DNA from: Paludibacteraceae bacterium
GTDB taxonomy: Bacteria > Bacteroidota > Bacteroidia > Bacteroidales > Paludibacteraceae
Direction: 5' to 3'
NCBI GenBank assembly: GCA_017547145.1
Contig: JAFYQJ010000017.1
Span: 57,936-121,935, forward strand
Length of the DNA stretch: 64,000 nucleotides
The notes under the pieces were generated by a model, which saw nothing but the letters and a program-made list of their open reading frames with translations, ran no database searches and had not been told where the DNA came from. Positions 1 to 64,000 of the stretch are shown piece by piece; position 1 is the first letter of the stretch; each line of letters starts with the position of its first letter. The translations under genes and the position numbers were made by a program.

Positions 1-2
1 TT

Positions 3-413
3 TTTAGGGCAATTGAAATTGCGAAAAAAGCCCATGATGGACAAACCGATAAATCCGGCATGCCATACATTGGACATATTATGCGTGTTATGAATGCAGG
101 AAAAACTATAGATGAAAAGATTGTAGGCGTTTTGCATGATATAGTGGAAGATACTGAATGGTCTTTTGATGCCTTATTGGAAGAAGGCTTTCCTGCTCAT
201 ATTGTAGATGCTGTAAAGTGCGTAACAAGACTTACAAATGATGAACCTTACGAGGATTTTATCCGACGTATAAAAGAAAATCGTTTGGCAACAGCAGTAA
301 AGATAAACGATCTAACTGACAATATGGATATTAGACGCCTAAAGGAAATCTCCGATAAAGATGTTAAACGACTAAAGAAATATCATCAAGTATATAAGTT
401 CTTAATAAAGTAG
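3..413 (+). CDS. HD-domain (p)ppGpp-hydrolase-like protein (RelA/SpoT-type HD domain, small alarmone hydrolase-like); 5' end cut by window edge
   Basis: Frame is open from the window start. AIEIAKKAHDGQTDKSGMPYIGH...VLHDIVEDT matches the H...HD...D metal-binding signature of RelA/SpoT hydrolase domains. Confidence 0.6.
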   Translation, partial: FRAIEIAKKAHDGQTDKSGMPYIGHIMRVMNAGKTIDEKIVGVLHDIVEDTEWSFDALLEEGFPAHIVDAVKCVTRLTNDEPYEDFIRRIKENRLATAVKINDLTDNMDIRRLKEISDKDVKRLKKYHQVYKFLIK

Positions 414-462
414 TTAGCTGAAGATAATTTTTTAAGCAATTGTAATTATTTATACGAAAATA

Positions 463-720
463 ATGGGAATAGCTATAGTAAAAGCAGTTTGTAATCAAGA
501 TTTGACTGTTGATTTGTTTTTTAATGATAACTCTCATAAAAAAATAAATATAGGCGACTTTATAAGAAAAAATCCACATCCTCAACACAACAAATACCTA
601 CAATGGAAGCATTTCAAAACTGCTACTATTGAGTACGGCAACGTTGTTTGGGGGAAAAATTGGGATTTGATATTTCCTATAGAGCAATTGTATATAGGAG
701 AAATCAAAAATATTGGTTAG
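463..720 (+). CDS. DUF2442-like small protein
   Basis: 85 aa. The pattern L.V.F.D......I......P....YL....F....IEYGNVVWGKNWDL.P..LY resembles the DUF2442 family as I remember it. Confidence 0.45.
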   Translation: MGIAIVKAVCNQDLTVDLFFNDNSHKKINIGDFIRKNPHPQHNKYLQWKHFKTATIEYGNVVWGKNWDLIFPIEQLYIGEIKNIG

Positions 721-939
721 AGTGTAAAAAAACGCTACATTTGCATTCAGCATCGGCAAGGCTCGCGCGTTTCGGACGTTATGTTTGGGGGCTACTTTGG
801 GTAGAACATCAATCCCTTGCAACGGTGGTTAGGTATTCAGAATTCGCGGAATTGAACTGCGAGCCGATGAATACTTTTTTTGTTAAATTTATATCTAAAG
901 AAAATAAATGAAAGTGAATTTAAAAATCAGTGTCTTGTA

Positions 940-1245
940 ATGTTTAACCGAGTGGTACAACAAGATGTTGTGACCTCTCACAACATTCAAGACATTATGA
1001 GTAGAAGTAAAAAACGCACACCTGTTACATGCTATGCTTGTTGCAAATCGCAAAAGCGAGGTAAACGATTTTGTAATCGAAAGTTTCGGCGCCGAGAGCA
1101 TCAGTTAATTAGTGTTGGTGATTACGAAAGACTCCCAAGGTTGACAATAGAGGTTACAGAAACTTGGGATTTGGGAGGTGATGGAAAACACTACGTTCAT
1201 GCAGATCCGCACAGTGAATTGTTTATCAAATTGATGCGGAAGTAA
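940..1245 (+). CDS. hypothetical small Lys/Arg/Cys-rich protein (start uncertain: ATG 940 or ATG 997; the track start 880 is TTG)
   Basis: ORF 880..1245. Basic Cys-containing segment SRSKKRTPVTCYACCKSQKRGKRFCNRKFRRRE. Followed by a clean intrinsic terminator at 1274-1304. No family recognised. Confidence 0.35.
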   Translation: MFNRVVQQDVVTSHNIQDIMSRSKKRTPVTCYACCKSQKRGKRFCNRKFRRREHQLISVGDYERLPRLTIEVTETWDLGGDGKHYVHADPHSELFIKLMRK

Positions 1246-1273
1246 TTGAAAAAACATGAATTTAGTAATGATT

Positions 1274-1304
1274 AAACAACGAGGGATTTTTTCGTTGTTT
1301 TTTG
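1274..1304 (+). terminator. intrinsic terminator
   Basis: 9-bp stem aaacaacga / tcgttgttt with an 8-nt loop, followed by a T-run. Confidence 0.6.
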
Positions 1305-1661
1305 TTTTTAATAAATTTTGTACTTTTGCATTGTTCTCTTGACGATGTTGCAGTAGCTGAAATAGTGCGAAATGCCCTCGTCGCCCATTGTGTACCGCTC
1401 AACAAACCGGTGGTTGTCTGTAAATCGGAGATTTGCGACAGAGAGGATTTAGAAATTTTTATTTCAGAATAATAGAGTTGGTTGTTATATTCGGTAGCAA
1501 TTGGAGCTACCCAATCACTGACAACCAATTCTTTATTTTATTTCTGCTTGTTGTAGAAGGCATTTTCAATAACCGATATAAGGTTATCTGCATTATCAAT
1601 GCTAAAATTATTTATTAGTTCAGAAAGTTTTTTTGTCAATAAAATTATTTACATTTGCATC

Positions 1662-1794
1662 ATACACACCACGCCCTGTGTTCGCGAGCCGAGATATAGT
1701 GGTTGTGCTACGGCGTTTGTAGGTTCGTGGAAGCCCCACACGATGCAGAGTAGGTGTTCTTATAATCGTTACCGTAGCGGTAACGATTCTTTTA
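1662..1794 (+). ncRNA. candidate ~130-nt small RNA of unknown family
   Basis: -7 box TACATTTG at 1650-1657, then a GC-enriched segment with no convincing ORF. It ends in an 11-bp hairpin aatcgttaccg-tag-cggtaacgatt (1764-1788) plus TTTT. The next gene is on the opposite strand. Confidence 0.3.
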
Positions 1795-1848
1795 TATAAG
1801 AAATCAAAATGTTACCGTAGTGTTTTTGTGAAGATGTATGCTGTTGTT

Positions 1849-2610
1849 TTATAATCTTCGTCTAAATTCTGAGCAGACAATTCCTGTAGCTATTGCTACG
1901 TTGAGAGATTCGGAAGTTGGTACTCCTTTGGGATAATTCGGTATAAAAAGTTTTTTTGACACATATTTTTTTGTGTCTTCGGCAATGCCGTTTCCCTCAT
2001 TCCCCATTATAATTAGCCCATTTTTTGATAAGTTTGAGGAGTAGATGTTTTCTCCTTCGAGAAATGTACCATAAATGGGAATATTTATTTTTGATGAAAA
2101 TAGTTGCTTGAAAAAAGAATCTTTTTTTGTGTAATGAACTTTTACGCGTGCCAATGCTCCCATTGTAGATTGAATGGATTTTGGATTAAACACATCGACG
2201 GTTTGTTCAGCACAAATAATGTTGCGAATGCCAAACCAATCGGCAATACGAATTATTGTGCCAATGTTACCGGGGTCTTGTATCCCATCTAGCAAGATGG
2301 TAAGGTCGTCTTTTAAATCTTGAATATCAAAAGAAAAAATTGGTTTTTTGAAAACAGCAAAAACGGGTGAGGGGGTTTTGAAAAAGGATATTTTTTTAAT
2401 TTCTTCTGAGTTCTCTACTATGATTATTTCTTCGGCGTGAACACTATTACTCAAAAGCCAATCGTTAGTAGCCACCAAAATTTTGCACTCAAAAGTTTTA
2501 AGAAGTTCTAGTACGCATTTTTCTCCCTCTGCACAAAATAATTGTTGTTCGTCCCTGTTTTTTTTAAGAAAAAGTGAGTTTATAAATTTAATCTTATTTT
2601 TAGATAGCAT
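1849..2610 (-). CDS. TrmH/SpoU-family RNA 2'-O-methyltransferase
   Basis: Motifs LLDGIQDPGNIGTIIRIADWFG, IMGNEGNGI and ESLNVAIATGI. ATG at 2610 preferred over the TTG at 2634. Confidence 0.85.
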   Translation of the reverse strand: MLSKNKIKFINSLFLKKNRDEQQLFCAEGEKCVLELLKTFECKILVATNDWLLSNSVHAEEIIIVENSEEIKKISFFKTPSPVFAVFKKPIFSFDIQDLKDDLTILLDGIQDPGNIGTIIRIADWFGIRNIICAEQTVDVFNPKSIQSTMGALARVKVHYTKKDSFFKQLFSSKINIPIYGTFLEGENIYSSNLSKNGLIIMGNEGNGIAEDTKKYVSKKLFIPNYPKGVPTSESLNVAIATGIVCSEFRRRL

Positions 2611-2802
2611 GGTTTGTTTTTTTTGAGGAGTCAAAAATAAAAAGAAATTTCGTGCTTTACAAAGAGTTGTTTTGTAAGGAAAAAATGGAATTGTTTTTGT
2701 ATAAGAAAAAGTGCGAAATTATGGTTATATTTGCATATTTGTAGTGTGTATAAATTACGAGGATTCGTGCAGAAGTTTGTTTTTAACTATCGTCTTTTGT
2801 AT

Positions 2803-5046
2803 ATGTTTGTTATGGTGCTATTTGCAACATCTTGTAGTGTTGTGAAATATGTTCCAGAGGGCGAAACGTTACTAAATAGAAATCGTATAAAAATAAATAA
2901 ACACGACAAAATTAAGGTTGATGAACTAAAACCATATTTACATCAAACGCAAAATCAAGAGGTGTTAAGCTTTATGAAAGTAAAGCTTGGTGTTTATAGT
3001 TTGTCAGGTGCAGATACTACAAAGCGTGTTAATCGATGGTTGCGAAAGATTGGAGAACCACCTGTTGTTTATGACCCTTATTTAGTGGGGCGTTCGAGAA
3101 ATGAATTGCTTCGGCAATTAGCGAATAAAGGTTATATGCGAGCAACAGTGGATACGCTAACGAAAACAAAGCGTCGGCGAACGACTGTTTTTTATAATGT
3201 ACAACTCAATGAACCTTATATTATAAATAAATACGAATTAGATTTAAGCAACGACTCCGCATTGTATTTTGTAAATAATGCACGCGATTCGTTGAAGCGA
3301 ATACAAGAAGGTGATATTTTTGATTTGGCTATGATGGACGCAGAGCGAGTGCGTATAGCCACTATTTTGCGAAATAGAGGATATTATAATTTTAATAAAG
3401 ATATGCTTTATTTTGTAGCAGATAGTTCATCGCGTGTGCGAACTATAGATTTAAAGTTGGCTTTGCATCCGATGTATGAAAAAAATGATTCTTTATCTCC
3501 TTATAATAGAAAGCGTATCCGACAAGTTACTATAGTAATGGAAGATGATCCGAATGAAATAGAAAAACAATCGGATTTTACTGATACTGTTTGTATTGAT
3601 GGCTATTCTGTAGTTTATGGAGCAAAACGTTTTATTGATGCAAAAACACTAGTTTCTAAAGTTTTTGTTACACCGGGAAGATATTTTAGTGAGTTTATGG
3701 TAACTCAAACGCATAGTGCATTAAACTTCCTTTCTCCCATAAAATATGTTGATATAGAGTTTCGGCAAGTTAATCAAGAAGAAATTGATTGTCGTATTGT
3801 GGTTAATCCTGATCGTGTACACGTGGTTTCTGCAGAGTTGGAGGGGACTAATTCTGCAGGGAATATTGGAGTTGCTGGAAGTGTGGGGTATCAACATAAA
3901 AATATATTTCGTGGAGCTGAAACTTTTAAGTTTTCGGTACGTGGCGCTTACGAAACTATGGGACATATAGGTGATGCTTTTTATAGTTCAGTAGAATTAG
4001 GAGGTAATTTAGGTTTAGATTTCCCTAAATTTTTGTTCCCATTAGGAAATCGCTTTAAGAAAAAGTTAAGAGCAACAACCGAAATTTCTTTGGGCTATAA
4101 TTATCAAAAACGTCCTCAATATTCACGGAATATAGCTAATGCCAATTTTCGTTATGTGTGGAATTCGTATCGAAAACCAAAGTTGAAATATTCTTTGGAT
4201 TTATTTGACTTTAGTTATATTTATTTGCCTTGGATAACGCAAGAATTTAAAGATAAGTATTTAAGCCCATCATCTTCGTTGCGATATAGTTATGAAGATC
4301 ATTTTATTATGCGTATAGGTTTAGGTTTGACTTATACTACTAAACGAGAAAATCGTTTACAAGATTTTTATACGTTGCGGGCGAGAGTTCGTACGGCAGG
4401 AAATTTACTCTATGGTATAAGTAATATGATAAAGCAAGAAAAGGTAGATGGAGCATATCAGATTTTTAAAATACGATATGCACAATTTGCGAAAGCTGAT
4501 TTTGATTTTGCTTATACAAAAGTATTTGGAGAACGACATCAATTAGCATTTCATACTGCTTTGGGGGTTGCTTATCCTTATGGAAATGCAGATATTTTAC
4601 CTTTTGAAGAGCGTTATTATAGCGGTGGTGCAAATAGTGTTCGTGGGTGGTCAGTTCGTACTTTAGGCCCCGGGGAATTTAAAAATACTTCGGGAGATAT
4701 AGATTTTATGCGACAATCTGGTGATATAAAGTTTGATTTAAGTTGTGAATATCGAGTAAAATTGTTTTGGTTGTTAGAAGGTGCATTGTTTGTTGATGCT
4801 GGGAATATTTGGACGATAAAAGATTATGCCGACCAACCAGGTGGAGTTTTTCGCTTTAATCAATTTTATAAACAAATAGCATGTAGTTATGGGTTAGGAC
4901 TTCGTGCTGATTTTGATTTCTTTATTTTGCGTTTCGATTTTGGCTTCAAACTTTACGACCCAGCACGCACTGCGACTGAAAAATGGCGTACGCAAATAAC
5001 AAAAGATGATTTCGCATTTCATTTTGCAATAGGATATCCATTTTAA
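2803..5046 (+). CDS. Omp85-family outer membrane protein (BamA/TamA-like, surface antigen D15 domain)
   Basis: POTRA-like N-terminal part and a C-terminal beta-barrel with ERYYSGGANSVRGW and an aromatic C-terminus (GYPF). The track start 2731 (TTG) lies inside the promoter box TATATTTG, so ATG 2803 (or GTG 2767) is more likely. Confidence 0.8.
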   Translation: MFVMVLFATSCSVVKYVPEGETLLNRNRIKINKHDKIKVDELKPYLHQTQNQEVLSFMKVKLGVYSLSGADTTKRVNRWLRKIGEPPVVYDPYLVGRSRNELLRQLANKGYMRATVDTLTKTKRRRTTVFYNVQLNEPYIINKYELDLSNDSALYFVNNARDSLKRIQEGDIFDLAMMDAERVRIATILRNRGYYNFNKDMLYFVADSSSRVRTIDLKLALHPMYEKNDSLSPYNRKRIRQVTIVMEDDPNEIEKQSDFTDTVCIDGYSVVYGAKRFIDAKTLVSKVFVTPGRYFSEFMVTQTHSALNFLSPIKYVDIEFRQVNQEEIDCRIVVNPDRVHVVSAELEGTNSAGNIGVAGSVGYQHKNIFRGAETFKFSVRGAYETMGHIGDAFYSSVELGGNLGLDFPKFLFPLGNRFKKKLRATTEISLGYNYQKRPQYSRNIANANFRYVWNSYRKPKLKYSLDLFDFSYIYLPWITQEFKDKYLSPSSSLRYSYEDHFIMRIGLGLTYTTKRENRLQDFYTLRARVRTAGNLLYGISNMIKQEKVDGAYQIFKIRYAQFAKADFDFAYTKVFGERHQLAFHTALGVAYPYGNADILPFEERYYSGGANSVRGWSVRTLGPGEFKNTSGDIDFMRQSGDIKFDLSCEYRVKLFWLLEGALFVDAGNIWTIKDYADQPGGVFRFNQFYKQIACSYGLGLRADFDFFILRFDFGFKLYDPARTATEKWRTQITKDDFAFHFAIGYPF

Positions 5047-5060
5047 TAAAATTAAATACA

Positions 5061-7235
5061 ATGAAAAAAACAGTTCTTCTATTATTAAGTTTTATAGTAT
5101 TGATTGTGAATGTTAAGGCATCACAAGATTTTTTGAAAAAAATAACATCAGGATATTATAAATCTCAAACTATAACAAATATAATACCGCTTGCCGATGC
5201 CGAGCTTTATGCACAAATAACAGATAACGGTAAGCAAATTTTAGCCTATTCGTATAAGAAAGGAGATGTATGTGATACGATAATTGATATTGAAAAAATT
5301 AAAGGATGTCCAATTGATTCTATTGAAGGGTTTTTGCTAGATTCTTTGGAGCAACGAGTGTTGTTGTATGCAAATACAGAAAAAATATATCGTCGTTCAT
5401 TTAAAGCGGATTATTATGTTTTCAATCGTAAACGTAACACATTTGATGCCCTTTCGGAAAATGGGAAACAGCAATGTGCCGTGTTTTCACCAAATGGTCG
5501 CATGGTGGCGTTTGTTCGAGAAAACAATCTTTATATAAAAAAGTTAGATTTTAATACAGAAATAGCTGTAACTAAGGATGGCGAATACGGAAAAATAATC
5601 AATGGTATTTCGGATTGGTTATACGAAGAAGAGTTCGGTAAAACACAAATGTTTTCGTGGTCGCCAGATAGTAAATTGCTTGCTTTTTTGCGTTTAGACG
5701 AATCGGATGTAAAAACATTTTCATTTCAATGGTTTGGAGGAGAACAACTTTTGGACGATGGTTATCCAGTAGCACAAACTTATAAATATCCACGTGCAGG
5801 TACAAAAAATGCAAAACCTACTTTGCATGTATATGATGTGTTTTATAAATCGACAAAGACCCTTGATTTAGGTGAGATTGATGTGTATGTTCCTAAAATA
5901 GCATGGGGTTTAACCTCTGACGTTTTGTTTGCTTTTCGTTTAAATAGAAATCAAAATCAGTTAGACATGTTTGCTTTTAACCCTCGCTCAACAGTCGGTA
6001 AAATTACTTTGACCGAACGAAGTGAAAAATATTATGTCGATTACAATAATTTAAAAGCATTTGAAGTATTGCCCAACAATCGTATTGTGTGGATGAGTGA
6101 GGCTGATGGTTATTGTCATTTGTATTTGTATAATTGGAAAAATGGGCAAAAATTACAACAAATCACTTCAGGGAAATGGGACGTGACAGACTATTATGGT
6201 ACAGATGTAGCAAATAAAGTATTTTACTATCAATCTGCAGAATCATCGCCAATAGAACGAAAAATATATAGTATAGATTTGAAAGGGAAAAAGAAATGTT
6301 TAACTACAGAATCAGGTACGCATACAGCATTATTTAATGCTAAAAATACCTATTTTATTGATGAATTTTCGTCGCTTGAGCAACCTTCTATTTATAATGT
6401 AGTAAATCCGGTTGGTGCAAAAATAAGAGTGATAAAAGATAATGCTACTTTAAGAACTGATTTTGAGCAGAACGATTTACCTGAGAAAGAGTTTTTCTCG
6501 TTTACAACAAATGATGGAGTAGAATTGAATGGTTGGATGCTGAAGCCAACTGATTTTGATCAGTCTAAAAAATATCCCGTTTTAATGGTTCAGTATAGTG
6601 GACCTGCATCGCAAGAAGTACGCAATCGTTGGTCGATAAATTGGGAATATTATTTGGCTAAAAATGGTTATATGGTAGTTTGTGTCGATGGTCGTGGAAC
6701 TGGAGCAAGAGGTGAAGCATTTCGTAAATGTACCTATCGTAATTTAGGAGAAAAAGAAGTAGATGACCAAATAGCTACAGCTCAATATATTTCAACGTTA
6801 CCATTTGTGGATGCTAGTCGTATTGGCATTTGGGGATGGAGTTATGGTGGTTATATGGTGTTGTCGTGTATGATAAATGGGGATGGTATTTTTAAAACAG
6901 GTATTGCCGTCGCTCCTGTAACTGATTGGAAACTATATGATTCTGCTTATACAGAACGATTTATGAGACGTCCACAAGAAAATTTTAAAGGGTATGAATC
7001 GAGTTCTCTTTTAGATAAAGCAAAAAATCTTAAGGGTAATTTACTACTTGTGCATGGAACAGCCGACGATAATGTGCACTTGCAGAATACCATGTTGTTT
7101 TCGGAGGAATTGATAAATGCTGGTGTACAATTTGATATGATGCTTTATCCTAACAAAAATCATAGTATATTGGGTAATGATACACGTTTGCATCTTTATA
7201 CGAAAATGTCGCAATTCTTATTTAAAAATCTTTAG
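5061..7235 (+). CDS. dipeptidyl-peptidase IV (S9B prolyl oligopeptidase family)
   Basis: Signal peptide, a long propeller-like N-domain, nucleophile elbow GWSYGG, and HGTADDNVH plus a NHS-region His of the triad. Confidence 0.9.
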   Translation: MKKTVLLLLSFIVLIVNVKASQDFLKKITSGYYKSQTITNIIPLADAELYAQITDNGKQILAYSYKKGDVCDTIIDIEKIKGCPIDSIEGFLLDSLEQRVLLYANTEKIYRRSFKADYYVFNRKRNTFDALSENGKQQCAVFSPNGRMVAFVRENNLYIKKLDFNTEIAVTKDGEYGKIINGISDWLYEEEFGKTQMFSWSPDSKLLAFLRLDESDVKTFSFQWFGGEQLLDDGYPVAQTYKYPRAGTKNAKPTLHVYDVFYKSTKTLDLGEIDVYVPKIAWGLTSDVLFAFRLNRNQNQLDMFAFNPRSTVGKITLTERSEKYYVDYNNLKAFEVLPNNRIVWMSEADGYCHLYLYNWKNGQKLQQITSGKWDVTDYYGTDVANKVFYYQSAESSPIERKIYSIDLKGKKKCLTTESGTHTALFNAKNTYFIDEFSSLEQPSIYNVVNPVGAKIRVIKDNATLRTDFEQNDLPEKEFFSFTTNDGVELNGWMLKPTDFDQSKKYPVLMVQYSGPASQEVRNRWSINWEYYLAKNGYMVVCVDGRGTGARGEAFRKCTYRNLGEKEVDDQIATAQYISTLPFVDASRIGIWGWSYGGYMVLSCMINGDGIFKTGIAVAPVTDWKLYDSAYTERFMRRPQENFKGYESSSLLDKAKNLKGNLLLVHGTADDNVHLQNTMLFSEELINAGVQFDMMLYPNKNHSILGNDTRLHLYTKMSQFLFKNL

Positions 7236-7322
7236 ATGATAACTGTGCTATTATTAAAATAAAATGTAAATTAGCGTCCGAAATTTTAAAAAACTGAATA
7301 ATTAACTAAAAAAATTAAAAAA

Positions 7323-8594
7323 ATGAGTACAAAAACAAAACAATGGGGAGCCATTATCGTGATGATTGCTCTCTTTGCAATGATTGCCTTTGTAACAAAC
7401 TTATGTTCGCCAATGGCAATTATCGTTAAAAATGATTTCGGAGCAAGCAATGTGTTGGCTCAAATTGGCAACTATGGTAACTTTATTGCTTATCTGTTGA
7501 TGGGTGTGCCAGCAGGAATGCTTATTTCTAAATTTGGTTACAAAAAGACTGCATTGATTGGCTTGGGTATTGGTATTGCAGGTATCCTTATTCAATGGTT
7601 GAGTGGACATGTAGGCAAAGAGAGTGCATTTTTGGTATACCTAATAGGTGCATTTGTTAGTGGTTTTACAATGTGTATTTTGAATTGTGTGGTAAATCCT
7701 ATGTTGAACCTTCTTGGTGGTGGTGGCAATAAAGGGAACCAATTGATACAGATTGGTGGCGTATTCAATAGTAGTGCTGCGGTGGCTGTTTATATCATTA
7801 TGGGTGCTTTGATTGGTGATGCAACAAAAGCTCACATTGCAGATGCAACTCCTGCATTGATGATTGCTCTTGCTATTTTTGTGATAGGTTTTATTACATT
7901 ATTGTTTACAAAAATTGAAGAACCAGAACAAGCTCCTGTTGATATTAGTCTTGTAAAAGGAGCTATGAAGTATCGCCATTTTGTACTTGGCGTTGTTGCA
8001 ATCTTCCTTTACATGGGAGTGGAAGTAGGTACTCCTACTTATATTTTACAATATTTAACTTCTCCTGAAATGGGTATGGATGCAAGCATTGTTGGTCTTA
8101 TCGTAGCTGTTTATTGGTTGATGATGCTCGTTGGACGTTTTGTTGGAGGTGCTATCGGTAGTAAAGTTAGTAGTAGAGCAATGATTACTACAGTATCTAT
8201 TGCTACGTTGGTGCTTGTAGCATTTGGTATGTTTGCTCCTACTAATGTAACAGTAAAAGTTCCAGGTATTGACTGGGCTAACTTAAATTTGATTTGGGCA
8301 GAAGTGCCTGTTGGAATTTTTGCATTCTTGTTGGTTGGTCTTTGTACTTCTGTAATGTGGGGAGGTATCTTTAATATGGCTGTTGAAGGTCTTGGAAAAT
8401 ACACAGCTATTGCTTCTGGTATATTTATGACAATGGTGTTTGGCTGTGCAGTAATGGTAGCAATACAAGGATATGTTGCTGATTTGACAAACTATATGAC
8501 AAGCTATTGGGTTGTGCTTTTCTGTGCTGCTTACATCTTGTTCTATGCACTTATAGGTAGCAAGAATGTGAACAAAGACAATTCTGTTGAATAA
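7323..8594 (+). CDS. MFS sugar:H+ symporter (glucose/galactose GluP / FucP family)
   Basis: About 12 hydrophobic segments with a GluP/FucP-like N-terminus. Followed immediately by a ROK sugar kinase. Confidence 0.75.
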   Translation: MSTKTKQWGAIIVMIALFAMIAFVTNLCSPMAIIVKNDFGASNVLAQIGNYGNFIAYLLMGVPAGMLISKFGYKKTALIGLGIGIAGILIQWLSGHVGKESAFLVYLIGAFVSGFTMCILNCVVNPMLNLLGGGGNKGNQLIQIGGVFNSSAAVAVYIIMGALIGDATKAHIADATPALMIALAIFVIGFITLLFTKIEEPEQAPVDISLVKGAMKYRHFVLGVVAIFLYMGVEVGTPTYILQYLTSPEMGMDASIVGLIVAVYWLMMLVGRFVGGAIGSKVSSRAMITTVSIATLVLVAFGMFAPTNVTVKVPGIDWANLNLIWAEVPVGIFAFLLVGLCTSVMWGGIFNMAVEGLGKYTAIASGIFMTMVFGCAVMVAIQGYVADLTNYMTSYWVVLFCAAYILFYALIGSKNVNKDNSVE

Positions 8595-8611
8595 CTAAAA
8601 AATATTGAAAA

Positions 8612-9571
8612 ATGGCAAAACCTTATGTAATTGGAATTGATATGGGTGGCACAAACACCGTTTTTGGTGTTGTTGATGCAAGAGGGCACATTATTGCTCG
8701 TAGTTCTATAAAAACCCAAACACACAAAGATGTAAATCTTTATGTAGATGAACTTTGTACAGAAATAAGCAAGATAATTGATTCGATAGGAGGAAAGGAT
8801 TTGATTCGTGGTATTGGTGTAGGCGCTCCAAACGGAAATTACTATACAGGTAATGTAGAGTTTGCGCCAAATCTTCCATGGAAAGATGTGATTCCTTTCT
8901 CTAAAATGATAACCGATAAAATTGGCATTCCTTGTAAGTTGACAAACGATGCTAATGCTGCGGCTGTAGGTGAAATGACTTATGGCATTGCAAAGGGAAT
9001 GAAAAACTTTATTATGATTACTTTGGGAACTGGCGTTGGTAGCGGTATTGTAATCAATGGAGAGGTGGTTTACGGACACGACGGATTTGCAGGCGAACTT
9101 GGTCATACTATTGCTATTCGCGATGGTCGTCCATGTGGTTGTGGTCGCAAGGGTTGCTTGGAGTGTTACACTTCGGCTACAGGCGTGGCTCGTACTGCTC
9201 GTGAAATTCTTGAAACTCGTTCCGATGATAGTTTGTTGCGCAGCATTCCAATAGACCAAATTGAGTCGAAAGATGTTTACAATGCAGCTGAAAAAGGAGA
9301 TGCGATTGCATTGGAAATTTTCAAAACAACGGGTACTATTTTAGGCCAATCGTTGGCAGACTTTATTGCATTTAGTGCACCTGAGGCTATTGTGCTTTTC
9401 GGTGGTTTGGCTAAAGCAGGCGATTACATTATGAAACCTGTGCGTGAAGCAATGGAAGAAAACGTACTTCGCTTATGGAAAGGTAAAGTGAAATTATTGT
9501 TCTCGTCGCTTAAAGAAGCAGATGCTGCAGTACTTGGGGCAAGTGCTTTGGGTTGGGAAGTAGAAGAATAA
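8612..9571 (+). CDS. ROK-family sugar kinase (glucokinase-like)
   Basis: GIDMGGTNT phosphate-1 motif and the ROK zinc motif GHTIAIRDGRPCGCGRKGCLE. Confidence 0.85.
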   Translation: MAKPYVIGIDMGGTNTVFGVVDARGHIIARSSIKTQTHKDVNLYVDELCTEISKIIDSIGGKDLIRGIGVGAPNGNYYTGNVEFAPNLPWKDVIPFSKMITDKIGIPCKLTNDANAAAVGEMTYGIAKGMKNFIMITLGTGVGSGIVINGEVVYGHDGFAGELGHTIAIRDGRPCGCGRKGCLECYTSATGVARTAREILETRSDDSLLRSIPIDQIESKDVYNAAEKGDAIALEIFKTTGTILGQSLADFIAFSAPEAIVLFGGLAKAGDYIMKPVREAMEENVLRLWKGKVKLLFSSLKEADAAVLGASALGWEVEE

Positions 9572-9596
9572 AAATTGTACAATAATCAAATGGAAA

Positions 9597-9628
9597 AAGA
9601 GTCGTTTTTTTTACGGCTCTTTTTTTTA
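9597..9628 (+). terminator. intrinsic terminator after the ROK kinase
   Basis: Stem aagagtcgt / acggctctt (one G-U pair), T7 loop, then a T-run. Confidence 0.6.
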
Positions 9629-9753
9629 TCGGTATTTATTCTTGATAATTTGTTGCAAAAAAAAGGCGACACTCTTTCGAATCTCGCTTTTTTAAATGTT
9701 ATAAACATATTGATATAGAATTTTTATTTTGTAGTTTTGTTGGTGCATACAAA

Positions 9754-9839
9754 GAAAAAAATACTCCCACGGAGTACGCAGGAGTTAGAAATCTTCGGCT
9801 TATAGCCTTATTGTGAAAAGTCTTTCACCAAGTATCTTT
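9754..9839 (-). ncRNA. predicted tracrRNA of the type II-C system
   Basis: The minus-strand RNA begins AAAGAUACUUGGUGAAAGACUUUUCACAAU. This pairs in about 25 bp, in three blocks with bulges, with the minus-orientation repeat GUUGUGAAUUGCUUUCAAAAUUGUAUCUUUG. It continues with UAAGGCUAUAAGCC (nexus-like hairpin) and the terminator ACUCC-GUG-GGAGU plus a U-tract (A then U7). Upstream are a -7 box TACCTTTG (9851->9844) and a -33 TTTG (9873->9870, 18-nt spacing). Confidence 0.65.
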
Positions 9840-9851
9840 GATGCAAAGGTA
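9833..9851. promoter_or_regulatory. back-to-back -7 promoter boxes (cas9 rightward, tracrRNA leftward)
   Basis: TATCTTTG-atg-CAAAGGTA is a near-perfect palindrome of the Bacteroidetes TAnnTTTG -7 element. It lies 38-56 nt upstream of the cas9 ATG. Confidence 0.5.
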
Positions 9852-9888
9852 GAAATATTTTTTAATTGACAAATAAAAGCGTGTAATT

Positions 9889-12800
9889 ATGGCAAAAATT
9901 TTAGGTCTTGACTTAGGAACAAACTCAATAGGATTAGCATTGAGAAACACCGATAATGGTAATACTTTAACCGAACAATTAGAATTGTTTAGTTCTATAA
10001 TATTCAAATCTGGTGTAGGTACAGACAAATCAGGTGAGTTCTCTTATGCAGCAGAAAGAACAAAGAAACGTTCAGCAAGAAGACTATATCAAGCACGCAA
10101 ATACAGACTTTGGGCAACTCTTGACTTATTGATAAAAGAGGGTTTTTGTCCTTTGTCAATGGAAGATTTAGATAAATGGCGTAGATATGATAAATCAAAA
10201 GGCTTAAAAAGAGAATACCCAATTCACGCAACAGAATTTGAACAATGGATTCGTTTAGATTTTGACGAATATAGTGATTATTCAAGTCCTTATCAGTTGC
10301 GTGCAGAGTTAATGCAAAAACAATTTGACTTCACAAACCAAACCGACAGATATAAATTAGGTAGAGCCTTATATCATATTGCACAACATAGAGGATTCAA
10401 AAGCAGTAAAGGAGAAACAATAAAAGACCTTGAGGATTCAGCAACAGAAACTGATGTTATTGAATTAAAGAAATCCGAAATCAAAAAGTCCGGCAAGTTA
10501 GTTGAATATATGACTAAACACAATTTAGCTACTGTTGGTTGTGCTTTTGCTCAATTAGAAAATGAAGGTGTTAGAATTAAAGCAAGTGAATATCAAGCAG
10601 TACGCTCTCAATATAAAGATGAAATCAAAGCAATATTTGAATTCCAAAACGGATTAGATACCTCATCGAAGTTTTACAAACGTATAACAAGCGAAAAGAA
10701 AGGAGAAGGTACAATTTTCTACAAACGACCTTTACGCTCACAAAAAGGTAATATTGGCAAATGTACCTTAGAGCCAAACAAGGCACGTTGCCCTATTAGC
10801 CACCCAGAGTTTGAAGAATACAGAGCATGGTGTTTTATAAACAATATCAAGTATAGAGAAAACACCAATTCAGATTGGCAAACTTTGTCCTTGAAATTGA
10901 AACAAGAACTCTTTAACGATAAATTCCTAAGGATTAAAAAGAGTTTCGCTTTCCAAGAAATCAGAGAGTGGTTAGAAAAGAAATTGTCTTTAGAGTTAAT
11001 GTGTGATAAGAAAAACGGAACTATCAACTACAAAGACAAAACAAGTGTTTCTTCATGTCCTATATCAGCAAGATTAAAAAACATTTTAGGTAATGATTAC
11101 AAGGAATGGAATCTTCAAACAAAAGCCGAAAGATTAAACAAGGAAACCGGAGAAATACATAATAAAAGTTATGACTATTTAGACCTTTGGCATATTGGTT
11201 TTTCTTTTGATGAATTGGATAATATTGTAGATATTGCAACCAACACCTTGCAATTTGACAACAAACAAACCAACGGATTAGCAAAGTTATCCACAGAGAT
11301 ACAACAAGGTTATGCTAATTTAAGTCTTAAAGCAATTAGAAACATTAGTCGTTTCTTAAAACAAGGCTTTATTTATTCCGATGCAGTTCTTTTAGCAAAA
11401 CTGCCTGATATATTTAAGGACAAATGGGAAGTTGAGAAAGAAACTATTATAGCTGAACTTTCAAATATAATTGAACAAAATCGCATAGAGTCTTGTGTAA
11501 AAAGAATAACTAATGAACTTATTCATATTTACAAATCATTAGACTATGAGGAAAGATTTGCAGAACACGATACTACATATATATTACAAGAGCAAGATTG
11601 TTTAGATATAGATAATGCTATTAAGAAATACTATTCAGAAAATAGAATAGAAATAAAAGATGTATCAGAACAAGAATACGTAAAAGCAGAAGTAACAAAA
11701 GAATATCAAAACTTTTTTAATAGTTCAAAGAGGGATTATTGTAAAATACCTAAACTATCGGAATCATTAGCGAAATATCTATCTGAAAACTATCAATACT
11801 TAAGCACTAAAGACCTAAAAAAGATTTACCACCCTTCAATGATAGATATTTATCCTATGGCTAAAATGGAAGAAGTTGAAGAAGGTAGATACTTAAAACA
11901 ATTAGGCAGTCCTGTTATACCAGCTTTGAAAAACCCAATGGCAATGCGAGTTTTACATACTTTACGTTCTCAAATAAACTCCTTAATCAAAGAAGGCAAA
12001 ATAGATGAACACACTCGCATAGTTGTAGAAACAGCAAGAGAGATAAATGATGCTAATATGCGTTGGGCAATAGAAAAGTATCAAAGAGAAAAAGAAGAAC
12101 AAAACAAGGGTATAGAAAAGAAATTAGAAGAATATGGTTATGATGCGACAGATTACAATATAAGAAAAACAAAGATTTGGTTAGATAATGAGGATATAAT
12201 TAAAGAAGATGGAACAGAAAAACCAAAACAATATAAAATATCAAAAATAGAAAAGGATAATACCTTTAAGCTAAACAAAATAAAATATGAGTTGTGGCAG
12301 GAACAAGGATTTAGATGTATTTATACCGGAGAACTTATTAAACTTTCTGATTTATTAAATGATGACAAAATAGATATAGAACACACTATTCCAAGAAGTA
12401 TATCTTTTGATGATTCTTTGTCAAATCAGACTGTATGCTTTAAGCATTTCAACCGAAATATCAAAAAGAATCAATATCCTACTCAACTAAGTAATTACGA
12501 AGAAATCCTCCAACGCATTAAACCGTGGATTGAAAAGGTTAAGCACTTGGAGGATATGGTGAAGTTTTGGAAAGATAAAGCAGAGGCAACTCAAGATAAA
12601 GAGAGAAAGGGCTATTGTATTCGTCAAAGACACTTATGGCAAATGGAACTTGATTATTGGAAAAAGAAAGTTAGCTATTTCACCGAAGAAGAGTTTTCTC
12701 AATCATACAGAAACAATCAACTAAACGATACAAGAATAATAACTAAATATGCTTTTCATTATTTGAAAACTCTATTCAATAGGGTTGATGTACAAAATGG

Positions 12801-14169
12801 TGCAGCTACTTCTGCTTTAAGAAAAATTGTTGAGGGAGAGGATGCCTATCTAAAGAAAGATAGAAGCAAACACTCACACCATGCAATAGATGCTACTATA
12901 CTAACACTAATTCCTTCTGCAGATAAGAGAAATGAATTATTAGAACGCTATTATAAAAAAGAAGAAGCAGAGAGAATAGAAAAAGGCAGTGAAGTCGCAC
13001 AAATACTTAAAGCTAATTTTGAGAAAGAGAAGACAAAACTTTTACCAAAAGGCGTTTCGGAAGTAAGAGGGTTTATAGAAAGCAATATACTTGTTAATCA
13101 TGTTTCCAAAGACCAAGCCTTAGTACCAGCAAAAAGAAGAAAAAGGGTAAGAGGTAAAATAGTCCCTTTATTAGATTCACAAGGTAAAATTGTGTATGAA
13201 AGAGATGAAGATGGAACTATAAAGAAAGATAAATTTGGTAGACCTATTCCACAAGCAAAACAATGGATTACTGGTGATTGCATTCGAGGACAATTACATA
13301 AAGATTCATTTTTCGGAGCAATCAAGCGGTATAATTCCGATGAAATAACAATGGTAATAAGAGTAAAAATTTCTGACTTAAAAGAAGAAAAATTATTAAA
13401 CGGCATCATTGATGACAATGTAAAATCATCAATCCAAAGAGTCATGAATAAACGTAAAGCAGAAGGCAAAAAATGGGAAGTTGCAATCAATGAACCAATA
13501 TGGATGCTAAATAAAGACGGGGTAGAAATAAAACAAGACAAAAACGGTAGACCTTTATCTCCAATCAGGCACGTGCGTTATAAAGCTAGAGCGGGGAAGG
13601 GGTGTATGACATTTGAGAAAACACTCAAAATAAAAGACCAAACATACAAATCTTCTAAAGAATATAAAAACACATACTATGTTCAAAACGAAGGCAATTA
13701 CCTATGTCTATTGTATGAAGGAATACATAATAGCAAAATTGATCGACAATTTAGACTGATAAATTATTTTGAAGTGGTAAAGTTAAAAATCAAGGATGCA
13801 AACGAATTATGGCAAGAGCCGTATTTCAAAACATTAAGAAATGGAAATAAACAATATAATTTGTCTGCTATCATCAAAGTTGATACAAAAGTTCTTATGT
13901 GGAATAAAACTCCTGATGAGTTATTTGAACTACCAAAAAAAGAATTGTATAAAAGATTATTTGTTGTGGAGAAGTTCAATGAGCCCGGTTCTATATATGT
14001 ATATTTAAAGAACCATCTTGAAGCAAATAAAACAGTTAAGTATCAAACCTCTTTTGATTCAAATTCTTATCAGGGAGCATTAATGTTAACTGCAAATAAT
14101 TTGAATTGTTTGATTGAAGGACGAGATTTTGAAATTACACCTATAGGAGAAATAAAATTCTATGATTAA
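9889..14169 (+). CDS. cas9: Cas9, type II-C (Bacteroidetes large subgroup, 1426 aa)
   Basis: RuvC-I MAKILGLDLGTNSIGLAL. Arg-rich bridge helix KKRSARRLYQARKYR. RuvC-II RIVVETAREI. HNH DIEHTIPRSISFDDSLSNQTVC...NRNIKKN. RuvC-III HSHHAIDATIL. Followed by cas1-cas2 only. Confidence 0.95.
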   Translation: MAKILGLDLGTNSIGLALRNTDNGNTLTEQLELFSSIIFKSGVGTDKSGEFSYAAERTKKRSARRLYQARKYRLWATLDLLIKEGFCPLSMEDLDKWRRYDKSKGLKREYPIHATEFEQWIRLDFDEYSDYSSPYQLRAELMQKQFDFTNQTDRYKLGRALYHIAQHRGFKSSKGETIKDLEDSATETDVIELKKSEIKKSGKLVEYMTKHNLATVGCAFAQLENEGVRIKASEYQAVRSQYKDEIKAIFEFQNGLDTSSKFYKRITSEKKGEGTIFYKRPLRSQKGNIGKCTLEPNKARCPISHPEFEEYRAWCFINNIKYRENTNSDWQTLSLKLKQELFNDKFLRIKKSFAFQEIREWLEKKLSLELMCDKKNGTINYKDKTSVSSCPISARLKNILGNDYKEWNLQTKAERLNKETGEIHNKSYDYLDLWHIGFSFDELDNIVDIATNTLQFDNKQTNGLAKLSTEIQQGYANLSLKAIRNISRFLKQGFIYSDAVLLAKLPDIFKDKWEVEKETIIAELSNIIEQNRIESCVKRITNELIHIYKSLDYEERFAEHDTTYILQEQDCLDIDNAIKKYYSENRIEIKDVSEQEYVKAEVTKEYQNFFNSSKRDYCKIPKLSESLAKYLSENYQYLSTKDLKKIYHPSMIDIYPMAKMEEVEEGRYLKQLGSPVIPALKNPMAMRVLHTLRSQINSLIKEGKIDEHTRIVVETAREINDANMRWAIEKYQREKEEQNKGIEKKLEEYGYDATDYNIRKTKIWLDNEDIIKEDGTEKPKQYKISKIEKDNTFKLNKIKYELWQEQGFRCIYTGELIKLSDLLNDDKIDIEHTIPRSISFDDSLSNQTVCFKHFNRNIKKNQYPTQLSNYEEILQRIKPWIEKVKHLEDMVKFWKDKAEATQDKERKGYCIRQRHLWQMELDYWKKKVSYFTEEEFSQSYRNNQLNDTRIITKYAFHYLKTLFNRVDVQNGAATSALRKIVEGEDAYLKKDRSKHSHHAIDATILTLIPSADKRNELLERYYKKEEAERIEKGSEVAQILKANFEKEKTKLLPKGVSEVRGFIESNILVNHVSKDQALVPAKRRKRVRGKIVPLLDSQGKIVYERDEDGTIKKDKFGRPIPQAKQWITGDCIRGQLHKDSFFGAIKRYNSDEITMVIRVKISDLKEEKLLNGIIDDNVKSSIQRVMNKRKAEGKKWEVAINEPIWMLNKDGVEIKQDKNGRPLSPIRHVRYKARAGKGCMTFEKTLKIKDQTYKSSKEYKNTYYVQNEGNYLCLLYEGIHNSKIDRQFRLINYFEVVKLKIKDANELWQEPYFKTLRNGNKQYNLSAIIKVDTKVLMWNKTPDELFELPKKELYKRLFVVEKFNEPGSIYVYLKNHLEANKTVKYQTSFDSNSYQGALMLTANNLNCLIEGRDFEITPIGEIKFYD

Positions 14170-15097
14170 ACGCACGCTTTATTTCAGTAATCCCGCTTAT
14201 TTGTCTTTAAGGAATCAACAATTAGTAATAAAACTTCCGGAGGTGGAAACAAACGCTTCGCTTCCGGAAAGTTTCAAAGCAGATGCTACAAAGACAATTC
14301 CGATAGAAGACATAGGGATAGTAGTCTTAGACAACAAACAAATAACTATTACACAAGGAGTTTTAGAAGCCTTGTTAGAAAACAATTGTGCAGTTATCAC
14401 TTGTAACGAAAGCCACCTTCCAATTGGTATGCACTTGCCTTTGGTTGGCAACACCACACAAACCGAACGCATGCGTTATCAAATAGAAGCCTCTTTGCCT
14501 TTGAAAAAACAACTATGGCAACAAACCATAATTGCAAAAATACAAAACCAAGCCGCTGTCTTAAAACAAATGAGAGGAACAGAGGTTCGCAATATGCAAA
14601 AGTGGGCAACAGAAGTAAAAAGTGGAGATAGTGACAACCTTGAAGCAAGAGCAGCGGTTTATTATTGGCAAAACGCCTTTCCGATGATAGAAAACTTTAC
14701 ACGTTCAAGAGAGGGAGAGTCACCAAATAACCTTTTAAACTATGGATATGCCATACTAAGAGCAATAGTTGCAAGAGCCTTAGTGTCAAGTGGCTTGCTT
14801 ACAACCTTAGGCATACATCATAGAAACAAATACAACGCCTTTTGTTTGGCAGATGATGTAATGGAGCCTTATCGCCCATACGTTGATAAACTCGTAATGC
14901 AACTCTATGATAAATACCCCGATACACAAGAATTGACAAAAGAACTAAAAGCCGAGCTTTTGCAAATACCTGTATTAGATGTAACGATTAACAACAAACG
15001 AAGCCCATTGATGATTGCAGTTAGCACCACAACCTCTTCTTTGCAAAAGTGTTACGCGGGCGAATTACGCAAAATTATTTATCCAATAATACAATAG
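14162..15097 (+). CDS. cas1: Cas1 (type II)
   Basis: NLLNYGYAILRAIVARALVSSGLLTTLGIHHRNKYNAFCLADDVMEPYRPYVD is a Cas1 signature. It overlaps the cas9 stop by 8 nt. Confidence 0.93.
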   Translation: MIKRTLYFSNPAYLSLRNQQLVIKLPEVETNASLPESFKADATKTIPIEDIGIVVLDNKQITITQGVLEALLENNCAVITCNESHLPIGMHLPLVGNTTQTERMRYQIEASLPLKKQLWQQTIIAKIQNQAAVLKQMRGTEVRNMQKWATEVKSGDSDNLEARAAVYYWQNAFPMIENFTRSREGESPNNLLNYGYAILRAIVARALVSSGLLTTLGIHHRNKYNAFCLADDVMEPYRPYVDKLVMQLYDKYPDTQELTKELKAELLQIPVLDVTINNKRSPLMIAVSTTTSSLQKCYAGELRKIIYPIIQ

Positions 15098-15106
15098 ACT
15101 CTTAAA

Positions 15107-15439
15107 GTGCAACGATTTAGCGAATACAGAATTATGTGGGTGATGGTGTTATTTGATTTGCCAACCGAGACAAAGAAAGACAAGAAAGCTCATGCGAAAT
15201 TCCGTAAGCAATTATTAGAAGACGGATTTACGATGTTTCAGTTTTCTATCTATATACGCCATTGTGCCAGCAAGGAAAACGCTAATGTGCATATCAAAAG
15301 GGTAAAAAACTTATTGCCTGAATATGGAAACGTAGGAATAATCTGCATAACCGATAAACAATTTGGTGAAATAGAACTTTATCATTGTGGAAAGCAACAA
15401 AAAACTCAAACTAGTGGCCAACAACTAGAACTTTTTTAA
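15107..15439 (+). CDS. cas2: Cas2 (type II)
   Basis: [47 protein letters not shown] is a typical Cas2 ferredoxin-fold N-terminus. GTG start at 15107 (an ATG alternative lies at MWVMV). Confidence 0.9.
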
Positions 15440-15440
15440 A

Positions 15441-15558
15441 TATAAAAAATAGGTTCTTTCTTGAAAAAAGAACCTATAAATCAGTAACATTTTTAAATCT
15501 GTTTTTTGTTGTAAATGTTTGTCAATAAGCAACTTGTTGAAATCCTGTTGTTACTGAT
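15441..15558 (-). ncRNA. candidate array-terminal transcript (from the promoter inside the cas2-proximal repeat to the minus-strand terminator)
   Basis: Repeat-internal -7 box TATCTTTG (15570->15563) predicts a 5' end AUCAGUAACAAC. Those first 10 nt are exactly complementary to UGUUACUGAU encoded at 15480-15489. The RNA ends at the terminator 15449-15477. Confidence 0.3.
15449..15477 (-). terminator. intrinsic terminator oriented for leftward (minus-strand) transcription
   Basis: 11-bp stem ataggttcttt / aaagaacctat with a 7-nt loop. The U-tract (TTTTT) is present only on the minus-strand side (15448-15441). It lies 10 nt after the cas2 stop. Confidence 0.6.
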
Positions 15559-15748
15559 ATGTCAAAGATACAATTTTGAAAGCAATTCACAACATTTGCT
15601 GAAATTATCAACCTCTTGCGAATGTTGTTACTGATATGTCAAAGATACAATTTTGAAAGCAATTCACAACTCGTCCATCATATCGCTTACGGTCGATCCG
15701 GGTTGTTACTGATATGTCAAAGATACAATTTTGGAGGTAGTTTCACTA
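15547..15748 (-). CRISPR. type II-C CRISPR array: 47-nt repeats x3 (the last half-degenerate), 2 spacers (30 and 31 nt)
   Basis: Repeats GTTGTTACTGATATGTCAAAGATACAATTTTGAAAGCAATTCACAAC at 15547-15593 and 15624-15670. The third copy (15702-15748) is identical for its first 32 nt and then diverges. Spacers are at 15594-15623 and 15671-15701. Minus orientation is inferred from tracrRNA pairing and from the repeat-internal promoter. Confidence 0.9.
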
Positions 15749-15758
15749 TACCTTTTGT

Positions 15759-16730
15759 TTAATTTGCAATTTTTAGTTCTATTCTTTCGCTTGCATCAAA
15801 GTGTTTTTGTTTGATTAGTTTTTGCGAAGATATTTTTTTAAAAGGTTGTTCAGAATGTTTTTCCGAAAATTTGTTTTTCAAAGAGTCTGGTAAAGGATTT
15901 TTTATAGCATCGAAAATGCGTAGAATCGCAATACTATCAAACCATCTATCAGGAGTGCCTTTGATAGAATCATAACAAAGTAGATTACCATAAACAGCTA
16001 TTGGACGAAGTGAGTCTATGTTGTTTACAGTCATTCTGTATCGTCGCACTCTTTCGTCTGGTATCAACATCGCTTCTACTGAATCGACGATATTGTTTGA
16101 ATATTTGACAAACATATTTGCATAAGCACCGTGAAGTGTATCACGTCGAGCTGTGCTTTGTAAAAAATAAAGAATGAATTTGTCTCCTTGTGCAAAATAA
16201 TTACTGTCGGAATATTCAAATGACAAATTGTTGCTTTTTGTGGTAGAATCTGGATGCCAAACGTATTTTTTTGCAGAAGTCCAAATGTTTATTGTATCTA
16301 ATTTTTGTATCTCTATTTGAGTATTTTCGGTAGGGTGATAATGATCATTTTTTACTAACAATTCTTTTGCCTTTAAACTGTCAAGAACTATTTCGTAAAT
16401 CATTTCTAGCCTTTTGTCTTTAGCGTAATAGGCTGCCGATTTTTCAAAGTCAATACGAGTTGTATTGTATTTCTTAAATAAATTGTCGAAGTAAAGGTTT
16501 TTCTTTTGCTCGTCGCGGATAAACATAACATCGAGAGAACTTTCGGTAAGGTAAAGTTCAGTGAGAATATTTACCATTTCTTTCTCTTTGAGCAAACTAA
16601 AATCTCGTTTCTCGCAAGAAAAAAATATTAGAGCAACTAATAGTACTCCAACTATGCTCGATGTTTTTTTATTCAGCACTTTGTTCTGTAGATTTATTTT
16701 TTTTGTTGTTAAAATCAAATGTTTGTTCAA
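15759..16730 (-). CDS. DUF4296-like lipoprotein
   Basis: Lipobox SSIVGVLLVALIFFSC followed by MVNILTELYLTES. It sits next to lspA, as is usual for DUF4296 in Bacteroidetes. The true start may be the GTG at 16679. Confidence 0.55.
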   Translation of the reverse strand: MNKHLILTTKKINLQNKVLNKKTSSIVGVLLVALIFFSCEKRDFSLLKEKEMVNILTELYLTESSLDVMFIRDEQKKNLYFDNLFKKYNTTRIDFEKSAAYYAKDKRLEMIYEIVLDSLKAKELLVKNDHYHPTENTQIEIQKLDTINIWTSAKKYVWHPDSTTKSNNLSFEYSDSNYFAQGDKFILYFLQSTARRDTLHGAYANMFVKYSNNIVDSVEAMLIPDERVRRYRMTVNNIDSLRPIAVYGNLLCYDSIKGTPDRWFDSIAILRIFDAIKNPLPDSLKNKFSEKHSEQPFKKISSQKLIKQKHFDASERIELKIAN

Positions 16731-17304
16731 AATCTTTTCTGAAAAACAAAATCAGAACAACCATTCCGACGGTAATGGCAGAGTCGGCAATATTAAAAAT
16801 TGGGCTAAAAAACGTTTCTCCTCCAAGCAAAGGCATCCAATCGGGGAATTCAAAAAGAGGGAAATAAAGCATATCTACCACTTTCCCTTGAAAAAATGGA
16901 GCATATCCATTAGTTAGTGTAAATTCTGCTACTTGAAAAGGAGTACTTTCTGTAAAAATTATACCATAAAATAAACAGTCGATAACATTGCCAATGGCCC
17001 CAGCTAATATTGTCGACAAACAAATGATATAGCTCAATTTGTAATCTTTTTTAAGCAGTTGAATTAAGTAATAAATAATTACGCCAATAAGAATGATTCG
17101 AAACGATGTTAAAAGTAGTTTGCTACCAATAGTCATTCCAAATGCCATTCCCGGATTTTCTATAAAATAGATTTGAAACCACTCAAAAATTTTTATACTT
17201 CCTACGTCGCCAATCAGCATATTAGTTTTAACCAAAATTTTAGTGATTTGGTCTATCAATAGAATGCTAACAACGAACAATGTCGCTTTTAGTTTCTTAC
17301 TCAT
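16669..17304 (-). CDS. lspA: lipoprotein signal peptidase II
   Basis: NPGMAFG and FNIADSAI motifs, four TM segments. Confidence 0.9.
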   Translation of the reverse strand: MSKKLKATLFVVSILLIDQITKILVKTNMLIGDVGSIKIFEWFQIYFIENPGMAFGMTIGSKLLLTSFRIILIGVIIYYLIQLLKKDYKLSYIICLSTILAGAIGNVIDCLFYGIIFTESTPFQVAEFTLTNGYAPFFQGKVVDMLYFPLFEFPDWMPLLGGETFFSPIFNIADSAITVGMVVLILFFRKDFEQTFDFNNKKNKSTEQSAE

Positions 17305-17310
17305 TTTTGT

Positions 17311-17688
17311 TTATTTACGTTTTTCTTTGGCTTCGATGCTCAATGTTGCATGTGGTACAGCACGCAATCGTTCTTTGGGTATAAGTTTTCCCGTTTCACG
17401 ACAAACTCCATACGTTTTGTTTGCAATGCGAACTAACGCAGCTTGAAGATGTTGAATGAATTTTGCTTGACGTTGTGCTAGTTGCCCTATTTCTTCTTTC
17501 GATAGGGTATTAGCGCCTTCTTCTAAAACTTTAAAAGTAGGTGATGTGTCCGAAACGTCGTTGCCCTCGTCGTTTGTAATTGCAGAACGCAATTCGTCGT
17601 AATATTTTTGTGCAGCATCTAGTTTTTCTTGTATCAATTGACGAAATTCTTCTAATTCCACATCGGAATATCTAGTTTTTTCTTGCAT
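17311..17688 (-). CDS. DksA/TraR-family C4 zinc-finger protein
   Basis: Coiled-coil N-terminus and a C-terminal YGVCRETGKLIPKERLRAVPHATLSIEAK. Confidence 0.8.
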   Translation of the reverse strand: MQEKTRYSDVELEEFRQLIQEKLDAAQKYYDELRSAITNDEGNDVSDTSPTFKVLEEGANTLSKEEIGQLAQRQAKFIQHLQAALVRIANKTYGVCRETGKLIPKERLRAVPHATLSIEAKEKRK

Positions 17689-17708
17689 AACTATTTTAAT
17701 TTAAGTGA

Positions 17709-18470
17709 TTAAAAATTATGATGTACGTTTTTTATTTTCTTATATAAATCGGAGGCAAATACAAAGTCGTTAAGATTTTGGTTGTTGCAATCAAATATTT
17801 CGTCTTTGCTTCCTTGCCACTCTTTTTTCCCCTCGTGAATAAAAATTATATTATCGCCAATACCCATAACAGAATTCATATCGTGTGTATTGATGATCGT
17901 TGTAATGTCAAATTCTTGCGTGATTTCTTTTATCAATTGGTCGATAACTAAGGAAGTTTGTGGATCAAGTCCTGAATTTGGCTCGTCGCAAAAAAGGTAT
18001 TTCGGATTGAGCGATATGGAACGAGCTATTGCTGCTCGTTTTTGCATACCACCACTTATTTCCGAAGGATATTTGTTTTTTGCTTCGGTGAGGTTTACGC
18101 GATTGATGCAGAAGTTTGCACGGTCTATCATCTCTTTTTTTGTCATCGAAGAAAACATCTCTAAAGGGAATATTACGTTTTCGAAAACGGTAAGTGAATC
18201 GAATAGGGCAGAACCTTGAAAAAGCATTCCAACTTCTTTGCGTAGTTCTTTGATGTCTTTAAATCGCATTTTTGTTAAATCGCGATTGTCGTATAAAATT
18301 TCGCCACTATCTACTTGATGCAATCCTATTATGCTTTTCATTAAAACTGTTTTACCAGATCCACTTCTTCCTATAATTAGGTTAGTTTTTCCGTTTTCAA
18401 ATACAGCAGAAATGTTCTTTAGAACTTGCTTGTCGTCAAACGATTTGTTCAAATTACGTACCTCTATCAT
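17709..18470 (-). CDS. ABC transporter ATP-binding protein (MlaF-like)
   Basis: Walker A GRSGSGKT, signature ISGGMQKRAAIARS, Walker B LFCDEPNSGLD. Confidence 0.9.
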   Translation of the reverse strand: MIEVRNLNKSFDDKQVLKNISAVFENGKTNLIIGRSGSGKTVLMKSIIGLHQVDSGEILYDNRDLTKMRFKDIKELRKEVGMLFQGSALFDSLTVFENVIFPLEMFSSMTKKEMIDRANFCINRVNLTEAKNKYPSEISGGMQKRAAIARSISLNPKYLFCDEPNSGLDPQTSLVIDQLIKEITQEFDITTIINTHDMNSVMGIGDNIIFIHEGKKEWQGSKDEIFDCNNQNLNDFVFASDLYKKIKNVHHNF

Positions 18471-19207
18471 ACCAACATCAAGTTTGTCAAAATCAGATTA
18501 AACAACAAAATAAGAATACTACTATTAACAACTGCCTTGGTGCTTGCTTTACCAACTTCAAGTGCTCCGCCATAAGCGTAATAACCATAAAATGCAGCAA
18601 CCGAAGTGATGATAAATGCAAATACTAACGACTTTACTATAGCATAAGTGACGTAATAAGGAATAAAAGCATATTGTATCCCATAAATGTAGTCGGAAAC
18701 TGTAATTACGTCAGTAAATGCAGCCACCATATAGCCACCTAGTAGCCCAACTCCCATACTGAAAATAACCAAAAAAGGCATAAGCGTTACAAATGCTATT
18801 ATCTTGGGGAGAATTAAATAGTTTGCCGAATTGACTCCCATAATTTCAAGTGCATCTATTTGTTCTGTTATTCGCATAGTGCCTATTTCCGATGCAATGT
18901 TCGAACCGACTTTTCCCGCTAAAATCAGGCACATGATTGTTGATGAAAATTCTAATAATAGCGTATCGCGAGTTACCAATCCTGTGCTGTAGCGAGGTAG
19001 AAGTGGATTTTCGGTATTAAGTTTGGTTTGTATGGTCATTATTGCACCTATAAATATGGATATGATAATGACAATCCCTAACGAATTTACTCCCAAATTT
19101 TCCATCTCTTTCGGAAGTTGACGGAAAAACATTCGCCATCTGTCAGGCTTTGTAAAAACCGTTTTGATAAGTATAAAATATTGTCCTACTGTTTTTAACC
19201 ATTCCAT
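18467..19207 (-). CDS. ABC transporter permease (MlaE-like)
   Basis: Multi-TM protein whose stop overlaps the ATPase start (4-nt overlap). ATG at 19207 (MEWLKTVGQYF) is preceded by a TATTTTTG box; the longer track ORF runs through the promoter. Confidence 0.8.
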   Translation of the reverse strand: MEWLKTVGQYFILIKTVFTKPDRWRMFFRQLPKEMENLGVNSLGIVIIISIFIGAIMTIQTKLNTENPLLPRYSTGLVTRDTLLLEFSSTIMCLILAGKVGSNIASEIGTMRITEQIDALEIMGVNSANYLILPKIIAFVTLMPFLVIFSMGVGLLGGYMVAAFTDVITVSDYIYGIQYAFIPYYVTYAIVKSLVFAFIITSVAAFYGYYAYGGALEVGKASTKAVVNSSILILLFNLILTNLMLV

Positions 19208-19362
19208 AAAATCTGTGTTTTGCCTACAAAAATACAAAAAAACTATTCGTAAATTTCTATTTAACAATTTTTTGGTCTTTGAGAATAAAAAACACTTGAC
19301 TTTATAAAATTGTTCAAACAATTCTAATTGCATATCTTTGCACATAAATAATTATATAGAAA

Positions 19363-20772
19363 ATGGCGAGAAATAAAAAAGCACTTCCGTTGTTGGAAGA
19401 TGTTGTGGTTTTAGATGTAGCTTCCGAGGGAAAAGCTATCGTGAAAAAAGACGATATGGTGATATTTACACAATATGCTGTTCCGGGCGATGTGGTTGAT
19501 TTGCAGATTACTCGTAAGAAAAATCGATATATGGAAGGTTCTGTCGTTAAGTTGAAGCAACCTTCGGAAAAACGAGTAGAGGCTCCTTGTAGGCATTATG
19601 GAATTTGTGGCGGTTGCAAATGGCAGATTTTACCTTACGAAGAGCAATTGAAATACAAACAAAAACAAGTTGTAGACAACCTAGAACGTATTGGTAAAAT
19701 TCAATTACCTGAAGTTTCGCCTATTTTAGGATCTAAAAAAATATACGGATATCGTAATAAATTGGAATTTACATTTTCGAATAAACGTTGGCGGACGTGG
19801 GAAGAAATTGCTTCAGGAGAGCCAATTACCGATATGGATGCTGTGGGGTTTCATATTCCTAATGCTTTTGACAAGGTATTAGATATAGAGCAATGTTTGT
19901 TGCAAGACGATATAAACAATCGTTTACGAAACGAAATACGCCATTATGCAAAAAAACATCGATTGGAGTTTTTCGATTTGCGAAATCAAAGCGGTTTTTT
20001 ACGTACAATAATGGTGCGTACAACATCTACAGGCGAGTTGATGCTTGTAATGGTGTTCTACAAAGAAGATAAGGCTGTACGTGTGGCTTTAATGAACCAT
20101 ATAGCCGAAATGTTTCCCGAAATAACTTCTCTTTTGTATGTAATTAATTCGAAAGCAAATGATACGATAACCGACCAAGAGGTTCGTTTGTTTAAAGGTA
20201 GCGATTGTATTTACGAACAAATGGAGGATTTGCGTTTTAAAATTGGGCCAAAATCGTTTTATCAAACCAACTCCGAACAAGCTTACGAATTGTATAAAGT
20301 AGTTCGTAACTTTGCAAACTTGACGGGCAACGAACATGTCTACGATTTGTATACAGGTACGGGTACGATTGCCAATTTTGTGGCCAAAAAAGCGAAAAAA
20401 GTAATTGGAATAGAGTATGTTCCTGAAGCTATAGAAGATGCCAAAGTGAACGCTTCGCTAAATGCGATAGAGAATACACTTTTCTTTGCAGGTGATATGA
20501 AAGATATTCTTACCGAAAGTTTTGTGGAAGAATATGGTCGCCCTGATGTTATTATTACTGATCCCCCACGTGCAGGTATGCACGAAGATGTGGTAAATGT
20601 AATTCTCAACGCTGCACCACGACGCATTGTGTATGTAAGTTGTAATCCTGCTACGCAAGCACGCGATTTGGCGTTGCTCGATTGTAAATATCGTGTTACG
20701 GCAGTGCAACCGGTAGATATGTTCCCTCATACGCATCATGTAGAAAATGTAGTTTGTTTAGAGTTGAAATAG
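19363..20772 (+). CDS. rlmD: 23S rRNA (uracil-C5)-methyltransferase RlmD/RumA
   Basis: TRAM N-domain, Fe-S cysteines CRHYGICGGC, SAM motif DLYTGTGTI, and catalytic ITDPPRAG...YVSCNP. Confidence 0.9.
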   Translation: MARNKKALPLLEDVVVLDVASEGKAIVKKDDMVIFTQYAVPGDVVDLQITRKKNRYMEGSVVKLKQPSEKRVEAPCRHYGICGGCKWQILPYEEQLKYKQKQVVDNLERIGKIQLPEVSPILGSKKIYGYRNKLEFTFSNKRWRTWEEIASGEPITDMDAVGFHIPNAFDKVLDIEQCLLQDDINNRLRNEIRHYAKKHRLEFFDLRNQSGFLRTIMVRTTSTGELMLVMVFYKEDKAVRVALMNHIAEMFPEITSLLYVINSKANDTITDQEVRLFKGSDCIYEQMEDLRFKIGPKSFYQTNSEQAYELYKVVRNFANLTGNEHVYDLYTGTGTIANFVAKKAKKVIGIEYVPEAIEDAKVNASLNAIENTLFFAGDMKDILTESFVEEYGRPDVIITDPPRAGMHEDVVNVILNAAPRRIVYVSCNPATQARDLALLDCKYRVTAVQPVDMFPHTHHVENVVCLELK

Positions 20773-20847
20773 TTTTAAAATATTGATAAATAGAATTATA
20801 ATAGAAATAAATAATTAAACAAAAACATATAATTTGAGCTTTATGCT

Positions 20848-20983
20848 CTTATTCTTGGCTCCGTAAACGACCAAAATTTATAAGCAGATGAGAATAAGCA
20901 GGCAGAAGGTTCCGTCTTTGGGCGTGAACTATTTTGTGCTTATTTATCTGCAATGCTTTGGTCGGCTGACGGGGTTGAATAAG
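20848..20983. other. 136-nt rod-like structured element (about 33 bp in five helices)
   Basis: Paired segments are cttattc/gaataag, ccgt/acgg, cgaccaaa/tttggtcg, gcagat/atctgc and aataagca/tgcttatt. GC-enriched relative to the flanks. Lies directly upstream of the HTH gene. Confidence 0.35.
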
Positions 20984-21012
20984 CAAACAAAACGAATGGT
21001 TCCGCTTTTTTT

Positions 21013-21237
21013 ATGTTAACGCCTAAAGAAAATTTACATATCGGCCAGCTTATTCGCAGCAAACTGCACGAACAAGGACGCAGCGTGACGTGGCTTGCTC
21101 GGCAAATTCCTTGCACACGGAATCACATGTACAAAATCTTTCAAAAATCAACCATTGACGTTTCTTTACTTTTGCGTATTTCGTGCGTGATGGACTACAA
21201 CTTTTTTGCCGACTTGTTTCCAAAAGACAATTCTTAA
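21013..21237 (+). CDS. small helix-turn-helix DNA-binding protein
   Basis: 74 aa. IGQLIRSKLHEQGRSVTWLARQIPCTRNHMYKIFQKSTIDVSLLLRIS is an HTH-like pattern. Confidence 0.6.
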   Translation: MLTPKENLHIGQLIRSKLHEQGRSVTWLARQIPCTRNHMYKIFQKSTIDVSLLLRISCVMDYNFFADLFPKDNS

Positions 21238-21403
21238 ATTATCCAAAATGGATACGCAAGTGTATTACTATTGGATAGCATCTGTTTAAATGTTATAAGA
21301 ATATAAAAAATAATTTTGAGCTATATTTTTTTACATAAAGAGGGGTATAAGAAATATAAATAAACAATTTATTATTAATTTATTAATCTTTTAATTAAAA
21401 AAA

Positions 21404-21715
21404 ATGAAAAAATTATTTTTAACAAGTGTTTTGGCTTCAGTAATTATTTTATTTTCAAGTTGTGGAGCCGTTGGTTTAGTCGGTGCTCTTTATACAGGAG
21501 TGACAACTCCAGAGGCAGTAACTAGCAATGAAGTGGGATCTAAAGTAGGAACAGCAAAAGCTACTTCTATTTTAGGACTTATTGCTGTTGGTAATGGAGG
21601 TGTTAATAAAGCTGCTAAAGAAGCAGGTATTACTAAAATTAGCCATGTTGATGTTAAGACTGTAAGTGTCTTGGGTATTTTTACTACTCAAAAGTACTTC
21701 GTTTACGGAGAATAA
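21404..21715 (+). CDS. TRL-like family lipoprotein
   Basis: Lipobox ILFSSC, then GLVGALYTG...SILGLIAVGNGGVNKAAKEAGITKISHVDVKT...FVYGE, which resembles TRL-domain proteins. Confidence 0.65.
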   Translation: MKKLFLTSVLASVIILFSSCGAVGLVGALYTGVTTPEAVTSNEVGSKVGTAKATSILGLIAVGNGGVNKAAKEAGITKISHVDVKTVSVLGIFTTQKYFVYGE

Positions 21716-21777
21716 ATAGTGTTTTTAGCATATAGAAATTCCTCTTGTTTCTATATGCTTTTTTATGTCATAGAATT

Positions 21778-22299
21778 ATGAAAAGATTCGTTTTTTTATT
21801 ATTAGTTTTTGTTTCTATAACGTCGTTTGCAAAGTCAGATTTCTCAGATAAGTATGTTATGCGTTTAAGAGCAAATGATTTGCTTTACTTTATTCTGCCA
21901 AATGAAATAGAAAGTTTAGATAAAAACAAAAGTTTAAAGTTTGATATCACTTATGCAACTTCAGAACAAGACGTAACAATCAATATGAGCATTTTTTCTA
22001 AGCAAGAATTAATAATTGATTCAATAGGTTTAGCTTCAAATAAAAATCTTTTTATAAAAGATTTTAAAATTTTCTATATAGAGAAAGAGGATGGTTGGTG
22101 GTGTCATCGAATTAGTTGTAGAGTGCCTTTTGATTATTTAAAACAAATGTATTTATCAGCAAATTCGTATAAAATAGAAATATATGATAAACAAAAAGTT
22201 TTGACTTATACTTTTTCTGGGAAAACATGGAAAAATGAACAATTATGGATGAATAAGTTATTAGCGTTAATAACACAAAATATTACGAATAAAAGATGA
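21778..22299 (+). CDS. hypothetical secreted protein
   Basis: Signal peptide MKRFVFLLLVFVSITSFA. First gene of a translationally coupled set. Confidence 0.5.
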   Translation: MKRFVFLLLVFVSITSFAKSDFSDKYVMRLRANDLLYFILPNEIESLDKNKSLKFDITYATSEQDVTINMSIFSKQELIIDSIGLASNKNLFIKDFKIFYIEKEDGWWCHRISCRVPFDYLKQMYLSANSYKIEIYDKQKVLTYTFSGKTWKNEQLWMNKLLALITQNITNKR

Positions 22300-22835
22300 T
22301 AATAGCAGTGTTGCCTCTTGTTCTTGTGACATTATTAATTTTTTGTGTTTATAATATTTATATATTAAGTTTTTTCGGTATCCCAGAAAACTTGTCCATG
22401 ACATATTATCATTTGAAAGAAGAAAAAAATAAAGCCTTTTTATTTCCTCTTTTAATATTGATGATGTGTTGTATCTTTTCTCCTGCATGGATTTTTTTAA
22501 ATTCCTATTTCGCTCTTTTTGAAAGGTATACCTCTATCTTGATTTATATTGTTTGTTTAATGATGTTATTTCTGGTTTTACTTTCAGATTATAAAGAGAA
22601 GAAAGTTAGGTTTTATTTACATTATACAGTTGCAATCATATCTTCTATTTGTGAACTCTTATGGATTTTTATTGTTGCTTATAAATATTGGTATATACCT
22701 TTTATGATATTGTTTTTAGCGTTTCTAACAGCATTTTTTACAAAGACACATAAATGTTCTTGTATTTATTGGCTTGAAATAACAGCTTTTCTATCTTTAT
22801 TTATAGTGACCTTTTTGTTATCATTATCTTTATGA
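22296..22835 (+). CDS. hypothetical multi-pass membrane protein
   Basis: At least 5 hydrophobic segments. Its start overlaps the upstream stop (ATGA). Confidence 0.5.
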   Translation: MIIAVLPLVLVTLLIFCVYNIYILSFFGIPENLSMTYYHLKEEKNKAFLFPLLILMMCCIFSPAWIFLNSYFALFERYTSILIYIVCLMMLFLVLLSDYKEKKVRFYLHYTVAIISSICELLWIFIVAYKYWYIPFMILFLAFLTAFFTKTHKCSCIYWLEITAFLSLFIVTFLLSLSL

Positions 22836-23479
22836 ATTTATTGTTTGTCTTATTATCTATTTTTACTGTTTATACGGAAAAAACATTTAAAACAGAGTGT
22901 GTAGTTGAAGTGTATGCTTCGCCAGAAATAGCGAATGTCGTGGTTGATAGTATTATAGTTGATTTTAGAACTAACCCTGAAAATTTATTTTCTTGGGCGT
23001 TTAACGGAGCCGGGAAACAAAATGATAAAGATAAGGATGCATTTTTGATAGATTATAAATCAACTTATTATGATCCAAAAATGGATTATGGTCGTGCAAT
23101 AATAGATGTAATAGTGCCTAAAGTAACAACGTTTAAGAATATTTCTTTAGAAGGAAAGGTGGTTGATGAAATAGGGAACTTATTTGTCTTTGATAAGAAT
23201 TTTGAAATAGATAAGTTCCCATTGAAAGAAATAACAATATATAGTAGACATGTTTTTATTGATGCTACTTATTCTGGAAATTTGATAAAAAAAGCTTACG
23301 GTAATTTGTACATTATACCTGTTTCAGAAAATAAGTGTGTATATTATATGGATATGAATATACGTTTCGGTTGGTTTTTTGATATTTTTATATCAAAGAA
23401 AGTGTATAAAAATACGATGGAATGGAGAATTGAACAGTATATGAAAAATTTAAAAAATACAGCAGAGGGTATTAAATGA
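22832..23479 (+). CDS. hypothetical protein (possibly a lipid-binding fold)
   Basis: Overlapping stop/start with both neighbours. No motif recognised. Confidence 0.45.
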   Translation: MNLLFVLLSIFTVYTEKTFKTECVVEVYASPEIANVVVDSIIVDFRTNPENLFSWAFNGAGKQNDKDKDAFLIDYKSTYYDPKMDYGRAIIDVIVPKVTTFKNISLEGKVVDEIGNLFVFDKNFEIDKFPLKEITIYSRHVFIDATYSGNLIKKAYGNLYIIPVSENKCVYYMDMNIRFGWFFDIFISKKVYKNTMEWRIEQYMKNLKNTAEGIK

Positions 23480-24777
23480 AAAAGTTGTTTTTGTTAATTG
23501 TTTTAATACAAAATCTTATTTCTACAAGTTTTTCGCAGTCGTCTATTTATGTAGATTTTTCTTCTTATAAAAATACTAAAAAAGTTGTAGTTAAAAAAGA
23601 TTTTGGAGATGTCGTAAATTCTTTTGTTGAAGATTTTTTCTCTAATGTATCAAATGATATCATCCCAGGAATTGTGGTGTCTGAAGATTATTGGAAAAAA
23701 GCAAAACAAATATTATCTACAGGCAAAAATACCTTACTTGATAATAATATGGATCAATCAATAGGATTGTTACAAAAATTGCAGGAGAAAATGTTTAGAG
23801 GCTATATTTCCCAAATAAAATGTTCGTATTTGACAATTGATCAAAATGGAAAAGAATTAAGAGCTTCTGGAAAACTTTATCTTCCTAAGTTTGGTATAAT
23901 AAAAGGAATTATAATCGCAAATCATTATACAATAGGTTCAAATAGAGAGGCTCCAAGTGAAAATTTTTGCTTTGAGGCAGTCTTTGCAACAAAAGGATAT
24001 GCGGTTTTAATGGCAGATTATATAGGTTATGGTTTGACAAAAGATAAAATTCATCCGTATTTGCATCTTCAAAGTACAGCACAAAGTGTTGTTGATTTAG
24101 CTTTGTGCGTAAGAGGTTATTTGAATTCGCTTAATAGAGATTTGGCTAGTGATGAAATAATATTGGTAGGTTATTCTCAAGGAGGAGCAGTGACGTTAGG
24201 TGTTCAACAATTAATGGAAAAAGAATATGCGAGTGATTTTAAAATAAAGCATGTTTATGCAGGAGCAGGTCCTTATGATATTGCATCAACGTATGATTAT
24301 TGTATAAATAAAGATGAAACAGGTATTCCCTGTGCAATTCCAATGATTGTACAAGGGCTTAACGAAGGTGATAATTTGGAATTATCTATGGAGTATTTCT
24401 TTCAAAAAAAAATATTAGAAAATTATGACGAATGGATAAATTCAAAACTGTATACGGTTAATTCTATAAATATTTTAATTGGTGAAAATAGATTAACTAA
24501 AATATTAACGCAAGAGGCTCAAGATAAAACTTTAGAAAAAACTTCTATTATTTATGATTCTATGGTTAGGAACTCTATTATAAATTGGAAACCCAAGTCG
24601 CCTGTTTTTTTATTTCATAGCACAACTGATGATATGGTTCCTTTTATTAATAGTAAAAATCTAAAAAAATCATTTGATGATCAAGGTGTAGAATTTGTTT
24701 CTGATTTCTCAGATTATGGTTCTCATATGGTGGCTGCTGTAGAATTTATGAAAAAGGTATATGAAGATTTAGATTGA
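23476..24777 (+). CDS. secreted alpha/beta-hydrolase, lipase-like
   Basis: Signal peptide, nucleophile elbow GYSQGG, and later HSTTDDMVPF and YGSHM (candidate Ser-Asp-His triad). Confidence 0.6.
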   Translation: MKKLFLLIVLIQNLISTSFSQSSIYVDFSSYKNTKKVVVKKDFGDVVNSFVEDFFSNVSNDIIPGIVVSEDYWKKAKQILSTGKNTLLDNNMDQSIGLLQKLQEKMFRGYISQIKCSYLTIDQNGKELRASGKLYLPKFGIIKGIIIANHYTIGSNREAPSENFCFEAVFATKGYAVLMADYIGYGLTKDKIHPYLHLQSTAQSVVDLALCVRGYLNSLNRDLASDEIILVGYSQGGAVTLGVQQLMEKEYASDFKIKHVYAGAGPYDIASTYDYCINKDETGIPCAIPMIVQGLNEGDNLELSMEYFFQKKILENYDEWINSKLYTVNSINILIGENRLTKILTQEAQDKTLEKTSIIYDSMVRNSIINWKPKSPVFLFHSTTDDMVPFINSKNLKKSFDDQGVEFVSDFSDYGSHMVAAVEFMKKVYEDLD

Positions 24778-24780
24778 TTT

Positions 24781-25137
24781 TTAACTTCTAAACATAAAAT
24801 AAACTGCCCCAAGTAAGCAGAGCATAGCCCAAACATAGTCCCATTTAAATGGTTGATGCATGAAAAATATAGAAAATGGGATAAAGACGGATAGAGTGAT
24901 AACCTCTTGAATAATTTTTAGTTGGGGTAGAGTGAAAACGGTAAAACCAATACGATTGGCAGGTACCATTATCATGTATTCGAGTAGGGCTATACCCCAA
25001 CTTGCAAGAGCCGCAATCCACCATGCTTTGCTGGCCATATTACGCAAGTGTCCGTACCAAGCAAATGTCATGAATACATTTGAACATATCAACATCAAAA
25101 TAGTGATGGAGTAAGGGTTGAAAATTGTTTTAAGCAT
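24781..25137 (-). CDS. DMT-superfamily small membrane protein (DUF486-like)
   Basis: 118 aa, 4 TM segments, FMTFAWYGHL motif. Confidence 0.65.
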   Translation of the reverse strand: MLKTIFNPYSITILMLICSNVFMTFAWYGHLRNMASKAWWIAALASWGIALLEYMIMVPANRIGFTVFTLPQLKIIQEVITLSVFIPFSIFFMHQPFKWDYVWAMLCLLGAVYFMFRS

Positions 25138-25146
25138 AGTAGTTGT

Positions 25147-25893
25147 TTAAATAAAAATAGTTTCGGGGTAAATAACGTCGGTTAAGAAAAGACCTTTTGC
25201 GGGAGCAGAAGCTGAAGCAGCACAGCGGTCTTTTTTCTCTATTATTTCACAAAATTCTTTTTCGGAAATAGTGCCTCGTCCCACATTGAGCAAGGTGCCA
25301 ACAATAGCTCTTACCATATTTCGTAGAAATCTGTTAGCTTCTATTGTGAAAATCCATTTTTCGCCGTCGTATTTCCATTCAGCACGAGTTATAGTGCATA
25401 AATTAGTTTTTGTGTCGGTATGCAATTTGCTGAAACTTGTGAAATCGGTGTATTCAAATAGGTGTTTTGCTACAAAATTCATTTTTTCAAAATCTGTGTC
25501 GCTAGGAATCCTATGTGCAAATTGCTCAAGAAATGGATTTTTTTCTGTATAAACGTGATATTCGTATTGCCGTTGCAACGCATCGAAACGTGCATGAGCA
25601 TTTACAGTTGTTTTTCTTATGTCAAGAATAACAATGTCGTTTGGTAAAAAACCGTTGAGTTTCTTTATGAAATTATTATCACAATTGATTTCAGCATCAA
25701 AATGAGCAATCATTTTTTTTGCGTGAACTCCGGCGTCAGTTCTTCCCGCACCAACAATAGGGGTTTCAACTCTTAAAATTGTACTTAATGCTTTTGTGAG
25801 TTCTTCTTGAATGGAAATTCCGTTAGGTTGAACTTGCCAACCATGGTATTTTGTCCCATTATAAGCGAGATAAAGAAAATAACGTTGTGCCAT
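25147..25893 (-). CDS. truA: tRNA pseudouridine(38-40) synthase
   Basis: YDGTKYHGWQVQPN-type N-terminus and catalytic GAGRTDAGVHA. Confidence 0.92.
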   Translation of the reverse strand: MAQRYFLYLAYNGTKYHGWQVQPNGISIQEELTKALSTILRVETPIVGAGRTDAGVHAKKMIAHFDAEINCDNNFIKKLNGFLPNDIVILDIRKTTVNAHARFDALQRQYEYHVYTEKNPFLEQFAHRIPSDTDFEKMNFVAKHLFEYTDFTSFSKLHTDTKTNLCTITRAEWKYDGEKWIFTIEANRFLRNMVRAIVGTLLNVGRGTISEKEFCEIIEKKDRCAASASAPAKGLFLTDVIYPETIFI

Positions 25894-25936
25894 AAATTAA
25901 AAAAAGAACCGATTTTGATTCGGCTCTTTTGCTTAG

Positions 25937-26008
25937 TTGCGGGAGTAGGACTCGAACCTACGACCCTCGGGTTATGAGCCCGATGAGCTACCACTGCTCC
26001 ATCCCGCG
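25937..26008 (-). tRNA. tRNA-fMet (initiator), anticodon CAT
   Basis: The reverse complement CGCGGGATGGAGCAGTGGTAGCTCATCGGGCTCATAACCCGAGGGTCGTAGGTTCGAGTCCTACTCCCGCAA folds as a cloverleaf. It has a C1-A72 mismatch and three G-C pairs in the anticodon stem. No CCA is encoded. Confidence 0.92.
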
Positions 26009-26063
26009 ATGTTTACAAGTGCAAAGATAAAGCGATTTTTGCTTTTTTCCAAATATTTGCGAA

Positions 26064-27137
26064 TTATTTTTTTCTTTTCTTAAAAGCTGCTTGGTATTTT
26101 TGTGCGTTTCTGACGTGTTCTGCGTAGGTAGAGGCAAAGTTGTGCTCCCCATTGAATGTTTCTTTTGCACACATATATAAAAAGGTGCTTTTTTTATAAT
26201 TGAGTACGGCATCAATGCTTTCAATGGAAGGGGTACGTATGGGGCCAGGAGGTAATCCTATGTTTTTGTAAGTGTTGTAAGGAGAGTTTACTTGTGTGTG
26301 CTCGTATAAAACTCTTCGTAGAGAAAAATCGCCAACCGCATATTTTGCAGTAGGGCAGGCTTGTAGAGGCATTTTTATTCGTAATCGGTTTAGGTATAGC
26401 CCTGCAATTATAGGTTTGTCTTTTGCAAGGTTTGTCTCTTCTTCAACGATTGAAGCTAAGGTAATAACCTCGATAGGTGAAAGTTTTATGGAGTCAGCTT
26501 TTGCAAGACGTTTTTCGTTCCAAAATTTCTTAAACTCAAAATTCATTCTTTTTAACAAATCGTTAGGTTTTATATCCCAATAAACTTCATAAGTGTTAGG
26601 TATGAAAAAAGCAATAATTTCTTCTTTTTTTACATTGTATTCTAATAATAAGTTGTTGTCGTTTAGCATATTCATAAAATCAACCGAATCGGCCATGAGT
26701 TGATTGTCGAGTTTTTTGCAAAGTTGCTCTTTTGTGCGGATGTTGTTTAGTTTTAATTTTACTGGAGCTTGGATTTTTCGAGAGAGGTTGTTTATTAAAT
26801 CTTTGTTGCTCATCTCGTTTTTTATTTCGTAGCGACCCGTTTTTATGTTTTGTGTGTATTTTTTTAGCTTAGCCCAGCGTTTAAAAGAGTGTTTGTTTTT
26901 GATGAGTTTTTTTTCTTCTAGTTGTGAAATTATTTCATCAAAAGTTGTGCTCGCATCAATGTAGATATATTCCGATTGTTGTTTTGTTTCAAAGTTTGGC
27001 AGATAATAAGTATAGTATTGGTACCCTAAAAAAAAGATGATGAGGGTTAGAAATCCAACAAAAGCAATGATAATTTTTCTTTTTTTGTTAGATGTATGTT
27101 TGTGTTTATAACTATGTCTGTAGTGGCTTTTTTTCAT
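26064..27137 (-). CDS. mltG: endolytic murein transglycosylase MltG (YceG-like)
   Basis: N-terminal TM anchor and a YceG-like C-terminus (ASIVEEE...NTYKNIGLPPGPI). Confidence 0.85.
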   Translation of the reverse strand: MKKSHYRHSYKHKHTSNKKRKIIIAFVGFLTLIIFFLGYQYYTYYLPNFETKQQSEYIYIDASTTFDEIISQLEEKKLIKNKHSFKRWAKLKKYTQNIKTGRYEIKNEMSNKDLINNLSRKIQAPVKLKLNNIRTKEQLCKKLDNQLMADSVDFMNMLNDNNLLLEYNVKKEEIIAFFIPNTYEVYWDIKPNDLLKRMNFEFKKFWNEKRLAKADSIKLSPIEVITLASIVEEETNLAKDKPIIAGLYLNRLRIKMPLQACPTAKYAVGDFSLRRVLYEHTQVNSPYNTYKNIGLPPGPIRTPSIESIDAVLNYKKSTFLYMCAKETFNGEHNFASTYAEHVRNAQKYQAAFKKRKK

Positions 27138-27253
27138 GATTTTATGATTTTTGAAACAAAATTAGAATTAATTTTTGCATAAAAACATTTTTTTGTTTGA
27201 GAATATCATAATCTTGTTTAATTTTGCAGTCGATTTTTAAAGAAATCAAAAAA

Positions 27254-27340
27254 GGAAGTGTGGGTGAGTGGCTGAAACCACCAGTTTGCTAAACTGACGT
27301 GCGGGTAACCGTACCGGGGGTTCGAATCCCCCCGCTTCCG
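27254..27340 (+). tRNA. tRNA-Ser, anticodon GCT
   Basis: Acceptor GGAAGTG/CGCTTCC, anticodon loop TTGCTAA, long variable arm, T-arm GGGGG-TTCGAAT-CCCCC. A TAATTTTG box lies upstream. Confidence 0.92.
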
Positions 27341-27438
27341 CAGAATGACACGGTAAAAAAAGAAAGAGAAATCTTTCTTTTTTTATTTAGTAGAAAAAGT
27401 TTTACATTTGTAATGATACTTTAAAAAGTTAGAAAATT

Positions 27439-27963
27439 ATGAAAACGAATATTGTTGTAGTTATTATTTCATTGTTGTTGTTAGTTGGGTGTGCATCAAA
27501 ACAGGGAGCTTATTATCCAGTTCCAGAGCCTCGTGTGATAGAAAAAGTTGTTGTAAAAACTGATACAGTATATATAGTTAAGCATGATACAATAGTTTTG
27601 CGTGATACTATAATGTTAAAGGATACCATACGTGTAGAAGCAGAAAAAAAAGTGGAGGTTGCTGAAGAACCTAAAATTAGAGTTTCTGAGGAAAAAATAT
27701 CTTTAGCTGAAGGAGAAGAAAATACAAAGTTGATGGCGATGAAATATCATGTGGTGGTTGGAAGCTTTAAAAACAAGGATAATGCAAAAAAATGTCAACA
27801 AGTATTTGCACCTGCATATTCTCCTACTTTAGTAATAAATGAACAAGGAATGTATCGTGTTATATTATTGTCGTTTGATGATTATGAATCGGCTAAAGTC
27901 GCTATAAAAGATTTGTCGGAAACGTTGCCAAAAGATACTTGGGTATTGCGTCAAAAGCAATAA
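27439..27963 (+). CDS. SPOR-domain lipoprotein
   Basis: Lipobox LLLVGC. C-terminal YHVVVGSFKNKDNAKK...MYRVILLSFDDYESAKVAIKDL has a SPOR-like pattern. Confidence 0.7.
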   Translation: MKTNIVVVIISLLLLVGCASKQGAYYPVPEPRVIEKVVVKTDTVYIVKHDTIVLRDTIMLKDTIRVEAEKKVEVAEEPKIRVSEEKISLAEGEENTKLMAMKYHVVVGSFKNKDNAKKCQQVFAPAYSPTLVINEQGMYRVILLSFDDYESAKVAIKDLSETLPKDTWVLRQKQ

Positions 27964-27973
27964 TAATTTAGCA

Positions 27974-28891
27974 TTGTTGGATCCTATACGTTTAAAAATA
28001 TTAGGTTCGGGATCGGCTCTCCCTAATAAAAATCGATTTCATTCTTCCCAATTATTAGAAGTTGCAGGAAGGCAATATTTAATAGATTGTGGCGAGGGTA
28101 CACAGATTCGTTTGTGGCAATGTGTTGGGAGAACTTCACGTTTACATCAAGTTTTTATTTCTCATTTACATGGAGATCATTGTTTAGGCTTGCTAGGTTT
28201 GATTTCCTCGTTTGCAATGCTCGGAAGGAGTAATAATCTTGAGATATATTCGCCTCCAGGGTTGGAGGAATTACTTCGCCCACAAATAGATTTTTTCTGT
28301 AAAGATCGAAATTTTGAAGTCGTTTTTTATCCGTTTTCTCCGTATCGTCCTGAAGTAATTTATGAAGATAAAACTTTGACAGTATCCACTTTGCCATTGA
28401 AACATAGAGTGCCAACATGTGGCTTTATTTTTAAGGAAAAAGAGAAGGAGTTACATCTGAATAGAGCAATGTTAGATGCTTTCTCTGTTCCAATTTCTGC
28501 GATGAAATCGATTAAGTTAGGAGCTGATTTTGTAGATGAGCGTGGTGTGGTTGTCCCAAATGCAAAGTTGACATTGCCCGCAGATAAATCTCGAATGTAT
28601 GTTTATTGTTCGGATACTATTTATTCGGAAAAGATAATTCCTTTGATAGAAAATGCTGATTGTTTGTATCATGAGGCGACATTTATGGATAAGGATGCTC
28701 AGCGAGCAAAAGATACGTTTCATACGACCGCATCACAAGCTGCAACTATTGCTTTAAAGGCTAATGTTGGGAAGTTGATATTAGGTCATTTCTCAAGCCG
28801 CTATAAGACAATTGACGGACTTCTAGATGAGGCTAAAACTATTTTTGAAAATACGTCTCTTGCAACGGATGGCGGAGAATTTACTTTCTAG
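27974..28891 (+). CDS. rnz: ribonuclease Z (metallo-beta-lactamase fold)
   Basis: HLHGDH motif and a C-terminal GHFSSRY. TTG start. Confidence 0.85.
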   Translation: MLDPIRLKILGSGSALPNKNRFHSSQLLEVAGRQYLIDCGEGTQIRLWQCVGRTSRLHQVFISHLHGDHCLGLLGLISSFAMLGRSNNLEIYSPPGLEELLRPQIDFFCKDRNFEVVFYPFSPYRPEVIYEDKTLTVSTLPLKHRVPTCGFIFKEKEKELHLNRAMLDAFSVPISAMKSIKLGADFVDERGVVVPNAKLTLPADKSRMYVYCSDTIYSEKIIPLIENADCLYHEATFMDKDAQRAKDTFHTTASQAATIALKANVGKLILGHFSSRYKTIDGLLDEAKTIFENTSLATDGGEFTF

Positions 28892-30149
28892 AGTTGTCAT
28901 TCCATAAAAAATCTAGCCAATCACTCAATTTTTTTTCTTGAGGGTTACCTTGTGGGCACCAAATAGTTTTATCCTTTATCTGTTCGGGTAGAAAATCTTG
29001 CTTTACAAAATGATTCTTGTAATTGTGAGCGTATTTATAATTTTTTCCATAACCTAGCTCTTGCATTAATTTTGTAGGAGCGTTTCGTAAATGTAATGGT
29101 ACAGAAAGATCTCCTGTTTCTTTTACAATATCTATGGCATTGTTGATGGCTAAATATGCAGAGTTGCTTTTTTGTGATGCAGCTAAATAGATGGTTGCTT
29201 CTGCAAGAATTATTCGCCCTTCGGGCCATCCAATTTTTTGTAAAGCGTCGAAGCATGCATTAGCAATTAATAGGGCATTGGGGTTGGCTAGTCCAATGTC
29301 TTCAGAAGCTGAAATAACTAGACGTCGAGCAATAAATTTGGGGTCTTCTCCCCCTTCTATCATTCTAGCAAGCCAGTAAATTGCGGCATTAGGGTCGCTT
29401 CCTCGTATCGATTTTATGAAAGCTGATACTATATCATAATGTTTCTCTCCATTTTTGTCGTATTCAGAGATGTTTTGTTGTAAACGTTTTGTTACTAGAT
29501 CGTTTGTTATTTTTATATCATTGCTAGACTCTGAACATATAATTTCTAATATGTTGAGAAGTTTTCTCGCATCTCCTCCTGAATATCGTAATAATGCTTC
29601 GTTTTCTTCTATGGAGATATTTCTCTTTTTTAGTTCAGAATCTGTAGAAATTGCTTTTGTTGCTAGTTTTAATAAATCATCTTTATCAAGAGGCTTTAAA
29701 ACGTATATTTGACATCTTGATAATAGGGGTGTTATTATTTCGAAAGACGGGTTTTCTGTTGTTGCTCCTATTAAAATAAAAGTTCCGTTTTCGATAGCAT
29801 TTAAAAGAGAATCTTGCTGTGATTTGTTAAATCGATGAATTTCGTCAATAAAAAGAATTGGAGCTAAGGAGTTGAAAAATTGTGTTTTTTTTGCCTTTTC
29901 GATTATCTCACGAACGTCTTTCACTCCAGCAGTTACAGCATTTAATGTAAAAAAAGGTCGTTCTTGCCCATTTGCTATTATTTTTGCTAAAGTAGTTTTT
30001 CCAACACCTGGAGGTCCCCAAAGTATAAAAGAGTGAAGGTTGTTGCTCTCTATCACTTTTCGAAGAATGGCGTTTTCTCCTACAAGGTGTTCTTGTCCAA
30101 CGTATTCATTGATATTTTTAGGACGTAATCGTTCTGCTAAAGGTTGCAT
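28881..30149 (-). CDS. rarA: replication-associated recombination protein A (AAA+ ATPase)
   Basis: Walker A GPPGVGKTT, Walker B LFIDEIHRFNKSQQD, MgsA C-terminal domain. Confidence 0.92.
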   Translation of the reverse strand: MQPLAERLRPKNINEYVGQEHLVGENAILRKVIESNNLHSFILWGPPGVGKTTLAKIIANGQERPFFTLNAVTAGVKDVREIIEKAKKTQFFNSLAPILFIDEIHRFNKSQQDSLLNAIENGTFILIGATTENPSFEIITPLLSRCQIYVLKPLDKDDLLKLATKAISTDSELKKRNISIEENEALLRYSGGDARKLLNILEIICSESSNDIKITNDLVTKRLQQNISEYDKNGEKHYDIVSAFIKSIRGSDPNAAIYWLARMIEGGEDPKFIARRLVISASEDIGLANPNALLIANACFDALQKIGWPEGRIILAEATIYLAASQKSNSAYLAINNAIDIVKETGDLSVPLHLRNAPTKLMQELGYGKNYKYAHNYKNHFVKQDFLPEQIKDKTIWCPQGNPQEKKLSDWLDFLWNDNSRK

Positions 30150-30280
30150 ATCTCTTTTTTCTTACAAAAGTAGTTATTTAGCCTTTCTTGCCAAAAAAAT
30201 GTAAATATTGATAAAGAAAATTGTGTTGTTTTAAAATATATTTTTTACTTTTGCTACGTTTTATAAATAAAATTTAGAAA

Positions 30281-31306
30281 ATGAAAAAGGTATATTTAAT
30301 TTCTGTTGTAGTATTATCAGTGTTTGCATTTTTCTCTTGCAAAGAAAAAACAAATCTTCCTATCGAAGATATATATTTTGGTTGGGTGCCAGAAGAAGAA
30401 GCTATTCTTACAAAATATGGAATAGGAACTGATGGCGTTTTTGTCGGAGTAAATAATACAAAGGTAACATCAGTTATCCAAGAACCAGTATATGCAGAAT
30501 GGGTGTTTGTAAATTATTCTACAAGCGATTCTGCAGTTGTTACAGTTTCTGCTGATGGTGTGCTTACAGGTGTGGGTAAAGGTATTGCAGAGGTTTATGC
30601 TCAAATAGGTTCTGAAAAAGATGGTAATTTGAAAAAAGCATCGTTGAAAGTGTATGTAGATACAATACAAGTTACAAAAATTGCTATTGATATCGCTGCA
30701 AATTCATTCTCTGATTATAGCAAAATCGGTCCTTTGAAAGGTGCTGATGGGCAAGACTCTACAGTTACTGAAAATGGAGCTTTGAAGGTGGTAGAAGGAA
30801 GTATTGAAAATACAGATACTTTGTTTTTGAATGACCGTGCAGTGATGCAATCGACTATTGAACCTCTTGATGCATCATTTACAGAAATGATTTGGACAAC
30901 AGATCGTCCAGATGTATTTGATATTAAAGGTGATACTATAACTGCTATTGCTGAAGGTTCTGGTAAAATTTATGGACGTATGAAACAAAATCATCCAGAA
31001 GAACTTACAATTGAATATAATTGGAATGTTAAGACTGAACCATTGGAACGTGTGGTTTGGACAGCTGGTTCACATAAGATGTATGGAAATACAAGTGAAG
31101 ATGTTTATAAATTGATAGTTTATGTCCCTTCTTTTGCAAGTGATAAAAATGTAACATTCTCATCATCTAATCCTGAATTATTCGGTGTGGCGAATGGTAA
31201 AGTTTATTGCTATTCGAATAAATCTGGAGAGCAAGCTGTTCTTACAGTTTCAGCTCCTCAAGCTACCGAAGGTCAAGAGGATGTGTGTACCTTTAAAATA
31301 AAGTAA
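30281..31306 (+). CDS. lipoprotein with bacterial Ig-like (Big_2-type) repeats
   Basis: Lipobox FAFFSC and repeated V.V...G.L.G...G.A.V motifs. Confidence 0.5.
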   Translation: MKKVYLISVVVLSVFAFFSCKEKTNLPIEDIYFGWVPEEEAILTKYGIGTDGVFVGVNNTKVTSVIQEPVYAEWVFVNYSTSDSAVVTVSADGVLTGVGKGIAEVYAQIGSEKDGNLKKASLKVYVDTIQVTKIAIDIAANSFSDYSKIGPLKGADGQDSTVTENGALKVVEGSIENTDTLFLNDRAVMQSTIEPLDASFTEMIWTTDRPDVFDIKGDTITAIAEGSGKIYGRMKQNHPEELTIEYNWNVKTEPLERVVWTAGSHKMYGNTSEDVYKLIVYVPSFASDKNVTFSSSNPELFGVANGKVYCYSNKSGEQAVLTVSAPQATEGQEDVCTFKIK

Positions 31307-31330
31307 TAAAGACATAAATAAGAATAATAA

Positions 31331-31362
31331 AAAAATGCGATTTTTTTAAATCGCATTTTTTT
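31331..31362. terminator. bidirectional intrinsic terminator
   Basis: aaaaatgcgattt-tttt-aaatcgcattttt with an A-run and a T-run flanking. Confidence 0.6.
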
Positions 31363-31439
31363 ATGCTATAAATGTATGAGTACAAAAATAATTTTATAGT
31401 TTTACAAGGACTTTATTGTGTTAATTAAATAAAAGGTTT

Positions 31440-32306
31440 ATGAGAAGAATTTCTGAATCAGAACTGATAGTAAATAAGGATGGAAGTATTTTTCATTTAC
31501 ATTTAAAGCCAGAGCATTTGGCCGATAAGGTTGTGTTGGTTGGTGATCCGGACCGAGTTTTGTTAGTTGCTTCAAATTTTGATGCTATAGAGTATGAAAT
31601 ACAAAATAGAGAATTTCGTACTATAACAGGTATTTATAAGGGGAAACGAATAACTTGTATTTCTCATGGGATAGGTACAGATAATATTGATATTGTTGTT
31701 ACTGAATTAGATGCTTTGGTTAATGTTGATTTAGATAGTCGTACAGAAAAGAAAAATCTTAAATCTCTCGATTTGGTTCGGATAGGAACATCGGGTGGCT
31801 TACAAGAACATTGTCCGATAGGTAGTTATGTTGTGTCTAGTCGCTCTATAGGTTTTGATGGGTTGTTAAATTATTATTCTGTTCCAGAGGATTTGTTTGA
31901 TATAGAATTTGAGAATGCTTTTTGTGATTATACCCAATGGAATAAACGTTTGCCGGCTCCTTATGTGGTTGCAGCTAATGAAGAGTTGGTGCAACGTATA
32001 GGTTTTGACATGATTCAAGGTGTTACGATTTCGGCACCTGGTTTTTATGGTCCTCAGGGACGTTATGTGCGTTTGAAACCGAATGATAGTGATTTGAATG
32101 AGAAGATTCGTTCGTTTCGTTATGGCAATGAAATGATTACAAATTTTGAAATGGAAAGTTCAGCGTTGGCAGGTTTGGGTGCGGCTCTTGGGCATAGGGC
32201 AATGACGGTTTGCTCTATAATTGCAGGTCGTGTTCATAAAAATATGAATACGGAATATAAGGGCTCAATAGAGGGTTTGATAAAAATCGTTTTAGATAGA
32301 ATCTAA
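31440..32306 (+). CDS. nucleoside phosphorylase (PNP/UDP family, uridine-phosphorylase-like)
   Basis: [10 protein letters not shown]...ISHGIGTDN...RIGTSGG...EMES pattern of PNP_UDP_1 enzymes. Confidence 0.8.
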
Positions 32307-33058
32307 ATTCGAATAGAAATATTGCGTTGTTTTAGGAATTCTTTTAGTTGAGGGATTCCTATTTCTTTATAGTGGAAAATGCTTGCTGCTAAAGCGGCAT
32401 CAGCATTTCCGTCTGTAAAAACATCGTAAAAATGTTCCATAGTTCCAGCGCCTCCACTTGCTATTACGGGAACATTTACATTAGTTGATATTTTTTTTGT
32501 GATATCAATGGCAAAGCCTTGCTTGGTGCCATCGTGGTTCATTGATGTTAATAGAATTTCTCCTGCACCTTTTTCGGTAGCTTCTTTTGCCCAATCGTAT
32601 GCTTTTATATCTGTTTTTATTCGTCCGCCGTTAAGGTAAACATACCAATCGTTGTTATCAAATTTTGTATCAATAGCTAGAACAACACATTGAGAACCAA
32701 AACGATTTGCAAGGTTTGTAATTAGCTGTGGATTGCGTACAGCAGCCGAATTTATAGAAATTTTATCAGCTCCACTTTGAAGAAGTATGGATACGTCATC
32801 GATGGATGATATTCCTCCTCCAACAGTGAAAGGAATGTTGATGTTTTTTGCTATTCTTTCCACTAAGGTTGATAGTGTTTTCCGTTTTTCGTGTGTTGCG
32901 GTTATGTCAAGAAAAACAAGTTCGTCGGCGCCAAATTCTGCGTATAACTTACCTAATTCGACAGGGTCTCCTACATCTTTTATTTCTTTGAAATTGATGC
33001 CTTTTACAGTTTTGCCATCTTTTACATCTAAACAAGGAATGATTCGTTTGGTAAGCAT
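32303..33058 (-). CDS. hisF: imidazole glycerol phosphate synthase cyclase subunit
   Basis: [17 protein letters not shown]...[11 protein letters not shown]...GGGI...SGGAG signature. Confidence 0.93.
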
Positions 33059-33059
33059 T

Positions 33060-33641
33060 TTATAGATTGATAAAATTTTCGATGATTTTTGACCCTATGA
33101 ATCCCGATTTTTCAGGATGAAACTGTGTTGCATAAAAATTCCCTTTTTGTAGTGCGGAGCTATACTTTATGCCATAATCGGTTGCGGCTATTGTGTTTTC
33201 TGAAATTTCTGCGTAATAACTATGTACAAAATATACGTATTCGTTGTTGTTTATACCTTTAAAAAGTTCGGAAGATAGGGTATCTATAGAGTTCCAACCT
33301 ATTTGTGGAATTTTGTTGCTCGATGTGAATTTTTTAATGTCTTGGTTGAAAATGCCTAAACAAGGAGTATTATTTTCTTCGGAAAATCGACATAAAAGTT
33401 GCATTCCTAGACAAATACCTAAAAGAGGTTGTTTGAGGTCTTTGATGACAGAGTCTAGATTATGTTGTTTGAGGTATTGCATAGCAGACGATGCTTCGCC
33501 AACACCTGGGAAAATGATTTTGTCAGCTGTAAGAATTTGCTCTGAATTGTCGGTTATAATTGGTTCAATGCCGAGTCTGTTTATCGCATTGTAGATGGAA
33601 CAAACATTACCTGCGTTGTATTTTATAATGGCAACTTTCAT
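33060..33641 (-). CDS. hisH: imidazole glycerol phosphate synthase glutaminase subunit
   Basis: Class-I amidotransferase with PGVG, the GICLGMQ nucleophile and FHPE. Confidence 0.93.
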
Positions 33642-33780
33642 TTAACTATTGAAATATTTACAAAGGTAGTTATTTTGTTTAAGAATTGAATTCTTTCTCA
33701 ATGTGGATTATAAAGATAGTAAGGCGTTTTTGTCTAAATTTTACTATTTTTGCCATATATTAACGTATAAAGAAAAAAAT

Positions 33781-35238
33781 ATGAGTATCGAAACATTACA
33801 ACCCGCATCGTTGTGGAAGAATTTCTACAAATTAACACAGATTCCTCATCCATCTGGACACATGGCACAAATTTCCGATTTTTTGAAATCGTTTGCTAGT
33901 GAGCATCAACTTGAAATAAAAGTTGATAAAGTAGGGAATATTTTGATAAAGAAGCCCGCAGTTAAAGGTTTTGAAAATAGACAAACTATTGTTTTGCAAG
34001 CTCATATGGATATGGTGCCACAAAAAAATGGTGATGTAGAGCATGATTTTTTGAAAGATGCTTTGCAACTTGTAGTGGATGGTGATTGGGTGCGTGCTTC
34101 AGGAACTACTTTAGGGGCAGATAATGGAATTGGAGTAGCTGCAGCGTTGGCTATTTTGGAGTCGAAAGATTTACAACATGGCCCTATTGAGGCATTTTTT
34201 ACAGTAGATGAAGAAACTGGCATGGTTGGGGCTAATGGTCTTACTGATGACTTTTTGAGTGGAGATATTCTGTTAAATATGGATTCAGAAGATGAAGGTG
34301 AATTGTATGTAGGTTGTGCAGGAGGTGTAGATGCAAATGCTATATTTCGTTACAACGAAGTATCAGTTCCCGAGGGAGATGTTGCCGTAGAAGTTTCTTT
34401 GTCGGGATTGCGAGGAGGGCATTCGGGCTTGGAAATAAATGAAGGACGTGCCAATGCTAATAAATTAATGTTTAGATTTTTGAAAGAAGCTATAATGCAA
34501 TATGAGGCACGTTTGGCGAGTGTAGAAGGTGGAAATATGCGAAATGCGATACCACGAGAAGCTTGTGCAGTGTTGACAATCCCAGCTGATACATACGGCG
34601 ATTTAGAAATTTTGGTGCAAGAATACGAAGATTTATTCAATGAGGAGTACCGTGCAATTGAAAATGAAATCGTTTTCTCTATCCGTGAGGTTGATTTGCC
34701 ATCAGGTTTGATTCCTGAAGAAATTCAAGATGATTTGGTCAATGCGGTTACTGCTTGTCCAAACGGAGTATTTCGTTTTATTCCTGAAATACCTGATACG
34801 GTTGAAACTTCGAATAATCTTTCTATTGTAAAATCAACGGGTGATGCTATTGAGGTTGCTTGTTTGTTGCGTAGCTCTGTTGATAGCAAAAAAGATGAGT
34901 TGGCATCAATGATAGAGAGTGTATTTGCTTTGGCAGGAGCAAAAATCGAATTTACAGGAAGTTATTCGGGATGGAATCCTAACGTAAATTCACAGATTCT
35001 AAAAACAATGCAAGAAGTTTATCAAAAAGAATTTGGAAAGAATCCTGAAGTGAAAGTTGTTCATGCTGGTTTAGAGTGTGGTATTATTGGGCCAAAAGTG
35101 CCAGAAATGGATATGATTTCTTTTGGACCTACAATTCGTCATCCACACACACCTAACGAAAAAGTAAATATTGAAAGTGTAGAAAAATTTTGGAAATTTT
35201 TAGTGGCAACATTAGCTAATGTTCCTATAAAAAAATAG
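33781..35238 (+). CDS. pepD: aminoacyl-histidine dipeptidase (M20 family, PepD)
   Basis: LQAHMDMV, GADNGIGVA and TVDEETGM motifs. ATG 33781 (MSIETLQPASLWKNF) preferred over the upstream GTG start at 33703. Confidence 0.9.
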   Translation: MSIETLQPASLWKNFYKLTQIPHPSGHMAQISDFLKSFASEHQLEIKVDKVGNILIKKPAVKGFENRQTIVLQAHMDMVPQKNGDVEHDFLKDALQLVVDGDWVRASGTTLGADNGIGVAAALAILESKDLQHGPIEAFFTVDEETGMVGANGLTDDFLSGDILLNMDSEDEGELYVGCAGGVDANAIFRYNEVSVPEGDVAVEVSLSGLRGGHSGLEINEGRANANKLMFRFLKEAIMQYEARLASVEGGNMRNAIPREACAVLTIPADTYGDLEILVQEYEDLFNEEYRAIENEIVFSIREVDLPSGLIPEEIQDDLVNAVTACPNGVFRFIPEIPDTVETSNNLSIVKSTGDAIEVACLLRSSVDSKKDELASMIESVFALAGAKIEFTGSYSGWNPNVNSQILKTMQEVYQKEFGKNPEVKVVHAGLECGIIGPKVPEMDMISFGPTIRHPHTPNEKVNIESVEKFWKFLVATLANVPIKK

Positions 35239-35241
35239 TAT

Positions 35242-37203
35242 ATGGAAGATAATAAAAATAAGGTTGGGTTGCCAGAAAATGCGACTCGTGAGTTGAAAGA
35301 TGGCGAAAAGTATAATCCGATTTTGCCACCAAACAAATGTGTGCCTGAAATTAGTTTTTATTCGGTAGCATGTGGGATTGTAATGGCCGTTTTGTTTTCG
35401 GCTGCTGCTGCATATTTGGGGTTAAAGGTTGGTCAAGTGTTTGAAGCTGCTATTCCTATTGCGATTATTGCTGTTGGAATTTCGAGTGCGACGCGTAGAA
35501 AAAATGCTCTTGGCGAAAATGTTATTATTCAGTCGATAGGAGCAAGTTCCGGAGTTATTGTAGCAGGTGCTATTTTTACGTTACCAGCTCTTTATATTTT
35601 GCAAGCTAAATACCCAGAGATAACGGTTAGTTTTATGCAAGTATTTTTGAGTTCTTTGTTAGGTGGAATTTTGGGTATTTTGTTTTTAATTCCATTTCGT
35701 AAATACTTTGTGAGCGATATGCACGGAAAATATCCGTTTCCGGAAGCTACGGCCACAACGCAGGTGCTTGTCTCTGGCGAACAAGGTGGAAGTCAAGCGA
35801 AACCGCTTATTTGGGCTGCGGCCATTGGCGGTTTGTACGATTTTGTTGTGGCAACTTTTGGTGCATGGAGCGAAACACTTACCTCGCGTATAATTCCATG
35901 GGGTGAATCGATAGCTCAAAAAGCAAAATTGACTTTTTCTATTAATACGGGTGCGGCTGTTCTCGGTCTTGGCTATATAGTTGGGTTAAAGTATAGTTTA
36001 ATTATTTGTGCAGGTTCGTTGTTTGTATGGTGGTTTATAGTTCCTTTGCTTGGAATGACAACGCAAGACTCTGTAATGTTGAGTCAAATGGATCCTGATT
36101 GGATTTTTGCTAACTATGCACGCTATATTGGTATTGGGGCTATTGCTATGGCTGGTGTTATTGGAATTGTAAAATCGTGGGGTGTGATAAAAGGTGCTGT
36201 TGGTTTGGCGAGTAAGGAACTTGGAAGCAAAGGAAAGGCTGTGGCACAAGCACTTCCTCGCACAGAGCGTGATTTGTCGATGAAGTTTGTGGTGTTGTCA
36301 ATTGTTGCAGCTCTTATCATTACATTCTTGTTTTTCTATTTTGGGGTGATAAATAATTTGTTCCAATCGCTTATAGCATTTCTTGTGGTGGCTGTTATTG
36401 CCTTTTTGTTTACTACGGTTGCTGCAAATGCTATTGCTATAGTAGGCTCGAATCCTGTTTCGGGTATGACGCTAATGACGCTCATTATTGCTTCGGTAAT
36501 ATTGGTGGCTGTTGGTTTGAAGGGTACAAGCGGAATGGTGGCCGCTATGGTAATTGGTGGCGTTGTTTGTACGGCGTTGTCGATGGCAGGAGGTTTTGTT
36601 ACCGACCTAAAAATAGGTTATTGGATAGGGAATACACCTGCAAAACAAGAAACTTGGAAATTCCTTGGTACGTTAGTTTCGGCAGCTACTGTAGGCGGAG
36701 TTATTATTATTTTGAATAAAACGTATGGCTTTACGGGCGACAATGCACTTGTAGCTCCTCAAGCTAATGCTATGGCTGCTGTGATAGAGCCGCTCATGAT
36801 GGGCCAAGGTGCTCCTTGGTTGCTTTATGGCGTAGGTGCAGTGTTGGCGTTGTTGCTCAACTTGCTTGGCGTTCCGGTTTTGGCATTTGCTTTGGGTATG
36901 TTTATACCATTGTCGTTGAATACGCCGCTTGTGGTGGGTGGATTGATTAGCTGGTATGTATCGTCGCGAACAAAAGATGCAGAATTGAATAATGCTCGCC
37001 AAGAAAAAGGTACGCTCATAGCATCAGGTTTGATTGCCGGTGGAGCTTTGATGGGGGTGGTGAGTGCCGCACTTAAGTTTGCCGATGTAGACCTATATAT
37101 GCCACAGTGGGCGGAAAGCAGCAGTGCTGCTATTTGTGGTGTGGTAGCTTATTTGTTGTTGATTGCTTATTTTGTTTGTGCAAGTATGCGTACAAAGAAA
37201 TAA
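35242..37203 (+). CDS. OPT-family oligopeptide transporter
   Basis: 653 aa with many TM segments and OPT-like conserved blocks (PFPEATA, GLKYSL). Confidence 0.8.
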   Translation: MEDNKNKVGLPENATRELKDGEKYNPILPPNKCVPEISFYSVACGIVMAVLFSAAAAYLGLKVGQVFEAAIPIAIIAVGISSATRRKNALGENVIIQSIGASSGVIVAGAIFTLPALYILQAKYPEITVSFMQVFLSSLLGGILGILFLIPFRKYFVSDMHGKYPFPEATATTQVLVSGEQGGSQAKPLIWAAAIGGLYDFVVATFGAWSETLTSRIIPWGESIAQKAKLTFSINTGAAVLGLGYIVGLKYSLIICAGSLFVWWFIVPLLGMTTQDSVMLSQMDPDWIFANYARYIGIGAIAMAGVIGIVKSWGVIKGAVGLASKELGSKGKAVAQALPRTERDLSMKFVVLSIVAALIITFLFFYFGVINNLFQSLIAFLVVAVIAFLFTTVAANAIAIVGSNPVSGMTLMTLIIASVILVAVGLKGTSGMVAAMVIGGVVCTALSMAGGFVTDLKIGYWIGNTPAKQETWKFLGTLVSAATVGGVIIILNKTYGFTGDNALVAPQANAMAAVIEPLMMGQGAPWLLYGVGAVLALLLNLLGVPVLAFALGMFIPLSLNTPLVVGGLISWYVSSRTKDAELNNARQEKGTLIASGLIAGGALMGVVSAALKFADVDLYMPQWAESSSAAICGVVAYLLLIAYFVCASMRTKK

Positions 37204-37226
37204 CGCAATTTTACAAAAAAATAAAA

Positions 37227-37260
37227 AGGCATTTAGTCAATTCGATTAAATGCCTTTTTT
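37227..37260. terminator. bidirectional intrinsic terminator
   Basis: 9-bp stem aggcattta / taaatgcct with an 11-nt loop. There is an A-run upstream and a T-run downstream, so it can stop the OPT gene (+) and any leftward transcript through the mini-array. Confidence 0.65.
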
Positions 37261-37290
37261 ATATCAAATAATAGATATGAATTTTTTTTA

Positions 37291-37524
37291 TGATTAGCAT
37301 TATTTAAAAATAAATGCTTTTACAGCCGTAATCCTTTCGGAGACGTTGTAGGACAAGTTGGATATCCATTTAAAAATAAATGCTTTTACAGCTTGTCCGA
37401 ATTTAGGACCTTTTCAAGCATCGTTGGATATCCATTTAAAAATAAATGCTTTTACAGCATGTGTGGTATAAGTTGTTGAAATCCAACGATTATATAAAAA
37501 ATAAATGAATTTTTTGAGTGCTTG
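37291..37524. CRISPR. mini CRISPR array (type V-associated): 36-nt repeats x3 with a 66-nt period, two bona fide 30-nt spacers plus a trailing spacer-like segment and a repeat remnant
   Basis: GTTGGATATCCATTTAAAAATAAATGCTTTTACAGC at 37357-37392 and 37423-37458. The copy at 37291-37326 shares only the 3' 25 nt. Spacers are at 37327-37356 and 37393-37422. 37459-37524 carries a repeat-like core AAAAATAAATG that is out of register. Confidence 0.8.
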
Positions 37525-37668
37525 AATATTGTAGAAACCATTGTTGCTACATATTTTTTAAAATTCAAACCTCAAACTAAGGCGTTCCAACACGCCCTTC
37601 CCAAAAAGGGAATAAAAAAATCATATCTAAAATTTCAAAGATCTCTGTATGTATAGGGCAAAGATAGC
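37525..37668 (-). ncRNA. candidate tracrRNA / guide-scaffold region of the type V locus (strand and ends uncertain)
   Basis: -7 box TATCTTTG (37666->37659) lies 2 nt after the effector stop. Three hairpins follow: ttccc-aaaaa-gggaa (37598-37612), ggcgt-tccaac-acgcc (37581-37596) and tgtagaaac-catt-gttgctaca (37530-37551). No ORF. Confidence 0.3.
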
Positions 37669-38397
37669 CTATTTTTTCTTTCTATCGACAACTTTTTTGC
37701 TCAAAGCAATGTTTCGTGCTGCATTCCAGTCGGCGTTAATGCCTTTGTATGTGCCATCTTTTTCTTGCTTGCCTTTCCCTTTTGTGCAATCAGGATTTTT
37801 ACAAATAAATATCGACTGGCTTATACGCTGTCCCTTTTCTCTGTGTCCGCAGAAACTGCAAGTCTGGCTTGTGTGATATGGGTCAATGTATCTTACTTCA
37901 ATTCCCGTAGCATTGGCCTTGTACTCAATCATTGTCTGCAATTCAAAGTACGACCAATAACGAAGAATGAACTTGTAGCCCTCATCCACTTCGTCGTTTT
38001 TGTTTCGACCAAATCCTGTGAGTCGTTCCATCTGAATTACGCCTGCTTTGTTTTTCAGGGCAAACTCAATAATTGATTTGCTAAAAATATGGTTTTGCAA
38101 GTGTACCCAATTTTTCTCCTTGTCTTGCAATCGCTTGAAAGCTTGCAATTTCTGATTCCTACCGTGTCCACCATTGGTAGTGTGGAGTAGGTTGCGTTGC
38201 AACTCCCTCTTTTGAGCCTGCATTCGCATACGCATATTCAGGAATTGCTCGCGTGAGCCGATGCTCATACCGCCATACTCATTGTCGTTGAGTGCTGCAT
38301 AAAGTGGTACGTTGATACCCAAGTCAACACCCACAACCCTCTCGGGGTTGAGATTATTTTGCACCTTTGGAATCTTTACAACCAGCAACAAAAACAT
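37669..38397 (-). CDS. C-terminal part of the Cas12f-like effector: split RuvC nuclease plus zinc-ribbon (TNB) domain
   Basis: VVGVDLGINVP (RuvC-I), GGHGRNQKL, AGVIQMERL (RuvC-II), ILRYWSYFELQTMIEYKA, CSFCGH...CKNPDC, and GINADWNAARNIA (RuvC-III). Confidence 0.8.
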   Translation of the reverse strand: MFLLLVVKIPKVQNNLNPERVVGVDLGINVPLYAALNDNEYGGMSIGSREQFLNMRMRMQAQKRELQRNLLHTTNGGHGRNQKLQAFKRLQDKEKNWVHLQNHIFSKSIIEFALKNKAGVIQMERLTGFGRNKNDEVDEGYKFILRYWSYFELQTMIEYKANATGIEVRYIDPYHTSQTCSFCGHREKGQRISQSIFICKNPDCTKGKGKQEKDGTYKGINADWNAARNIALSKKVVDRKKK

Positions 38398-38412
38398 TTT
38401 GTTATTTTTTGC

Positions 38413-39117
38413 CTAATTACCAACATCGTATTGTCCACTTAAAATACGCTCTACTATTTCACGATTATTACTTCTATCTCTGCCGAAGTTTAAATCCCAC
38501 TCCAGGCCTTTTGGAAATTTAACATAAATGTTATTAGGGTTGTTATCACGTCTGAAAATCCCTAATGTTTTATGCCCTGGACCAATTTTTATTCTGAAGG
38601 GTATAGGCATCCCTTTGCGATAATTTGGAACAGAACATTCTCCCTTTTTTATATCAATGCGTTTTTCGGTGTACTTTGATTTTTCTAAAATTAGACAATC
38701 CAAAATTTCGCCTGGAATCACATCTTTAAACTCTTTTCTAATCGTTTTTAGAATGGTATTGTGTTCTTGTGAAATCCCAAGAAATTCTTTTTTCTGTTCA
38801 GTGAAAAGCTTTTCTAATTCTTTCTTTTCTTGTTTTAGATTGTCTATTTCTTCTTGTGAAAGTTTGTCTCGTTTGCAGTGTTTGAGAATCTTTTCAATTT
38901 CTTGATATCTTGGGTTTGTAGCATACATACGAGATTCATACTCATCATTAAGAAAATAATGAGACATTATGCGGTTTGCTGCTTTATATAAATTGTCGTT
39001 TATCTCATTCCAAATGCGGTACTCTTCTTGGTTGCGAAGATTGGCTTCTTCGCTATCTCCGTGACGATGTAGATGTACCTCAATTTTTCTAGTAATGCAA
39101 GTAAATTCTGTTGCCAT
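38413..39117 (-). CDS. N-terminal part of the Cas12f-like effector (WED/REC-like region with a coiled-coil insertion)
   Basis: 234 aa. KGMPIPFRIKIGPG...IYVKFPKGLEWDLNFGRD...ILSGQYDVGN resembles the wedge strands of Cas14/Cas12f that precede RuvC-I. Confidence 0.6.
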   Translation of the reverse strand: MATEFTCITRKIEVHLHRHGDSEEANLRNQEEYRIWNEINDNLYKAANRIMSHYFLNDEYESRMYATNPRYQEIEKILKHCKRDKLSQEEIDNLKQEKKELEKLFTEQKKEFLGISQEHNTILKTIRKEFKDVIPGEILDCLILEKSKYTEKRIDIKKGECSVPNYRKGMPIPFRIKIGPGHKTLGIFRRDNNPNNIYVKFPKGLEWDLNFGRDRSNNREIVERILSGQYDVGN

Positions 39118-39138
39118 TTTTTTATATGATGAAATAAA

Positions 39139-39243
39139 CTATTTGAAACACATTGTTATACTAACCATAAATAGTATAAAAATACCAACGATAAAGCAGA
39201 TGGCTGCTATTATTTTTAAGGTGTTTTTTTGCTTTTTATCCAT
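39139..39243 (-). CDS. possible 34-aa single-TM peptide upstream of the effector
   Basis: ATG..TAG ORF MDKKQKNTLKIIAAICFIVGIFILFMVSITMCFK. A TAACTTTG box (39278->39271) lies upstream, and the ORF stops 21 nt before the effector ATG. It is below the ORF-track size cutoff. Confidence 0.25.
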   Translation of the reverse strand: MDKKQKNTLKIIAAICFIVGIFILFMVSITMCFK

Positions 39244-39404
39244 ATTGAAATAGTTATTTAGTTTACCCAACAAAGTTAATTTTTTTTATAGATAATGCGA
39301 CTTTTTTTGTTCTGTAATTCTTCGCATAATATTGTGCGTATTTTGGGCTATACCTTCGAAAAGTTTTCCTATTTTTGCAAGATAAAGTGTATGCATACAA
39401 ATAT

Positions 39405-41351
39405 ATGAAAGGGAAAATAAGTCATTTAATAGAAAGTATCAGGAGTTGGAAATATCTACCTCGCTGGGGAGTGTTGGTAATAGATTTATTTATTACGCTA
39501 TTTTCGTTCTTTTTGGTCTATTATTTGTGTTTAAGACCATTTTCGGTGAATTTTATTAACTTGTTTTCATTGAATTATCAGTCTATTGGGCTTTTCCCCG
39601 ATTTGCTGATAGTGATGTTGGTGCAAGTAATAAGTTTTATTTGTTTTCGTACATATTCGGGCATTTTACGCTACTCGGCATATATAGATGCATTGAAGTT
39701 GCTCTTGTCGGTGGCATTTACAATGGCATCGTTGTTTTTGGTGCATGGGCTTTCTGTTATCTACAATGAATTTAATCCGTCGTTTCCTCCTCTTTTCTTG
39801 ACATTAGAAATTTTGTTGTTTTCGTTGCTGAATTTTGTGTTTTTGTTTTCGGTACGATTGGTTGTGAAATTGCTTTTCGAACGTTTGGAGTTGGAGTCTG
39901 GGCCTTACAAAAATGTGATGATTTATGGAGCAAAGCAAGCTGGTGTTGCTATTGCAAAATCGTTGAAAATGACGCCTAACAAATATAATTTAGTAGGGTT
40001 TATAGATGATGATAATAATCACGTTCAGTTGATGGGCGTTAAAGTTTATTCGTTTGACAACGTTGAATCGATTTTAGCATATAAAAAGGTGAAAGCAGTG
40101 ATTGTTTCACCATTGAAAATGCAAGAAAAGAATATAACAAAGTCGTTGGAGTTTTTATTGGAACGAGGCGTTCAGGTGCTTACAACTTCTATTTTGTCGG
40201 AATATAATCAAGGTGCAAAAGTAGATGTCCGCTCAATAAAAAATATTCAGATAGAAGATTTGTTAGAACGTAAAGAAATAAAAATAGACAAGCAGGAAAT
40301 TTCGGCACAATTAAAGGATAAAACAATTTTGATAACGGGTTCGGCAGGTTCAATTGGTAGCGAAATCGTTCGTCAAGTTGCACGTTTTGAGCCAAAACTG
40401 ATAATTGTGCTTGACCAATCTGAAACAGCGTTGTTTGATATTAAAAATGAAATTAAGCAAACATTTGAAAATGTGAGTTTTGTCCCATTTTTGGCTGATA
40501 TTCGTAATCAGGAGCGAATGGAGTATGTTGTAAAAACATATCGTCCAGATATTATTTATCATGCAGCAGCATACAAGCATGTGCCAATGTTGGAAGATAA
40601 TCCTGTAGAGGCAGTACAAACCAATGTGCTAGGTACAAAAAATATAGCTGATTTGGCAGTGAAATACAATGTTTCAAAATTTGTGATGATTTCAACCGAT
40701 AAGGCTGTGAATCCTGCTAATATAATGGGTGCATCGAAACGTATCGCAGAAATTTATGTGCAATCTTATTTCAAGAAATTACAACGAGAAGGGAATGTGA
40801 TTACCAATTTTATAACGACACGTTTTGGCAATGTGCTTGGATCAAATGGCTCTGTAATACCAATTTTTAAGCGTCAAATAGAAGAGGGAGGACCAGTAAA
40901 GGTAACTCACCCTGATATAATTCGTTATTTTATGACTATACCTGAAGCTTGTAATTTGGTGTTGGAAGCAAGTACAATAGGTAAGGGTGGAGAGATTTTT
41001 ATTTTCGACATGGGAGTGCCTGTTAAAATCGATGATTTAGCAAAGAAAATGATTCGTTTGGCTGGATATACGCCTAATGTTGATATAAAGGTAGAATATA
41101 CGGGATTGCGTCCGGGCGAAAAACTGTATGAAGAATTGTTGAATGTGAAGGAGATAACCAAAGAAACTTCGCATGAAAAAATTATGATTGCCAATGTACA
41201 AGAATATGATTATGACGTAATCTCGAAAGAAATAAATACACTAATTGGATTAAGTCGAGAGTTTAATGATTTTCCTATAGTGGCAAAAATGAAAGAAATA
41301 GTACCTGAATTTAGAAGCAAAAATTCAGTTTACGAAAGTTTAGATAAGTAA
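39405..41351 (+). CDS. CapD/PglF/WbpM-like membrane-anchored NDP-sugar 4,6-dehydratase (polysaccharide biosynthesis)
   Basis: N-terminal TM segments, Rossmann motif ITGSAGSIGSE, and YKHVP/STDKAV catalytic region. The track start 39375 (TTG) overlaps the TATTTTTG promoter box, so ATG 39405 is preferred. Confidence 0.85.
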   Translation: MKGKISHLIESIRSWKYLPRWGVLVIDLFITLFSFFLVYYLCLRPFSVNFINLFSLNYQSIGLFPDLLIVMLVQVISFICFRTYSGILRYSAYIDALKLLLSVAFTMASLFLVHGLSVIYNEFNPSFPPLFLTLEILLFSLLNFVFLFSVRLVVKLLFERLELESGPYKNVMIYGAKQAGVAIAKSLKMTPNKYNLVGFIDDDNNHVQLMGVKVYSFDNVESILAYKKVKAVIVSPLKMQEKNITKSLEFLLERGVQVLTTSILSEYNQGAKVDVRSIKNIQIEDLLERKEIKIDKQEISAQLKDKTILITGSAGSIGSEIVRQVARFEPKLIIVLDQSETALFDIKNEIKQTFENVSFVPFLADIRNQERMEYVVKTYRPDIIYHAAAYKHVPMLEDNPVEAVQTNVLGTKNIADLAVKYNVSKFVMISTDKAVNPANIMGASKRIAEIYVQSYFKKLQREGNVITNFITTRFGNVLGSNGSVIPIFKRQIEEGGPVKVTHPDIIRYFMTIPEACNLVLEASTIGKGGEIFIFDMGVPVKIDDLAKKMIRLAGYTPNVDIKVEYTGLRPGEKLYEELLNVKEITKETSHEKIMIANVQEYDYDVISKEINTLIGLSREFNDFPIVAKMKEIVPEFRSKNSVYESLDK

Positions 41352-41362
41352 TAGTATAGAAG

Positions 41363-43057
41363 ATGAAGGAAGTAAATTGCGAAAATGTAGAGCCAAAAAA
41401 GAGTTTGAATTTTATTGAGCAAATAGTAGAAAATGACTTGCGTGAAGGTTTAAATGATGGTCGTATACAGACACGTTTCCCACCAGAACCAAATGGATAT
41501 TTGCACATTGGTCATGCTAAAGCTATTTGTATGGATTTTGGTATTGCCGAAAAGTATAATGGTGTATGTAATTTGCGTTTTGATGATACTAACCCTGTAA
41601 AAGAAGATGTTGAATATGTAGATTCTATACAAGAAGATATAAAATGGTTGGGTTTTCAGTGGAATAAATTATTTTATGCTTCAGATTATTTTCAGCAATT
41701 GCACGATTTGGCAATTCGTTTCATAAAAGAGGGAAAGGCTTATGTTGATGAGCAATCTGCAGAGGTTATTGCTCAACAAAAAGGGACTCCTACACAGGCT
41801 GGCGTTGAGAGTCCATATCGCAATCGTCCGATAGAAGAGAATTTACAACTTTTCGATCAGATGACAAAAGGGTTAATCCCTGATGGAAAAATGGTTTTGC
41901 GTGCAAAAATCGATATGGGGCATAGTAATATGCACTTCAGAGATCCTATTATGTATCGAATCATTACAACGCATCCACATCATCGTACGGGAACACAATG
42001 GAAAGTATATCCAATGTACGATTTTGCTCATGGTCAAAGTGATTATTTTGAGGGAGTTACACATTCTATTTGTACGTTAGAGTTTGAGGTGCATCGTCCT
42101 CTTTACGATTGGTATTTGGATCAATTTGTATCGGAAAACTATCGCCCAAAACAAAGAGAGTTCAATCGATTGAACTTGAATTATACCGTGATGAGTAAGC
42201 GAAAAATGTTGCAATTGGTACAAGAAGGTTTAGTTGCAGGTTGGGACGATCCGCGTATGCCAACTATTTGTGGGTTGCGTAGAAGAGGTTATACGCCTGA
42301 GTCTATTCGTAGTTTCATAGATAAAATTGGTTATACGAAGGTGGAAGGAACTATAGATGTTTCTTTGTTGGAGCATTCTATTCGAGAAGATTTGAAACCT
42401 AAAGCTGCTCGTGTATGTGCCATAATGGATCCTATAAAATTGGTGATTACAAATTACGAAGAAAATAAAAAAGAGATACTATTTTCTGAAAATAATCCAG
42501 AAGATGAGACATTAGGAACACGAGAAATGCTTTTTGGACGAGAGTTGTATATCGAGCGTGCAGATTTTATGGAAAATGCTTCAAAAGATTTCTTCCGTTT
42601 GTCGCCAATGGGACGTGAAGTTCGTCTGAAAAGTGCATATATAGTGCAAGCAACAGGTTGCAAGAAAGATGAAAATGGTACAGTTGTAGAAGTGTATTGC
42701 ACTTATGACCCAAATACAAAAAGTGGAACAGAAGGTGGAAATAGAAAAGTGAAAAGTACAATAAATTGGGTAGAAGTAGATAGTGCTATTGATGCAGAAG
42801 TTCGTCTTTATGACCGTTTATTCTCTGTAGAAGACCCATCGTCATCTGACGAAGATTTTCGTGATTTATTAAATCCTGATTCTTTGAAAATTGTAGAAAA
42901 TTGTAAGGTAGAGGCTTGGTTGAAAGATGTGAAACCATTGGATCATTTCCAATTCCTTAAAATTGGCTATTTTACAGTTGATGCAGATTCTTCTGAAGAG
43001 AGGTTGGTATTTAATAGAACAGTTTCATTGAAAGACACTTGGGCAAAAAAAGTTTAA
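41363..43057 (+). CDS. glnS: glutamine--tRNA ligase
   Basis: HIGH motif PEPNGYLHIGHAK and KMSKS-type VMSKR. Class I GlnRS length and C-terminal beta-barrels. Confidence 0.93.
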   Translation: MKEVNCENVEPKKSLNFIEQIVENDLREGLNDGRIQTRFPPEPNGYLHIGHAKAICMDFGIAEKYNGVCNLRFDDTNPVKEDVEYVDSIQEDIKWLGFQWNKLFYASDYFQQLHDLAIRFIKEGKAYVDEQSAEVIAQQKGTPTQAGVESPYRNRPIEENLQLFDQMTKGLIPDGKMVLRAKIDMGHSNMHFRDPIMYRIITTHPHHRTGTQWKVYPMYDFAHGQSDYFEGVTHSICTLEFEVHRPLYDWYLDQFVSENYRPKQREFNRLNLNYTVMSKRKMLQLVQEGLVAGWDDPRMPTICGLRRRGYTPESIRSFIDKIGYTKVEGTIDVSLLEHSIREDLKPKAARVCAIMDPIKLVITNYEENKKEILFSENNPEDETLGTREMLFGRELYIERADFMENASKDFFRLSPMGREVRLKSAYIVQATGCKKDENGTVVEVYCTYDPNTKSGTEGGNRKVKSTINWVEVDSAIDAEVRLYDRLFSVEDPSSSDEDFRDLLNPDSLKIVENCKVEAWLKDVKPLDHFQFLKIGYFTVDADSSEERLVFNRTVSLKDTWAKKV

Positions 43058-43061
43058 AAAT

Positions 43062-43772
43062 ATGAATATGTATAAAAGAATTTTATTGAAACTCAGCGGT
43101 GAATCGCTAATGGGTGAAAAAAAATATGGAATTGATGAAAACCGTTTGTCTGATTATGCTAATCAAATTGCAGAAATGGTAAAAGCAGGCATTCAAATTG
43201 GTATTGTGATTGGTGGCGGAAATATATTTCGCGGTTTGAGTGGAGCAAATAAAGGTTTTGATAGAATTAAAGGAGACCAAATGGGAATGTTGGCAACGGT
43301 TATTAATAGTTTAGCTTTGAGCTCTGCATTGAGTAGTGTTGGTATTAAAAATCGCGTGTTGACAGCTGTTCGAATGGAACCAATAGGAGAATTTTTCAGT
43401 CGTGATAAAGCCATCGAATTGTTAGAAGCTGGTTACGTTGTTATTTTTTCTGCAGGAACAGGCAATCCATTTTTTACAACAGACACAGGTGCATCGTTGC
43501 GTGCTATTGAAATCAATGCAGATGTAATGTTAAAGGGGACTCGTGTAGATGGTATTTATACTGCTGATCCAGAAAAAGATGCTTCGGCTACTAAATTTGA
43601 TGAAATCACTTTTGACGAAATTTACAATAAAGGATTAAAAGTGATGGATTTGACAGCTACAACAATGTGTAAGGAAAATAATTTGCCTATAATCGTTTTT
43701 GATATGGATACAGTAGGTAACTTACGAAAAGTTTTGAATGGTGAAAACATAGGAACTTTAGTGCATAATTGA
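43062..43772 (+). CDS. pyrH: UMP kinase
   Basis: KRILLKLSGE, GGGNIFRG, and the pyrH-frr gene order. Confidence 0.93.
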   Translation: MNMYKRILLKLSGESLMGEKKYGIDENRLSDYANQIAEMVKAGIQIGIVIGGGNIFRGLSGANKGFDRIKGDQMGMLATVINSLALSSALSSVGIKNRVLTAVRMEPIGEFFSRDKAIELLEAGYVVIFSAGTGNPFFTTDTGASLRAIEINADVMLKGTRVDGIYTADPEKDASATKFDEITFDEIYNKGLKVMDLTATTMCKENNLPIIVFDMDTVGNLRKVLNGENIGTLVHN

Positions 43773-43813
43773 TGATTTGTATTATTTTTGTGAAAATTAA
43801 AATATAAAAAAAT

Positions 43814-44377
43814 ATGGATGAAACTATAAAATTATATTTGGACATGGCTGAAGATAGCATGACCAATTCTATTCGTTTTTTAGATGAGGCATTGGCACAT
43901 ATTCGTGCAGGTAAAGCTAATGTTCGAATTTTAGACGGAGTGCGTGTTGATTACTATGGAACAATGTCGCCACTTTCGAGTGTTGCTACAGTAACTACCC
44001 CAGATGCAAAAACTATATTGATTCAACCTTGGGAAAAATCTATGTTGAGTGTTATAGAGAAGGCAATTTTAGATTCGTCGGTAGGAATTACACCTGCTAA
44101 CAATGGAGAGTCGATACGTTTGTGTATGCCTCCAGTTACAGAAGAGCGTCGTAGAGCTTTAGTAAAAAATTCAAATCAAGCAGGTGAAGATGCTAAAATA
44201 GGTGTGCGAACAGCTCGTCGTGAGGCAATAGATTCTTTGAAAAAAGAGTTGAAAAATGGTATGCCAGAAGATTTGGAAAAGGATGGCGAAGCAGAAGTTC
44301 AAAAATTGCACGACAAGTTTATAGCAAAAATCGAAGCTATGTTGGCAGAGAAAGAAAAAGAAATAATGACTGTTTAG
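43814..44377 (+). CDS. frr: ribosome recycling factor
   Basis: 187 aa. LAHIRAGKANVRILDGVRVDYYG...PPVTEERRR signature. Confidence 0.93.
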   Translation: MDETIKLYLDMAEDSMTNSIRFLDEALAHIRAGKANVRILDGVRVDYYGTMSPLSSVATVTTPDAKTILIQPWEKSMLSVIEKAILDSSVGITPANNGESIRLCMPPVTEERRRALVKNSNQAGEDAKIGVRTARREAIDSLKKELKNGMPEDLEKDGEAEVQKLHDKFIAKIEAMLAEKEKEIMTV

Positions 44378-44441
44378 AAATAATCTAATTTTTATATACC
44401 TTCCTTTTGTCGTTGTATGAAGGGAAGGTTTTTGTTTTATT

Positions 44442-45548
44442 TTGAGAAAATTTTTTGCTTTCATAATATTATGTTTGCCTTTGGTTGTATATGCCGAGGG
44501 TAATATGGTTGCTGTTTCTGATACATTATCAAAGCAAAAGCATACTTTTTATGTTGTCCCAACAGTAGAATATTTACCAGAAACTAATTGGGCATTTGGG
44601 CTAACTGGAGCAAATTATTTTGCTTTTACCGATATAAGAAAGGTTAGTAGTCTTTCTTATAGTTTTAGTTATTCTCTATCGCATCATTATTCAGTTGATG
44701 TTTATCCAAAAATTTATTTTGGGCGTTGGTATTTATATGCAAATACGTCGTATAAGCATAAAACAGATATTTTTTATGGAATAGGTAATAGAGTCACTGA
44801 TTCAGATGTCGCACTTCCTTATGTATCAGATATTTTTTCTTTGAATATTCAACCTCAATATTTTATAAATAAATATTGGAGTGTAGGAGGAGCGTTGTCT
44901 ATGCATTATGAGAAAATGCAGAAAACACCAAAACTCGATTCTTTGATGTTGGCAAGAGATATTGCTGGAGGAAAACCTTATTTTGTGTGGAGTATAGGTG
45001 CGGTTGTGAGTTATGATTCGCGCGATAATTTATTTTATCCTCAAAAGGGAATGTTTTTTAAGTCATTGTTGACTTATTCCGAACCATATTTAGGTAGTGC
45101 TGTTCGTATGGGGAGGTTTAATACTGAATTTAGACATTTTGTTCCTATTTATAATGAATTCCTTTTTGCTTGGCAGGTATCAGCTGATATGGTATGGGGA
45201 AAATCAGTCCCATTTCAGTTGTTACCGACGTTTGGAGGTTGTGATTTAATGAGAGGTTTTAGGAAAGGACGTTGGCGTGATGATGTTGCTTTAGCATTAC
45301 AAGCAGAATTTAGAATGCCTATTTATTGGCGGTTGAAAGCTGCTGTTTTTGGTAGTGTTGGCGATGTTTATAATTGGAAACATTGGCAATTTACGATGCC
45401 AAAGTTCGCCTATGGTGTTGGCTTAAGGCTACGTTTTAATAAGGCAAAGGTTAATCTTCGCTTTGATATAGCTCGTACCAATTATGGTAATTGGCGGAGC
45501 TTCAAAGAAAATTGGAATTTTTATTTTACAGCTTCCGAGGCGTTTTAA
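44442..45548 (+). CDS. outer-membrane beta-barrel protein with bacterial surface antigen (Omp85-like) domain
   Basis: Signal peptide (TTG start), alternating beta-strand pattern, GGCDLMRGF, and a C-terminal aromatic residue (F). Confidence 0.55.
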   Translation: MRKFFAFIILCLPLVVYAEGNMVAVSDTLSKQKHTFYVVPTVEYLPETNWAFGLTGANYFAFTDIRKVSSLSYSFSYSLSHHYSVDVYPKIYFGRWYLYANTSYKHKTDIFYGIGNRVTDSDVALPYVSDIFSLNIQPQYFINKYWSVGGALSMHYEKMQKTPKLDSLMLARDIAGGKPYFVWSIGAVVSYDSRDNLFYPQKGMFFKSLLTYSEPYLGSAVRMGRFNTEFRHFVPIYNEFLFAWQVSADMVWGKSVPFQLLPTFGGCDLMRGFRKGRWRDDVALALQAEFRMPIYWRLKAAVFGSVGDVYNWKHWQFTMPKFAYGVGLRLRFNKAKVNLRFDIARTNYGNWRSFKENWNFYFTASEAF

Positions 45549-45550
45549 TA

Positions 45551-45581
45551 AAAAAAGGAACTTTAAAAAGTTCCTTTTTTT
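45551..45581. terminator. bidirectional intrinsic terminator between convergent genes
   Basis: aaaaaaggaacttt-aaa-aagttcctttttt. Confidence 0.65.
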
Positions 45582-45583
45582 AT

Positions 45584-46564
45584 TTATTTCTTTTGTTGTT
45601 GCGGTTTGCCTATTGCTTCGCGCATTGTGGTGTCGGCCTCAATATTTTTCATTCTATAATAATCCATGATTCCTAGATTTCCATTACGGAAAGCCTCTGC
45701 CATTGCTTTAGGCACTTCAGCTTCTGCTTGAATAACATTTGCACGAGCTTCTTGTGCTTTAGCTTTCATTTCTTGTTCTTCTGCAACTGCCATAGCACGA
45801 CGTTCTTCTGCTTTTGCTTGTGCAATGTTTTTGTCGGCATTAGCTTGGTCCATTTGTAGTTGAGCACCAATGTTTTTACCAACATCTACATCGGCAATAT
45901 CAATTGATAAAATTTCGAAAGCAGTACCTGCATCTAACCCTTTTCGAAGTACAAGTTTTGAAATAGAGTCAGGATTCTCTAATACAAGTTTGTGCGACTC
46001 TGATGAACCAATAGACGAAACAATTCCTTCGCCAACACGTGCAAGAATAGTTTCTTCGCCAGCACCACCCACTAGTTGTTTGATGTTAGCACGAACGGTA
46101 ACACGAGCTTTTGCTAAGAGTTGTATACCATCTTTTGCAACAGAAGACACTGTAGGAGTATCAATAACTTTTGGGTTTACAGACATTTGAACAGCTTGAA
46201 AAACATCTCTACCTGCCAAATCAATAGCAGTTGCCATTTGAAATGTCAAATCGATGTTAGCTTTTGATGCCGAAACCAATGCGTGAACCACGCGTTCTAC
46301 ATGTCCACCTGCTAAATAATGTGCTTCAAGGTCGTCTCTTTTTATTTCGCGGAGTCCAGCTTTGTGTGCTTCGATAAGTGCACGTACAATAATTGTAGGC
46401 GGCACTTTTCTTATTCGCATTAAAAACAATTGAAGTAACGAAATGTTAACGCCAGAAACTTTTGCCGAAATCCATAGTAGAAATGGAACATAATAAAGAA
46501 AAATAATCAGTAGGACAATTAAAAATATGAGTCCTACAACTCCTAAACTTGATAATAGTACCAT
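45584..46564 (-). CDS. floA: flotillin-like protein FloA (SPFH domain, UPF0365 family)
   Basis: N-terminal [27 protein letters not shown], and an Ala/Glu-rich C-terminal helix. Confidence 0.85.
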
Positions 46565-46581
46565 AATAATTAGTTTTTAAG

Positions 46582-47046
46582 TTATATTGAACGAACTATG
46601 ATTGTATTAAATTCTACTGCTGTTACTTCTACTGTAGTGCCTTGGTCTATAAAGTCGCTTATAGTTTTAGCCTCTACACGATTACCATTTATTTCTATTG
46701 TGCCAATAGGTGCTAAACGAGAAATTGCTATACCTTTATCGCCTTTTTGTATAGTTATGTTTTGTAAAGGTTCTATTTTGCTGTCGATTTCGGAGTGTAA
46801 TGATATTCTGTCAATAGTTTTAGAACGGAAAAAATACCAAATCGAGAATCCTAAAATTATTAACCCAATCAATAGTGCAATGAAACCAGCCATTGGGCTA
46901 ATTTCTATAAATGCGTAACAAACTGAACCTGCTACAAAAACTCCTCCTGCAACTCCTGCTATTGATATACCAGGGAAGAAAAATATTTCCAAAAGGAAGA
47001 AAAATATTCCTGCTAGCATTAGGCAAACAACTATGATGATATCCAT
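46582..47046 (-). CDS. NfeD-family membrane protein (partner of FloA)
   Basis: Three TM segments plus a C-terminal OB-like GTIEINGNRVEAKT...VEVTAVE. ATG 47046 preferred over TTG 47079. Confidence 0.7.
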   Translation of the reverse strand: MDIIIVVCLMLAGIFFFLLEIFFFPGISIAGVAGGVFVAGSVCYAFIEISPMAGFIALLIGLIILGFSIWYFFRSKTIDRISLHSEIDSKIEPLQNITIQKGDKGIAISRLAPIGTIEINGNRVEAKTISDFIDQGTTVEVTAVEFNTIIVRSI

Positions 47047-47085
47047 GATAATAAAGTTTAATTTTTTGTAAAAATACAATTTATT

Positions 47086-47832
47086 TTAAAACTCAAACTG
47101 AAATCCTTGTTTTTTTAATGTCTTTATAAGAGTAGTTGTTATGGTTTCATTATCTTGTTTTGTATAACGAATGTCTGTAAAGATTTGTGCTAGCGAAGTT
47201 TTGTTGTTGTCGGCAACAAATTTTTTATTTTCGGGCAACGACTCTTTGTATGCATAGTGTTTGTCGATGTCTGCAGTAGTATAGTCTGTATAGGTCTCGT
47301 GGTGTAGAATTGCTTCTATGGGTAAGCGATCCGATTTCGAAGGAATGATTTCGGGGTAACCTACAGTAATGGTTGTTATTGGCACTACGAATTTTGGTAA
47401 GTTTAAAGCTTCTACAATTTTCTCTGCATTGTAGGTGGTGGTGCCTAAATAGCAAATGCCTAAACCTTTACTTTCGGCAGCGATGCAAAAATTTTGAGCA
47501 AAAAGCAAGGCGTCAATTGTTGCAGTCAAAAAAGAGTGAAAGTTGTTGTATCCGGGCGTTGCGTTGCGTTGTTCGCACCATTTACAAAAACGATTGAAGT
47601 CGGCACAAAATGTAAGCACCAAAGGAGCATTTGTAACCATTGGTTGATTGAAATGGCAAGGTGCGAGTTGTCGTTTTTTATCGTCGCTTTCGGTAGCAAT
47701 TACGCTGTATAGTTGCATATTGCCTGTAGTTGATGCACAAGAAGCGGCTTGAAGTAATTCTTCAAGCAATGATTGCTCAATTTTTTTGTCGATGTATTTT
47801 CTTACTGAACGATGATTAGTTAAAAATTCCAT
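47086..47832 (-). CDS. nitroreductase-family NAD(P)H oxidoreductase (NfsA-like)
   Basis: HRSVRKY N-terminal motif and nitroreductase fold length. Confidence 0.8.
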   Translation of the reverse strand: MEFLTNHRSVRKYIDKKIEQSLLEELLQAASCASTTGNMQLYSVIATESDDKKRQLAPCHFNQPMVTNAPLVLTFCADFNRFCKWCEQRNATPGYNNFHSFLTATIDALLFAQNFCIAAESKGLGICYLGTTTYNAEKIVEALNLPKFVVPITTITVGYPEIIPSKSDRLPIEAILHHETYTDYTTADIDKHYAYKESLPENKKFVADNNKTSLAQIFTDIRYTKQDNETITTTLIKTLKKQGFQFEF

Positions 47833-48084
47833 GGTTTGATTTTTTTATGATATACTGCAAAAATAAAAAAACAAGCGAACTTCACAGCCAGCTTGTTTCA
47901 AAAAAAACTTTTAACCAAAACAAATTTATTACTAAAATAAAGTCATGAAAATAATTGCAAAATCTATGCCAAACTGCTTACTATTTATTTTGTGTTTTAA
48001 CTTTAACTATTGCAGGCATTATTTTCTCGATAATGTTTATTTTTGCATTTGGATAAATATGTATGACTAAAAATATTTAAGAAT

Positions 48085-49359
48085 ATGAAAAGTAAAGAAA
48101 CAATTTGTGTACAAGGCGGTTGGCAACCAACCAAGGGCGAACCTCGTGTTTTGCCTATTTATCAGAGTACGACGTTTAAATATGATACAAGCGAGCAAAT
48201 GGCCGATTTGTTTGATTTGAAAGCATCAGGCTATTTTTATACTCGTTTGCAGAACCCTACAAACGATGCAGTTGCAGCAAAAATCACGGAATTGGAAGGC
48301 GGTGTTGCTGGTATGCTCACGTCGTCGGGACAAGCGGCTTCTTTTTATGCAATTTTCAATATTTGCGAGGCAGGCGACCATTTTGTGAGTGCATCGTCTA
48401 TCTATGGCGGAACTTACAATTTGTTTGCAGTAACAATGAAAAAACTTGGTATCGAAGTAACTTTTGTTGATGCTGATGCTTCGGAAGAAGAAATCTCAAA
48501 GGCTTTCCGACCAAACACAAAAGCTTTGTTTGGAGAAACTATTGCAAATCCAGTGTTAAGTGTACTCGACATCGAAAAATTTGCTCGTATTGCACATTCT
48601 CACGGCGTTCCTTTGATAGTGGACAATACATTCCCAACGCCGATAAATTGTCGGCCGATAGATTTTGGTGCCGATATTGTTACGCATTCTACTACAAAGT
48701 ATATGGACGGACACGCTACAAGCGTGGGTGGTTGCATTGTAGATAGTGGAAATTTTGATTGGGAGGCTTATGCCGATCGTTTCAAGGGGTTGACGCAACC
48801 CGACCCTTCGTATCATGGTTTGGCTTATACAAAGGCGTTTGGCAAGGGTGCTTACATTACTAAAGCCACAGCCCAACTGATGCGTGATTTTGGGGCTATA
48901 CAGTCGCCACAAAATGCCTTTTTATTGAATCTTGGTCTAGAAACTTTGCATTTGCGTGTGCCTCGCCATTGTGAAAATGCGTTGCGAGTGGCCGAATATC
49001 TCGAGCAAGACGCACGCGTGGCGTGGGTGAATTATAGCGGCTTGAAGTCGAGTCGTTATTACGATTTGGCACAAAAACAATTTACCAACGGACAGTCGTG
49101 CGGCGTTGTAACTTTTGGTTTGAAAGGCGGACGCGACGTAGCTATTCGCTTTATGGATAGCTTGAAATTGGCGGCTATAGTGACGCACGTGGCCGATGCA
49201 CGCACTTGTGTGCTACACCCTGCAAGCCATACGCATCGCCAATTGTCCGACCAGCAACTCATAGAGGCAGGAGTACAGCCAGACTTGATACGTTTTTCGG
49301 TAGGGTTGGAAAATGCCGATGATATTATTAGCGACATAGAGCAAGCTTTAGGTAAATAA
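48085..49359 (+). CDS. metY: O-acetylhomoserine aminocarboxypropyltransferase / sulfhydrylase (PLP-dependent)
   Basis: Cys/Met-metabolism PLP family. HSTTKYMDGH contains the PLP lysine. Confidence 0.9.
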   Translation: MKSKETICVQGGWQPTKGEPRVLPIYQSTTFKYDTSEQMADLFDLKASGYFYTRLQNPTNDAVAAKITELEGGVAGMLTSSGQAASFYAIFNICEAGDHFVSASSIYGGTYNLFAVTMKKLGIEVTFVDADASEEEISKAFRPNTKALFGETIANPVLSVLDIEKFARIAHSHGVPLIVDNTFPTPINCRPIDFGADIVTHSTTKYMDGHATSVGGCIVDSGNFDWEAYADRFKGLTQPDPSYHGLAYTKAFGKGAYITKATAQLMRDFGAIQSPQNAFLLNLGLETLHLRVPRHCENALRVAEYLEQDARVAWVNYSGLKSSRYYDLAQKQFTNGQSCGVVTFGLKGGRDVAIRFMDSLKLAAIVTHVADARTCVLHPASHTHRQLSDQQLIEAGVQPDLIRFSVGLENADDIISDIEQALGK

Positions 49360-49386
49360 ATTATACAACCATAAAAATAGATAACA

Positions 49387-50013
49387 ATGCAAAAGATAAA
49401 ATTTCTTTTTACAGCAATATTTTTCGCTGCATTGGGTTTTGGGTTTGTATCGTGTGAAAACGACAATGAACTTGTTTCTAAATATAACGGATATAATTAT
49501 GTAGATTTAGGCTTAAGTGTGAAATGGGCAACTTGTAATGTGGGTGCCGATTCTCCTGAGGAGTACGGCGACTATTTTGCATGGGGCGAAACCAAGCCTA
49601 AATTGTCCTATAGTGAAGAGAATTATACCTACAAAAAAAATCCAGAAACATTATCCTTTATTAGAGATGTGGCAACGGTAAAAATGGGTAGAAATTGGCG
49701 TATGCCGACAATAGAAGAGCACCAAGAACTCATCGACGAATGTACTTGGACATGGACTACTTTGAATGGTGTTAATGGTTATAACATAGAGGGTCCTAAC
49801 GGCAACTCTATCTTCCTCCCTGCTGCTGGCTATCGCAATGGTAGCGATTTGGACTGCGCAGGGTTATACGGTGACTATTGGTCGAGTTCGCTCCATACGG
49901 GTAACTCCTATGCCTCCCAGCCCTACTACCTTTGCTTCAGTTCGGGCTACGTGAGCTGGTACGTCTCTGGTCGCTACTATGGGAAATCTGTGCGTGGGGT
50001 GTTTACCAAGTAA
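49387..50013 (+). CDS. FISUMP/DUF1566-like lipoprotein
   Basis: Lipobox GFVSC, plus WRMPTIEEHQELI and FLPAAGYRNG...GDYWSSS motifs. Confidence 0.65.
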   Translation: MQKIKFLFTAIFFAALGFGFVSCENDNELVSKYNGYNYVDLGLSVKWATCNVGADSPEEYGDYFAWGETKPKLSYSEENYTYKKNPETLSFIRDVATVKMGRNWRMPTIEEHQELIDECTWTWTTLNGVNGYNIEGPNGNSIFLPAAGYRNGSDLDCAGLYGDYWSSSLHTGNSYASQPYYLCFSSGYVSWYVSGRYYGKSVRGVFTK

Positions 50014-50026
50014 GATAGAAAAATAA

Positions 50027-50175
50027 TGTAGGGACGCACTGTGTGCGTCCGCAAGAAACAGCGTAGGGACGTGGTGCACCGCGTCCCTACAATTTTTTAA
50101 TAAACGCAAAAAAGACGCATTCGATGCGTCCCTATGGGTTTGTAAAAAAATGGACACATTCGATGTGTCCCTACT
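50027..50175. repeat. cluster of four GC-rich REP-like palindromic hairpins
   Basis: Copies at 50027-50053, 50062-50091, 50113-50135 and 50151-50175, built on GGGACGC...GCGTCCCTA. Copies 3 and 4 differ by a compensatory pair (gacGcat..atgCgtc versus gacAcat..atgTgtc). Several copies are flanked by A-runs or T-runs. Confidence 0.8.
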
Positions 50176-50177
50176 AT

Positions 50178-50777
50178 TTATTCGGTATGGGTGTTGATAC
50201 CATTCTTTTTGAACGTATCGTGGGCTTGCTGGTATCGGCTTTGGGTGGGTTGCAGCGTGAGGTGCGTCAGTTGTGCATCAAATTGGCGTTCTGCGATATC
50301 GAGTTGTAGTTCTTTTATCAGCCGCATAGCAAGGTTGGTTTGCTCATAAGCAAAAGAGATGCGGAGTTTTTTTGTAATGGTTTTGCATACTATTTCGGCA
50401 TTAGAAATGGCATCGGCAGCGGCAGCTTTGTAGGCTACAGTAAGTCCGCCAGTGCCAAGCAGAATTCCTCCAAAATAGCGAACAACTATTACTAAAATGT
50501 TGGTCAATTCGGCAGCGTTTATTTGTCCGAGGATGGGTTTGCCTGCCGTAGACGAAGGCTCGCCGTCGTCGTTTGCACGAAAGTCCGTACGCTCTGCTCC
50601 AAGCATATAGGCGTAGCACACGTGGCGTGCGTCGTAAAATTCCTTTCGCTTTTGCTCCAAAATTTGCTTTACCTCGTCGAGGCTATCTACAGGGTAGGCA
50701 AAGGCAAGAAATTTGCTCCCTTTTTCCTTGTAAAGCCCCTCGGACATCGATTGTATGGTACGAAACGTATCTCTCAT
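50178..50777 (-). CDS. YigZ/IMPACT-family protein (UPF0029)
   Basis: KGSKFLAFAYPV...ARHVCYAY...DDGEPSSTAGKPIL signature. Confidence 0.8.
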   Translation of the reverse strand: MRDTFRTIQSMSEGLYKEKGSKFLAFAYPVDSLDEVKQILEQKRKEFYDARHVCYAYMLGAERTDFRANDDGEPSSTAGKPILGQINAAELTNILVIVVRYFGGILLGTGGLTVAYKAAAADAISNAEIVCKTITKKLRISFAYEQTNLAMRLIKELQLDIAERQFDAQLTHLTLQPTQSRYQQAHDTFKKNGINTHTE

Positions 50778-50780
50778 TTT

Positions 50781-53700
50781 TTATCGTGTTAACATAAATC
50801 GAATACTGAATCCGAAGTTAGAGTCGGAAATAGGGTATGAGGTCGAAATCAAAGGATTGTTCATTTGATAATCGTAGAATAGACGCAAGTTTAAGCGTGA
50901 ACTGAACACGTAGTCGGCACTTATTTTTAGCGAAACGGTTTTGTTGCCACTTGTGGGTTGCACTTCGTCGGTTTCTATTTTTCGAATCAAAGCTTTTGTG
51001 TCTTTAAAAGCAATGTCGAGGCGTGTGGTAAGGTTGTTTTTCACCTTCGAGGTTTTGTTTTTGAGTTTAAGAATGACGTCAAAATCTTTGACTACATAGC
51101 CAATACCAAACACAAATTCGTCGTTAGAGGTTTCGATAAGTTGAACACTTGCCATGTTGAGTGTAAGGTTGCGTTGCTTGCGGTATTCAAATTTGGCAGT
51201 GAGGCTATTTTTCATAGCCATATCCAAACCTATAAATGGCGAGAAATTTTCGTTGATAGAAACGCTAGCAATATCGTAGCCCGACGATGGAATTGGGTTG
51301 CCACTTAGCACATCACTTATAAATCCGTAGCCGTCGTCGTTTGTAATGTAACTAGCAAACGAAGTGTACGAACCAATGTTGTATGTACATTGATAAGTGT
51401 GTTTTAGGGTAACGGTTTTGAAGTGTTTTTTTATCCACGGAATGCGTGATAGTCCGTCGTAGGAGATGCTCCAGTTTGGCAATAAACTTTTCAAAGAAGG
51501 GAATGGAGTTTTCTCGGTTTTCTTCAACGAACGATTAGAATAAGCTGCAAAAAATGCAGGAATTAAAACATCGGGAGAGTTGAGGTTGTAGCTTCCTACC
51601 GATGGGTCAAATTTCTTCCCACTTAATAATGGTTTGTCTTCCATAAACCCTGTGGTTGGATAGTGCGTGTTTTGGTAGCGTGCTTGTAATTCTTGAGCAA
51701 TTGTTCCGCGGTGTTCTTTCATTTGTACGTATGCTTTCGAATGATAGTTGTTTTTTTCGTTACCTATTGCCCAAAACGAAGTACCAATGGCAACGTGTGT
51801 CATACGGAAACCTCCGGTAAATGTTTTTGGCATACCCTCAAAAGCGTATTGAACGGTTTTTTGGTCGGTGGTAACATATTTTGCCGAGAGTGCAATTTTT
51901 AGTCCGGGGATAGGCTCTATGTTAGCTTTGATGTCCAAATCGGTAGCTTTTGCAACACTTGCAGGATTGATAATAGAGTCGTTGCTCGAAAGCCATCCTC
52001 TCTCCCAAGCCCTTTCAATGAACCCTTCGCCGGGAATTCCGAATGAAAAATCGAGCCCCGGAGATAACATCTTTTGAGATGCTGACTGTCCGAAAAACGT
52101 AACATCGTTCATAAATCCGGGAAGAAGAAGGCTGTTCGATTCTTTATACGAAATAGATACGCGACGCACCATCATTAAAAATCGTAATGACAATTGTCCA
52201 AACTTTTGTGCTGGCGTAAGGGCGTTTGGGTCTTTAGTCTTTATTTTTATCGACAATTTGTTAATGTCTTGATTTGATGTGAATTCGATCTCGTTGTTGT
52301 TTTTCTTTTTGTATTTCAAACGAATTTCTTTGCCATTTGCATCGGTAGCAGTTAGGTCGAATGTAGTAGAATTAAGATTGTGGCGTACAGTTTTCTTTTC
52401 GCCTTTTTTTACATTGACTACAACGGAGAAGTTTTTAGCTCTAAATTTTCGTTGTGTTTGTGTAGTTTGCGAAGACGAGTAACGCTTATTTATGTCTTTT
52501 AAATATTTTGATTTATTGTAAAGCGTTTCAAGATTAAACTGCCCATCAACTTGCCAATTGTTAATACTTGAAATTGTATTTCCTATGGTAAGTTCATTTT
52601 CGGTTACGATGCCTCTATCCCAATGATATGTAGTGGAGTATTGTCCGTTGGCATTTATCCATTCCAAATAAGGTATTTTGTTGATAGGCAATGTGTACGA
52701 CGCCGTAAATATCTGTTGATAGGTAAGTGGTCGACCTAATGTTTTTAAGCTACTTAATACCGTATCTTTCCAATTTTTGTATTCATCGGGGAATATGTCT
52801 TTGTTTACAGGTGCGTATCGTGTTTCATCAACTCTGCAGTTTGTTGCAGTGGCGAGCGTGAATTTTAGGTTTTTAGTAAGGTCGTAGTTGAAATTGAATT
52901 TTCTGTCGAGGGTGAAATCTTTACTGAAAGATAGAAGCGTGTTGTCGGCAAAAGATTCTGCTTTTTCCATTGTACCAGTTAAGTCTCGCATTAAGATTTC
53001 CGAATAATTTCGTGCGAGGTTTGCCGAGAAACTTATTCTGTTAGGAATGTAGTTGATATTAAACTCTTTAATAATGCGGAATGCAGGGTTGTTTAATTTT
53101 TTAGAATTTTTAAATGGCTCCCAAGGCTTTGGTGTAGTTGAAAAATCGTAATTGAACGAGGCTTGATGATCTTTCATTACATCGTATTCTGTTTCGGGAT
53201 TTTTGTTTTCGGTTTCGTTATAGGCATACGATAGAGAGAAGTTAGCTGGGTCGTATATTCTAGGTTTTTTGCCCGAATAATCTACTTTTACATTTGTTAG
53301 ATTTACACTTTTGGTAGTTTGTCGAGTAATCGATTTTTTTTCTAATTCTTTTTTCTCTTCTTCGGTTTCGAGAGCATCAAGAGCGTCGTTTAATAGTACA
53401 TCTTCGTCTAGCGGATTGTATTTAGGCTTTTCGTAATCTTGCGAATAAGAGAAGTAAATTGGCAATTTAACGTTAGCTTTTTCGGGGAAAAGCTTGCCTA
53501 ATTCAAAAGCAGTTGATAATTGCAATTGATATTTGTTTTCCATATTGCGATCTTGTACGTTGTCTTCAATACCTCCAAATCCTGCAGTTTCTACGCGTCC
53601 GGCTATATTAAAATTACCAAAATCAGAAAAGTTAATTGCTAAATCGGAAACAGCTCCCCATCCACCTTCTTCGTTAAACTCGCTTAAACGCAATTCGTTA

Positions 53701-56700
53701 ACCCATACTTCAACACTCTTTTCAGATTTAGAGTTGTTTCGTATACCAATCATTATTACTTGTACGTCAGCAAGATTTGGATTGCCGAGTATCGTAACCT
53801 TGTTTTGTAGGTTTTCAGGATCGTATTCGGAATATTTTGTGTGCTGATTGATAGCCGTGTTTCCTCTGCTTTTTTCACGATTGCGATTGTTTTTTATTTT
53901 TGTCAGCAGTGAAAGAGGAAAGTCTATCATATTACTTTGAGGCCAAACAATTTCAGCTTCATTTTCAGAATAAAGACCCTCTTTTGTTAAAGTGAGTGGA
54001 ACTTCGTATTCGTAGTAATTGTTAGTATTGTCTGTTCCTATACGAATGAAAACACTTACTTCGTTGTCTTTAATTTCAAGATTGTTGACAACTTCTGCAT
54101 GGGTAAACATCTGAATACGACCATATTGGCGTAAGTCGAATGATAGGTTTTTATAAACAGCTCGAGCATCGCCTGGCGACAAGTTTGCAACCTTTAGTTG
54201 CATCGATTGTTCGTTTTCTTGTCGAAGTTGTGGTTGACTTGGGTCAGTTTCTCGTGTAACACCAGGTGGCAAAATATAGTTTACAGGTTTCTTATTTGCA
54301 TTTTCTTCGATACTAACAGCCGATACGTCTATTGTCCCATTAGTTATAGGAGGATTATTTGCTTCGTATAAATCTTTCGAATAAATACGCCAATCACCAC
54401 GAACAAGTCTTATAGTACCAAAACGTAGATGCGTAGTTTCCGAATAATTATTTAAGAACATTCTAATGAAACGAATTGAGCGGAAATCTCTAATTGTACC
54501 ATAACTTCTTTCGTAACTTCTTATAGGAATTTTGAATTGATACCAAGTTACATTACTTTTTGTACCATTTTTTAGTTCTACGCTTGCTTCAATTTTATCA
54601 TTGATGTAGTTTTTCCCTATTTCAAGGTCTGCTTTTCTTGTTGAAATGCGGTATTCGAAATATTTTTCATATTCGTTGAGTGTGTTGTCGCCGTTTAGGT
54701 CTTCTACATCAGGTAGTGTAGATGCAGAGGTGGAGTAGTTTTCATTGTTTTTGTTTGATGGAATAGAGTTGCCTTCCATGCCATTGTAACGTTTGTATCG
54801 CTCTAAAATACCTAACTCTTGAGCATCGTAGTCTGAACCTCTATAGTGATGATAGTTGTCGCCTGCAGGGTCGTTTAGTACTGAAAATGGGTCGTTATTT
54901 AAACGTTGTAGAGCTTCTGTAGAAAGTTTACTTTTATAGTTGTTTATATAGTTTTTGTAAGTAGAAAATTTAAACTCTTCTTCAGTTTTTAATCCATCAA
55001 AACCAACATCTTGATTCATACGAGCATCGTCGTCGTTGGAAAAAGCCACAACTGTTGATTGTACTTTAGGAACACGTCCCCAAATTGTAGTTTCAGTTAC
55101 AGAAGTATCGCCAACGGCCGAAAGTCCATTCTCAAAATATTTTTTACCATCTTTCAAAATGTCTTCAGATATATCACCAAGGTTGATAAATAAATCGCCA
55201 CCTTGCATTGTGCCTGTTGAGTCGTTTACAAATGGGTCCATTAACCAAAATTCAAGGTATTCGATGTTTGATGTTTCAAAATTTGTTACATCAAGTTTAC
55301 GCATGATACCTCCCCAACGCTTTTGAGGGAAAAGTAAATTCCCGTTATTATCAATGTTGTCGGAGTCAAGGTTGTACGGACCGCGTTCGTTTGGATAGAA
55401 AGACAAGTTTAGTACCGAAAGATATGATGTTTCTCCAACGATGGCTTCTCTGTTTGGAAATATTTCTTGTTCGAGTACTTCTCGAGTCAAATGGTTTGAC
55501 TGCAAATCTTTGTTTTGTTTGATATGTATTGGTGTGGTGGAGTTGTTTCTGTTAAAAACACTATTGTCTATCGAATACCAACTTAACAAAGCTCTATTTT
55601 TACCATATTCAGTATCATTACTTTTTTTCGATTCTGGAAAACTTGATGGTGTACTTGCCAATTTCCAATAATATGGATATGCAATGTCGATGCTTGTTTC
55701 TGATGTTTCGAAATCGTCGAGATAGGCAAAACCTTTGTTATTTTCTATTTTTCGATGTCCTGGTATTAATTGGGCAACTTCTGCATTAAATGATATATTA
55801 GATTCTTGCGAAAGGTTAAGTAATGGCAATTTATTTAGAAAAGAAGTTAACCATGGAGCTTCTGTTTTGTAAGCTGCATTTACACCCCAAATTGTATTTG
55901 AAAGAGGTTCAGAACCAATTGCCATTTTTGTTACTAAAGGCATCTCGGAAAGGTGCATCACAGTACCACCAATAGAAAAATCTTTGTTAAACGTATATTC
56001 GAGATGTGTACCAACTAGAGTTTTCCGTTGTAGGTTGAACATTGATTGATTTTCAAGCGAAACATCAATGTCTGTACCTGAAGCTAAAATGGATTCGTCG
56101 AGAATTGTAACTGTACCCATAATGTAATCTACAATGTAGTCTACGTTTTCTGTTAATGTTCTACCTCCTGCAGTAACTTTTACCGAACCTCGTGTTACAT
56201 TCATTGCATTAAGTTGAATTTCGGAACTTGACGATGCTTTGTATTTTCCTGATATAATAAATTTATTTTTTTCAGAAAGTTCTTGTGCAACGATTAAGGT
56301 AGAGTCGTACAACTCTTGGAAAATATATTTTTTTGCAATTGCATCGTTCCCAATAACTTTTCGTAAGCCTTCGCCAAATGGTTCTAGAAGAGGGAAGTAT
56401 ATTCGTCCTGTAGAGGAGTTGATGGTAAATCCTTCTACATAGTCAAAAGTCCCGTCGGGATGTGGTTCGTTGCGAGAATCTAAACGATCGAATCCTAAAG
56501 CTCTAACAAGAAGTTTGTTTTTGATATTTCCTTCGCTTATATAGTTTAGGTAAAGACCATTGGAGTCGTTGCGGTGTTGAATGTCGAGTCTGAATTTTTC
56601 CGATTGAATGCGTGTAGCTCCAATATAATAAACGTTTTTCATCATCAAATCCCAGGTCGGTATATTTGGGTTTTGTGCTGAACTTTTTAGCAATTTTAAT

Positions 56701-58163
56701 ATTAAAGCTTGTGGAGGATCTATTCTGTCGGTAGAAAATTCTCCTACTTGATATGTTTTTCCATTGTATGTATACTCAAAAGCAACGGCAAGCACTTCGT
56801 CAGCATTAAGTGTATTTTGCAGAGAAATATATCCTAATTGAGCATTGAATGTATATTCAGAAGCATCGAGTTTACGGGCACTTTCTATTTTTTCATAATC
56901 TTCTCCGCCTACCATCCCATTGTAGCCATCGAGGGTGCTATTTGTGGTTTGTATATCACGTACACTCGTATTGCTTGCAAATTCTGCATACAGATTGTTG
57001 CTTCTATTGTCAGGAATGGGGGAAGCAATACTCCAAAAATTATTGTGAATACGTTCACTTTCGGCTAAGTCCATAAATGCAACAATATTCCGAGCTTGTT
57101 CGTAATTGCCACGTTTGTTTGTAACCCATACCTCTACACGATTTATGGTAATTCCGGAAGAGATTAGCGGAAGTTGTTTCATCGACTTTTCGTAATTGTC
57201 GCGAAAATAATGTGCTAAAAAGAAGTGTCTGTTTTCGTCGTATTCGTCAGCATTAACTTCGAATTCTTTTAATTGAGTACCCCCTTTGCTATTTACATGT
57301 TGCGATTCCGATTGTTGTTGAGAAACAACTGCCGTAACATTTAGTTTCCCAAATTGTAATTCTGTTTTTATACCAAAAAGAGCAGAACTCCCTTTTATTA
57401 AAGAGCCTTGTACGGGCATACTTACATTACCGGCTTCAAGTTTTTTTATGATTTCGTCTTCTTTCCCAGAGTAGGCCAATTTCAACATTTGTTTATCAAA
57501 GTCAAATGTAGATTCTGTGTTGTAATTAAGGTTAAAGTTGATTTTATCTCCAACTTTTCCATTTACACTTAATTGAATATTTTCATCAAAATCGAAAGTG
57601 GTTGTTTTTCGAAGTTTTTCTGATAGTGCAGGGTTGTCTAGCTTATTGTGTAATAAACCAAATGTTATTTCTGCAGAACCTTGTGTTTTGAGTTGAACAC
57701 CGCCCGGACCAAAAATTTTGTCGGCAGGTCCAATGTCAAATTTTATATCTGTAAGTTTAAATTTGGAGTCGTATGATTCAAGTTTTTCGGAGTTTTTTGT
57801 TTTCCAAAAGTTTTGCATCTCTTGTTGCAACGTATAATCTTTATATTCTTCTTCTGTAAGCGAAAATGGACTTGATATTTCGATATCTCCTATTTTTGTT
57901 CGAACAATATAATTGCCAGAAATTGGGTCGTATTCTATTTCTGTTTTAATGTTTTCGGGGTCTTTTAAGTCAATAGGATTTTTCTCTGTTAAATCTTGAT
58001 AATCATTTTTTTGTAAATCTTTTACTTTGAATTCTGGACTTGGAATATTCTCAAAAGACTCATCCTCTTTTTGTTTTTTTTGTGTAGTTTGCCCTATAGC
58101 ATAATTTGATATAATCATGCCAAAAACACTAATGACGATAACTATTTTTAGTAGTTTATGCAT
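50781..58163 (-). CDS. sprA: T9SS outer-membrane translocon SprA/Sov
   Basis: 2460-aa secreted giant beta-barrel-type protein. Its size and its position next to ruvA are typical of sprA in Bacteroidota. Confidence 0.8.
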   Translation of the reverse strand: MHKLLKIVIVISVFGMIISNYAIGQTTQKKQKEDESFENIPSPEFKVKDLQKNDYQDLTEKNPIDLKDPENIKTEIEYDPISGNYIVRTKIGDIEISSPFSLTEEEYKDYTLQQEMQNFWKTKNSEKLESYDSKFKLTDIKFDIGPADKIFGPGGVQLKTQGSAEITFGLLHNKLDNPALSEKLRKTTTFDFDENIQLSVNGKVGDKINFNLNYNTESTFDFDKQMLKLAYSGKEDEIIKKLEAGNVSMPVQGSLIKGSSALFGIKTELQFGKLNVTAVVSQQQSESQHVNSKGGTQLKEFEVNADEYDENRHFFLAHYFRDNYEKSMKQLPLISSGITINRVEVWVTNKRGNYEQARNIVAFMDLAESERIHNNFWSIASPIPDNRSNNLYAEFASNTSVRDIQTTNSTLDGYNGMVGGEDYEKIESARKLDASEYTFNAQLGYISLQNTLNADEVLAVAFEYTYNGKTYQVGEFSTDRIDPPQALILKLLKSSAQNPNIPTWDLMMKNVYYIGATRIQSEKFRLDIQHRNDSNGLYLNYISEGNIKNKLLVRALGFDRLDSRNEPHPDGTFDYVEGFTINSSTGRIYFPLLEPFGEGLRKVIGNDAIAKKYIFQELYDSTLIVAQELSEKNKFIISGKYKASSSSEIQLNAMNVTRGSVKVTAGGRTLTENVDYIVDYIMGTVTILDESILASGTDIDVSLENQSMFNLQRKTLVGTHLEYTFNKDFSIGGTVMHLSEMPLVTKMAIGSEPLSNTIWGVNAAYKTEAPWLTSFLNKLPLLNLSQESNISFNAEVAQLIPGHRKIENNKGFAYLDDFETSETSIDIAYPYYWKLASTPSSFPESKKSNDTEYGKNRALLSWYSIDNSVFNRNNSTTPIHIKQNKDLQSNHLTREVLEQEIFPNREAIVGETSYLSVLNLSFYPNERGPYNLDSDNIDNNGNLLFPQKRWGGIMRKLDVTNFETSNIEYLEFWLMDPFVNDSTGTMQGGDLFINLGDISEDILKDGKKYFENGLSAVGDTSVTETTIWGRVPKVQSTVVAFSNDDDARMNQDVGFDGLKTEEEFKFSTYKNYINNYKSKLSTEALQRLNNDPFSVLNDPAGDNYHHYRGSDYDAQELGILERYKRYNGMEGNSIPSNKNNENYSTSASTLPDVEDLNGDNTLNEYEKYFEYRISTRKADLEIGKNYINDKIEASVELKNGTKSNVTWYQFKIPIRSYERSYGTIRDFRSIRFIRMFLNNYSETTHLRFGTIRLVRGDWRIYSKDLYEANNPPITNGTIDVSAVSIEENANKKPVNYILPPGVTRETDPSQPQLRQENEQSMQLKVANLSPGDARAVYKNLSFDLRQYGRIQMFTHAEVVNNLEIKDNEVSVFIRIGTDNTNNYYEYEVPLTLTKEGLYSENEAEIVWPQSNMIDFPLSLLTKIKNNRNREKSRGNTAINQHTKYSEYDPENLQNKVTILGNPNLADVQVIMIGIRNNSKSEKSVEVWVNELRLSEFNEEGGWGAVSDLAINFSDFGNFNIAGRVETAGFGGIEDNVQDRNMENKYQLQLSTAFELGKLFPEKANVKLPIYFSYSQDYEKPKYNPLDEDVLLNDALDALETEEEKKELEKKSITRQTTKSVNLTNVKVDYSGKKPRIYDPANFSLSYAYNETENKNPETEYDVMKDHQASFNYDFSTTPKPWEPFKNSKKLNNPAFRIIKEFNINYIPNRISFSANLARNYSEILMRDLTGTMEKAESFADNTLLSFSKDFTLDRKFNFNYDLTKNLKFTLATATNCRVDETRYAPVNKDIFPDEYKNWKDTVLSSLKTLGRPLTYQQIFTASYTLPINKIPYLEWINANGQYSTTYHWDRGIVTENELTIGNTISSINNWQVDGQFNLETLYNKSKYLKDINKRYSSSQTTQTQRKFRAKNFSVVVNVKKGEKKTVRHNLNSTTFDLTATDANGKEIRLKYKKKNNNEIEFTSNQDINKLSIKIKTKDPNALTPAQKFGQLSLRFLMMVRRVSISYKESNSLLLPGFMNDVTFFGQSASQKMLSPGLDFSFGIPGEGFIERAWERGWLSSNDSIINPASVAKATDLDIKANIEPIPGLKIALSAKYVTTDQKTVQYAFEGMPKTFTGGFRMTHVAIGTSFWAIGNEKNNYHSKAYVQMKEHRGTIAQELQARYQNTHYPTTGFMEDKPLLSGKKFDPSVGSYNLNSPDVLIPAFFAAYSNRSLKKTEKTPFPSLKSLLPNWSISYDGLSRIPWIKKHFKTVTLKHTYQCTYNIGSYTSFASYITNDDGYGFISDVLSGNPIPSSGYDIASVSINENFSPFIGLDMAMKNSLTAKFEYRKQRNLTLNMASVQLIETSNDEFVFGIGYVVKDFDVILKLKNKTSKVKNNLTTRLDIAFKDTKALIRKIETDEVQPTSGNKTVSLKISADYVFSSRLNLRLFYDYQMNNPLISTSYPISDSNFGFSIRFMLTR

Positions 58164-58178
58164 TTATTAGTTTGACTT

Positions 58179-58760
58179 CTAAAACATTTTTAGTGCAAGT
58201 TTTATAGCTTGTTCTACACTTGTAGAAGGGTTTTCTTTGAAAATCTTCTCAAGAATTTTTTGTGAAGCTGTTTGTTGAAAACCTAAAGTTGTAAGAGCAG
58301 AGAGAGCTTCGTTTTGTGCTGTATTGTACACTGGAGTTTTTGTGCTTTCAAAACCCTCTATTTTTCTAATTTTGTCTTTTAAGTCAACAACTATACGTTG
58401 TGCCGTTTTTAATCCTATGCCTTTGATATTTTTTAGTAGTGTAAAATTTTCGTTTGCAATGGCTTCTTGCAATTCTGCAGCAGATAACGAGGAAAGAATC
58501 ATCCTTGCTGTGTTAGCACCCACGCCTGATACTGATATCAATAAAAGAAATAATTCACGTTCGCTTTTCGAAAGAAATCCATATAAAACGTGAGCATCTT
58601 CTCTTATTGCTTCGTAAATATATAGCTTACAATGTTTGCTATTTAATAGTTCGGAATAGGTGGAGAGTGTGATGTTTATAGAAAAACCTATGCCGTTGGT
58701 CTCTACAACGGAAATAGCTGGTGTTAATTCTGTTATTTCTCCCTTTATGTAATCTATCAT
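58179..58760 (-). CDS. ruvA: Holliday junction branch migration protein RuvA
   Basis: [10 protein letters not shown]-terminus and helix-hairpin-helix motifs GVGANTA and [10 protein letters not shown]. Confidence 0.9.
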
Positions 58761-58967
58761 AAATATTTATAATTCAATCTACAAAGATAAGTTTTTCTTT
58801 ATTTTTATTAAACGAAAAATCGGTACTTTTATTGCATTACTCTTATTCAAATATTTTTAGAATTTGAAAAGTAACTTTTATCTTTGTTTGCTTTTGAGAA
58901 AAAGTGAAAAACATGGGTAACGTCCACCAAAAAACAGGCAAAAGTTGTTTGTATAAGTAAAACAAGT

Positions 58968-59798
58968 ATGGAAACTTTTTTTTCGTTTTTTAAATCGCAT
59001 CTTAAATCGTTGTGCAGTTCGTTGGAATTACACGATTTTATTTTTCTTGTAGGGCAGAAACTTACGGGGCTTTCAAAAGTTGCTCTTATGACAAAAGAGT
59101 GCGTATTGAACGAATCGCAAAAACTATTGTTTTCCAGATATTGCAAAGAGTTATCCGAAAATCGTCCTATACAATATGTGCTTGGCGAAACCGATTTTTG
59201 TGAATTAAAAATTAAGGTAGATGAAAGGGCTTTGATTCCGCGCGTGGAAACATCGGAATTAGTAGATTTTGTGCTAGATTCAGCCGTAAAAGGAGCAAAA
59301 ATATTAGATATTGGAACTGGAAGTGGTTGTATTGCTATTGCATTAGCTAAAAAAATATTGAATTCTAGCGTGACGGCTTACGATATTTCGGAAGAAGCTT
59401 TGCTATTAGCGGCGGAAAATGCACATTTGAATAATGTAGAAGTATTTTTTCGACAAGTAGATATTTTGAATGGAGCAGATTCTAATGAAGATTTTGATGT
59501 CATAGTAAGTAATCCTCCTTATATTAAGCTTTCAGAACGAGAAGAAATGTGTTCAAATGTGCTTGATTATGAGCCTCATTTAGCTTTGTTTGTTCCAAAT
59601 AACGATCCTTTGATTTTTTATCGTGCAATAATTGATTTTGCAAAAAAGCATTTGTTGCCTACAGGAAGTTTGTTTTTTGAAATAAATAGAGCTTTTTCGC
59701 AAGAAATAAAAGAAATGTTGAATGAAAAAGGTTTTTCGAAGGTTGAAATACGAAAAGATATGTTTGGCAATGATAGGATGATAAGGGCTTGTTTCTAA
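58968..59798 (+). CDS. prmC: release factor glutamine N5-methyltransferase PrmC/HemK
   Basis: SAM motif ILDIGTGSGCIA and catalytic NPPY. Confidence 0.85.
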   Translation: METFFSFFKSHLKSLCSSLELHDFIFLVGQKLTGLSKVALMTKECVLNESQKLLFSRYCKELSENRPIQYVLGETDFCELKIKVDERALIPRVETSELVDFVLDSAVKGAKILDIGTGSGCIAIALAKKILNSSVTAYDISEEALLLAAENAHLNNVEVFFRQVDILNGADSNEDFDVIVSNPPYIKLSEREEMCSNVLDYEPHLALFVPNNDPLIFYRAIIDFAKKHLLPTGSLFFEINRAFSQEIKEMLNEKGFSKVEIRKDMFGNDRMIRACF

Positions 59799-59812
59799 AA
59801 CGAATATAAATT

Positions 59813-60277
59813 ATGCAAAAGAAAAAATATTCTTACGAAGAGGCATTACATCGTGTAGCAGCAATGTGCTCAATGGCAGAAAAATCGGAATGTGATATTC
59901 GCAACAAGCTTTTTGAATGGGATTTGATACCAACGGATATTGAGCGTATTTTATCTTATCTGAAAAAGGAAAATTATATCAACGAAGAACGTTTTGCTGC
60001 GGCATTTGTAAAAGATAAATTTCGTTTTTCTCAATGGGGAAAAGTAAAGATCGCATATGCTCTTCGTCAAAAAGAAATTTCTAATGAGATAATAAACAGT
60101 GCGTTAACTTTAATCGAAGACGAAGGTTATTACGAATCTTTATTGGTACTTTTAAGAAATAAGCAAAAAAGTATAAAATCGGGTAGTTCGTACGAAAAAA
60201 GTGCAAAACTTATCCGTTTTGCACAAAGTCGTGGTTTTGAACTTGATGTTATTTTAAAAGTGATAAAACAACTATAA
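59813..60277 (+). CDS. recX: RecX-family regulatory protein
   Basis: 154 aa of three-helix repeats with a CSMAEKSECDIRNKL.. pattern. Confidence 0.65.
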   Translation: MQKKKYSYEEALHRVAAMCSMAEKSECDIRNKLFEWDLIPTDIERILSYLKKENYINEERFAAAFVKDKFRFSQWGKVKIAYALRQKEISNEIINSALTLIEDEGYYESLLVLLRNKQKSIKSGSSYEKSAKLIRFAQSRGFELDVILKVIKQL

Positions 60278-60282
60278 ATTCG

Positions 60283-61422
60283 TTATGCTTTTTCTTTGTT
60301 TATGAGAATGTTAGCATATATTTCAAGCATTTTTTGTTTTAGAAATTCCATGTCTTTGTTCTCTAAATCAATAAATGCTATTTGTTGTTGAAGATAGTCT
60401 TCGAATGCTACTTTTTCTTCGTCTGTGTAGTTTGTTTTATATTTTTGTGTATGAAGCAATAAATCGTAGGCAATCATATTATTTTTATAAATACGATAGT
60501 TTGAATGAATTTTTTTATCAATAATATTTGCCGTTTCTGTTACTTGCTCGTTTTTGTTCCCATTTAATAATTCAATTTCATTGTTGATTTCTCCTCCAAA
60601 ATGGAAGTGTATATGACCTTTATAACCTTCAAGTCCTTGTTTCATATTGATAAAATCATCCATTGGAGTTTTCTTGAAGTTTTCATTATCTCTTTTTTGT
60701 TGAAATTCTTTTGCTTTAAGAAAATCACATGCATCGTATTCGTACGAAATAGTTAGTGGACAAATATGTAATTTCTTTATGCTATTTGCAAAATTGTCGT
60801 TTTGTCCAAGAACAAACATCTTTAGTAAACTTTCTTGTGTTCTATCGTTGGAGTCTTTTGCACGTCCTTCGCGTTGTGCAATCCAAATAGATTGGTTGCG
60901 TTCGCAAATGGTATGATGTATGTATGCTGATTGTCGTGCAAGTATTTGTACCATTTGTCGAATAGGAGCATTGCGTTGGATAATGAAACTTTTATTGATG
61001 CGGACTAATGTTCGAATCCAATCTTTTATAAGAAGGTTGTCTCCAATAGCAATTTCGGTCGTATTAAAACCATTGTTAAGGAGTATATAGTTCAAAAAGG
61101 CAGAATCGAGAATAATGTCTCTATGATTTGAAATAAAAAGATATGCTGTATTTTTTTCTAGCGATTCAAGACCTGAAAAAGTAATGCCTTTTGAAGTTTT
61201 TTGTTCTAATTGGCGAAGTAGCGGAGAAATGAATTGCTGTTGAAAATTATTTTTTGAATTAATGTTTTTTAGTTGGAGCTCTAACTTGTCTAACGGAATT
61301 TGTGGGAATAATTTTTGAATTAATCCCATAAATTCGACATCTGTTGTTAATTTTTCAAATGCACTTTGTAGTTCTGAATCGTAGAAAGGTCTTATTTCGT
61401 CAAAGTTGAATGTGTTTTCCAT
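60283..61422 (-). CDS. PlsC-family acyltransferase
   Basis: H(x4)D motif NHRDIILD and a downstream IAQREGRAKD block. Confidence 0.7.
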   Translation of the reverse strand: MENTFNFDEIRPFYDSELQSAFEKLTTDVEFMGLIQKLFPQIPLDKLELQLKNINSKNNFQQQFISPLLRQLEQKTSKGITFSGLESLEKNTAYLFISNHRDIILDSAFLNYILLNNGFNTTEIAIGDNLLIKDWIRTLVRINKSFIIQRNAPIRQMVQILARQSAYIHHTICERNQSIWIAQREGRAKDSNDRTQESLLKMFVLGQNDNFANSIKKLHICPLTISYEYDACDFLKAKEFQQKRDNENFKKTPMDDFINMKQGLEGYKGHIHFHFGGEINNEIELLNGNKNEQVTETANIIDKKIHSNYRIYKNNMIAYDLLLHTQKYKTNYTDEEKVAFEDYLQQQIAFIDLENKDMEFLKQKMLEIYANILINKEKA

Positions 61423-61457
61423 AACGTTTTTCTTGTATAATGCAAATGTAACATATT

Positions 61458-62801
61458 TTAAACATTAAGCAAATACTGAATATTTTTTGCTATGTTTTTT
61501 GAGCGTATTCTCCATTCTGTAGGGTAAAGGTTGTTGAATCTGTTACCTAAATTTTTAATCCATCCCAAAGGTGTATTTTTATGACAAATAGCAATATAAC
61601 CTTTTTGAGAATTATTGAGAATGAAATTTTCTTTTTGTAGAAAACAAATTGCACTTTCGTAATCGAGTTCATGAGTTAAGATGTTTCCTTTATTGAAATA
61701 TTTCGACAATGTCAATCCAGTTAAGGGGATAAAGTCTTTGCCTTTTTGTTCGTAAAGAGGAATACCTGCATGGAGGAGGTTTAGATTTTTTTGTAGAAAG
61801 CTGATAAGTTCAAGGTGCTTGTCGGGGACTGCGTAGAAAAATTGATTGTTTTGAATTACTTTAAACATTTCTTTTTCGAGTAGCACGTCAAGATTAATTT
61901 TTGTGGTTTGTGTTGGTTTTTGTTTTATTTTAATAGCGGAAGTTTGTTCTTTTTTTCGCAAAATAGATATAAAAAATCCTTCGCCTTTTGTTTTGTGTGG
62001 AAAAAAATGGTATCCAAAGTTGTTTTCTACTATTCCCCATTGTGGATTTATTTGTAAATGAAGAATTTCTGCATTAAAATGTTCGATAATCCAAGCAATA
62101 TTTTTTTCATTTTCTTCTTGGTTGTAGGTGCAAGTGCTATAAACAAGTATGCCATTTTCTTTTAAAGAATTCCAAATGTGCTCAATAATATTTTTTTGCC
62201 TATCGGCACACATTTCCACATTTTTTAAGCTCCACTCTTTGATTGAATCGCAATCTTTGCGAAACATACCTTCGCCCGAGCATGGAGCATCTACTAAAAT
62301 AAAATCGAATAATCCTCTAAATGAAGAAAAATCACTTGGGGAGTTGTTGGTAACAACGTTGTTGCAGTTGCCCCATTTCTGAATATTTTCTGATAAAATG
62401 AATGCTCTAGAGCGTACAATTTCGTTTGAGATAAGCAAACTTTCGGGTGGTAAAAGTTGGCTTAGGTGCGTAGATTTTCCGCCTGGAGCAGCACAAAGGT
62501 CTAAAGCAACAACTGGTGTTGTTATGTATTGTTTTACAACTTGTTCTAAAAACATAGAAGAAGCCTCTTGTACATAGTAAGTCCCTGCATGGAAAAGAGG
62601 ATCAAAGGTGAAAAATGGGCGTTCATTTAGGTAAAATCCGCTGTCGCACCACATCACATGTTCATTTTGTAATTTTGGTTGCAGTTTATTGTTAAATCGA
62701 ACACTGATAGGTGATTCTGCAGATAAACTAGAGAGAAACGCATCCCATTCGTTTCCTAATAATTTTTTTGTATAGTCGATAAAATCGAGCGGTAAATTCA
62801 T
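61458..62801 (-). CDS. rRNA cytosine-C5 methyltransferase (RsmB/RsmF, NOL1/NOP2/Sun family)
   Basis: DLCAAPGGKS SAM motif, and the catalytic cysteines DAPCSGEG and YSTCT. Confidence 0.85.
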   Translation of the reverse strand: MNLPLDFIDYTKKLLGNEWDAFLSSLSAESPISVRFNNKLQPKLQNEHVMWCDSGFYLNERPFFTFDPLFHAGTYYVQEASSMFLEQVVKQYITTPVVALDLCAAPGGKSTHLSQLLPPESLLISNEIVRSRAFILSENIQKWGNCNNVVTNNSPSDFSSFRGLFDFILVDAPCSGEGMFRKDCDSIKEWSLKNVEMCADRQKNIIEHIWNSLKENGILVYSTCTYNQEENEKNIAWIIEHFNAEILHLQINPQWGIVENNFGYHFFPHKTKGEGFFISILRKKEQTSAIKIKQKPTQTTKINLDVLLEKEMFKVIQNNQFFYAVPDKHLELISFLQKNLNLLHAGIPLYEQKGKDFIPLTGLTLSKYFNKGNILTHELDYESAICFLQKENFILNNSQKGYIAICHKNTPLGWIKNLGNRFNNLYPTEWRIRSKNIAKNIQYLLNV

Positions 62802-63090
62802 GTTTTTATTTTAGTCGAACAAATGTACGAAAAAGTAATTAAACGCCTTTTTTTGAATCGTATGAAGAGGGAAATTGTGCTTATTATAGTTTAAGAATAA
62901 AATAATCCTCCTACACATCTTAAAAAAGATAGTCGTACAGTCAATGCTGAATAAGGAGGATTATTTGACGCAAAAATAGATATAAAATATGAAATACAAA
63001 ATTCTTATACTCATTTTTTCATTTTCTTCTTATCCTCCAGACAGTAAGTCGAATTTTTGTATTTTTGCATTTATAAACAAAAATAAAAGC

Positions 63091-64000
63091 ATGAAACTGA
63101 AGCATCTGTCTGTAGTAAATTATAAGAATATTTTGTCGTGTGAATTAGATTTCTCGGACAAAATAAACTGCTTTGTTGGACGAAACGGAATGGGAAAAAC
63201 GAATCTATTGGATGCAATATATTATTTGTCATTTTGTAAAAGTCATACAAATTCGATTGATAGTCAGGTGGTTGCTCATGATGAGGATTTTTTAGTATTA
63301 CAAGGCGTTTATGATAGAAAATCGTTAGAAGAAAATATTTATTGTGGAATAAAGCGTCGACAAAAAAAGCAATTTAAACGCAATAAGGTTGCTTATACGA
63401 AGTATTCAGAGCATATTGGATTTTTGCCATTAGTGTTGGTATCACCAGCAGATTCTTCGTTGATTTTAGACGGTAGTGAAGAGCGTCGTCGATTTATGGA
63501 TATAGTTATTTCTCAATACGATAAGGCATATTTGAATGCTTTGATACGTTATAATGTCGCATTGCAAAATCGAAATTCGCTTTTGAAATTAGAGGCGGCA
63601 GATGGGTTAATGTTTGACCTTTATGAAGAAGAAATGGCCGAAGCAGCATCATTGATATTTGCAAGTAGAAATGATTTTATTCAACGTTTTGTCCCTATAT
63701 TTCAGTATTATTATAATACACTTGCCGATGGGAATGAGTCTGTTTCTTTGAAATATACTTCGCATTTGTTTGATTCGCAAAATCTTATTGATATTTTACG
63801 TTCAACACGCAATCGTGATGCAATAATTGGATTTTCTACAAAAGGGATTCATAAAGACGATTTGGAGATGTTGCTTGGCGATTATCCTATAAAACGAATT
63901 GGCTCGCAAGGACAAAATAAAACTTATTTAATTGCATTGAAATTTGCTCAATTCGATTTCTTAAAAGAGATAAACGATGGCATGTCGCCGATTTTATTGT
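63091..64000 (+). CDS. recF: DNA replication and repair protein RecF (3' end beyond the window)
   Basis: MKLKHLSVVNYKNI...FVGRNGMGKTNLLDAIYYLS (Walker A). The frame is open to the window end. A TATTTTTG box lies upstream. Confidence 0.9.
   Translation, partial: MKLKHLSVVNYKNILSCELDFSDKINCFVGRNGMGKTNLLDAIYYLSFCKSHTNSIDSQVVAHDEDFLVLQGVYDRKSLEENIYCGIKRRQKKQFKRNKVAYTKYSEHIGFLPLVLVSPADSSLILDGSEERRRFMDIVISQYDKAYLNALIRYNVALQNRNSLLKLEAADGLMFDLYEEEMAEAASLIFASRNDFIQRFVPIFQYYYNTLADGNESVSLKYTSHLFDSQNLIDILRSTRNRDAIIGFSTKGIHKDDLEMLLGDYPIKRIGSQGQNKTYLIALKFAQFDFLKEINDGMSPILL

What the first reader, a model, noticed from the sequence alone, without database searches (positions are those of the whole stretch)
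37291..39243. Orphan miniature type V (Cas12f/Cas14-like, TnpB-derived) effector with a private 36-nt-repeat mini-array and no adaptation genes
Two adjacent same-frame minus-strand ORFs together give a ~482-aa protein. The C-terminal half has a complete split RuvC (VVGVDLGINVP / AGVIQMERL / GINADWNAARNIA) and a CxxC...CxxxxC zinc ribbon (CSFCGH...CKNPDC), in the TnpB/Cas12f order. By eye it aligns block by block with Cas14a/Cas12f1 (GGHGRNQKL, ILRYWSYFELQTMIEYKA, YIDPYHTSQTC). The N-terminal half has wedge-like strands and a coiled-coil insertion rather than the usual TnpB N-terminus. 145 nt beyond the stop lie three 36-nt direct repeats at an exact 66-nt period with unique 30-nt spacers. No cas1/cas2/cas4, transposase or obvious IS ends are present, and the locus is wedged between housekeeping OPT-transporter and CapD-like genes. 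At about 480 aa it sits at the small end of RNA-guided nucleases. The characterised Cas12f proteins I know come mainly from Firmicutes and uncultivated archaea, so a Bacteroidota representative with its own guide architecture may be a distinct, undescribed subtype or a TnpB-to-Cas12 intermediate. A complete II-C system sits 22 kb away.
Basis: partly seen in the sequence, partly recalled or inferred. Interest (0 to 1): 0.85.

Follow-up and report, generated by a model that had tools for sequence, protein, structure and literature searches.

The report
Broken Cas12f CRISPR locus, known clade
This is a real miniature CRISPR-Cas12f locus (nuclease gene, tracrRNA and a two-spacer array), but it belongs to a Bacteroidales clade that has already been described and solved structurally (uCas / Al3Cas12f), and in this genome a 12-bp deletion that creates a stop codon has knocked out the nuclease gene.

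Summary
Two same-frame minus-strand ORFs (38413-39117 and 37669-38397) are split by one TAG and give a 482-codon TnpB-like RuvC/zinc-finger protein. They are followed by 36-nt repeats at a 66-nt period with two 30-nt spacers.

The interpretation as an undescribed subtype or TnpB-to-Cas12 intermediate is not supported. The repaired protein is 68% identical over its full length to Al3Cas12f (PDB 9NZO/9NZR). The intergenic region carries a tracrRNA homologous to the validated Al3Cas12f guide. The repeat ends in ATATCCAAC, the signature reported for the "uCas" Cas12f nucleases from ruminant Alistipes MAGs in 2023.

Sixteen related genome loci with a complete gene (of 17 found) share the layout cas12f-tracrRNA-mini-array with no cas1/cas2. 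Their genes are intact at 481-488 aa.

The window comes from a Paludibacteraceae MAG. Relative to intact 486-aa alleles at the same chromosomal site, it has a 12-bp deletion. The deletion removes a conserved beta-strand and creates the TAG. The same broken allele occurs in at least three other assemblies, so it is not an artefact.

Spacer 1 matches a phage contig at 29 of 30 positions with a T-rich 5' flank.

Verdict: a new, defective member of a known kind, of low interest. Side observations are a conserved inverted repeat bracketing tracrRNA plus array, and complete spacer turnover between strains.

The parts
38413..39117 (-). N-terminal fragment of cas12f (234 aa): WED strands plus the enlarged helical REC domain. 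It ends at the premature TAG (38413-38415).
   Evidence: Aligns to Al3Cas12f residues 1-235. The dimer-interface residues R49, Y60, R63 and F112 are conserved.
38413..38415 (-). Premature TAG created by a 12-bp deletion (junction between 38415 and 38414). Relative to intact alleles the deletion removes CATCAATTCAGG, that is residues S235-E239.
   Evidence: Alignment to intact conspecific contigs L023/L024. S235 and Q238 are invariant in 32 homologs. Residues 234-239 form a beta-strand in the AF2 model.
38395..38397 (-). ATG that starts the second ORF. It was created by a G-to-T change (Arg245 AGG to Met ATG) 15 nt (five codons) downstream of the TAG.
   Evidence: The intact alleles of the 90% cluster carry Arg here and the consensus of 32 homologs is Arg.
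37669..38397 (-). C-terminal fragment of cas12f (242 aa): last WED strand, RuvC (D265, E364, D463 in 482-codon numbering) and the CxxC...CxxxxC zinc-finger/TNB domain.
   Evidence: Pfam PF07282 E 2.3e-14. NCBIfam guided_TnpB 144 bits. PDB 9NZO E 2.8e-220. Motif positions.
37632..37668 (-). Conserved promoter-like motifs just after the stop codon: TATCTTTG (the Bacteroidetes -7 box TAnnTTTG) and GATCTTTGAAAT. Inferred to be the promoter region of the tracrRNA/array transcript.
   Evidence: Conserved in nearly all homologous loci. The promoter assignment is an inference from the known Bacteroidetes -7 consensus and was not tested.
37502..37616 (-). tracrRNA core. It has a 5' hairpin (37598-37612) and a second hairpin (37580-37597) whose invariant loop GUUGGA is complementary to the repeat 3' end UCCAAC (pseudoknot). 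A long kinked stem follows, then the anti-repeat AAAUUCAUUUA (37502-37512).
   Evidence: Aligns to the validated Al3Cas12f sgRNA. RNAalifold on 14 sequences gives 32 pairs, 20 with compensatory changes. No Rfam family reaches threshold.
37475..37488 (-). Leader element CGTTGGATTTCAAC between the tracrRNA and repeat 1. In other loci it is a hairpin, GTTGGAATTCA-N-TATTCCAAC, whose 3' arm resembles the repeat 3' end.
   Evidence: Conserved in position. Function unknown.
37291..37458 (-). CRISPR mini-array: R1 37423-37458, S1 37393-37422, R2 37357-37392, S2 37327-37356, truncated terminal repeat R3 37291-37326.
   Evidence: The repeat ends in ATATCCAAC, like the uCas/Al3Cas12f repeats.
37393..37422 (-). 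Spacer 1, GATGCTTGAAAAGGTCCTAAATTCGGACAA. It matches 29 of 30 positions in a thymidylate-synthase-like gene of an IMG/VR viral contig, with the 5' flank TATTT.
37612..37635 (-). Upstream arm of a conserved inverted repeat that brackets the tracrRNA plus array.
   Evidence: (pair I2).
37266..37291 (-). Downstream arm of the same inverted repeat, directly after the truncated terminal repeat.
   Evidence: (pair I2).
37223..37260 (.). Hairpin flanked by A and T runs. Likely a bidirectional terminator shared with the convergent OPT gene.
   Evidence: pair I6: 16-nt arms, 94% complementary. Equivalent hairpins follow the array in other loci.

Best explanation
The locus is a stand-alone type V-F CRISPR-Cas12f module of the uCas/Al3Cas12f clade, sitting in the chromosome of a Paludibacteraceae (Bacteroidales) gut bacterium.

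How the intact form works, by homology to Al3Cas12f:
- Two copies of the roughly 486-aa protein dimerise through an enlarged helical REC domain on one tracrRNA:crRNA duplex.
- The tracrRNA anti-repeat pairs with the repeat segment UAAAUGGAU.
- The loop GUUGGA pairs with the repeat end UCCAAC.
- About 20 nt of spacer directs RuvC cleavage of double-stranded DNA next to a 5' T-rich (DTTR/TTR) PAM, which gives immunity against phages.

In this genome the RNA half (promoter motifs, tracrRNA, two repeats, two spacers, terminator) is intact. The effector gene is not. A 12-bp deletion removed a conserved WED beta-strand (S235-E239) and fused T+AG into an in-frame TAG. The locus is therefore most likely a recently inactivated pseudogene carried as a strain-level polymorphism.

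Shown here: homology, tracrRNA conservation and covariation, the deletion, its presence in independent assemblies, and the phage match. Inferred: dimerisation, PAM, cleavage, promoter use, and loss of function.
For: Identity of the protein.
- phmmer against PDB: Al3Cas12f 9NZO/9NZR, E 2.8e-220 over residues 1-482. Next come CnCas12f1 8HR5 (1.6e-62), then RhCas12f, OsCas12f, AsCas12f and Un1Cas12f1. The only TnpB is at 2.9e-10.
- BLASTP gives 68% identity and 80% positives to Al3Cas12f.
- Foldseek with an AF2 model of the 97%-identical intact allele ranks 9NZR, 9NZO, 8HR5, then AsCas12f. TnpB structures fall well below.

Guide RNA.
- The window region 37502-37616 aligns with the experimentally validated Al3Cas12f sgRNA.
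- 20 of 32 predicted pairs show compensatory changes.
- Anti-repeat and repeat co-vary (CAUUU/AAAUG here, CACUU/AAGUG elsewhere).

Clade layout.
- The genome scan found 17 close loci. The 16 with a complete gene have it intact at 481-488 aa.
- All loci with enough downstream sequence have the same tracrRNA and 36-nt repeats, most ending in ATATCCAAC, at a 65-67-nt period.
- There is no recurrent neighbour gene and no cas1/cas2 hit within the flanks held, up to 6 kb each side.
- This matches the published uCas description and Al3Cas12f.

Inactivation.
- The 12-bp deletion creates the TAG when compared with intact conspecific alleles.
- The deleted S235 and Q238 are invariant in 32 homologs, and the deleted residues form a beta-strand.
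- TAG is an ordinary stop codon here, ending 7 of 31 long ORFs. No suppressor tRNA is in the window.
- The broken allele is 100% identical in three other assemblies from different samples.

Immune function.
- Spacer 1 matches a viral contig at 29 of 30 positions with a T-rich 5' flank.
- Intact alleles at the same chromosomal site carry entirely different spacer sets.
Against: - Loss of function is inferred and has not been measured.
- A G-to-T change creates an ATG 15 nt after the TAG. Both fragments could therefore be translated, and two close mutations could hint at compensation.
- The broken allele persists in several samples and its tracrRNA and array show no decay. That fits either very recent inactivation or residual function.
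- The 5' flank of the one protospacer is TATTT. It fits the published DTTR PAM only if the register is shifted by one nucleotide (TTTG).
- The window protein was not compared with the uCas sequences directly, because they were not available.
Confidence: 0.8

Rival explanations
1. Naturally split, still functional Cas12f. The N-terminal WED/REC fragment (234 aa) and the C-terminal RuvC/ZnF fragment (242 aa, re-initiated at the new ATG 15 nt after the TAG) are both made and reassemble on the guide RNA.
For: - The R245M change that creates the ATG is specific to the broken allele and lies 15 nt (five codons) from the TAG.
- All catalytic and zinc-binding residues are intact in the C-terminal ORF.
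- The tracrRNA and array are undamaged.
- The allele is found in several samples.
Against: - The deletion removes an entire beta-strand containing invariant S235 and Q238. This strand pairs with the first strand of the C-terminal fragment. Neither fragment carries it.
- The two changes could be one complex mutational event.
- No other split allele was seen among 16 genome loci or the five contigs carrying intact alleles of the same 90% cluster.
Confidence: 0.08
2. The stop codon is an assembly or sequencing artefact, and the organism actually has an intact 486-aa gene.
For: The source is a metagenome-assembled genome. Closely related intact alleles co-exist in similar samples.
Against: - The same allele is 100% identical over 3.5-5.7 kb in three further assemblies from different samples and assemblers: ENA ERZ28019155, ENA ERZ28662813 and Logan SRR12529255.
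- A clean 12-bp deletion is not a typical short-read error.
Confidence: 0.05
3. Conditional read-through. The TAG is suppressed, for example by a suppressor tRNA brought in by a TAG-recoded gut phage, so full-length Cas12f is made only during such infections.
For: The stop is TAG and in frame. Stop-codon-recoded phages of Bacteroidales are known (background knowledge, not tested here).
Against: - The read-through product would still lack the conserved S235-E239 strand.
- TAG is a normal stop codon in this genome.
- No suppressor tRNA is in the window.
- The one matched phage contig reads in the standard code.
Confidence: 0.03
4. One reading: a distinct, undescribed type V subtype or a TnpB-to-Cas12 intermediate with a private guide architecture.
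For: - NCBIfam only names it as TnpB family, with 144 bits against the broad guided_TnpB model.
- NCBI annotates it as 'transposase'.
- The uCas authors argued that their clade lies outside Cas12f1-3.
Against: - 68% identity to a solved, experimentally active Cas12f.
- A homologous tracrRNA and repeat.
- The clade has been published twice.
- It has a CRISPR array and tracrRNA, not an omega-RNA and transposon ends.
Confidence: 0.03
5. An ordinary IS200/IS605 or IS607 TnpB with an omega-RNA, where the repeats are chance or transposon-end features.
For: Pfam OrfB_IS605 gives a weak hit at E 0.0015, below the cut-off. The TnpB family HMM is above its cut-off.
Against: - No TnpA, and a single copy in the window.
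- The same chromosomal site is occupied in related genomes at 81% flank identity.
- The repeats are conserved across the related loci while the spacers all differ.
- A spacer matches a phage.
- The tracrRNA is homologous to a validated one.
Confidence: 0.01

Closest known systems
Al3Cas12f (Cas12f-MG119-28, Alistipes sp.; PDB 9NZO/9NZR; Guan et al., Nat Struct Mol Biol 2026, PMC13186708)
   Same: - 68% identity and 80% similarity over the whole length.
- Same catalytic and zinc-finger motifs.
- Same enlarged REC domain. The dimer-interface residues R49, Y60, R63 and F112 are conserved.
- Homologous tracrRNA with the same hairpins, the GUUGGA loop and the anti-repeat. Repeat ends in AUAUCCAAC.
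- Gene, tracrRNA, then mini-array in the same order.
   Different: - This copy has the 12-bp deletion and the TAG.
- F102 of Al3 (an NTS/gRNA contact) is E here.
- The host is Paludibacteraceae at 35% GC, not Alistipes.
- The anti-repeat/repeat pair carries a compensated C-to-U / G-to-A change.
uCas-116/-117/-122 (Sharrar et al., bioRxiv 2023, 10.1101/2023.02.03.527072)
   Same: - 486-488 aa Cas12f from ruminant-gut Bacteroidales MAGs.
- 36-bp repeats with a constant ATATCCAAC-3' end and 29-32-bp spacers.
- tracrRNA between the nuclease gene and the array.
- No other cas genes.
- PAM DTTR.
   Different: Those genes are intact and active in human cells.
CnCas12f1 (Clostridium novyi, PDB 8HR5)
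   Same: - Next-closest solved structure: phmmer E 1.6e-62 and Foldseek E 2e-27 at 35% identity.
- Long REC helices.
- V-U3-type locus without adaptation genes (background knowledge).
   Different: C-rich PAM and a shorter gRNA stem 2. Only about 35% identity.
Un1Cas12f1 / Cas14a
   Same: Same domain order and the same mechanism, an asymmetric dimer on a tracrRNA:crRNA guide.
   Different: - Only about 20% identity, with alignment limited to the RuvC/ZnF half.
- 529 aa.
- Cas14 loci of DPANN archaea carry cas1, cas2 and cas4 (background knowledge).
IS200/IS605 TnpB (ISDra2, PDB 8EXA/8H1J; ISFba1 8IAZ)
   Same: Ancestral fold: WED, REC, RuvC and ZnF. The broad TnpB HMM matches.
   Different: - TnpB uses an omega-RNA derived from the transposon right end, not a tracrRNA plus CRISPR array.
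- It is associated with TnpA and LE/RE ends, and is usually multi-copy.
- None of these features is seen here.

Membership tests
Type V-F CRISPR-Cas12f (uCas/Al3Cas12f clade) | Small (about 400-700 aa) TnpB-derived effector with a C-terminal split RuvC (D/E/D) and a CCCC zinc-finger/TNB domain | tested here: met
   PF07282 at E 2.3e-14. D265, E364, D463, C420, C423, C439 and C444 are present and invariant in the clade.
Type V-F CRISPR-Cas12f (uCas/Al3Cas12f clade) | Full-length sequence and structure similarity to experimentally validated members | tested here: met
   9NZO at E 2.8e-220, residues 1-482. 68% identity. Foldseek top hits are 9NZR/9NZO and 8HR5.
Type V-F CRISPR-Cas12f (uCas/Al3Cas12f clade) | Adjacent CRISPR array whose repeat is conserved among homologous loci while the spacers differ | tested here: met
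   36-nt repeats, most ending in ATATCCAAC, in the related genome loci with enough downstream sequence. All spacers are unique.
Type V-F CRISPR-Cas12f (uCas/Al3Cas12f clade) | tracrRNA with an anti-repeat, encoded between the effector gene and the array | tested here: met
   Homology to the validated Al3Cas12f sgRNA. 20 of 32 pairs have compensatory changes. Expression was not tested.
Type V-F CRISPR-Cas12f (uCas/Al3Cas12f clade) | Enlarged REC domain with alpha2/alpha3 helices and the Al3-type dimer interface | tested here: met
   Long helices at 23-58, 88-113 and 119-130 in the model. R49, Y60, R63 and F112 are conserved. Dimerisation itself cannot be tested here.
Type V-F CRISPR-Cas12f (uCas/Al3Cas12f clade) | RNA-guided dsDNA cleavage next to a 5' T-rich (DTTR/TTR) PAM | not testable with these tools
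   The only evidence is indirect. One protospacer matches at 29 of 30 positions with the 5' flank TATTT, or TTTG if the register is shifted by 1 nt.
Type V-F CRISPR-Cas12f (uCas/Al3Cas12f clade) | Uninterrupted effector ORF (a functional member) | tested here: not met
   In-frame TAG from a 12-bp deletion that removes the conserved strand S235-E239. It is a member by descent but a probable pseudogene.
IS200/IS605-IS607 TnpB transposon | Association with TnpA and with LE/RE ends, and an omega-RNA overlapping the 3' end of tnpB | tested here: not met
   No transposase ORF nearby. A tracrRNA plus CRISPR array lies downstream instead.
IS200/IS605-IS607 TnpB transposon | Multiple copies per genome at varying sites | tested here: inconclusive
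   Single copy in the 64-kb window. The site is fixed between the OPT and CapD-like genes in related genomes. The whole genome was not available.
Cas14-type V-F loci with an adaptation module | cas1, cas2 and cas4 adjacent to the effector | tested here: not met
   None at the locus. No hit to the II-C cas1/cas2 in the flanks of 15 related loci (up to 6 kb each side), and no recurrent neighbour gene. The only cas1/cas2 pair belongs to the II-C system 22 kb away.

The most novel reading that the evidence does not exclude
The effector is known, but the non-coding half of the locus may hold something not yet described.

(i) A conserved, co-varying inverted repeat of about 20-25 nt brackets the tracrRNA plus array. 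It would let the 5' and 3' ends of a single tracr-array transcript pair. That duplex could be a processing or stability signal, for example an RNase III site. Alternatively the repeat may mark the boundary of an exchangeable guide cassette.

(ii) Closely related strains carrying alleles of the same 90% cluster at the same chromosomal site hold completely different spacer sets, although no cas1/cas2 is at the locus. This implies that spacers are acquired in trans. The obvious candidate is the II-C Cas1-Cas2 22 kb away, whose array also uses spacers of about 30 nt.
Probability: 0.2. Interest if true: 0.5.

Novelty: new member of a known kind. Interest (0 to 1): 0.18.

Why it matters
As a discovery it matters little. 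This Cas12f clade has already been mined, patented, engineered and solved, and this copy is broken, so it offers no new editor.

Three smaller points have some value:
- It extends the clade to Paludibacteraceae at a fixed chromosomal site.
- It documents a natural knock-out allele that segregates alongside intact alleles. This is a snapshot of CRISPR loss within a gut population.
- It points to two open questions about adaptation-less V-F loci. One is how their arrays renew spacers. The other is what the conserved inverted repeat around the tracrRNA and array does.

Tried and rejected
- Rfam scan of 37100-37800. Only sub-threshold chance hits, and no family covers this tracrRNA.
- Spacer 2. 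No exact 20-mer in IMG/VR and no meaningful hit in the phage collection. Spacer 1 also has no meaningful hit in the GenBank phage collection.
- A concatenation of 46 spacers from related loci against the GenBank phage collection gave no match. A natural PAM logo could therefore not be derived.
- RNAalifold on the concatenated inverted-repeat arms did not recover the long-range stem, because the AT-rich alignment was out of register. Support for the inverted repeat rests on its consistent position and on per-locus duplex energies.
- The sigma-70 promoter scan found no more sites than in shuffled sequence. It is not informative for Bacteroidetes.
- TAG reassignment was rejected because TAG ends 7 of 31 long ORFs. 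No suppressor tRNA is in the window.
- Further decay of the N-terminal ORF in contig L027 turned out to be a scaffold gap of Ns.
- No self-targeting. Neither V-F spacer matches elsewhere in the window, and the II-C spacers do not match the phage contig.


Full report
**1. Observation**

On the minus strand, ORF 38413-39117 (234 aa) and ORF 37669-38397 (242 aa) share one reading frame. A single TAG and five codons separate them. Read through, they give 482 codons.

The C-terminal half carries the RuvC motifs VGVDLG, IQMERL and INADWN and the zinc ribbon CSFCGH...CKNPDC.

The array lies downstream on the same strand. It has two perfect 36-nt repeats, GCTGTAAAAGCATTTATTTTTAAATGGATATCCAAC, and a third copy that keeps only the first 25 nt. 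The period is exactly 66 nt, with two unique 30-nt spacers.

The neighbours are an OPT transporter and a CapD/PseB-like dehydratase. A complete II-C system lies about 22 kb away: cas9 9889-14169, cas1, cas2, and 47-nt repeats at 15546-15748.

**2. What the protein is**

Pfam finds the Cas12f1-like TNB domain. NCBIfam places the protein only in the broad TnpB family.

The decisive result is the search of solved structures. The repaired protein matches Al3Cas12f (PDB 9NZO/9NZR) at E 2.8e-220 over residues 1-482. BLASTP gives 68% identity.

The next hits are all Cas12f proteins: CnCas12f1, RhCas12f, OsCas12f, AsCas12f and Un1Cas12f1. The only TnpB scores 2.9e-10.

An AlphaFold model of the 97%-identical intact allele P0001 (mean pLDDT 75) gives the same ranking with Foldseek.

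Al3Cas12f comes from a gut Alistipes. It is an obligate dimer with a T-rich PAM and a tracrRNA, and it edits human cells efficiently. Its enlarged REC domain, with extended alpha2/alpha3 helices, is described as the hallmark of the clade.

An earlier preprint described the same kind of locus as 'uCas'. Its features were:
- 486-488 aa proteins from ruminant-gut Alistipes and Tidjanibacter MAGs
- 36-bp repeats ending in ATATCCAAC, and 29-32-bp spacers
- a tracrRNA between the gene and the array
- no other cas genes
- PAM DTTR

**3. The guide RNA**

The published Al3Cas12f sgRNA (supplement of PMC13186708) aligns to the window at 37502-37616 on the gene strand. Shared features are:
- a 5' hairpin
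- a second hairpin, GGGCGUGUUGGAACGCCU, whose invariant loop GUUGGA is complementary to the invariant repeat end UCCAAC
- a long stem
- the anti-repeat

Across 14 sequences RNAalifold predicts 32 pairs, and 20 of them show compensatory changes.

The anti-repeat and repeat also co-vary. The window has AUUCAUUUA/UAAAUGGAU, where other loci have AUUCACUUAA/UUAAGUGAAU.

The RNA architecture is therefore the known one, not a private one. No Rfam family covers it.

**4. Related loci**

A scan of one genome per species found 17 close loci in Alistipes, Rikenellaceae, Paludibacteraceae and other Bacteroidales MAGs.
- The 16 loci with a complete gene have it intact at 481-488 aa.
- All loci with enough downstream sequence have the tracrRNA and 36-nt repeats at a 65-67-nt period. 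Most arrays in the genome scan are short, with 1 to 8 full repeats.
- No neighbouring gene recurs, and no cas1 or cas2 hit lies within the flanks held, up to 6 kb each side.

L010, a Paludibacteraceae MAG, is syntenic with the window on both sides at 81% nucleotide identity and carries the module at the same site.

The exact ORF products are in NCBI as MBR5470443.1 ('transposase') and MBR5470444.1 (hypothetical), from a Paludibacteraceae MAG.

**5. The stop codon**

Contigs L023 and L024 are 97% identical to the window across the gene and its flank. They encode an intact 486-aa protein.

Relative to them, the window lacks 12 bp (CATCAATTCAGG). This fuses T+AG into TAG. A G-to-T change 15 nt downstream turns Arg245 into the ATG that starts the second ORF.

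The deleted residues S235-E239 include the invariant S235 and Q238. They form a WED beta-strand that pairs with the following strand, RFLLLVVKIP.

TAG is a normal stop codon in this genome, and no suppressor tRNA is in the window.

The broken allele is 100% identical in three further assemblies from different samples. An apparent extra lesion in one of them is only a scaffold gap.

I conclude that the deletion is real and that this copy is most probably a pseudogene segregating alongside intact alleles. Those intact alleles include a mosaic 486-aa allele and a 474-aa in-frame variant.

**6. Evidence of immune function**

Spacer 1 matches an IMG/VR viral contig at 29 of 30 positions. The match lies at the start of a thymidylate-synthase-like gene next to a DNA methyltransferase gene.

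The 5' flank is TATTT. That is T-rich, but it is DTTR-compliant only if the register is shifted by one base (TTTG).

Spacer 2 has no hit.

Intact alleles at the same chromosomal site carry six spacers (L029, L030) or two spacers (L031-L033). None is shared with the window. Arrays in this lineage therefore turn over despite lacking local adaptation genes.

**7. Side observation**

A 20-25-nt inverted repeat brackets the tracrRNA plus array. One arm (37612-37635) sits just 5' of the tracrRNA. The other (37266-37291) sits directly after the truncated terminal repeat and before a terminator hairpin.
- In 12-13 of 16 loci, the best complement of the upstream region lies 55-70 nt after the last full repeat.
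- Duplex energies are -14 to -27 kcal/mol, with z-scores of -3 to -8, in 12 of 14 loci.
- A locus's own arms pair better than arms taken from different loci (-16.4 against -11.9 kcal/mol).
- RNAalifold on a concatenated alignment did not recover the stem.
- The Al3Cas12f paper mentions neither an inverted repeat nor RNase III.

The function of this repeat is unknown. A 5'-3' panhandle of one tracr-array transcript is my best guess.

**8. Verdict**

The novelty claim is not.

This is a new but defective member of the published uCas/Al3Cas12f clade. Interest is low (0.18). Some residual value lies in the natural knock-out polymorphism, the spacer turnover without local cas1/cas2, and the inverted-repeat bracket.

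Noticed in passing
window 37612-37635 and 37266-37291 (and equivalent positions in L001-L017): A conserved, co-varying inverted repeat brackets the tracrRNA plus CRISPR array in this Cas12f clade. The downstream arm always follows the truncated terminal repeat directly. It is not mentioned in the Al3Cas12f paper. It could be a 5'-3' panhandle or RNase III site of a single tracr-array transcript, or a cassette boundary.
   Followed up: partly
window 37475-37488; L003, L005-L009, L013, L014 between tracrRNA and repeat 1: A conserved leader element. In most loci it is a hairpin, GTTGGAATTCA-N-TATTCCAAC, whose 3' arm resembles the repeat 3' end (ATATCCAAC). In the Paludibacteraceae sublineage it is shortened to GTTGGATTTCAAC. 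It may be a vestigial repeat/anti-repeat or an integration or termination signal.
   Followed up: no
L029/L030, L031-L033 versus window 37291-37458: Closely related strains (alleles of the same 90% cluster) carry the module at the same OPT/CapD site but have completely different spacer sets (6, 2 and 2 spacers, none shared). In L029/L030 a single substitution is homogenised across all repeats. This indicates active spacer turnover without local cas1/cas2.
   Followed up: partly
window 9889-15748: A complete type II-C system (cas9 of 1426 aa, cas1, cas2) with a mini-array of two 29-30-nt spacers and a degenerate third 47-nt repeat. The spacer length is the same as in the Cas12f array, and both repeat types start with GYTGT and end in CAAC. 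It is a candidate donor of adaptation in trans.
   Followed up: partly
window 39015-39084 (codons 12-34 of cas12f); proteins P0001, P0123, P0124: Allelic mosaicism. Differences from the closest intact allele cluster in codons 12-34. Another allele in the same 90% cluster has a 12-aa in-frame deletion there (474 aa). This suggests recombination among alleles in the N-terminal WED/REC junction.
   Followed up: partly
window 39139-39273 (minus strand): A small 44-aa ORF with a hydrophobic stretch lies between the CapD-like gene and cas12f. It is conserved in the conspecific contigs L023/L024. The corresponding intergenic segment is much shorter in the syntenic L010. It is unclear whether it is a real gene.
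   Followed up: no
window 50781-58163 (minus strand): A 2460-aa ORF is the T9SS outer-membrane translocon SprA/Sov (2850 bits). This is consistent with a Bacteroidota host.
   Followed up: no
L025 6978-8433 (IMG/VR UViG_3300022661_003948): The phage targeted by spacer 1 carries a thymidylate-synthase-like gene followed directly by a DNA methyltransferase gene. The protospacer lies in the first 16 codons of the synthase-like gene.
   Followed up: partly

What the first reader, a model, noticed from the sequence alone, without database searches (positions are those of the whole stretch)
37525..37668. Hairpin-rich 145-nt non-coding segment between effector and array: tracrRNA or omega/reRNA-like scaffold candidate
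Two nt after the effector stop there is a TATCTTTG -7 box on the effector strand (37666->37659). The predicted minus-strand RNA contains three hairpins (UUCCC-UUUUU-GGGAA, GGCGU-GUUGGA-ACGCC, UGUAGCAAC-AAUG-GUUUCUACA) and then runs into the degenerate repeat and the array. The 6-nt loop GUUGGA equals the first 6 nt of the plus-strand repeat, so it is complementary to the last 6 nt (UCCAAC) of the repeat in minus orientation. The same GUUGGAU heptamer recurs on the minus strand inside 'spacer 3' (37482-37488). A scaffold fused in cis to the first guide, followed by further repeat-spacer units, is the architecture expected of an intermediate between TnpB omega-RNA and a split tracrRNA:crRNA system. 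Cas12f-class effectors are known to need a tracrRNA, and none is obvious elsewhere in the locus.
Basis: inference. Interest (0 to 1): 0.6.

Follow-up and report, generated by a model that had tools for sequence, protein, structure and literature searches.

The report
Cas12f tracrRNA gene, already characterised clade
The hairpin-rich gap between the small CRISPR nuclease gene and its array encodes that nuclease's helper RNA (tracrRNA); it is 86% identical to a published, experimentally validated Cas12f tracrRNA from gut Bacteroidales, so it is ordinary, and here its nuclease gene is broken.

Summary
The interpretation "tracrRNA" is right. "omega-RNA-like cis-fused intermediate" is not supported.

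- **Effector.** The minus-strand protein is a roughly 75%-identical ortholog of Al3Cas12f (PDB 9NZO/9NZR).
- **tracrRNA.** Window 37641->37497 (minus) is 86% identical to the validated Cas12f-MG119-3 tracrRNA and 76% identical to that of Al3Cas12f. It folds the same way.
- **Conservation.** In 25 related loci, 90.9% of cells pair, 26 of 52 pairs show compensatory changes, and 0 of 500 shuffles reach this.
- **GUUGGA loop.** It sits on a 5-bp stem and is complementary to the repeat's last 6 nt. This geometry forms the repeat-pairing pseudoknot in solved Cas12f guide RNAs.
- **"Spacer 3".** It is a conserved leader element, not a spacer.
- **Orientation.** Spacer 1 matches a viral contig at 29 of 30 positions, next to a TTT PAM.
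- **State of the locus.** The effector carries an in-frame TAG and a 4-codon deletion, so the locus is probably inactive.
- **Side observation.** A co-evolving 22-nt inverted repeat brackets the tracrRNA plus array.

The parts
37659..37666 (-). Candidate tracrRNA promoter -7 box, TATCTTTG (TAnnTTTG), 2 nt after the cas12f stop codon
   Evidence: Sequence. A TAnnTTTG box lies 2-3 nt after the stop codon in 24 of 26 related loci. That TAnnTTTG is the Bacteroidetes -7 consensus is my own knowledge, not tested here.
37614..37640 (-). 5' region of the tracrRNA ('stem 0', UUGAAAU...AUUUCAA in relatives). It is also the left copy (IR-L, 37614-37635) of an inverted repeat that brackets the tracrRNA and array.
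   Evidence: Alignment A1 and the repeat finder pair I2. The region is present in the 152-nt Al3Cas12f sgRNA2 and absent from the 134-nt sgRNA1; activity was confirmed for both versions.
37598..37612 (-). Hairpin 1, UUCCC-UUUUU-GGGAA
   Evidence: All 5 pairs show changes on both sides across the 25 loci (helix 2). The equivalent in Al3Cas12f is CCCC-UUCG-GGGG.
37581..37596 (-). Hairpin 2, GGCGU-GUUGGA-ACGCC. The 6-nt loop (37586-37591) is complementary to the repeat's 3' end, UCCAAC, and is the pseudoknot anti-repeat.
   Evidence: The stem shows compensatory changes (helices 3-4). Loop-to-repeat-end pairing holds in 98% of cells but is nearly invariant, so it gives no covariation evidence (helix 5). 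The same 5-bp stem with a 6-nt loop forms 'AR:R 1' in Un1Cas12f (PMC8053092).
37514..37577 (-). Long stem 2 (37564-37577 paired with 37514-37527) enclosing hairpin 3 (37530-37551)
   Evidence: MFE folds. Six pairs in helix 6 and eight in helix 7 change on both sides. A U-G pair kept in 23 of 25 loci would be A-C on the other strand, which argues for a minus-strand RNA.
37502..37510 (-). Main anti-repeat, AUUCAUUUA, pairing with repeat bases UAAAUGGAU. It is preceded by an A-run extending to 37515.
   Evidence: Cofold. It covaries with the repeat in 4 pairs (helix 8). The published sgRNAs place the GAAA linker exactly at this junction.
37496..37501 (-). Conserved U-run after the anti-repeat. 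It may be the tracrRNA 3' end, but this is unproven.
   Evidence: Nearly invariant T columns in A1. The terminator scan finds no canonical terminator here.
37459..37495 (-). It holds GUUGGAUUUCAAC (37487->37475); relatives have GTTGGAAT-N7-ATTCCAAC.
   Evidence: Leader sequences and alignment A2. The proposed hairpin is 83% paired but shows no covariation beyond shuffles.
37291..37458 (-). CRISPR array: repeats at 37458->37423 and 37392->37357, spacers at 37422->37393 and 37356->37327, and a degenerate terminal repeat at 37326->37291
   Evidence: Spacer 1 matches IMG/VR contig L074 at 29 of 30 positions, with TTT immediately 5'.
37266..37287 (+). IR-R, an inverted copy of the tracrRNA 5' motif, lying just beyond the terminal repeat
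   Evidence: Pair I2: 22 nt, 86% complementary. It sits in the same position in about 17 of 24 loci and co-evolves with IR-L.
37669..39117 (-). cas12f gene, interrupted by an in-frame TAG at 38415->38413 and a 4-codon deletion
   Evidence: (E = 2.8e-220 to 9NZO).

Best explanation
The segment is the tracrRNA gene of a type V-F (Cas12f) CRISPR locus of the Alistipes/Bacteroidales clade, which includes Al1/Al2/Al3Cas12f, Ti1Cas12f1 and Cas12f-MG119-3.

**Inferred, not shown:** the RNA is made from the minus strand. It probably starts a few bases downstream of the conserved TATCTTTG box at 37666->37659 and runs to about 37497.

**Shown by homology and covariation:** the RNA folds into the following elements.
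- A dispensable 5' hairpin.
- Hairpin 1.
- A 5-bp hairpin whose GUUGGA loop pairs with the last six bases of the crRNA repeat (pseudoknot).
- A long stem enclosing hairpin 3.
- A 3' anti-repeat (AUUCAUUUA) that pairs with repeat bases UAAAUGGAU.

**Taken from the published ortholog:** the tracrRNA:crRNA duplex is bound by a Cas12f homodimer, which cuts DNA next to a T-rich 5' PAM.

**State of this genome:** the RNA gene and two-spacer array look intact, but cas12f carries an in-frame stop and a small deletion. The system is therefore probably no longer active.
For: - **Effector identity.** The read-through effector matches Al3Cas12f (9NZO/9NZR) over its full length, E = 2.8e-220. It has the TnpB/Cas12f TNB domain.
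- **Match to validated guide RNAs.** Published guide RNAs for this clade are in Supplementary Data 1 of PMC13186708. The window RNA is identical at 117 of 136 positions to the MG119-3 tracrRNA and at 99 of 131 to Al3Cas12f sgRNA2. Its predicted sgRNA-like fold has the same helices.
- **Specificity.** A profile built without the window and its nearest relative hits only 37641->37497 in the 64-kb window, E = 1.5e-30. There is a single copy in the genome.
- **Conserved position.** The same RNA lies downstream of the effector, on the same strand, in 32 related loci.
- **Covariation.** 90.9% of cells are paired, 26 of 52 pairs change on both sides, and 0 of 500 shuffles reach this. Slid controls give 29-52%.
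- **Anti-repeat.** It covaries with the repeat (helix 8).
- **Pseudoknot geometry.** It equals 'Stem 3 loop / AR:R 1' of Un1Cas12f; SpCas12f1, UnCas12f1, AsCas12f1 and CnCas12f1 share a conserved pseudoknot core.
- **Promoter box.** It is conserved in 24 of 26 loci.
- **Orientation.** Spacer 1 has a 29/30 protospacer with a TTT 5' flank in a viral contig. This agrees with the T-rich PAM reported for the clade.
Against: - There is no transcript evidence.
- No canonical intrinsic terminator follows the anti-repeat.
- The pseudoknot pairing is nearly invariant, so covariation cannot confirm it.
- Al3Cas12f tracrRNAs were predicted from covariance models built on Cas12f-MG119-2 and -3, and the MG119-3 tracrRNA by mapping the MG119-2 tracrRNA. 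They were validated as designed sgRNAs, not by native RNA-seq.
- The cognate effector is interrupted, so present-day function in this genome is doubtful.
Confidence: 0.9

Rival explanations
1. One reading: an omega/reRNA-like scaffold fused in cis to a first guide. Under this view the scaffold, a degenerate repeat and 'spacer 3' form one RNA, and the system is an evolutionary intermediate between TnpB omega-RNA and split tracrRNA:crRNA (TranC-like).
For: - The anti-repeat region keeps the 66-nt register of the array (37489 = 37423 + 66). It resembles the 5' half of the repeat: CAUUUAUUUUU is shared.
- It is followed by a spacer-length stretch of 29-30 nt before repeat 1.
- No terminator is detectable between the scaffold and the array.
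Against: - 'Spacer 3' is conserved across the clade, whereas true spacers differ even between the nearest relatives.
- The pseudo-repeat ends in ...AUAUAAUC or GAUAUAAC rather than UCCAAC, so it cannot form the pseudoknot.
- Published orthologs work with a tracrRNA plus a repeat-derived crRNA.
- The RNA starts after the stop codon rather than overlapping the ORF.
- The locus is syntenic between the window and L035, with the same flanking genes and no transposase-sized ORF nearby; L009 has the same layout of a 486-aa gene followed by a convergent 653-aa ORF.
- The pseudo-spacer has no convincing target in its own genome.
Confidence: 0.04
2. It is the same tracrRNA, but made as part of one precursor. 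Transcription starts at the conserved box, reads through the anti-repeat and the array to the bidirectional terminator at 37223-37259, and the precursor is closed by pairing of the 5' motif (IR-L) with its inverted copy after the array (IR-R). The precursor is then processed.
For: - No terminator or TAnnTTTG box is evident in the leader.
- IR-R lies just after the terminal repeat in about 17 of 24 loci, although the search space was 2.5 kb.
- Similarity between IR-L and IR-R within a locus exceeds similarity between loci: mean score 23.4 against 16.9, with 0 of 10,000 random re-pairings reaching the observed mean.
- The MFE fold of 37652->37212 closes on this helix, followed by the terminator hairpin.
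Against: - This rests on prediction only.
- Mismatches between the two copies are U-U, not wobble-compatible, so conservation at the DNA level (a protein-binding site, or an inversion or recombination site) explains the data equally well.
- IR-R is absent from 5-7 loci, including the two most divergent.
- The 5' motif is dispensable for sgRNA activity in vitro.
Confidence: 0.25
3. The segment is only the 3' UTR and terminator region of cas12f, and the hairpins have no guide-RNA role.
For: It lies directly downstream of the stop codon and is rich in hairpins.
Against: - There is no hairpin-plus-U-run terminator.
- The anti-repeat covaries with the repeat.
- The sequence is 86% identical to an RNA that supports cleavage in vitro.
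Confidence: 0.02

Closest known systems
Cas12f-MG119-3 and Al3Cas12f (MG119-28) tracrRNA/sgRNA; Guan et al., Nat Struct Mol Biol 2026, PMC13186708; PDB 9NZO/9NZR
   Same: - It has the same position, between cas12f and the array, on the same strand.
- It is 86% (MG119-3) and 76% (Al3Cas12f) identical in sequence.
- It has the same helices, the same GUUGGA loop, the same UCCAAC repeat end and the same anti-repeat junction.
- The effector is about 75% identical over its full length.
- The PAM side is T-rich.

   Different: - The effector here is interrupted by a TAG and a 4-codon deletion.
- Its residues 25-200 are unusually diverged.
- The array has only two spacers.
- Hairpin 3 and the distal part of stem 2 differ in sequence, but the changes are compensatory.
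Un1Cas12f1 (Cas14a1) sgRNA; Xiao et al. 2021, PMC8053092; also the SpCas12f1, AsCas12f1 and CnCas12f1 guide RNAs (PMC12255294)
   Same: - There are two repeat-pairing sites.
- One is the 6-nt loop of a 5-bp hairpin, which pairs with the repeat's 3' end (pseudoknot, 'AR:R 1').
- The other is a 3'-terminal anti-repeat duplex.
   Different: - The sequences are unrelated.
- This clade's scaffold is shorter; the Al3Cas12f guide RNA is described as compact and lacks stem 4.
- The effectors are only distantly related (E = 1e-25 to 1e-36).
TnpB omega-RNA/reRNA and TranC intermediates; Jin et al., Cell 2025, cited through PMC13565253
   Same: The effector belongs to the TnpB/Cas12f superfamily (NF040570, E = 2.2e-40). 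The scaffold lies 3' of the nuclease gene.
   Different: - There is no overlap with the ORF.
- There are no transposon ends and no TnpA.
- The chromosomal locus is fixed and syntenic.
- The guide comes from a CRISPR array whose spacers vary between loci.
- Orthologs have a validated split RNA.

Membership tests
Cas12f (type V-F) tracrRNA, Al3Cas12f/MG119-3 clade | Encoded next to a cas12f gene and its CRISPR array, on the crRNA strand | tested here: met
   The order is cas12f stop (37669), RNA (37652-37497), array (37458-37291), all on the minus strand. The orientation is confirmed by a protospacer with a TTT PAM.
Cas12f (type V-F) tracrRNA, Al3Cas12f/MG119-3 clade | Sequence homology to an experimentally validated tracrRNA of the clade | tested here: met
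   Identical at 117 of 136 positions to MG119-3 and 99 of 131 to Al3Cas12f. The leave-out profile gives E = 1.5e-30 with a single hit.
Cas12f (type V-F) tracrRNA, Al3Cas12f/MG119-3 clade | 3' anti-repeat complementary to the repeat, covarying with it | tested here: met
   A 9-bp duplex. Helix 8 is 97% paired, with 4 pairs changed on both sides.
Cas12f (type V-F) tracrRNA, Al3Cas12f/MG119-3 clade | Internal hairpin loop that pairs with the repeat's 3' end (pseudoknot) | tested here: inconclusive
   There is a perfect 6-bp complementarity, conserved in 25 loci (98% of cells). It is nearly invariant, so there is no covariation. The geometry equals that seen in Un1Cas12f. Formation of the pseudoknot itself cannot be tested with these tools.
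Cas12f (type V-F) tracrRNA, Al3Cas12f/MG119-3 clade | Conserved scaffold helices supported by compensatory changes | tested here: met
   26 of 52 pairs change on both sides; 0 of 500 shuffles reach this; slid controls give 29-52% paired.
Cas12f (type V-F) tracrRNA, Al3Cas12f/MG119-3 clade | Expressed as a discrete small RNA that binds the effector | not testable with these tools
No native RNA-seq for this clade was found in the paper.
Cas12f (type V-F) tracrRNA, Al3Cas12f/MG119-3 clade | Intact cognate Cas12f partner. This bears on present activity, not on the identity of the RNA. | tested here: not met
   There is an in-frame TAG at 38415->38413 and a 4-residue deletion in the conserved GNSSIQE(S/T)KN motif. 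The syntenic ortholog in L035 is an intact 486-aa protein.
TnpB omega-RNA / reRNA | Scaffold overlaps the 3' end of the nuclease ORF and ends at a transposon right end, with the guide taken from flanking DNA | tested here: not met
   The conserved RNA begins after the stop codon. It is followed by a repeat-spacer array whose spacers differ between loci.
TnpB omega-RNA / reRNA | IS200/IS605 or IS607 context (TnpA, LE/RE), mobile and multicopy | tested here: not met
   There is a single copy in the genome. The same flanking genes occur in the window and L035, and L009 has the same ORF layout. No transposase-sized ORF is adjacent. No dedicated TnpA profile search was run.
TranC (transposon-CRISPR intermediate) | Effector can use both a transposon-derived single reRNA and a CRISPR tracrRNA:crRNA | not testable with these tools
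   The definition is taken from PMC13565253. Testing it needs biochemistry. The conserved 'pseudo-spacer' and the lack of a UCCAAC handle argue against a cis guide.

The most novel reading that the evidence does not exclude
In most members of this Cas12f clade, the tracrRNA and the whole CRISPR array may form one transcription unit. It would be closed by a co-evolving ~22-nt inverted repeat: the tracrRNA 5' motif at 37614-37635 and its inverted copy at 37266-37287, just past the terminal repeat. Between the anti-repeat and repeat 1 lies a fossil 'repeat 0 / spacer 0' unit, in which the anti-repeat sits in the 5' half of a degenerate repeat. The inverted repeat would act either as an RNA processing stem or as a DNA inversion (phase-variation) site. 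Either role would be an undescribed layer of biogenesis or control for a type V-F system.
Probability: 0.2. Interest if true: 0.45.

Novelty: already known. Interest (0 to 1): 0.15.

Why it matters
The finding itself matters little. The clade's effector, guide RNA, PAM and structure are published and already used for genome editing, and this copy has a broken nuclease gene.

The analysis does settle three things for this window. It fixes the array's orientation. It shows that the 'degenerate repeat' and 'spacer 3' are the anti-repeat and a conserved leader. It removes the case for a TnpB-to-CRISPR intermediate.

Two points might interest specialists:
- A co-evolving inverted repeat brackets the tracrRNA and array.
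- The anti-repeat sits in register with the array, as if derived from a repeat. That bears on how tracrRNAs arise, but it needs transcript data.

Tried and rejected
- **Rfam.** A scan of 36000-40000 at E <= 10 found no tracrRNA family and only weak chance hits.
- **Promoter and terminator scan.** The sigma-70 promoter and intrinsic-terminator scan of 37200-37720 found nothing. The promoter scan does not cover Bacteroidetes promoters.
- **Leader hairpin** (GTTGGAAT-N7-ATTCCAAC). RNAalifold predicted no structure. My imposed helix is 83% paired but shows no covariation beyond shuffles. I therefore do not claim an RNA structure, only a conserved sequence element.
- **Pseudo-spacer as a self-targeting guide.** The best genomic match (2 mismatches in 20 nt) lies inside a coding gene with no T-rich flank, so I rejected it.
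- **Spacer targets.** Neither spacer matched the GenBank phage collection. Spacer 2 had no exact 20-nt match in IMG/VR.
- **DNA inversion.** All 32 related loci have the tracrRNA in the same orientation relative to cas12f, so assemblies give no support for inversion.
- **Literature.** Sharrar et al. 2023 (Al1/Al2/Ti1Cas12f1) is not in the held library.
- **Own correction.** The correct position is 38413-38415.

Full report
**What is there**

On the minus strand, two same-frame ORFs (39117->38416 and 38397->37672) are separated by an in-frame TAG at 38415->38413. Together they encode a 482-residue protein.
- The C-terminal half carries the Cas12f1-like TNB domain and matches the TnpB/Cas12f models.
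- Read through, the protein aligns end to end with the 'Cas12f effector' chains of PDB 9NZO and 9NZR, E = 2.8e-220.
- Those entries are Al3Cas12f, a Cas12f from an Alistipes metagenome contig. It was characterised structurally and biochemically by Guan et al., NSMB 2026 (PMC13186708).
- Related published enzymes are Cas12f-MG119-3, Al1/Al2Cas12f1 and Ti1Cas12f1.

**The observation**

- The TATCTTTG box lies 2 nt after the stop codon.
- The three hairpins are present.
- The loop GUUGGA is the exact complement of the repeat's last six bases.

The minus strand folds much better than shuffled sequence (z = -3.7) and better than the plus strand.

**Identity**

Supplementary Data 1 of the paper lists the sgRNAs tested for this clade.
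- The window's minus strand from about 37641 to 37503 is identical at 117 of 136 positions to the MG119-3 tracrRNA, and at 99 of 131 to the Al3Cas12f sgRNA2 tracrRNA.
- Joined to the repeat's last 16 nt by GAAA, as in the published designs, it gives the same predicted helices as the Al3Cas12f sgRNA.
- The published junction shows where the main anti-repeat is. AUUCAUUUA (37510->37502) pairs with repeat bases UAAAUGGAU.

**Conservation**

I fetched 71 loci encoding relatives of the effector.
- A profile of the RNA finds it downstream of the effector, on the same strand, in 32 of them. It finds one copy in the window's own genome.
- A profile built without the window and its nearest relative hits only 37641->37497 in the 64-kb window, E = 1.5e-30.
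- I aligned 25 distinct loci, each as tracrRNA plus the last 24 nt of its own repeat. The proposed structure is 90.9% paired. Of 52 pairs, 26 change on both sides. No shuffle of 500 reaches any of the five measures. Sliding the partners drops pairing to 29-52%.
- Hairpins 1 and 3 and the distal part of the long stem are rich in compensatory changes. The anti-repeat covaries with the repeat.
- A U-G pair kept in 23 of 25 loci fits only a minus-strand RNA.

**The GUUGGA loop**

Loop-to-repeat-end pairing is kept in 98% of cells, but both sides are nearly invariant. Covariation therefore says nothing about it.

The geometry is a 5-bp stem with a 6-nt loop complementary to the repeat's 3' end. This is exactly what the Un1Cas12f structure paper describes as Stem 3, whose loop forms 'AR:R 1' and positions the guide (PMC8053092). 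The SpCas12f1 paper shows a pseudoknot in its sgRNA and reports that the core containing it is conserved in the UnCas12f1, AsCas12f1 and CnCas12f1 guide RNAs.

It is the second of two repeat-pairing sites, not the only one.

**Promoter and ends**

- A TAnnTTTG box lies 2-3 nt after the stop codon in 24 of 26 loci, including the most divergent ones. The consensus itself is from my own knowledge.
- A second conserved motif, gTTCTTTGAAAT, is the 5' arm of a 5' hairpin. That hairpin is present in the 152-nt Al3Cas12f sgRNA and absent from the 134-nt version; activity was confirmed for both.
- A conserved U-run follows the anti-repeat, but no canonical terminator does.

**Array and orientation**

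Read on the minus strand, the array has two perfect 36-nt repeats, two 30-nt spacers and a degenerate terminal repeat. Spacer 1 matches an IMG/VR viral contig at 29 of 30 positions, with ...TATTATTT directly 5'. This agrees with the T-rich 5' PAM reported for the clade and settles the orientation.

**The cis-fused / omega-like idea**

The 66-nt register is indeed kept, and the anti-repeat resembles the 5' half of the repeat. That resemblance is expected, because both must pair with the same 3' half of the repeat. The idea fails on the following points.
- The 29-30 nt after it ('spacer 3') are conserved across the clade, as GTTGGAAT-N7-ATTCCAAC. True spacers differ even between the window and its nearest relative.
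- The pseudo-repeat lacks UCCAAC.
- The RNA does not overlap the ORF.
- The locus is syntenic with L035, which shares both flanking genes, and L009 has the same ORF layout. There is nothing transposon-like nearby.
- The pseudo-spacer has no credible target in its own genome.

I put this reading at about 4%.

**State of the locus**

- Compared with the intact syntenic 486-aa ortholog in L035, the window protein has the TAG and a 4-residue deletion in a conserved motif.
- It is only 35-60% identical over residues ~25-200, but about 90% identical elsewhere.
- The RuvC and zinc-finger motifs are present.
- The gene is most likely a pseudogene, while the RNA gene is still intact.

**Side observations**

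1. A 22-nt inverted copy of the tracrRNA 5' motif lies just past the terminal repeat (37266-37287).
   - The same arrangement occurs in about 17 of 24 loci, at 38-83 nt after the last full repeat, although the search space was 2.5 kb.
   - The two copies are more alike within a locus than between loci; none of 10,000 random re-pairings reached the observed mean.
   - A hypothetical read-through transcript is predicted to close on this helix.
   - An RNA processing stem, a protein-binding site and a DNA inversion site all remain possible. Assemblies show no inverted version.
2. The leader palindrome shows no covariation.
3. A type II Cas9-Cas1-Cas2 operon lies 23 kb away.

**Verdict**

This is a bona fide, already characterised kind of element: the tracrRNA of the Alistipes-type Cas12f clade. 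It is correctly spotted but mis-bounded, and here it sits in a decaying locus. Interest is low.

Noticed in passing
window 37266-37287 (+) with 37614-37635 (-): A 22-nt inverted repeat (86% complementary) brackets the tracrRNA and the whole array. It is present in the same position in about 17 of 24 related loci. The two copies co-evolve within loci (none of 10,000 random re-pairings reached the observed mean). Its function is unknown; candidates are an RNA closing stem, a protein-binding site or a DNA inversion site.
   Followed up: partly
window 37459-37495 (-): The leader between the anti-repeat and repeat 1 is conserved across the clade (T-run, GATATA, then GTTGGAAT-N7-ATTCCAAC). Its two arms copy the tracrRNA pseudoknot loop and the repeat's 3' end. 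In the window lineage it has degenerated to GUUG-GAUUU-CAAC. There is no covariation support for an RNA hairpin.
   Followed up: partly
window 38413-38415 and 38416-39117 (-): cas12f has an in-frame TAG and a 4-codon deletion in the conserved GNSSIQE(S/T)KN motif. Residues ~25-200 (REC region) are only 35-60% identical to the intact syntenic ortholog in L035, against about 90% elsewhere. This points to relaxed selection or recombination.
   Followed up: partly
window 9889-15439 (+): A type II CRISPR operon: Cas9 (1426 aa), a NMENI-type Cas1 and Cas2. These are the only adaptation genes found in the genome. The Cas12f array has no cas1/cas2 of its own, yet its spacers differ between close relatives.
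   Followed up: partly
L074 6995-7024 (IMG/VR contig IMGVR_UViG_3300022661_003948): A protospacer for window spacer 1 (29 of 30 identical) with a 5' flank of TATTATTT. The array therefore once recorded a virus, and the PAM side is T-rich.
   Followed up: yes
L007 about 3790-3815, L013 about 2620-2645, and L037: Some relatives carry a ~23-nt extra hairpin (GGCCUCAAUUUUGAGGCUUAGCC) inserted in the 3' arm of the pseudoknot hairpin. L037 has a rearranged 5' half. This is natural variation at the core of the scaffold.
   Followed up: no
window 37223-37259: A strong bidirectional terminator hairpin (AAAAAGGCAUUUA...UAAAUGCCUUUUU, flanked by T- and A-runs) is shared by the convergent 653-aa transporter-like gene and the distal end of the array.
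   Followed up: no

Follow-up and report, generated by a model that had tools for sequence, protein, structure and literature searches.

The closest described relatives of the nuclease discussed here belong to the Cas12f-MG119 family of type V-F nucleases, known from sheep-gut and other metagenomes; these proteins are obligate dimers, have a T-rich PAM, and use guide RNAs 129–156 nt long (PMC13186708). Structures are available for one of them, Al3Cas12f (Cas12f-MG119-28, Alistipes sp.; PDB 9NZO and 9NZR; Guan et al., Nat Struct Mol Biol 2026; PMC13186708). This protein is an active obligate dimer in which WED, a REC region of long helices, a WED hairpin, RuvC, and a TNB zinc ribbon follow one another, and it is encoded beside a minimal array, with no adjacent adaptation genes. 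A second member, Cas12f-MG119-3 (486 aa, sheep gut metagenome; PMC13186708 Supplementary Data 1), has an intact gene and a guide RNA that was verified in cleavage assays (PMC13186708). The next-closest solved structure is that of CnCas12f1 (Clostridium novyi; PDB 8HR5), which is described as the closest fold and has extended REC helices (PMC13186708).

The locus that we compare with these systems lies in a 64,000-nt stretch of a Paludibacteraceae genome (GenBank assembly GCA_017547145.1, contig JAFYQJ010000017.1, positions 57,936 to 121,935), referred to below as the window. One minus-strand frame runs from an ATG at 39117 to a TAG at 37669–37671 and is broken by a single internal TAG at 38413–38415, which five codons (AKNNK) separate from an ATG at 38395–38397. 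Gene callers report two ORFs (234 and 242 aa) instead of the single ORF of ~480–490 aa that is typical of the clade. A preliminary description, made from the letters alone, had already placed the internal stop, the five codons, and the ATG in one frame, and we confirm that frame on the minus strand. The features of the locus, in window coordinates, are as follows.

37291 to 37458, minus strand (the gene's direction): mini CRISPR array, its repeats and spacers read in the sequence.
37502 to 37638, minus strand: tracrRNA gene, recognized by identity to validated tracrRNAs and conserved in loci L004 and L006.
37669 to 38397, minus strand: C-terminal remnant ORF of 242 aa, with the last WED strand (MFLLLVVKIP), RuvC, and the TNB zinc ribbon.
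38185 to 38187, minus strand: Leu codon CTC in place of CGC (Arg315), from codon comparison with the nearest intact alleles.
38395 to 38397, minus strand: ATG that opens the downstream ORF, derived from AGG.
38413 to 38415, minus strand: chimeric TAG at a deletion junction, from DNA alignment with L002, L003, and L004, the codon table, and the protein alignment.
38416 to 39117, minus strand (38413 to 39117 with the stop): N-terminal remnant ORF of 234 aa, ending ...YDVGN.

Judged by profile and sequence similarity, the gene is a type V-F effector of the Cas12f-MG119/Al3Cas12f clade. A profile of the window protein and 17 homologues matches PDB 9NZO_B/9NZR_A with 945 bits over residues 1–486, and identity to Al3Cas12f is 67% (332/493). 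CnCas12f1, by comparison, is matched with 263 bits; it is far more distant in sequence, has a shorter gRNA stem 2, and does not come from Bacteroidales. The window shares with Al3Cas12f the full-length architecture, the minimal array, and the lack of adjacent adaptation genes. In contrast to Al3Cas12f, its reading frame is interrupted, the equivalents of S237–Q240 are gone, a TAG stands for E241 and a Leu for R317, and the single chain is expected, from its sequence, to be inactive.

Between them, the two remnant ORFs retain most of what defines the family. The N-terminal remnant holds the first WED strand, the long REC helices, and most of the WED strands, and in the protein alignment it keeps R49, Y60, R63, and F112, the counterparts of dimer-interface residues reported for Al3Cas12f (PMC13186708). 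In the C-terminal remnant the RuvC triad is present (D at 38323–38325, E at 38026–38028, and D at 37729–37731, that is D265, E364, and D463 in window numbering), as is the zinc-ribbon motif CxxC...CxxxxC (C420/C423/C439/C444, same numbering). These residues fall in invariant alignment columns, and the preliminary description was right to call them intact. The C-terminal ORF matches Pfam Cas12f1-like_TNB (PF07282) with 55.5 bits and NCBIfam guided_TnpB with 139 bits, and the conceptual read-through product matches guided_TnpB along its full length with 145 bits. The guided_TnpB match reflects the shared superfamily only. We considered, and rejected, a mobile TnpB (an IS200/IS605 omega-RNA nuclease): the gene is single copy in the genome, a sister species has it at the equivalent site, with an OPT-family transporter gene on one side and a polysaccharide-synthesis gene on the other, and it is accompanied by a repeat-spacer array instead of one guide. 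Copy number and conserved position together thus indicate a resident CRISPR locus.

The guide RNA components also appear to be those of the clade. Window positions 37638–37502 (minus strand, 137 nt) are identical at 117 of 141 positions to the validated 136-nt tracrRNA of Cas12f-MG119-3, the closest validated guide RNA, and at 81 of 113 positions to the Al3Cas12f tracrRNA. The window, L004, and the sister species locus L006 all have this region in conserved form, and by eye the Cas12f-MG119-3 tracrRNA closely matches the L006 intergenic region. The 3' end of the tracrRNA, UUCAUUUA, pairs with UAAAUGGA of the repeat. The array comprises two exact 36-nt repeats (37458–37423 and 37392–37357), two 30-nt spacers (37422–37393 and 37356–37327), and one degenerate terminal repeat (37326–37291), with a spacing of 66 nt; L004 carries a similar array. 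The window repeat ends ...GGAUAUCCAAC where validated crRNAs end ...GAAUAUCCAAC, and the 3' handle of the clade is present (GGATATCCAAC in the window); the Al3Cas12f repeat has the same 3' end as the window's, ...AUAUCCAAC. A search of Rfam returned no known RNA family above threshold in 37200–39400.

Two side observations concern the noncoding stretches of the locus. The tracrRNA 3' end is separated from the array by a stretch (37459–37501, TTTTTTATATAATCGTTGGATTTCAACAACTTATACCACACAT) that contains GTTGGATTTC. This segment, which is similar to the reverse complement of the repeat 3' end (GTTGGATATCC) and is conserved also in L004 and L006, may represent either another anti-repeat or a repeat in decay. 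A small minus-strand ORF (39139–39273; 44 aa from a TTG, ~34 aa from an ATG) immediately precedes the Cas12f gene; it encodes one hydrophobic helix and has no NCBIfam match. The 220-nt spacer upstream of the Cas12f start does not align with L006, in which the gap is only ~100 nt, and the small ORF is probably not a conserved part of the Cas12f system.

The nature of the internal stop becomes clear when relatives are aligned. A homologue search with the read-through product yielded about 2000 full-length relatives (481–488 aa), the best of them 97% identical. In the protein alignment the relatives read ...YDVGN-SSIQ-E-AKNNK-R-FLLLVVKIP..., and the window reads ...YDVGN-*-AKNNK-M-FLLLVVKIP..., that is, four codons (SSIQ) are absent and the stop stands in place of the relatives' Glu. 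At the DNA level (alignment with L002, L003, and L004, all three coding for intact proteins) the relatives have GGT AAT TCA TCA ATT CAG GAG GCA and the window has GGT AAT TAG GCA. The 12 missing nucleotides are CATCAATTCAGG, in the context GGTAATT[CATCAATTCAGG]AGGCA, and the junction of the deletion allele reads GGTAATTAGGCA, its intact counterpart GGTAATTCATCAATTCAGGAGGCA. The deletion takes bases 2 and 3 of Ser235, the whole of Ser236-Ile237-Gln238, and base 1 of Glu239. Although the number of bases lost is a multiple of three, the deletion is one base out of register with the codons, and the codon formed at the junction thus consists of the T of the ancestral TCA (Ser235; position 38415) and the last two bases of GAG (Glu239; 38414–38413), and spells TAG. 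Placement of the deletion is unique and its flanks lack microhomology, as read from the DNA alignment; we thus rejected slippage between direct repeats as the mechanism.

A four-residue motif occupies the site in all 135 relatives in which it could be located (SSIQ in 101, SSLQ in 16, STIQ in 13, and others), and the deletion state is therefore derived, as judged from this comparison. S235 and Q238 are invariant in a 44-sequence alignment. The preliminary description had asked what codon orthologues carry in place of the stop: all relatives have a sense codon, Glu in 125 of the 135, and none has a stop. The list of codons one substitution away from TAG that it offered does not apply, given that the TAG is a chimeric junction codon, and its view of a single amber codon with no other lesion gives way to a 12-nt deletion with loss of SSIQ, together with R315L (see below).

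AlphaFold2 is insensitive to deletions this small, and the model that we used is of an intact, 97%-identical protein, built from the 44-sequence alignment (mean pLDDT 79.8, and 87–90 in the deletion region). In this model residues 234–239 (NSSIQE) and 245–254 (RFLLLVVKIP) form the two strands of a beta-hairpin, directly followed by the strand that bears the RuvC-I Asp (261–269). The deletion is thus predicted to remove the first strand of the WED hairpin that precedes RuvC-I, and the downstream ORF to open at the first residue of the second strand. An earlier reading of the two halves as continuous with the wedge strands does not hold, one of the two hairpin strands being missing. In Al3Cas12f the counterparts of the lost residues are S237–Q240, E241 aligns with the window TAG, and R317 is the counterpart of the window Leu. 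E241K is among the Al3Cas12f variants tested (PMC13186708, supplement data), in a set aimed at residues close enough to DNA or gRNA for hydrogen bonding, most of which belong to the WED domain (PMC13186708).

The same broken allele is found in other assemblies. An ENA MEGAHIT contig (ERZ28019155, 326 kb) is 100% identical to the window across 20.7 kb, and a Logan contig (SRR12529255) is identical across 4.2 kb. A scaffold from another BioSample (ERZ28662813; SAMN15830059) has the same junction and the same ATG, and differs from the window by one SNP in 3.6 kb (AAA to CAA, K203Q). In all, at least three sample accessions have yielded independent assemblies with the deletion allele. A cluster listing places its 234-aa product on 4 contigs and its 242-aa product on 5; by position look-ups, the exact products are on 6 and 7 contigs, respectively.

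Intact 486-aa alleles are present at the same site in L002, L003, and L009, three other accessions. Their flanks are 99.1–100% identical to the window and the gene itself 97.6–98.3%, from which it follows that broken and intact alleles segregate within one species; the gene is more diverged than its flanks. The sister species (G055/L006) has an intact syntenic copy with 71% amino acid identity. The clade is sporadic among species representatives, occurring in 2 of 151 genomes of the family and 2 of 401 of the order. It can also be observed that the intact-allele contigs L002, L003, and L009 are short (1.6–2 kb) and end 20–90 nt past the gene stop, at the start of the tracrRNA and array, which suggests that the assembly graph breaks there from co-occurring strains with different arrays or alleles.

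Relative to three intact alleles, the window allele has 12 window-specific synonymous codons and about 5–6 nonsynonymous changes, and no stop or frameshift beyond the deletion junction. The differences cluster in two patches, at 39016–39084 (codons 12–34) and 37756–37899 (codons 407–454, with the TAG counted). The window version of the first patch is common to other intact alleles (P0124 and P0127), and the pattern resembles a mosaic produced by recombination between alleles of different strains.

We consider it very probable that the gene is a recently inactivated, strain-specific allele, that is, an early pseudogene, of a Cas12f-MG119/Al3Cas12f-clade nuclease. In the sequence of events that we envisage, one out-of-phase 12-nt deletion would have removed SSIQ and created the TAG in a single step. 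Translation from the normal start would then stop after residue 234 and give a REC/WED fragment that lacks RuvC, so the nuclease would be lost; the residues removed being the first strand of the WED hairpin, any read-through product would be damaged as well. The event is presumably young, falling within the divergence of one species, which would explain why tracrRNA, mini-array, and the remainder of the frame are still intact; the lack of further stops or frameshifts likewise indicates a young event. We infer that activity has been lost and that the loss is neutral or tolerated. It should be noted that some observations sit less comfortably with this explanation. The frame is clean apart from the deletion and R315L, with no sign of long decay; an ATG that arose 15 nt past the stop would be compatible with selection for production of the C-terminal half; and the presence of the allele in several samples means that it is not strongly deleterious. 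The preliminary description had taken additional decay as the mark of an ordinary pseudogene, and what we find of it is mild: the missing strand and R315L. Its suggestion of a very recent nonsense inactivation stands as to the recent inactivation and falls as to the nonsense substitution, the lesion being a deletion.

Breakage of this kind has an independent parallel. Another lineage (L013:1501–2933, on 7 contigs) has a Cas12f gene of this clade with a frameshift in the REC region, residues 1–103 lying in frame 1 and residues 133–486 in frame 3, and on these frames we read it as an independent pseudogenization. The picture given by such breakage is one of ordinary, recurrent decay of a dispensable defence gene.

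The downstream ATG raises the question of whether the gene could instead encode a functional two-chain Cas12f, as had been proposed. The REC/WED chain (234 aa) would bind the tracrRNA:crRNA and dimerize, the RuvC/TNB chain (242 aa) would be produced by re-initiation at the ATG, and the two would assemble on the guide RNA scaffold. The ATG is itself derived: R245M (AGG to ATG) is seen only in the broken allele, Arg245 is present in the three nearest intact alleles, and among 135 relatives the site is R, I, K, C, V, F, L, or Q, never M. It lies 15 nt past the stop, and the sequence between them is rich in A (GCAAAAAATAACAAA); surroundings of this kind favour initiation in Bacteroidota. In the model, the ATG would coincide exactly with the residue that begins the next beta-strand. 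A crude post hoc count puts the chance of such an ATG at ~2% (~21 window-specific changes in 1449 nt, a 30-nt target, and 4/90 changes giving ATG). The allele persists in several samples; it retains its catalytic and zinc residues and lies beside an intact tracrRNA and array.

A precedent for two chains held together in this way does exist, in that split Cas9 lobes reassemble on an sgRNA. To our knowledge, engineered split Cas9 (REC and NUC lobes on the sgRNA) is the only known precedent for a two-chain, guide-held RNA-guided nuclease. It differs from the window, however, in being engineered, in being cut between lobes without loss of residues, and in belonging to a different protein family.

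Against a split nuclease, a whole near-invariant WED strand is missing in the window and not merely cut. The arginine lost through R315L (CGC to CTC, 38185–38187) is near-invariant (R in 143 of 146 relatives, and invariant in the 44-sequence alignment); from its conservation, the change is probably damaging, and it is specific to the broken allele. No other member among about 2000 relatives is split here: the shorter ones start or break elsewhere, or sit at contig ends and are artefacts of that position. The variability of position 245 in the family also means that R245M may be neutral, may have preceded or accompanied the deletion, or may be a by-product of the same mutational event. Overall, we regard a naturally split nuclease as unlikely. 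A variant of the idea, in which AGG to ATG was selected after the deletion and the halves reassemble on the intact tracrRNA:crRNA scaffold, seems to us just as doubtful. If true, type V would gain its first naturally split effector, with a split site at the WED/RuvC boundary that would be of interest for split miniature editors.

Alternatively, the N-terminal REC/WED fragment alone might have been kept for a nuclease-independent role, such as guide RNA binding or service as a dimerizing decoy. The fragment keeps all the Al3Cas12f dimer-interface residues and most of WED, beside an intact tracrRNA and array. However, this chain would, according to the model, lack the barrel-closing WED strands, and there is no sign of selection on the fragment. 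The two known deletion-allele variants differ by one SNP, which is too few changes for a dN/dS estimate after the break, and that SNP, at codon 203, is nonsynonymous and lies in the fragment itself. We think a retained role for the fragment very unlikely.

Programmed or leaky readthrough of the TAG, with the stop acting as an expression valve, would give low levels of a full-length protein four residues shorter than normal. In its favour, only one stop interrupts a frame that is otherwise open before and after it. Against it, there is no tRNA-CUA among the 45 tRNAs found by Aragorn in the 90%-complete genome, and so no suppressor. TAG is moreover an ordinary terminator here, closing 86 of the 857 open frames that span 300 codons or more (10%), and the preliminary description had correctly listed it as ending genes at 7233–7235, 15095–15097, 20770–20772, and 37669–37671. 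Both observations led us to reject TAG recoding, in agreement with its view that genome-wide recoding is not the explanation. No orthologue has a stop or a conserved readthrough element at the site, intact alleles exist in the same species, and the readthrough product would still lack the SSIQ strand. Programmed readthrough, another of the earlier suggestions, is thus highly improbable.

Finally, a sequencing or assembly artefact concealing an intact gene, which had also been put forward, is extremely improbable: scans of a metagenome-contig and a genome-contig collection for the junction pattern gave no further matches (records near the window's genome may be masked in them), but the identical junction recurs in contigs from different pipelines and accessions, one of which carries the independent SNP at codon 203 noted above, and a clean 12-nt deletion is atypical of short-read error.

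The locus was also considered as a self-disarmed nuclease, in the sense of inactivation driven by autoimmunity. Both spacers match only their own array within the genome, and neither has a match in 50,697 phage records or, by exact 22-mer, in IMG/VR. With no self-targeting spacer found, we rejected this cause, and the self-disarming part of the original proposal falls away.

The genome has a second CRISPR-Cas system. At 9889–15748, 23 kb away, lies a type II system with a Cas9 of 1426 aa (TIGR01865, 361 bits), Cas1 (cas1_NMENI, 322 bits), and a short ORF of the size of cas2. Repeats of 47/48 nt at 15546–15593 and 15623–15670, together with a degenerate copy at 15701–15748, make up a mini-array with two spacers only. 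This system is apparently intact, and it may make Cas12f redundant.

Returning to the early pseudogene as the preferred explanation, we suggest that annotation treat the locus as one disrupted Cas12f pseudogene of the Cas12f-MG119/Al3Cas12f clade; labels such as two separate genes, recoding, or a novel split nuclease should be avoided. The clade is already known and well studied, and the significance of the case extends little beyond annotation. It does provide a natural example of a deletion of in-frame length that makes a stop codon at its own junction. Thus, when a lone stop is encountered in an otherwise perfect frame, the DNA of relatives should be checked before readthrough is invoked. 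For the biology of the organism, the occurrence of intact and broken alleles of a compact CRISPR nuclease in one gut species that also has Cas9 is a small piece of evidence on how redundant defences turn over.
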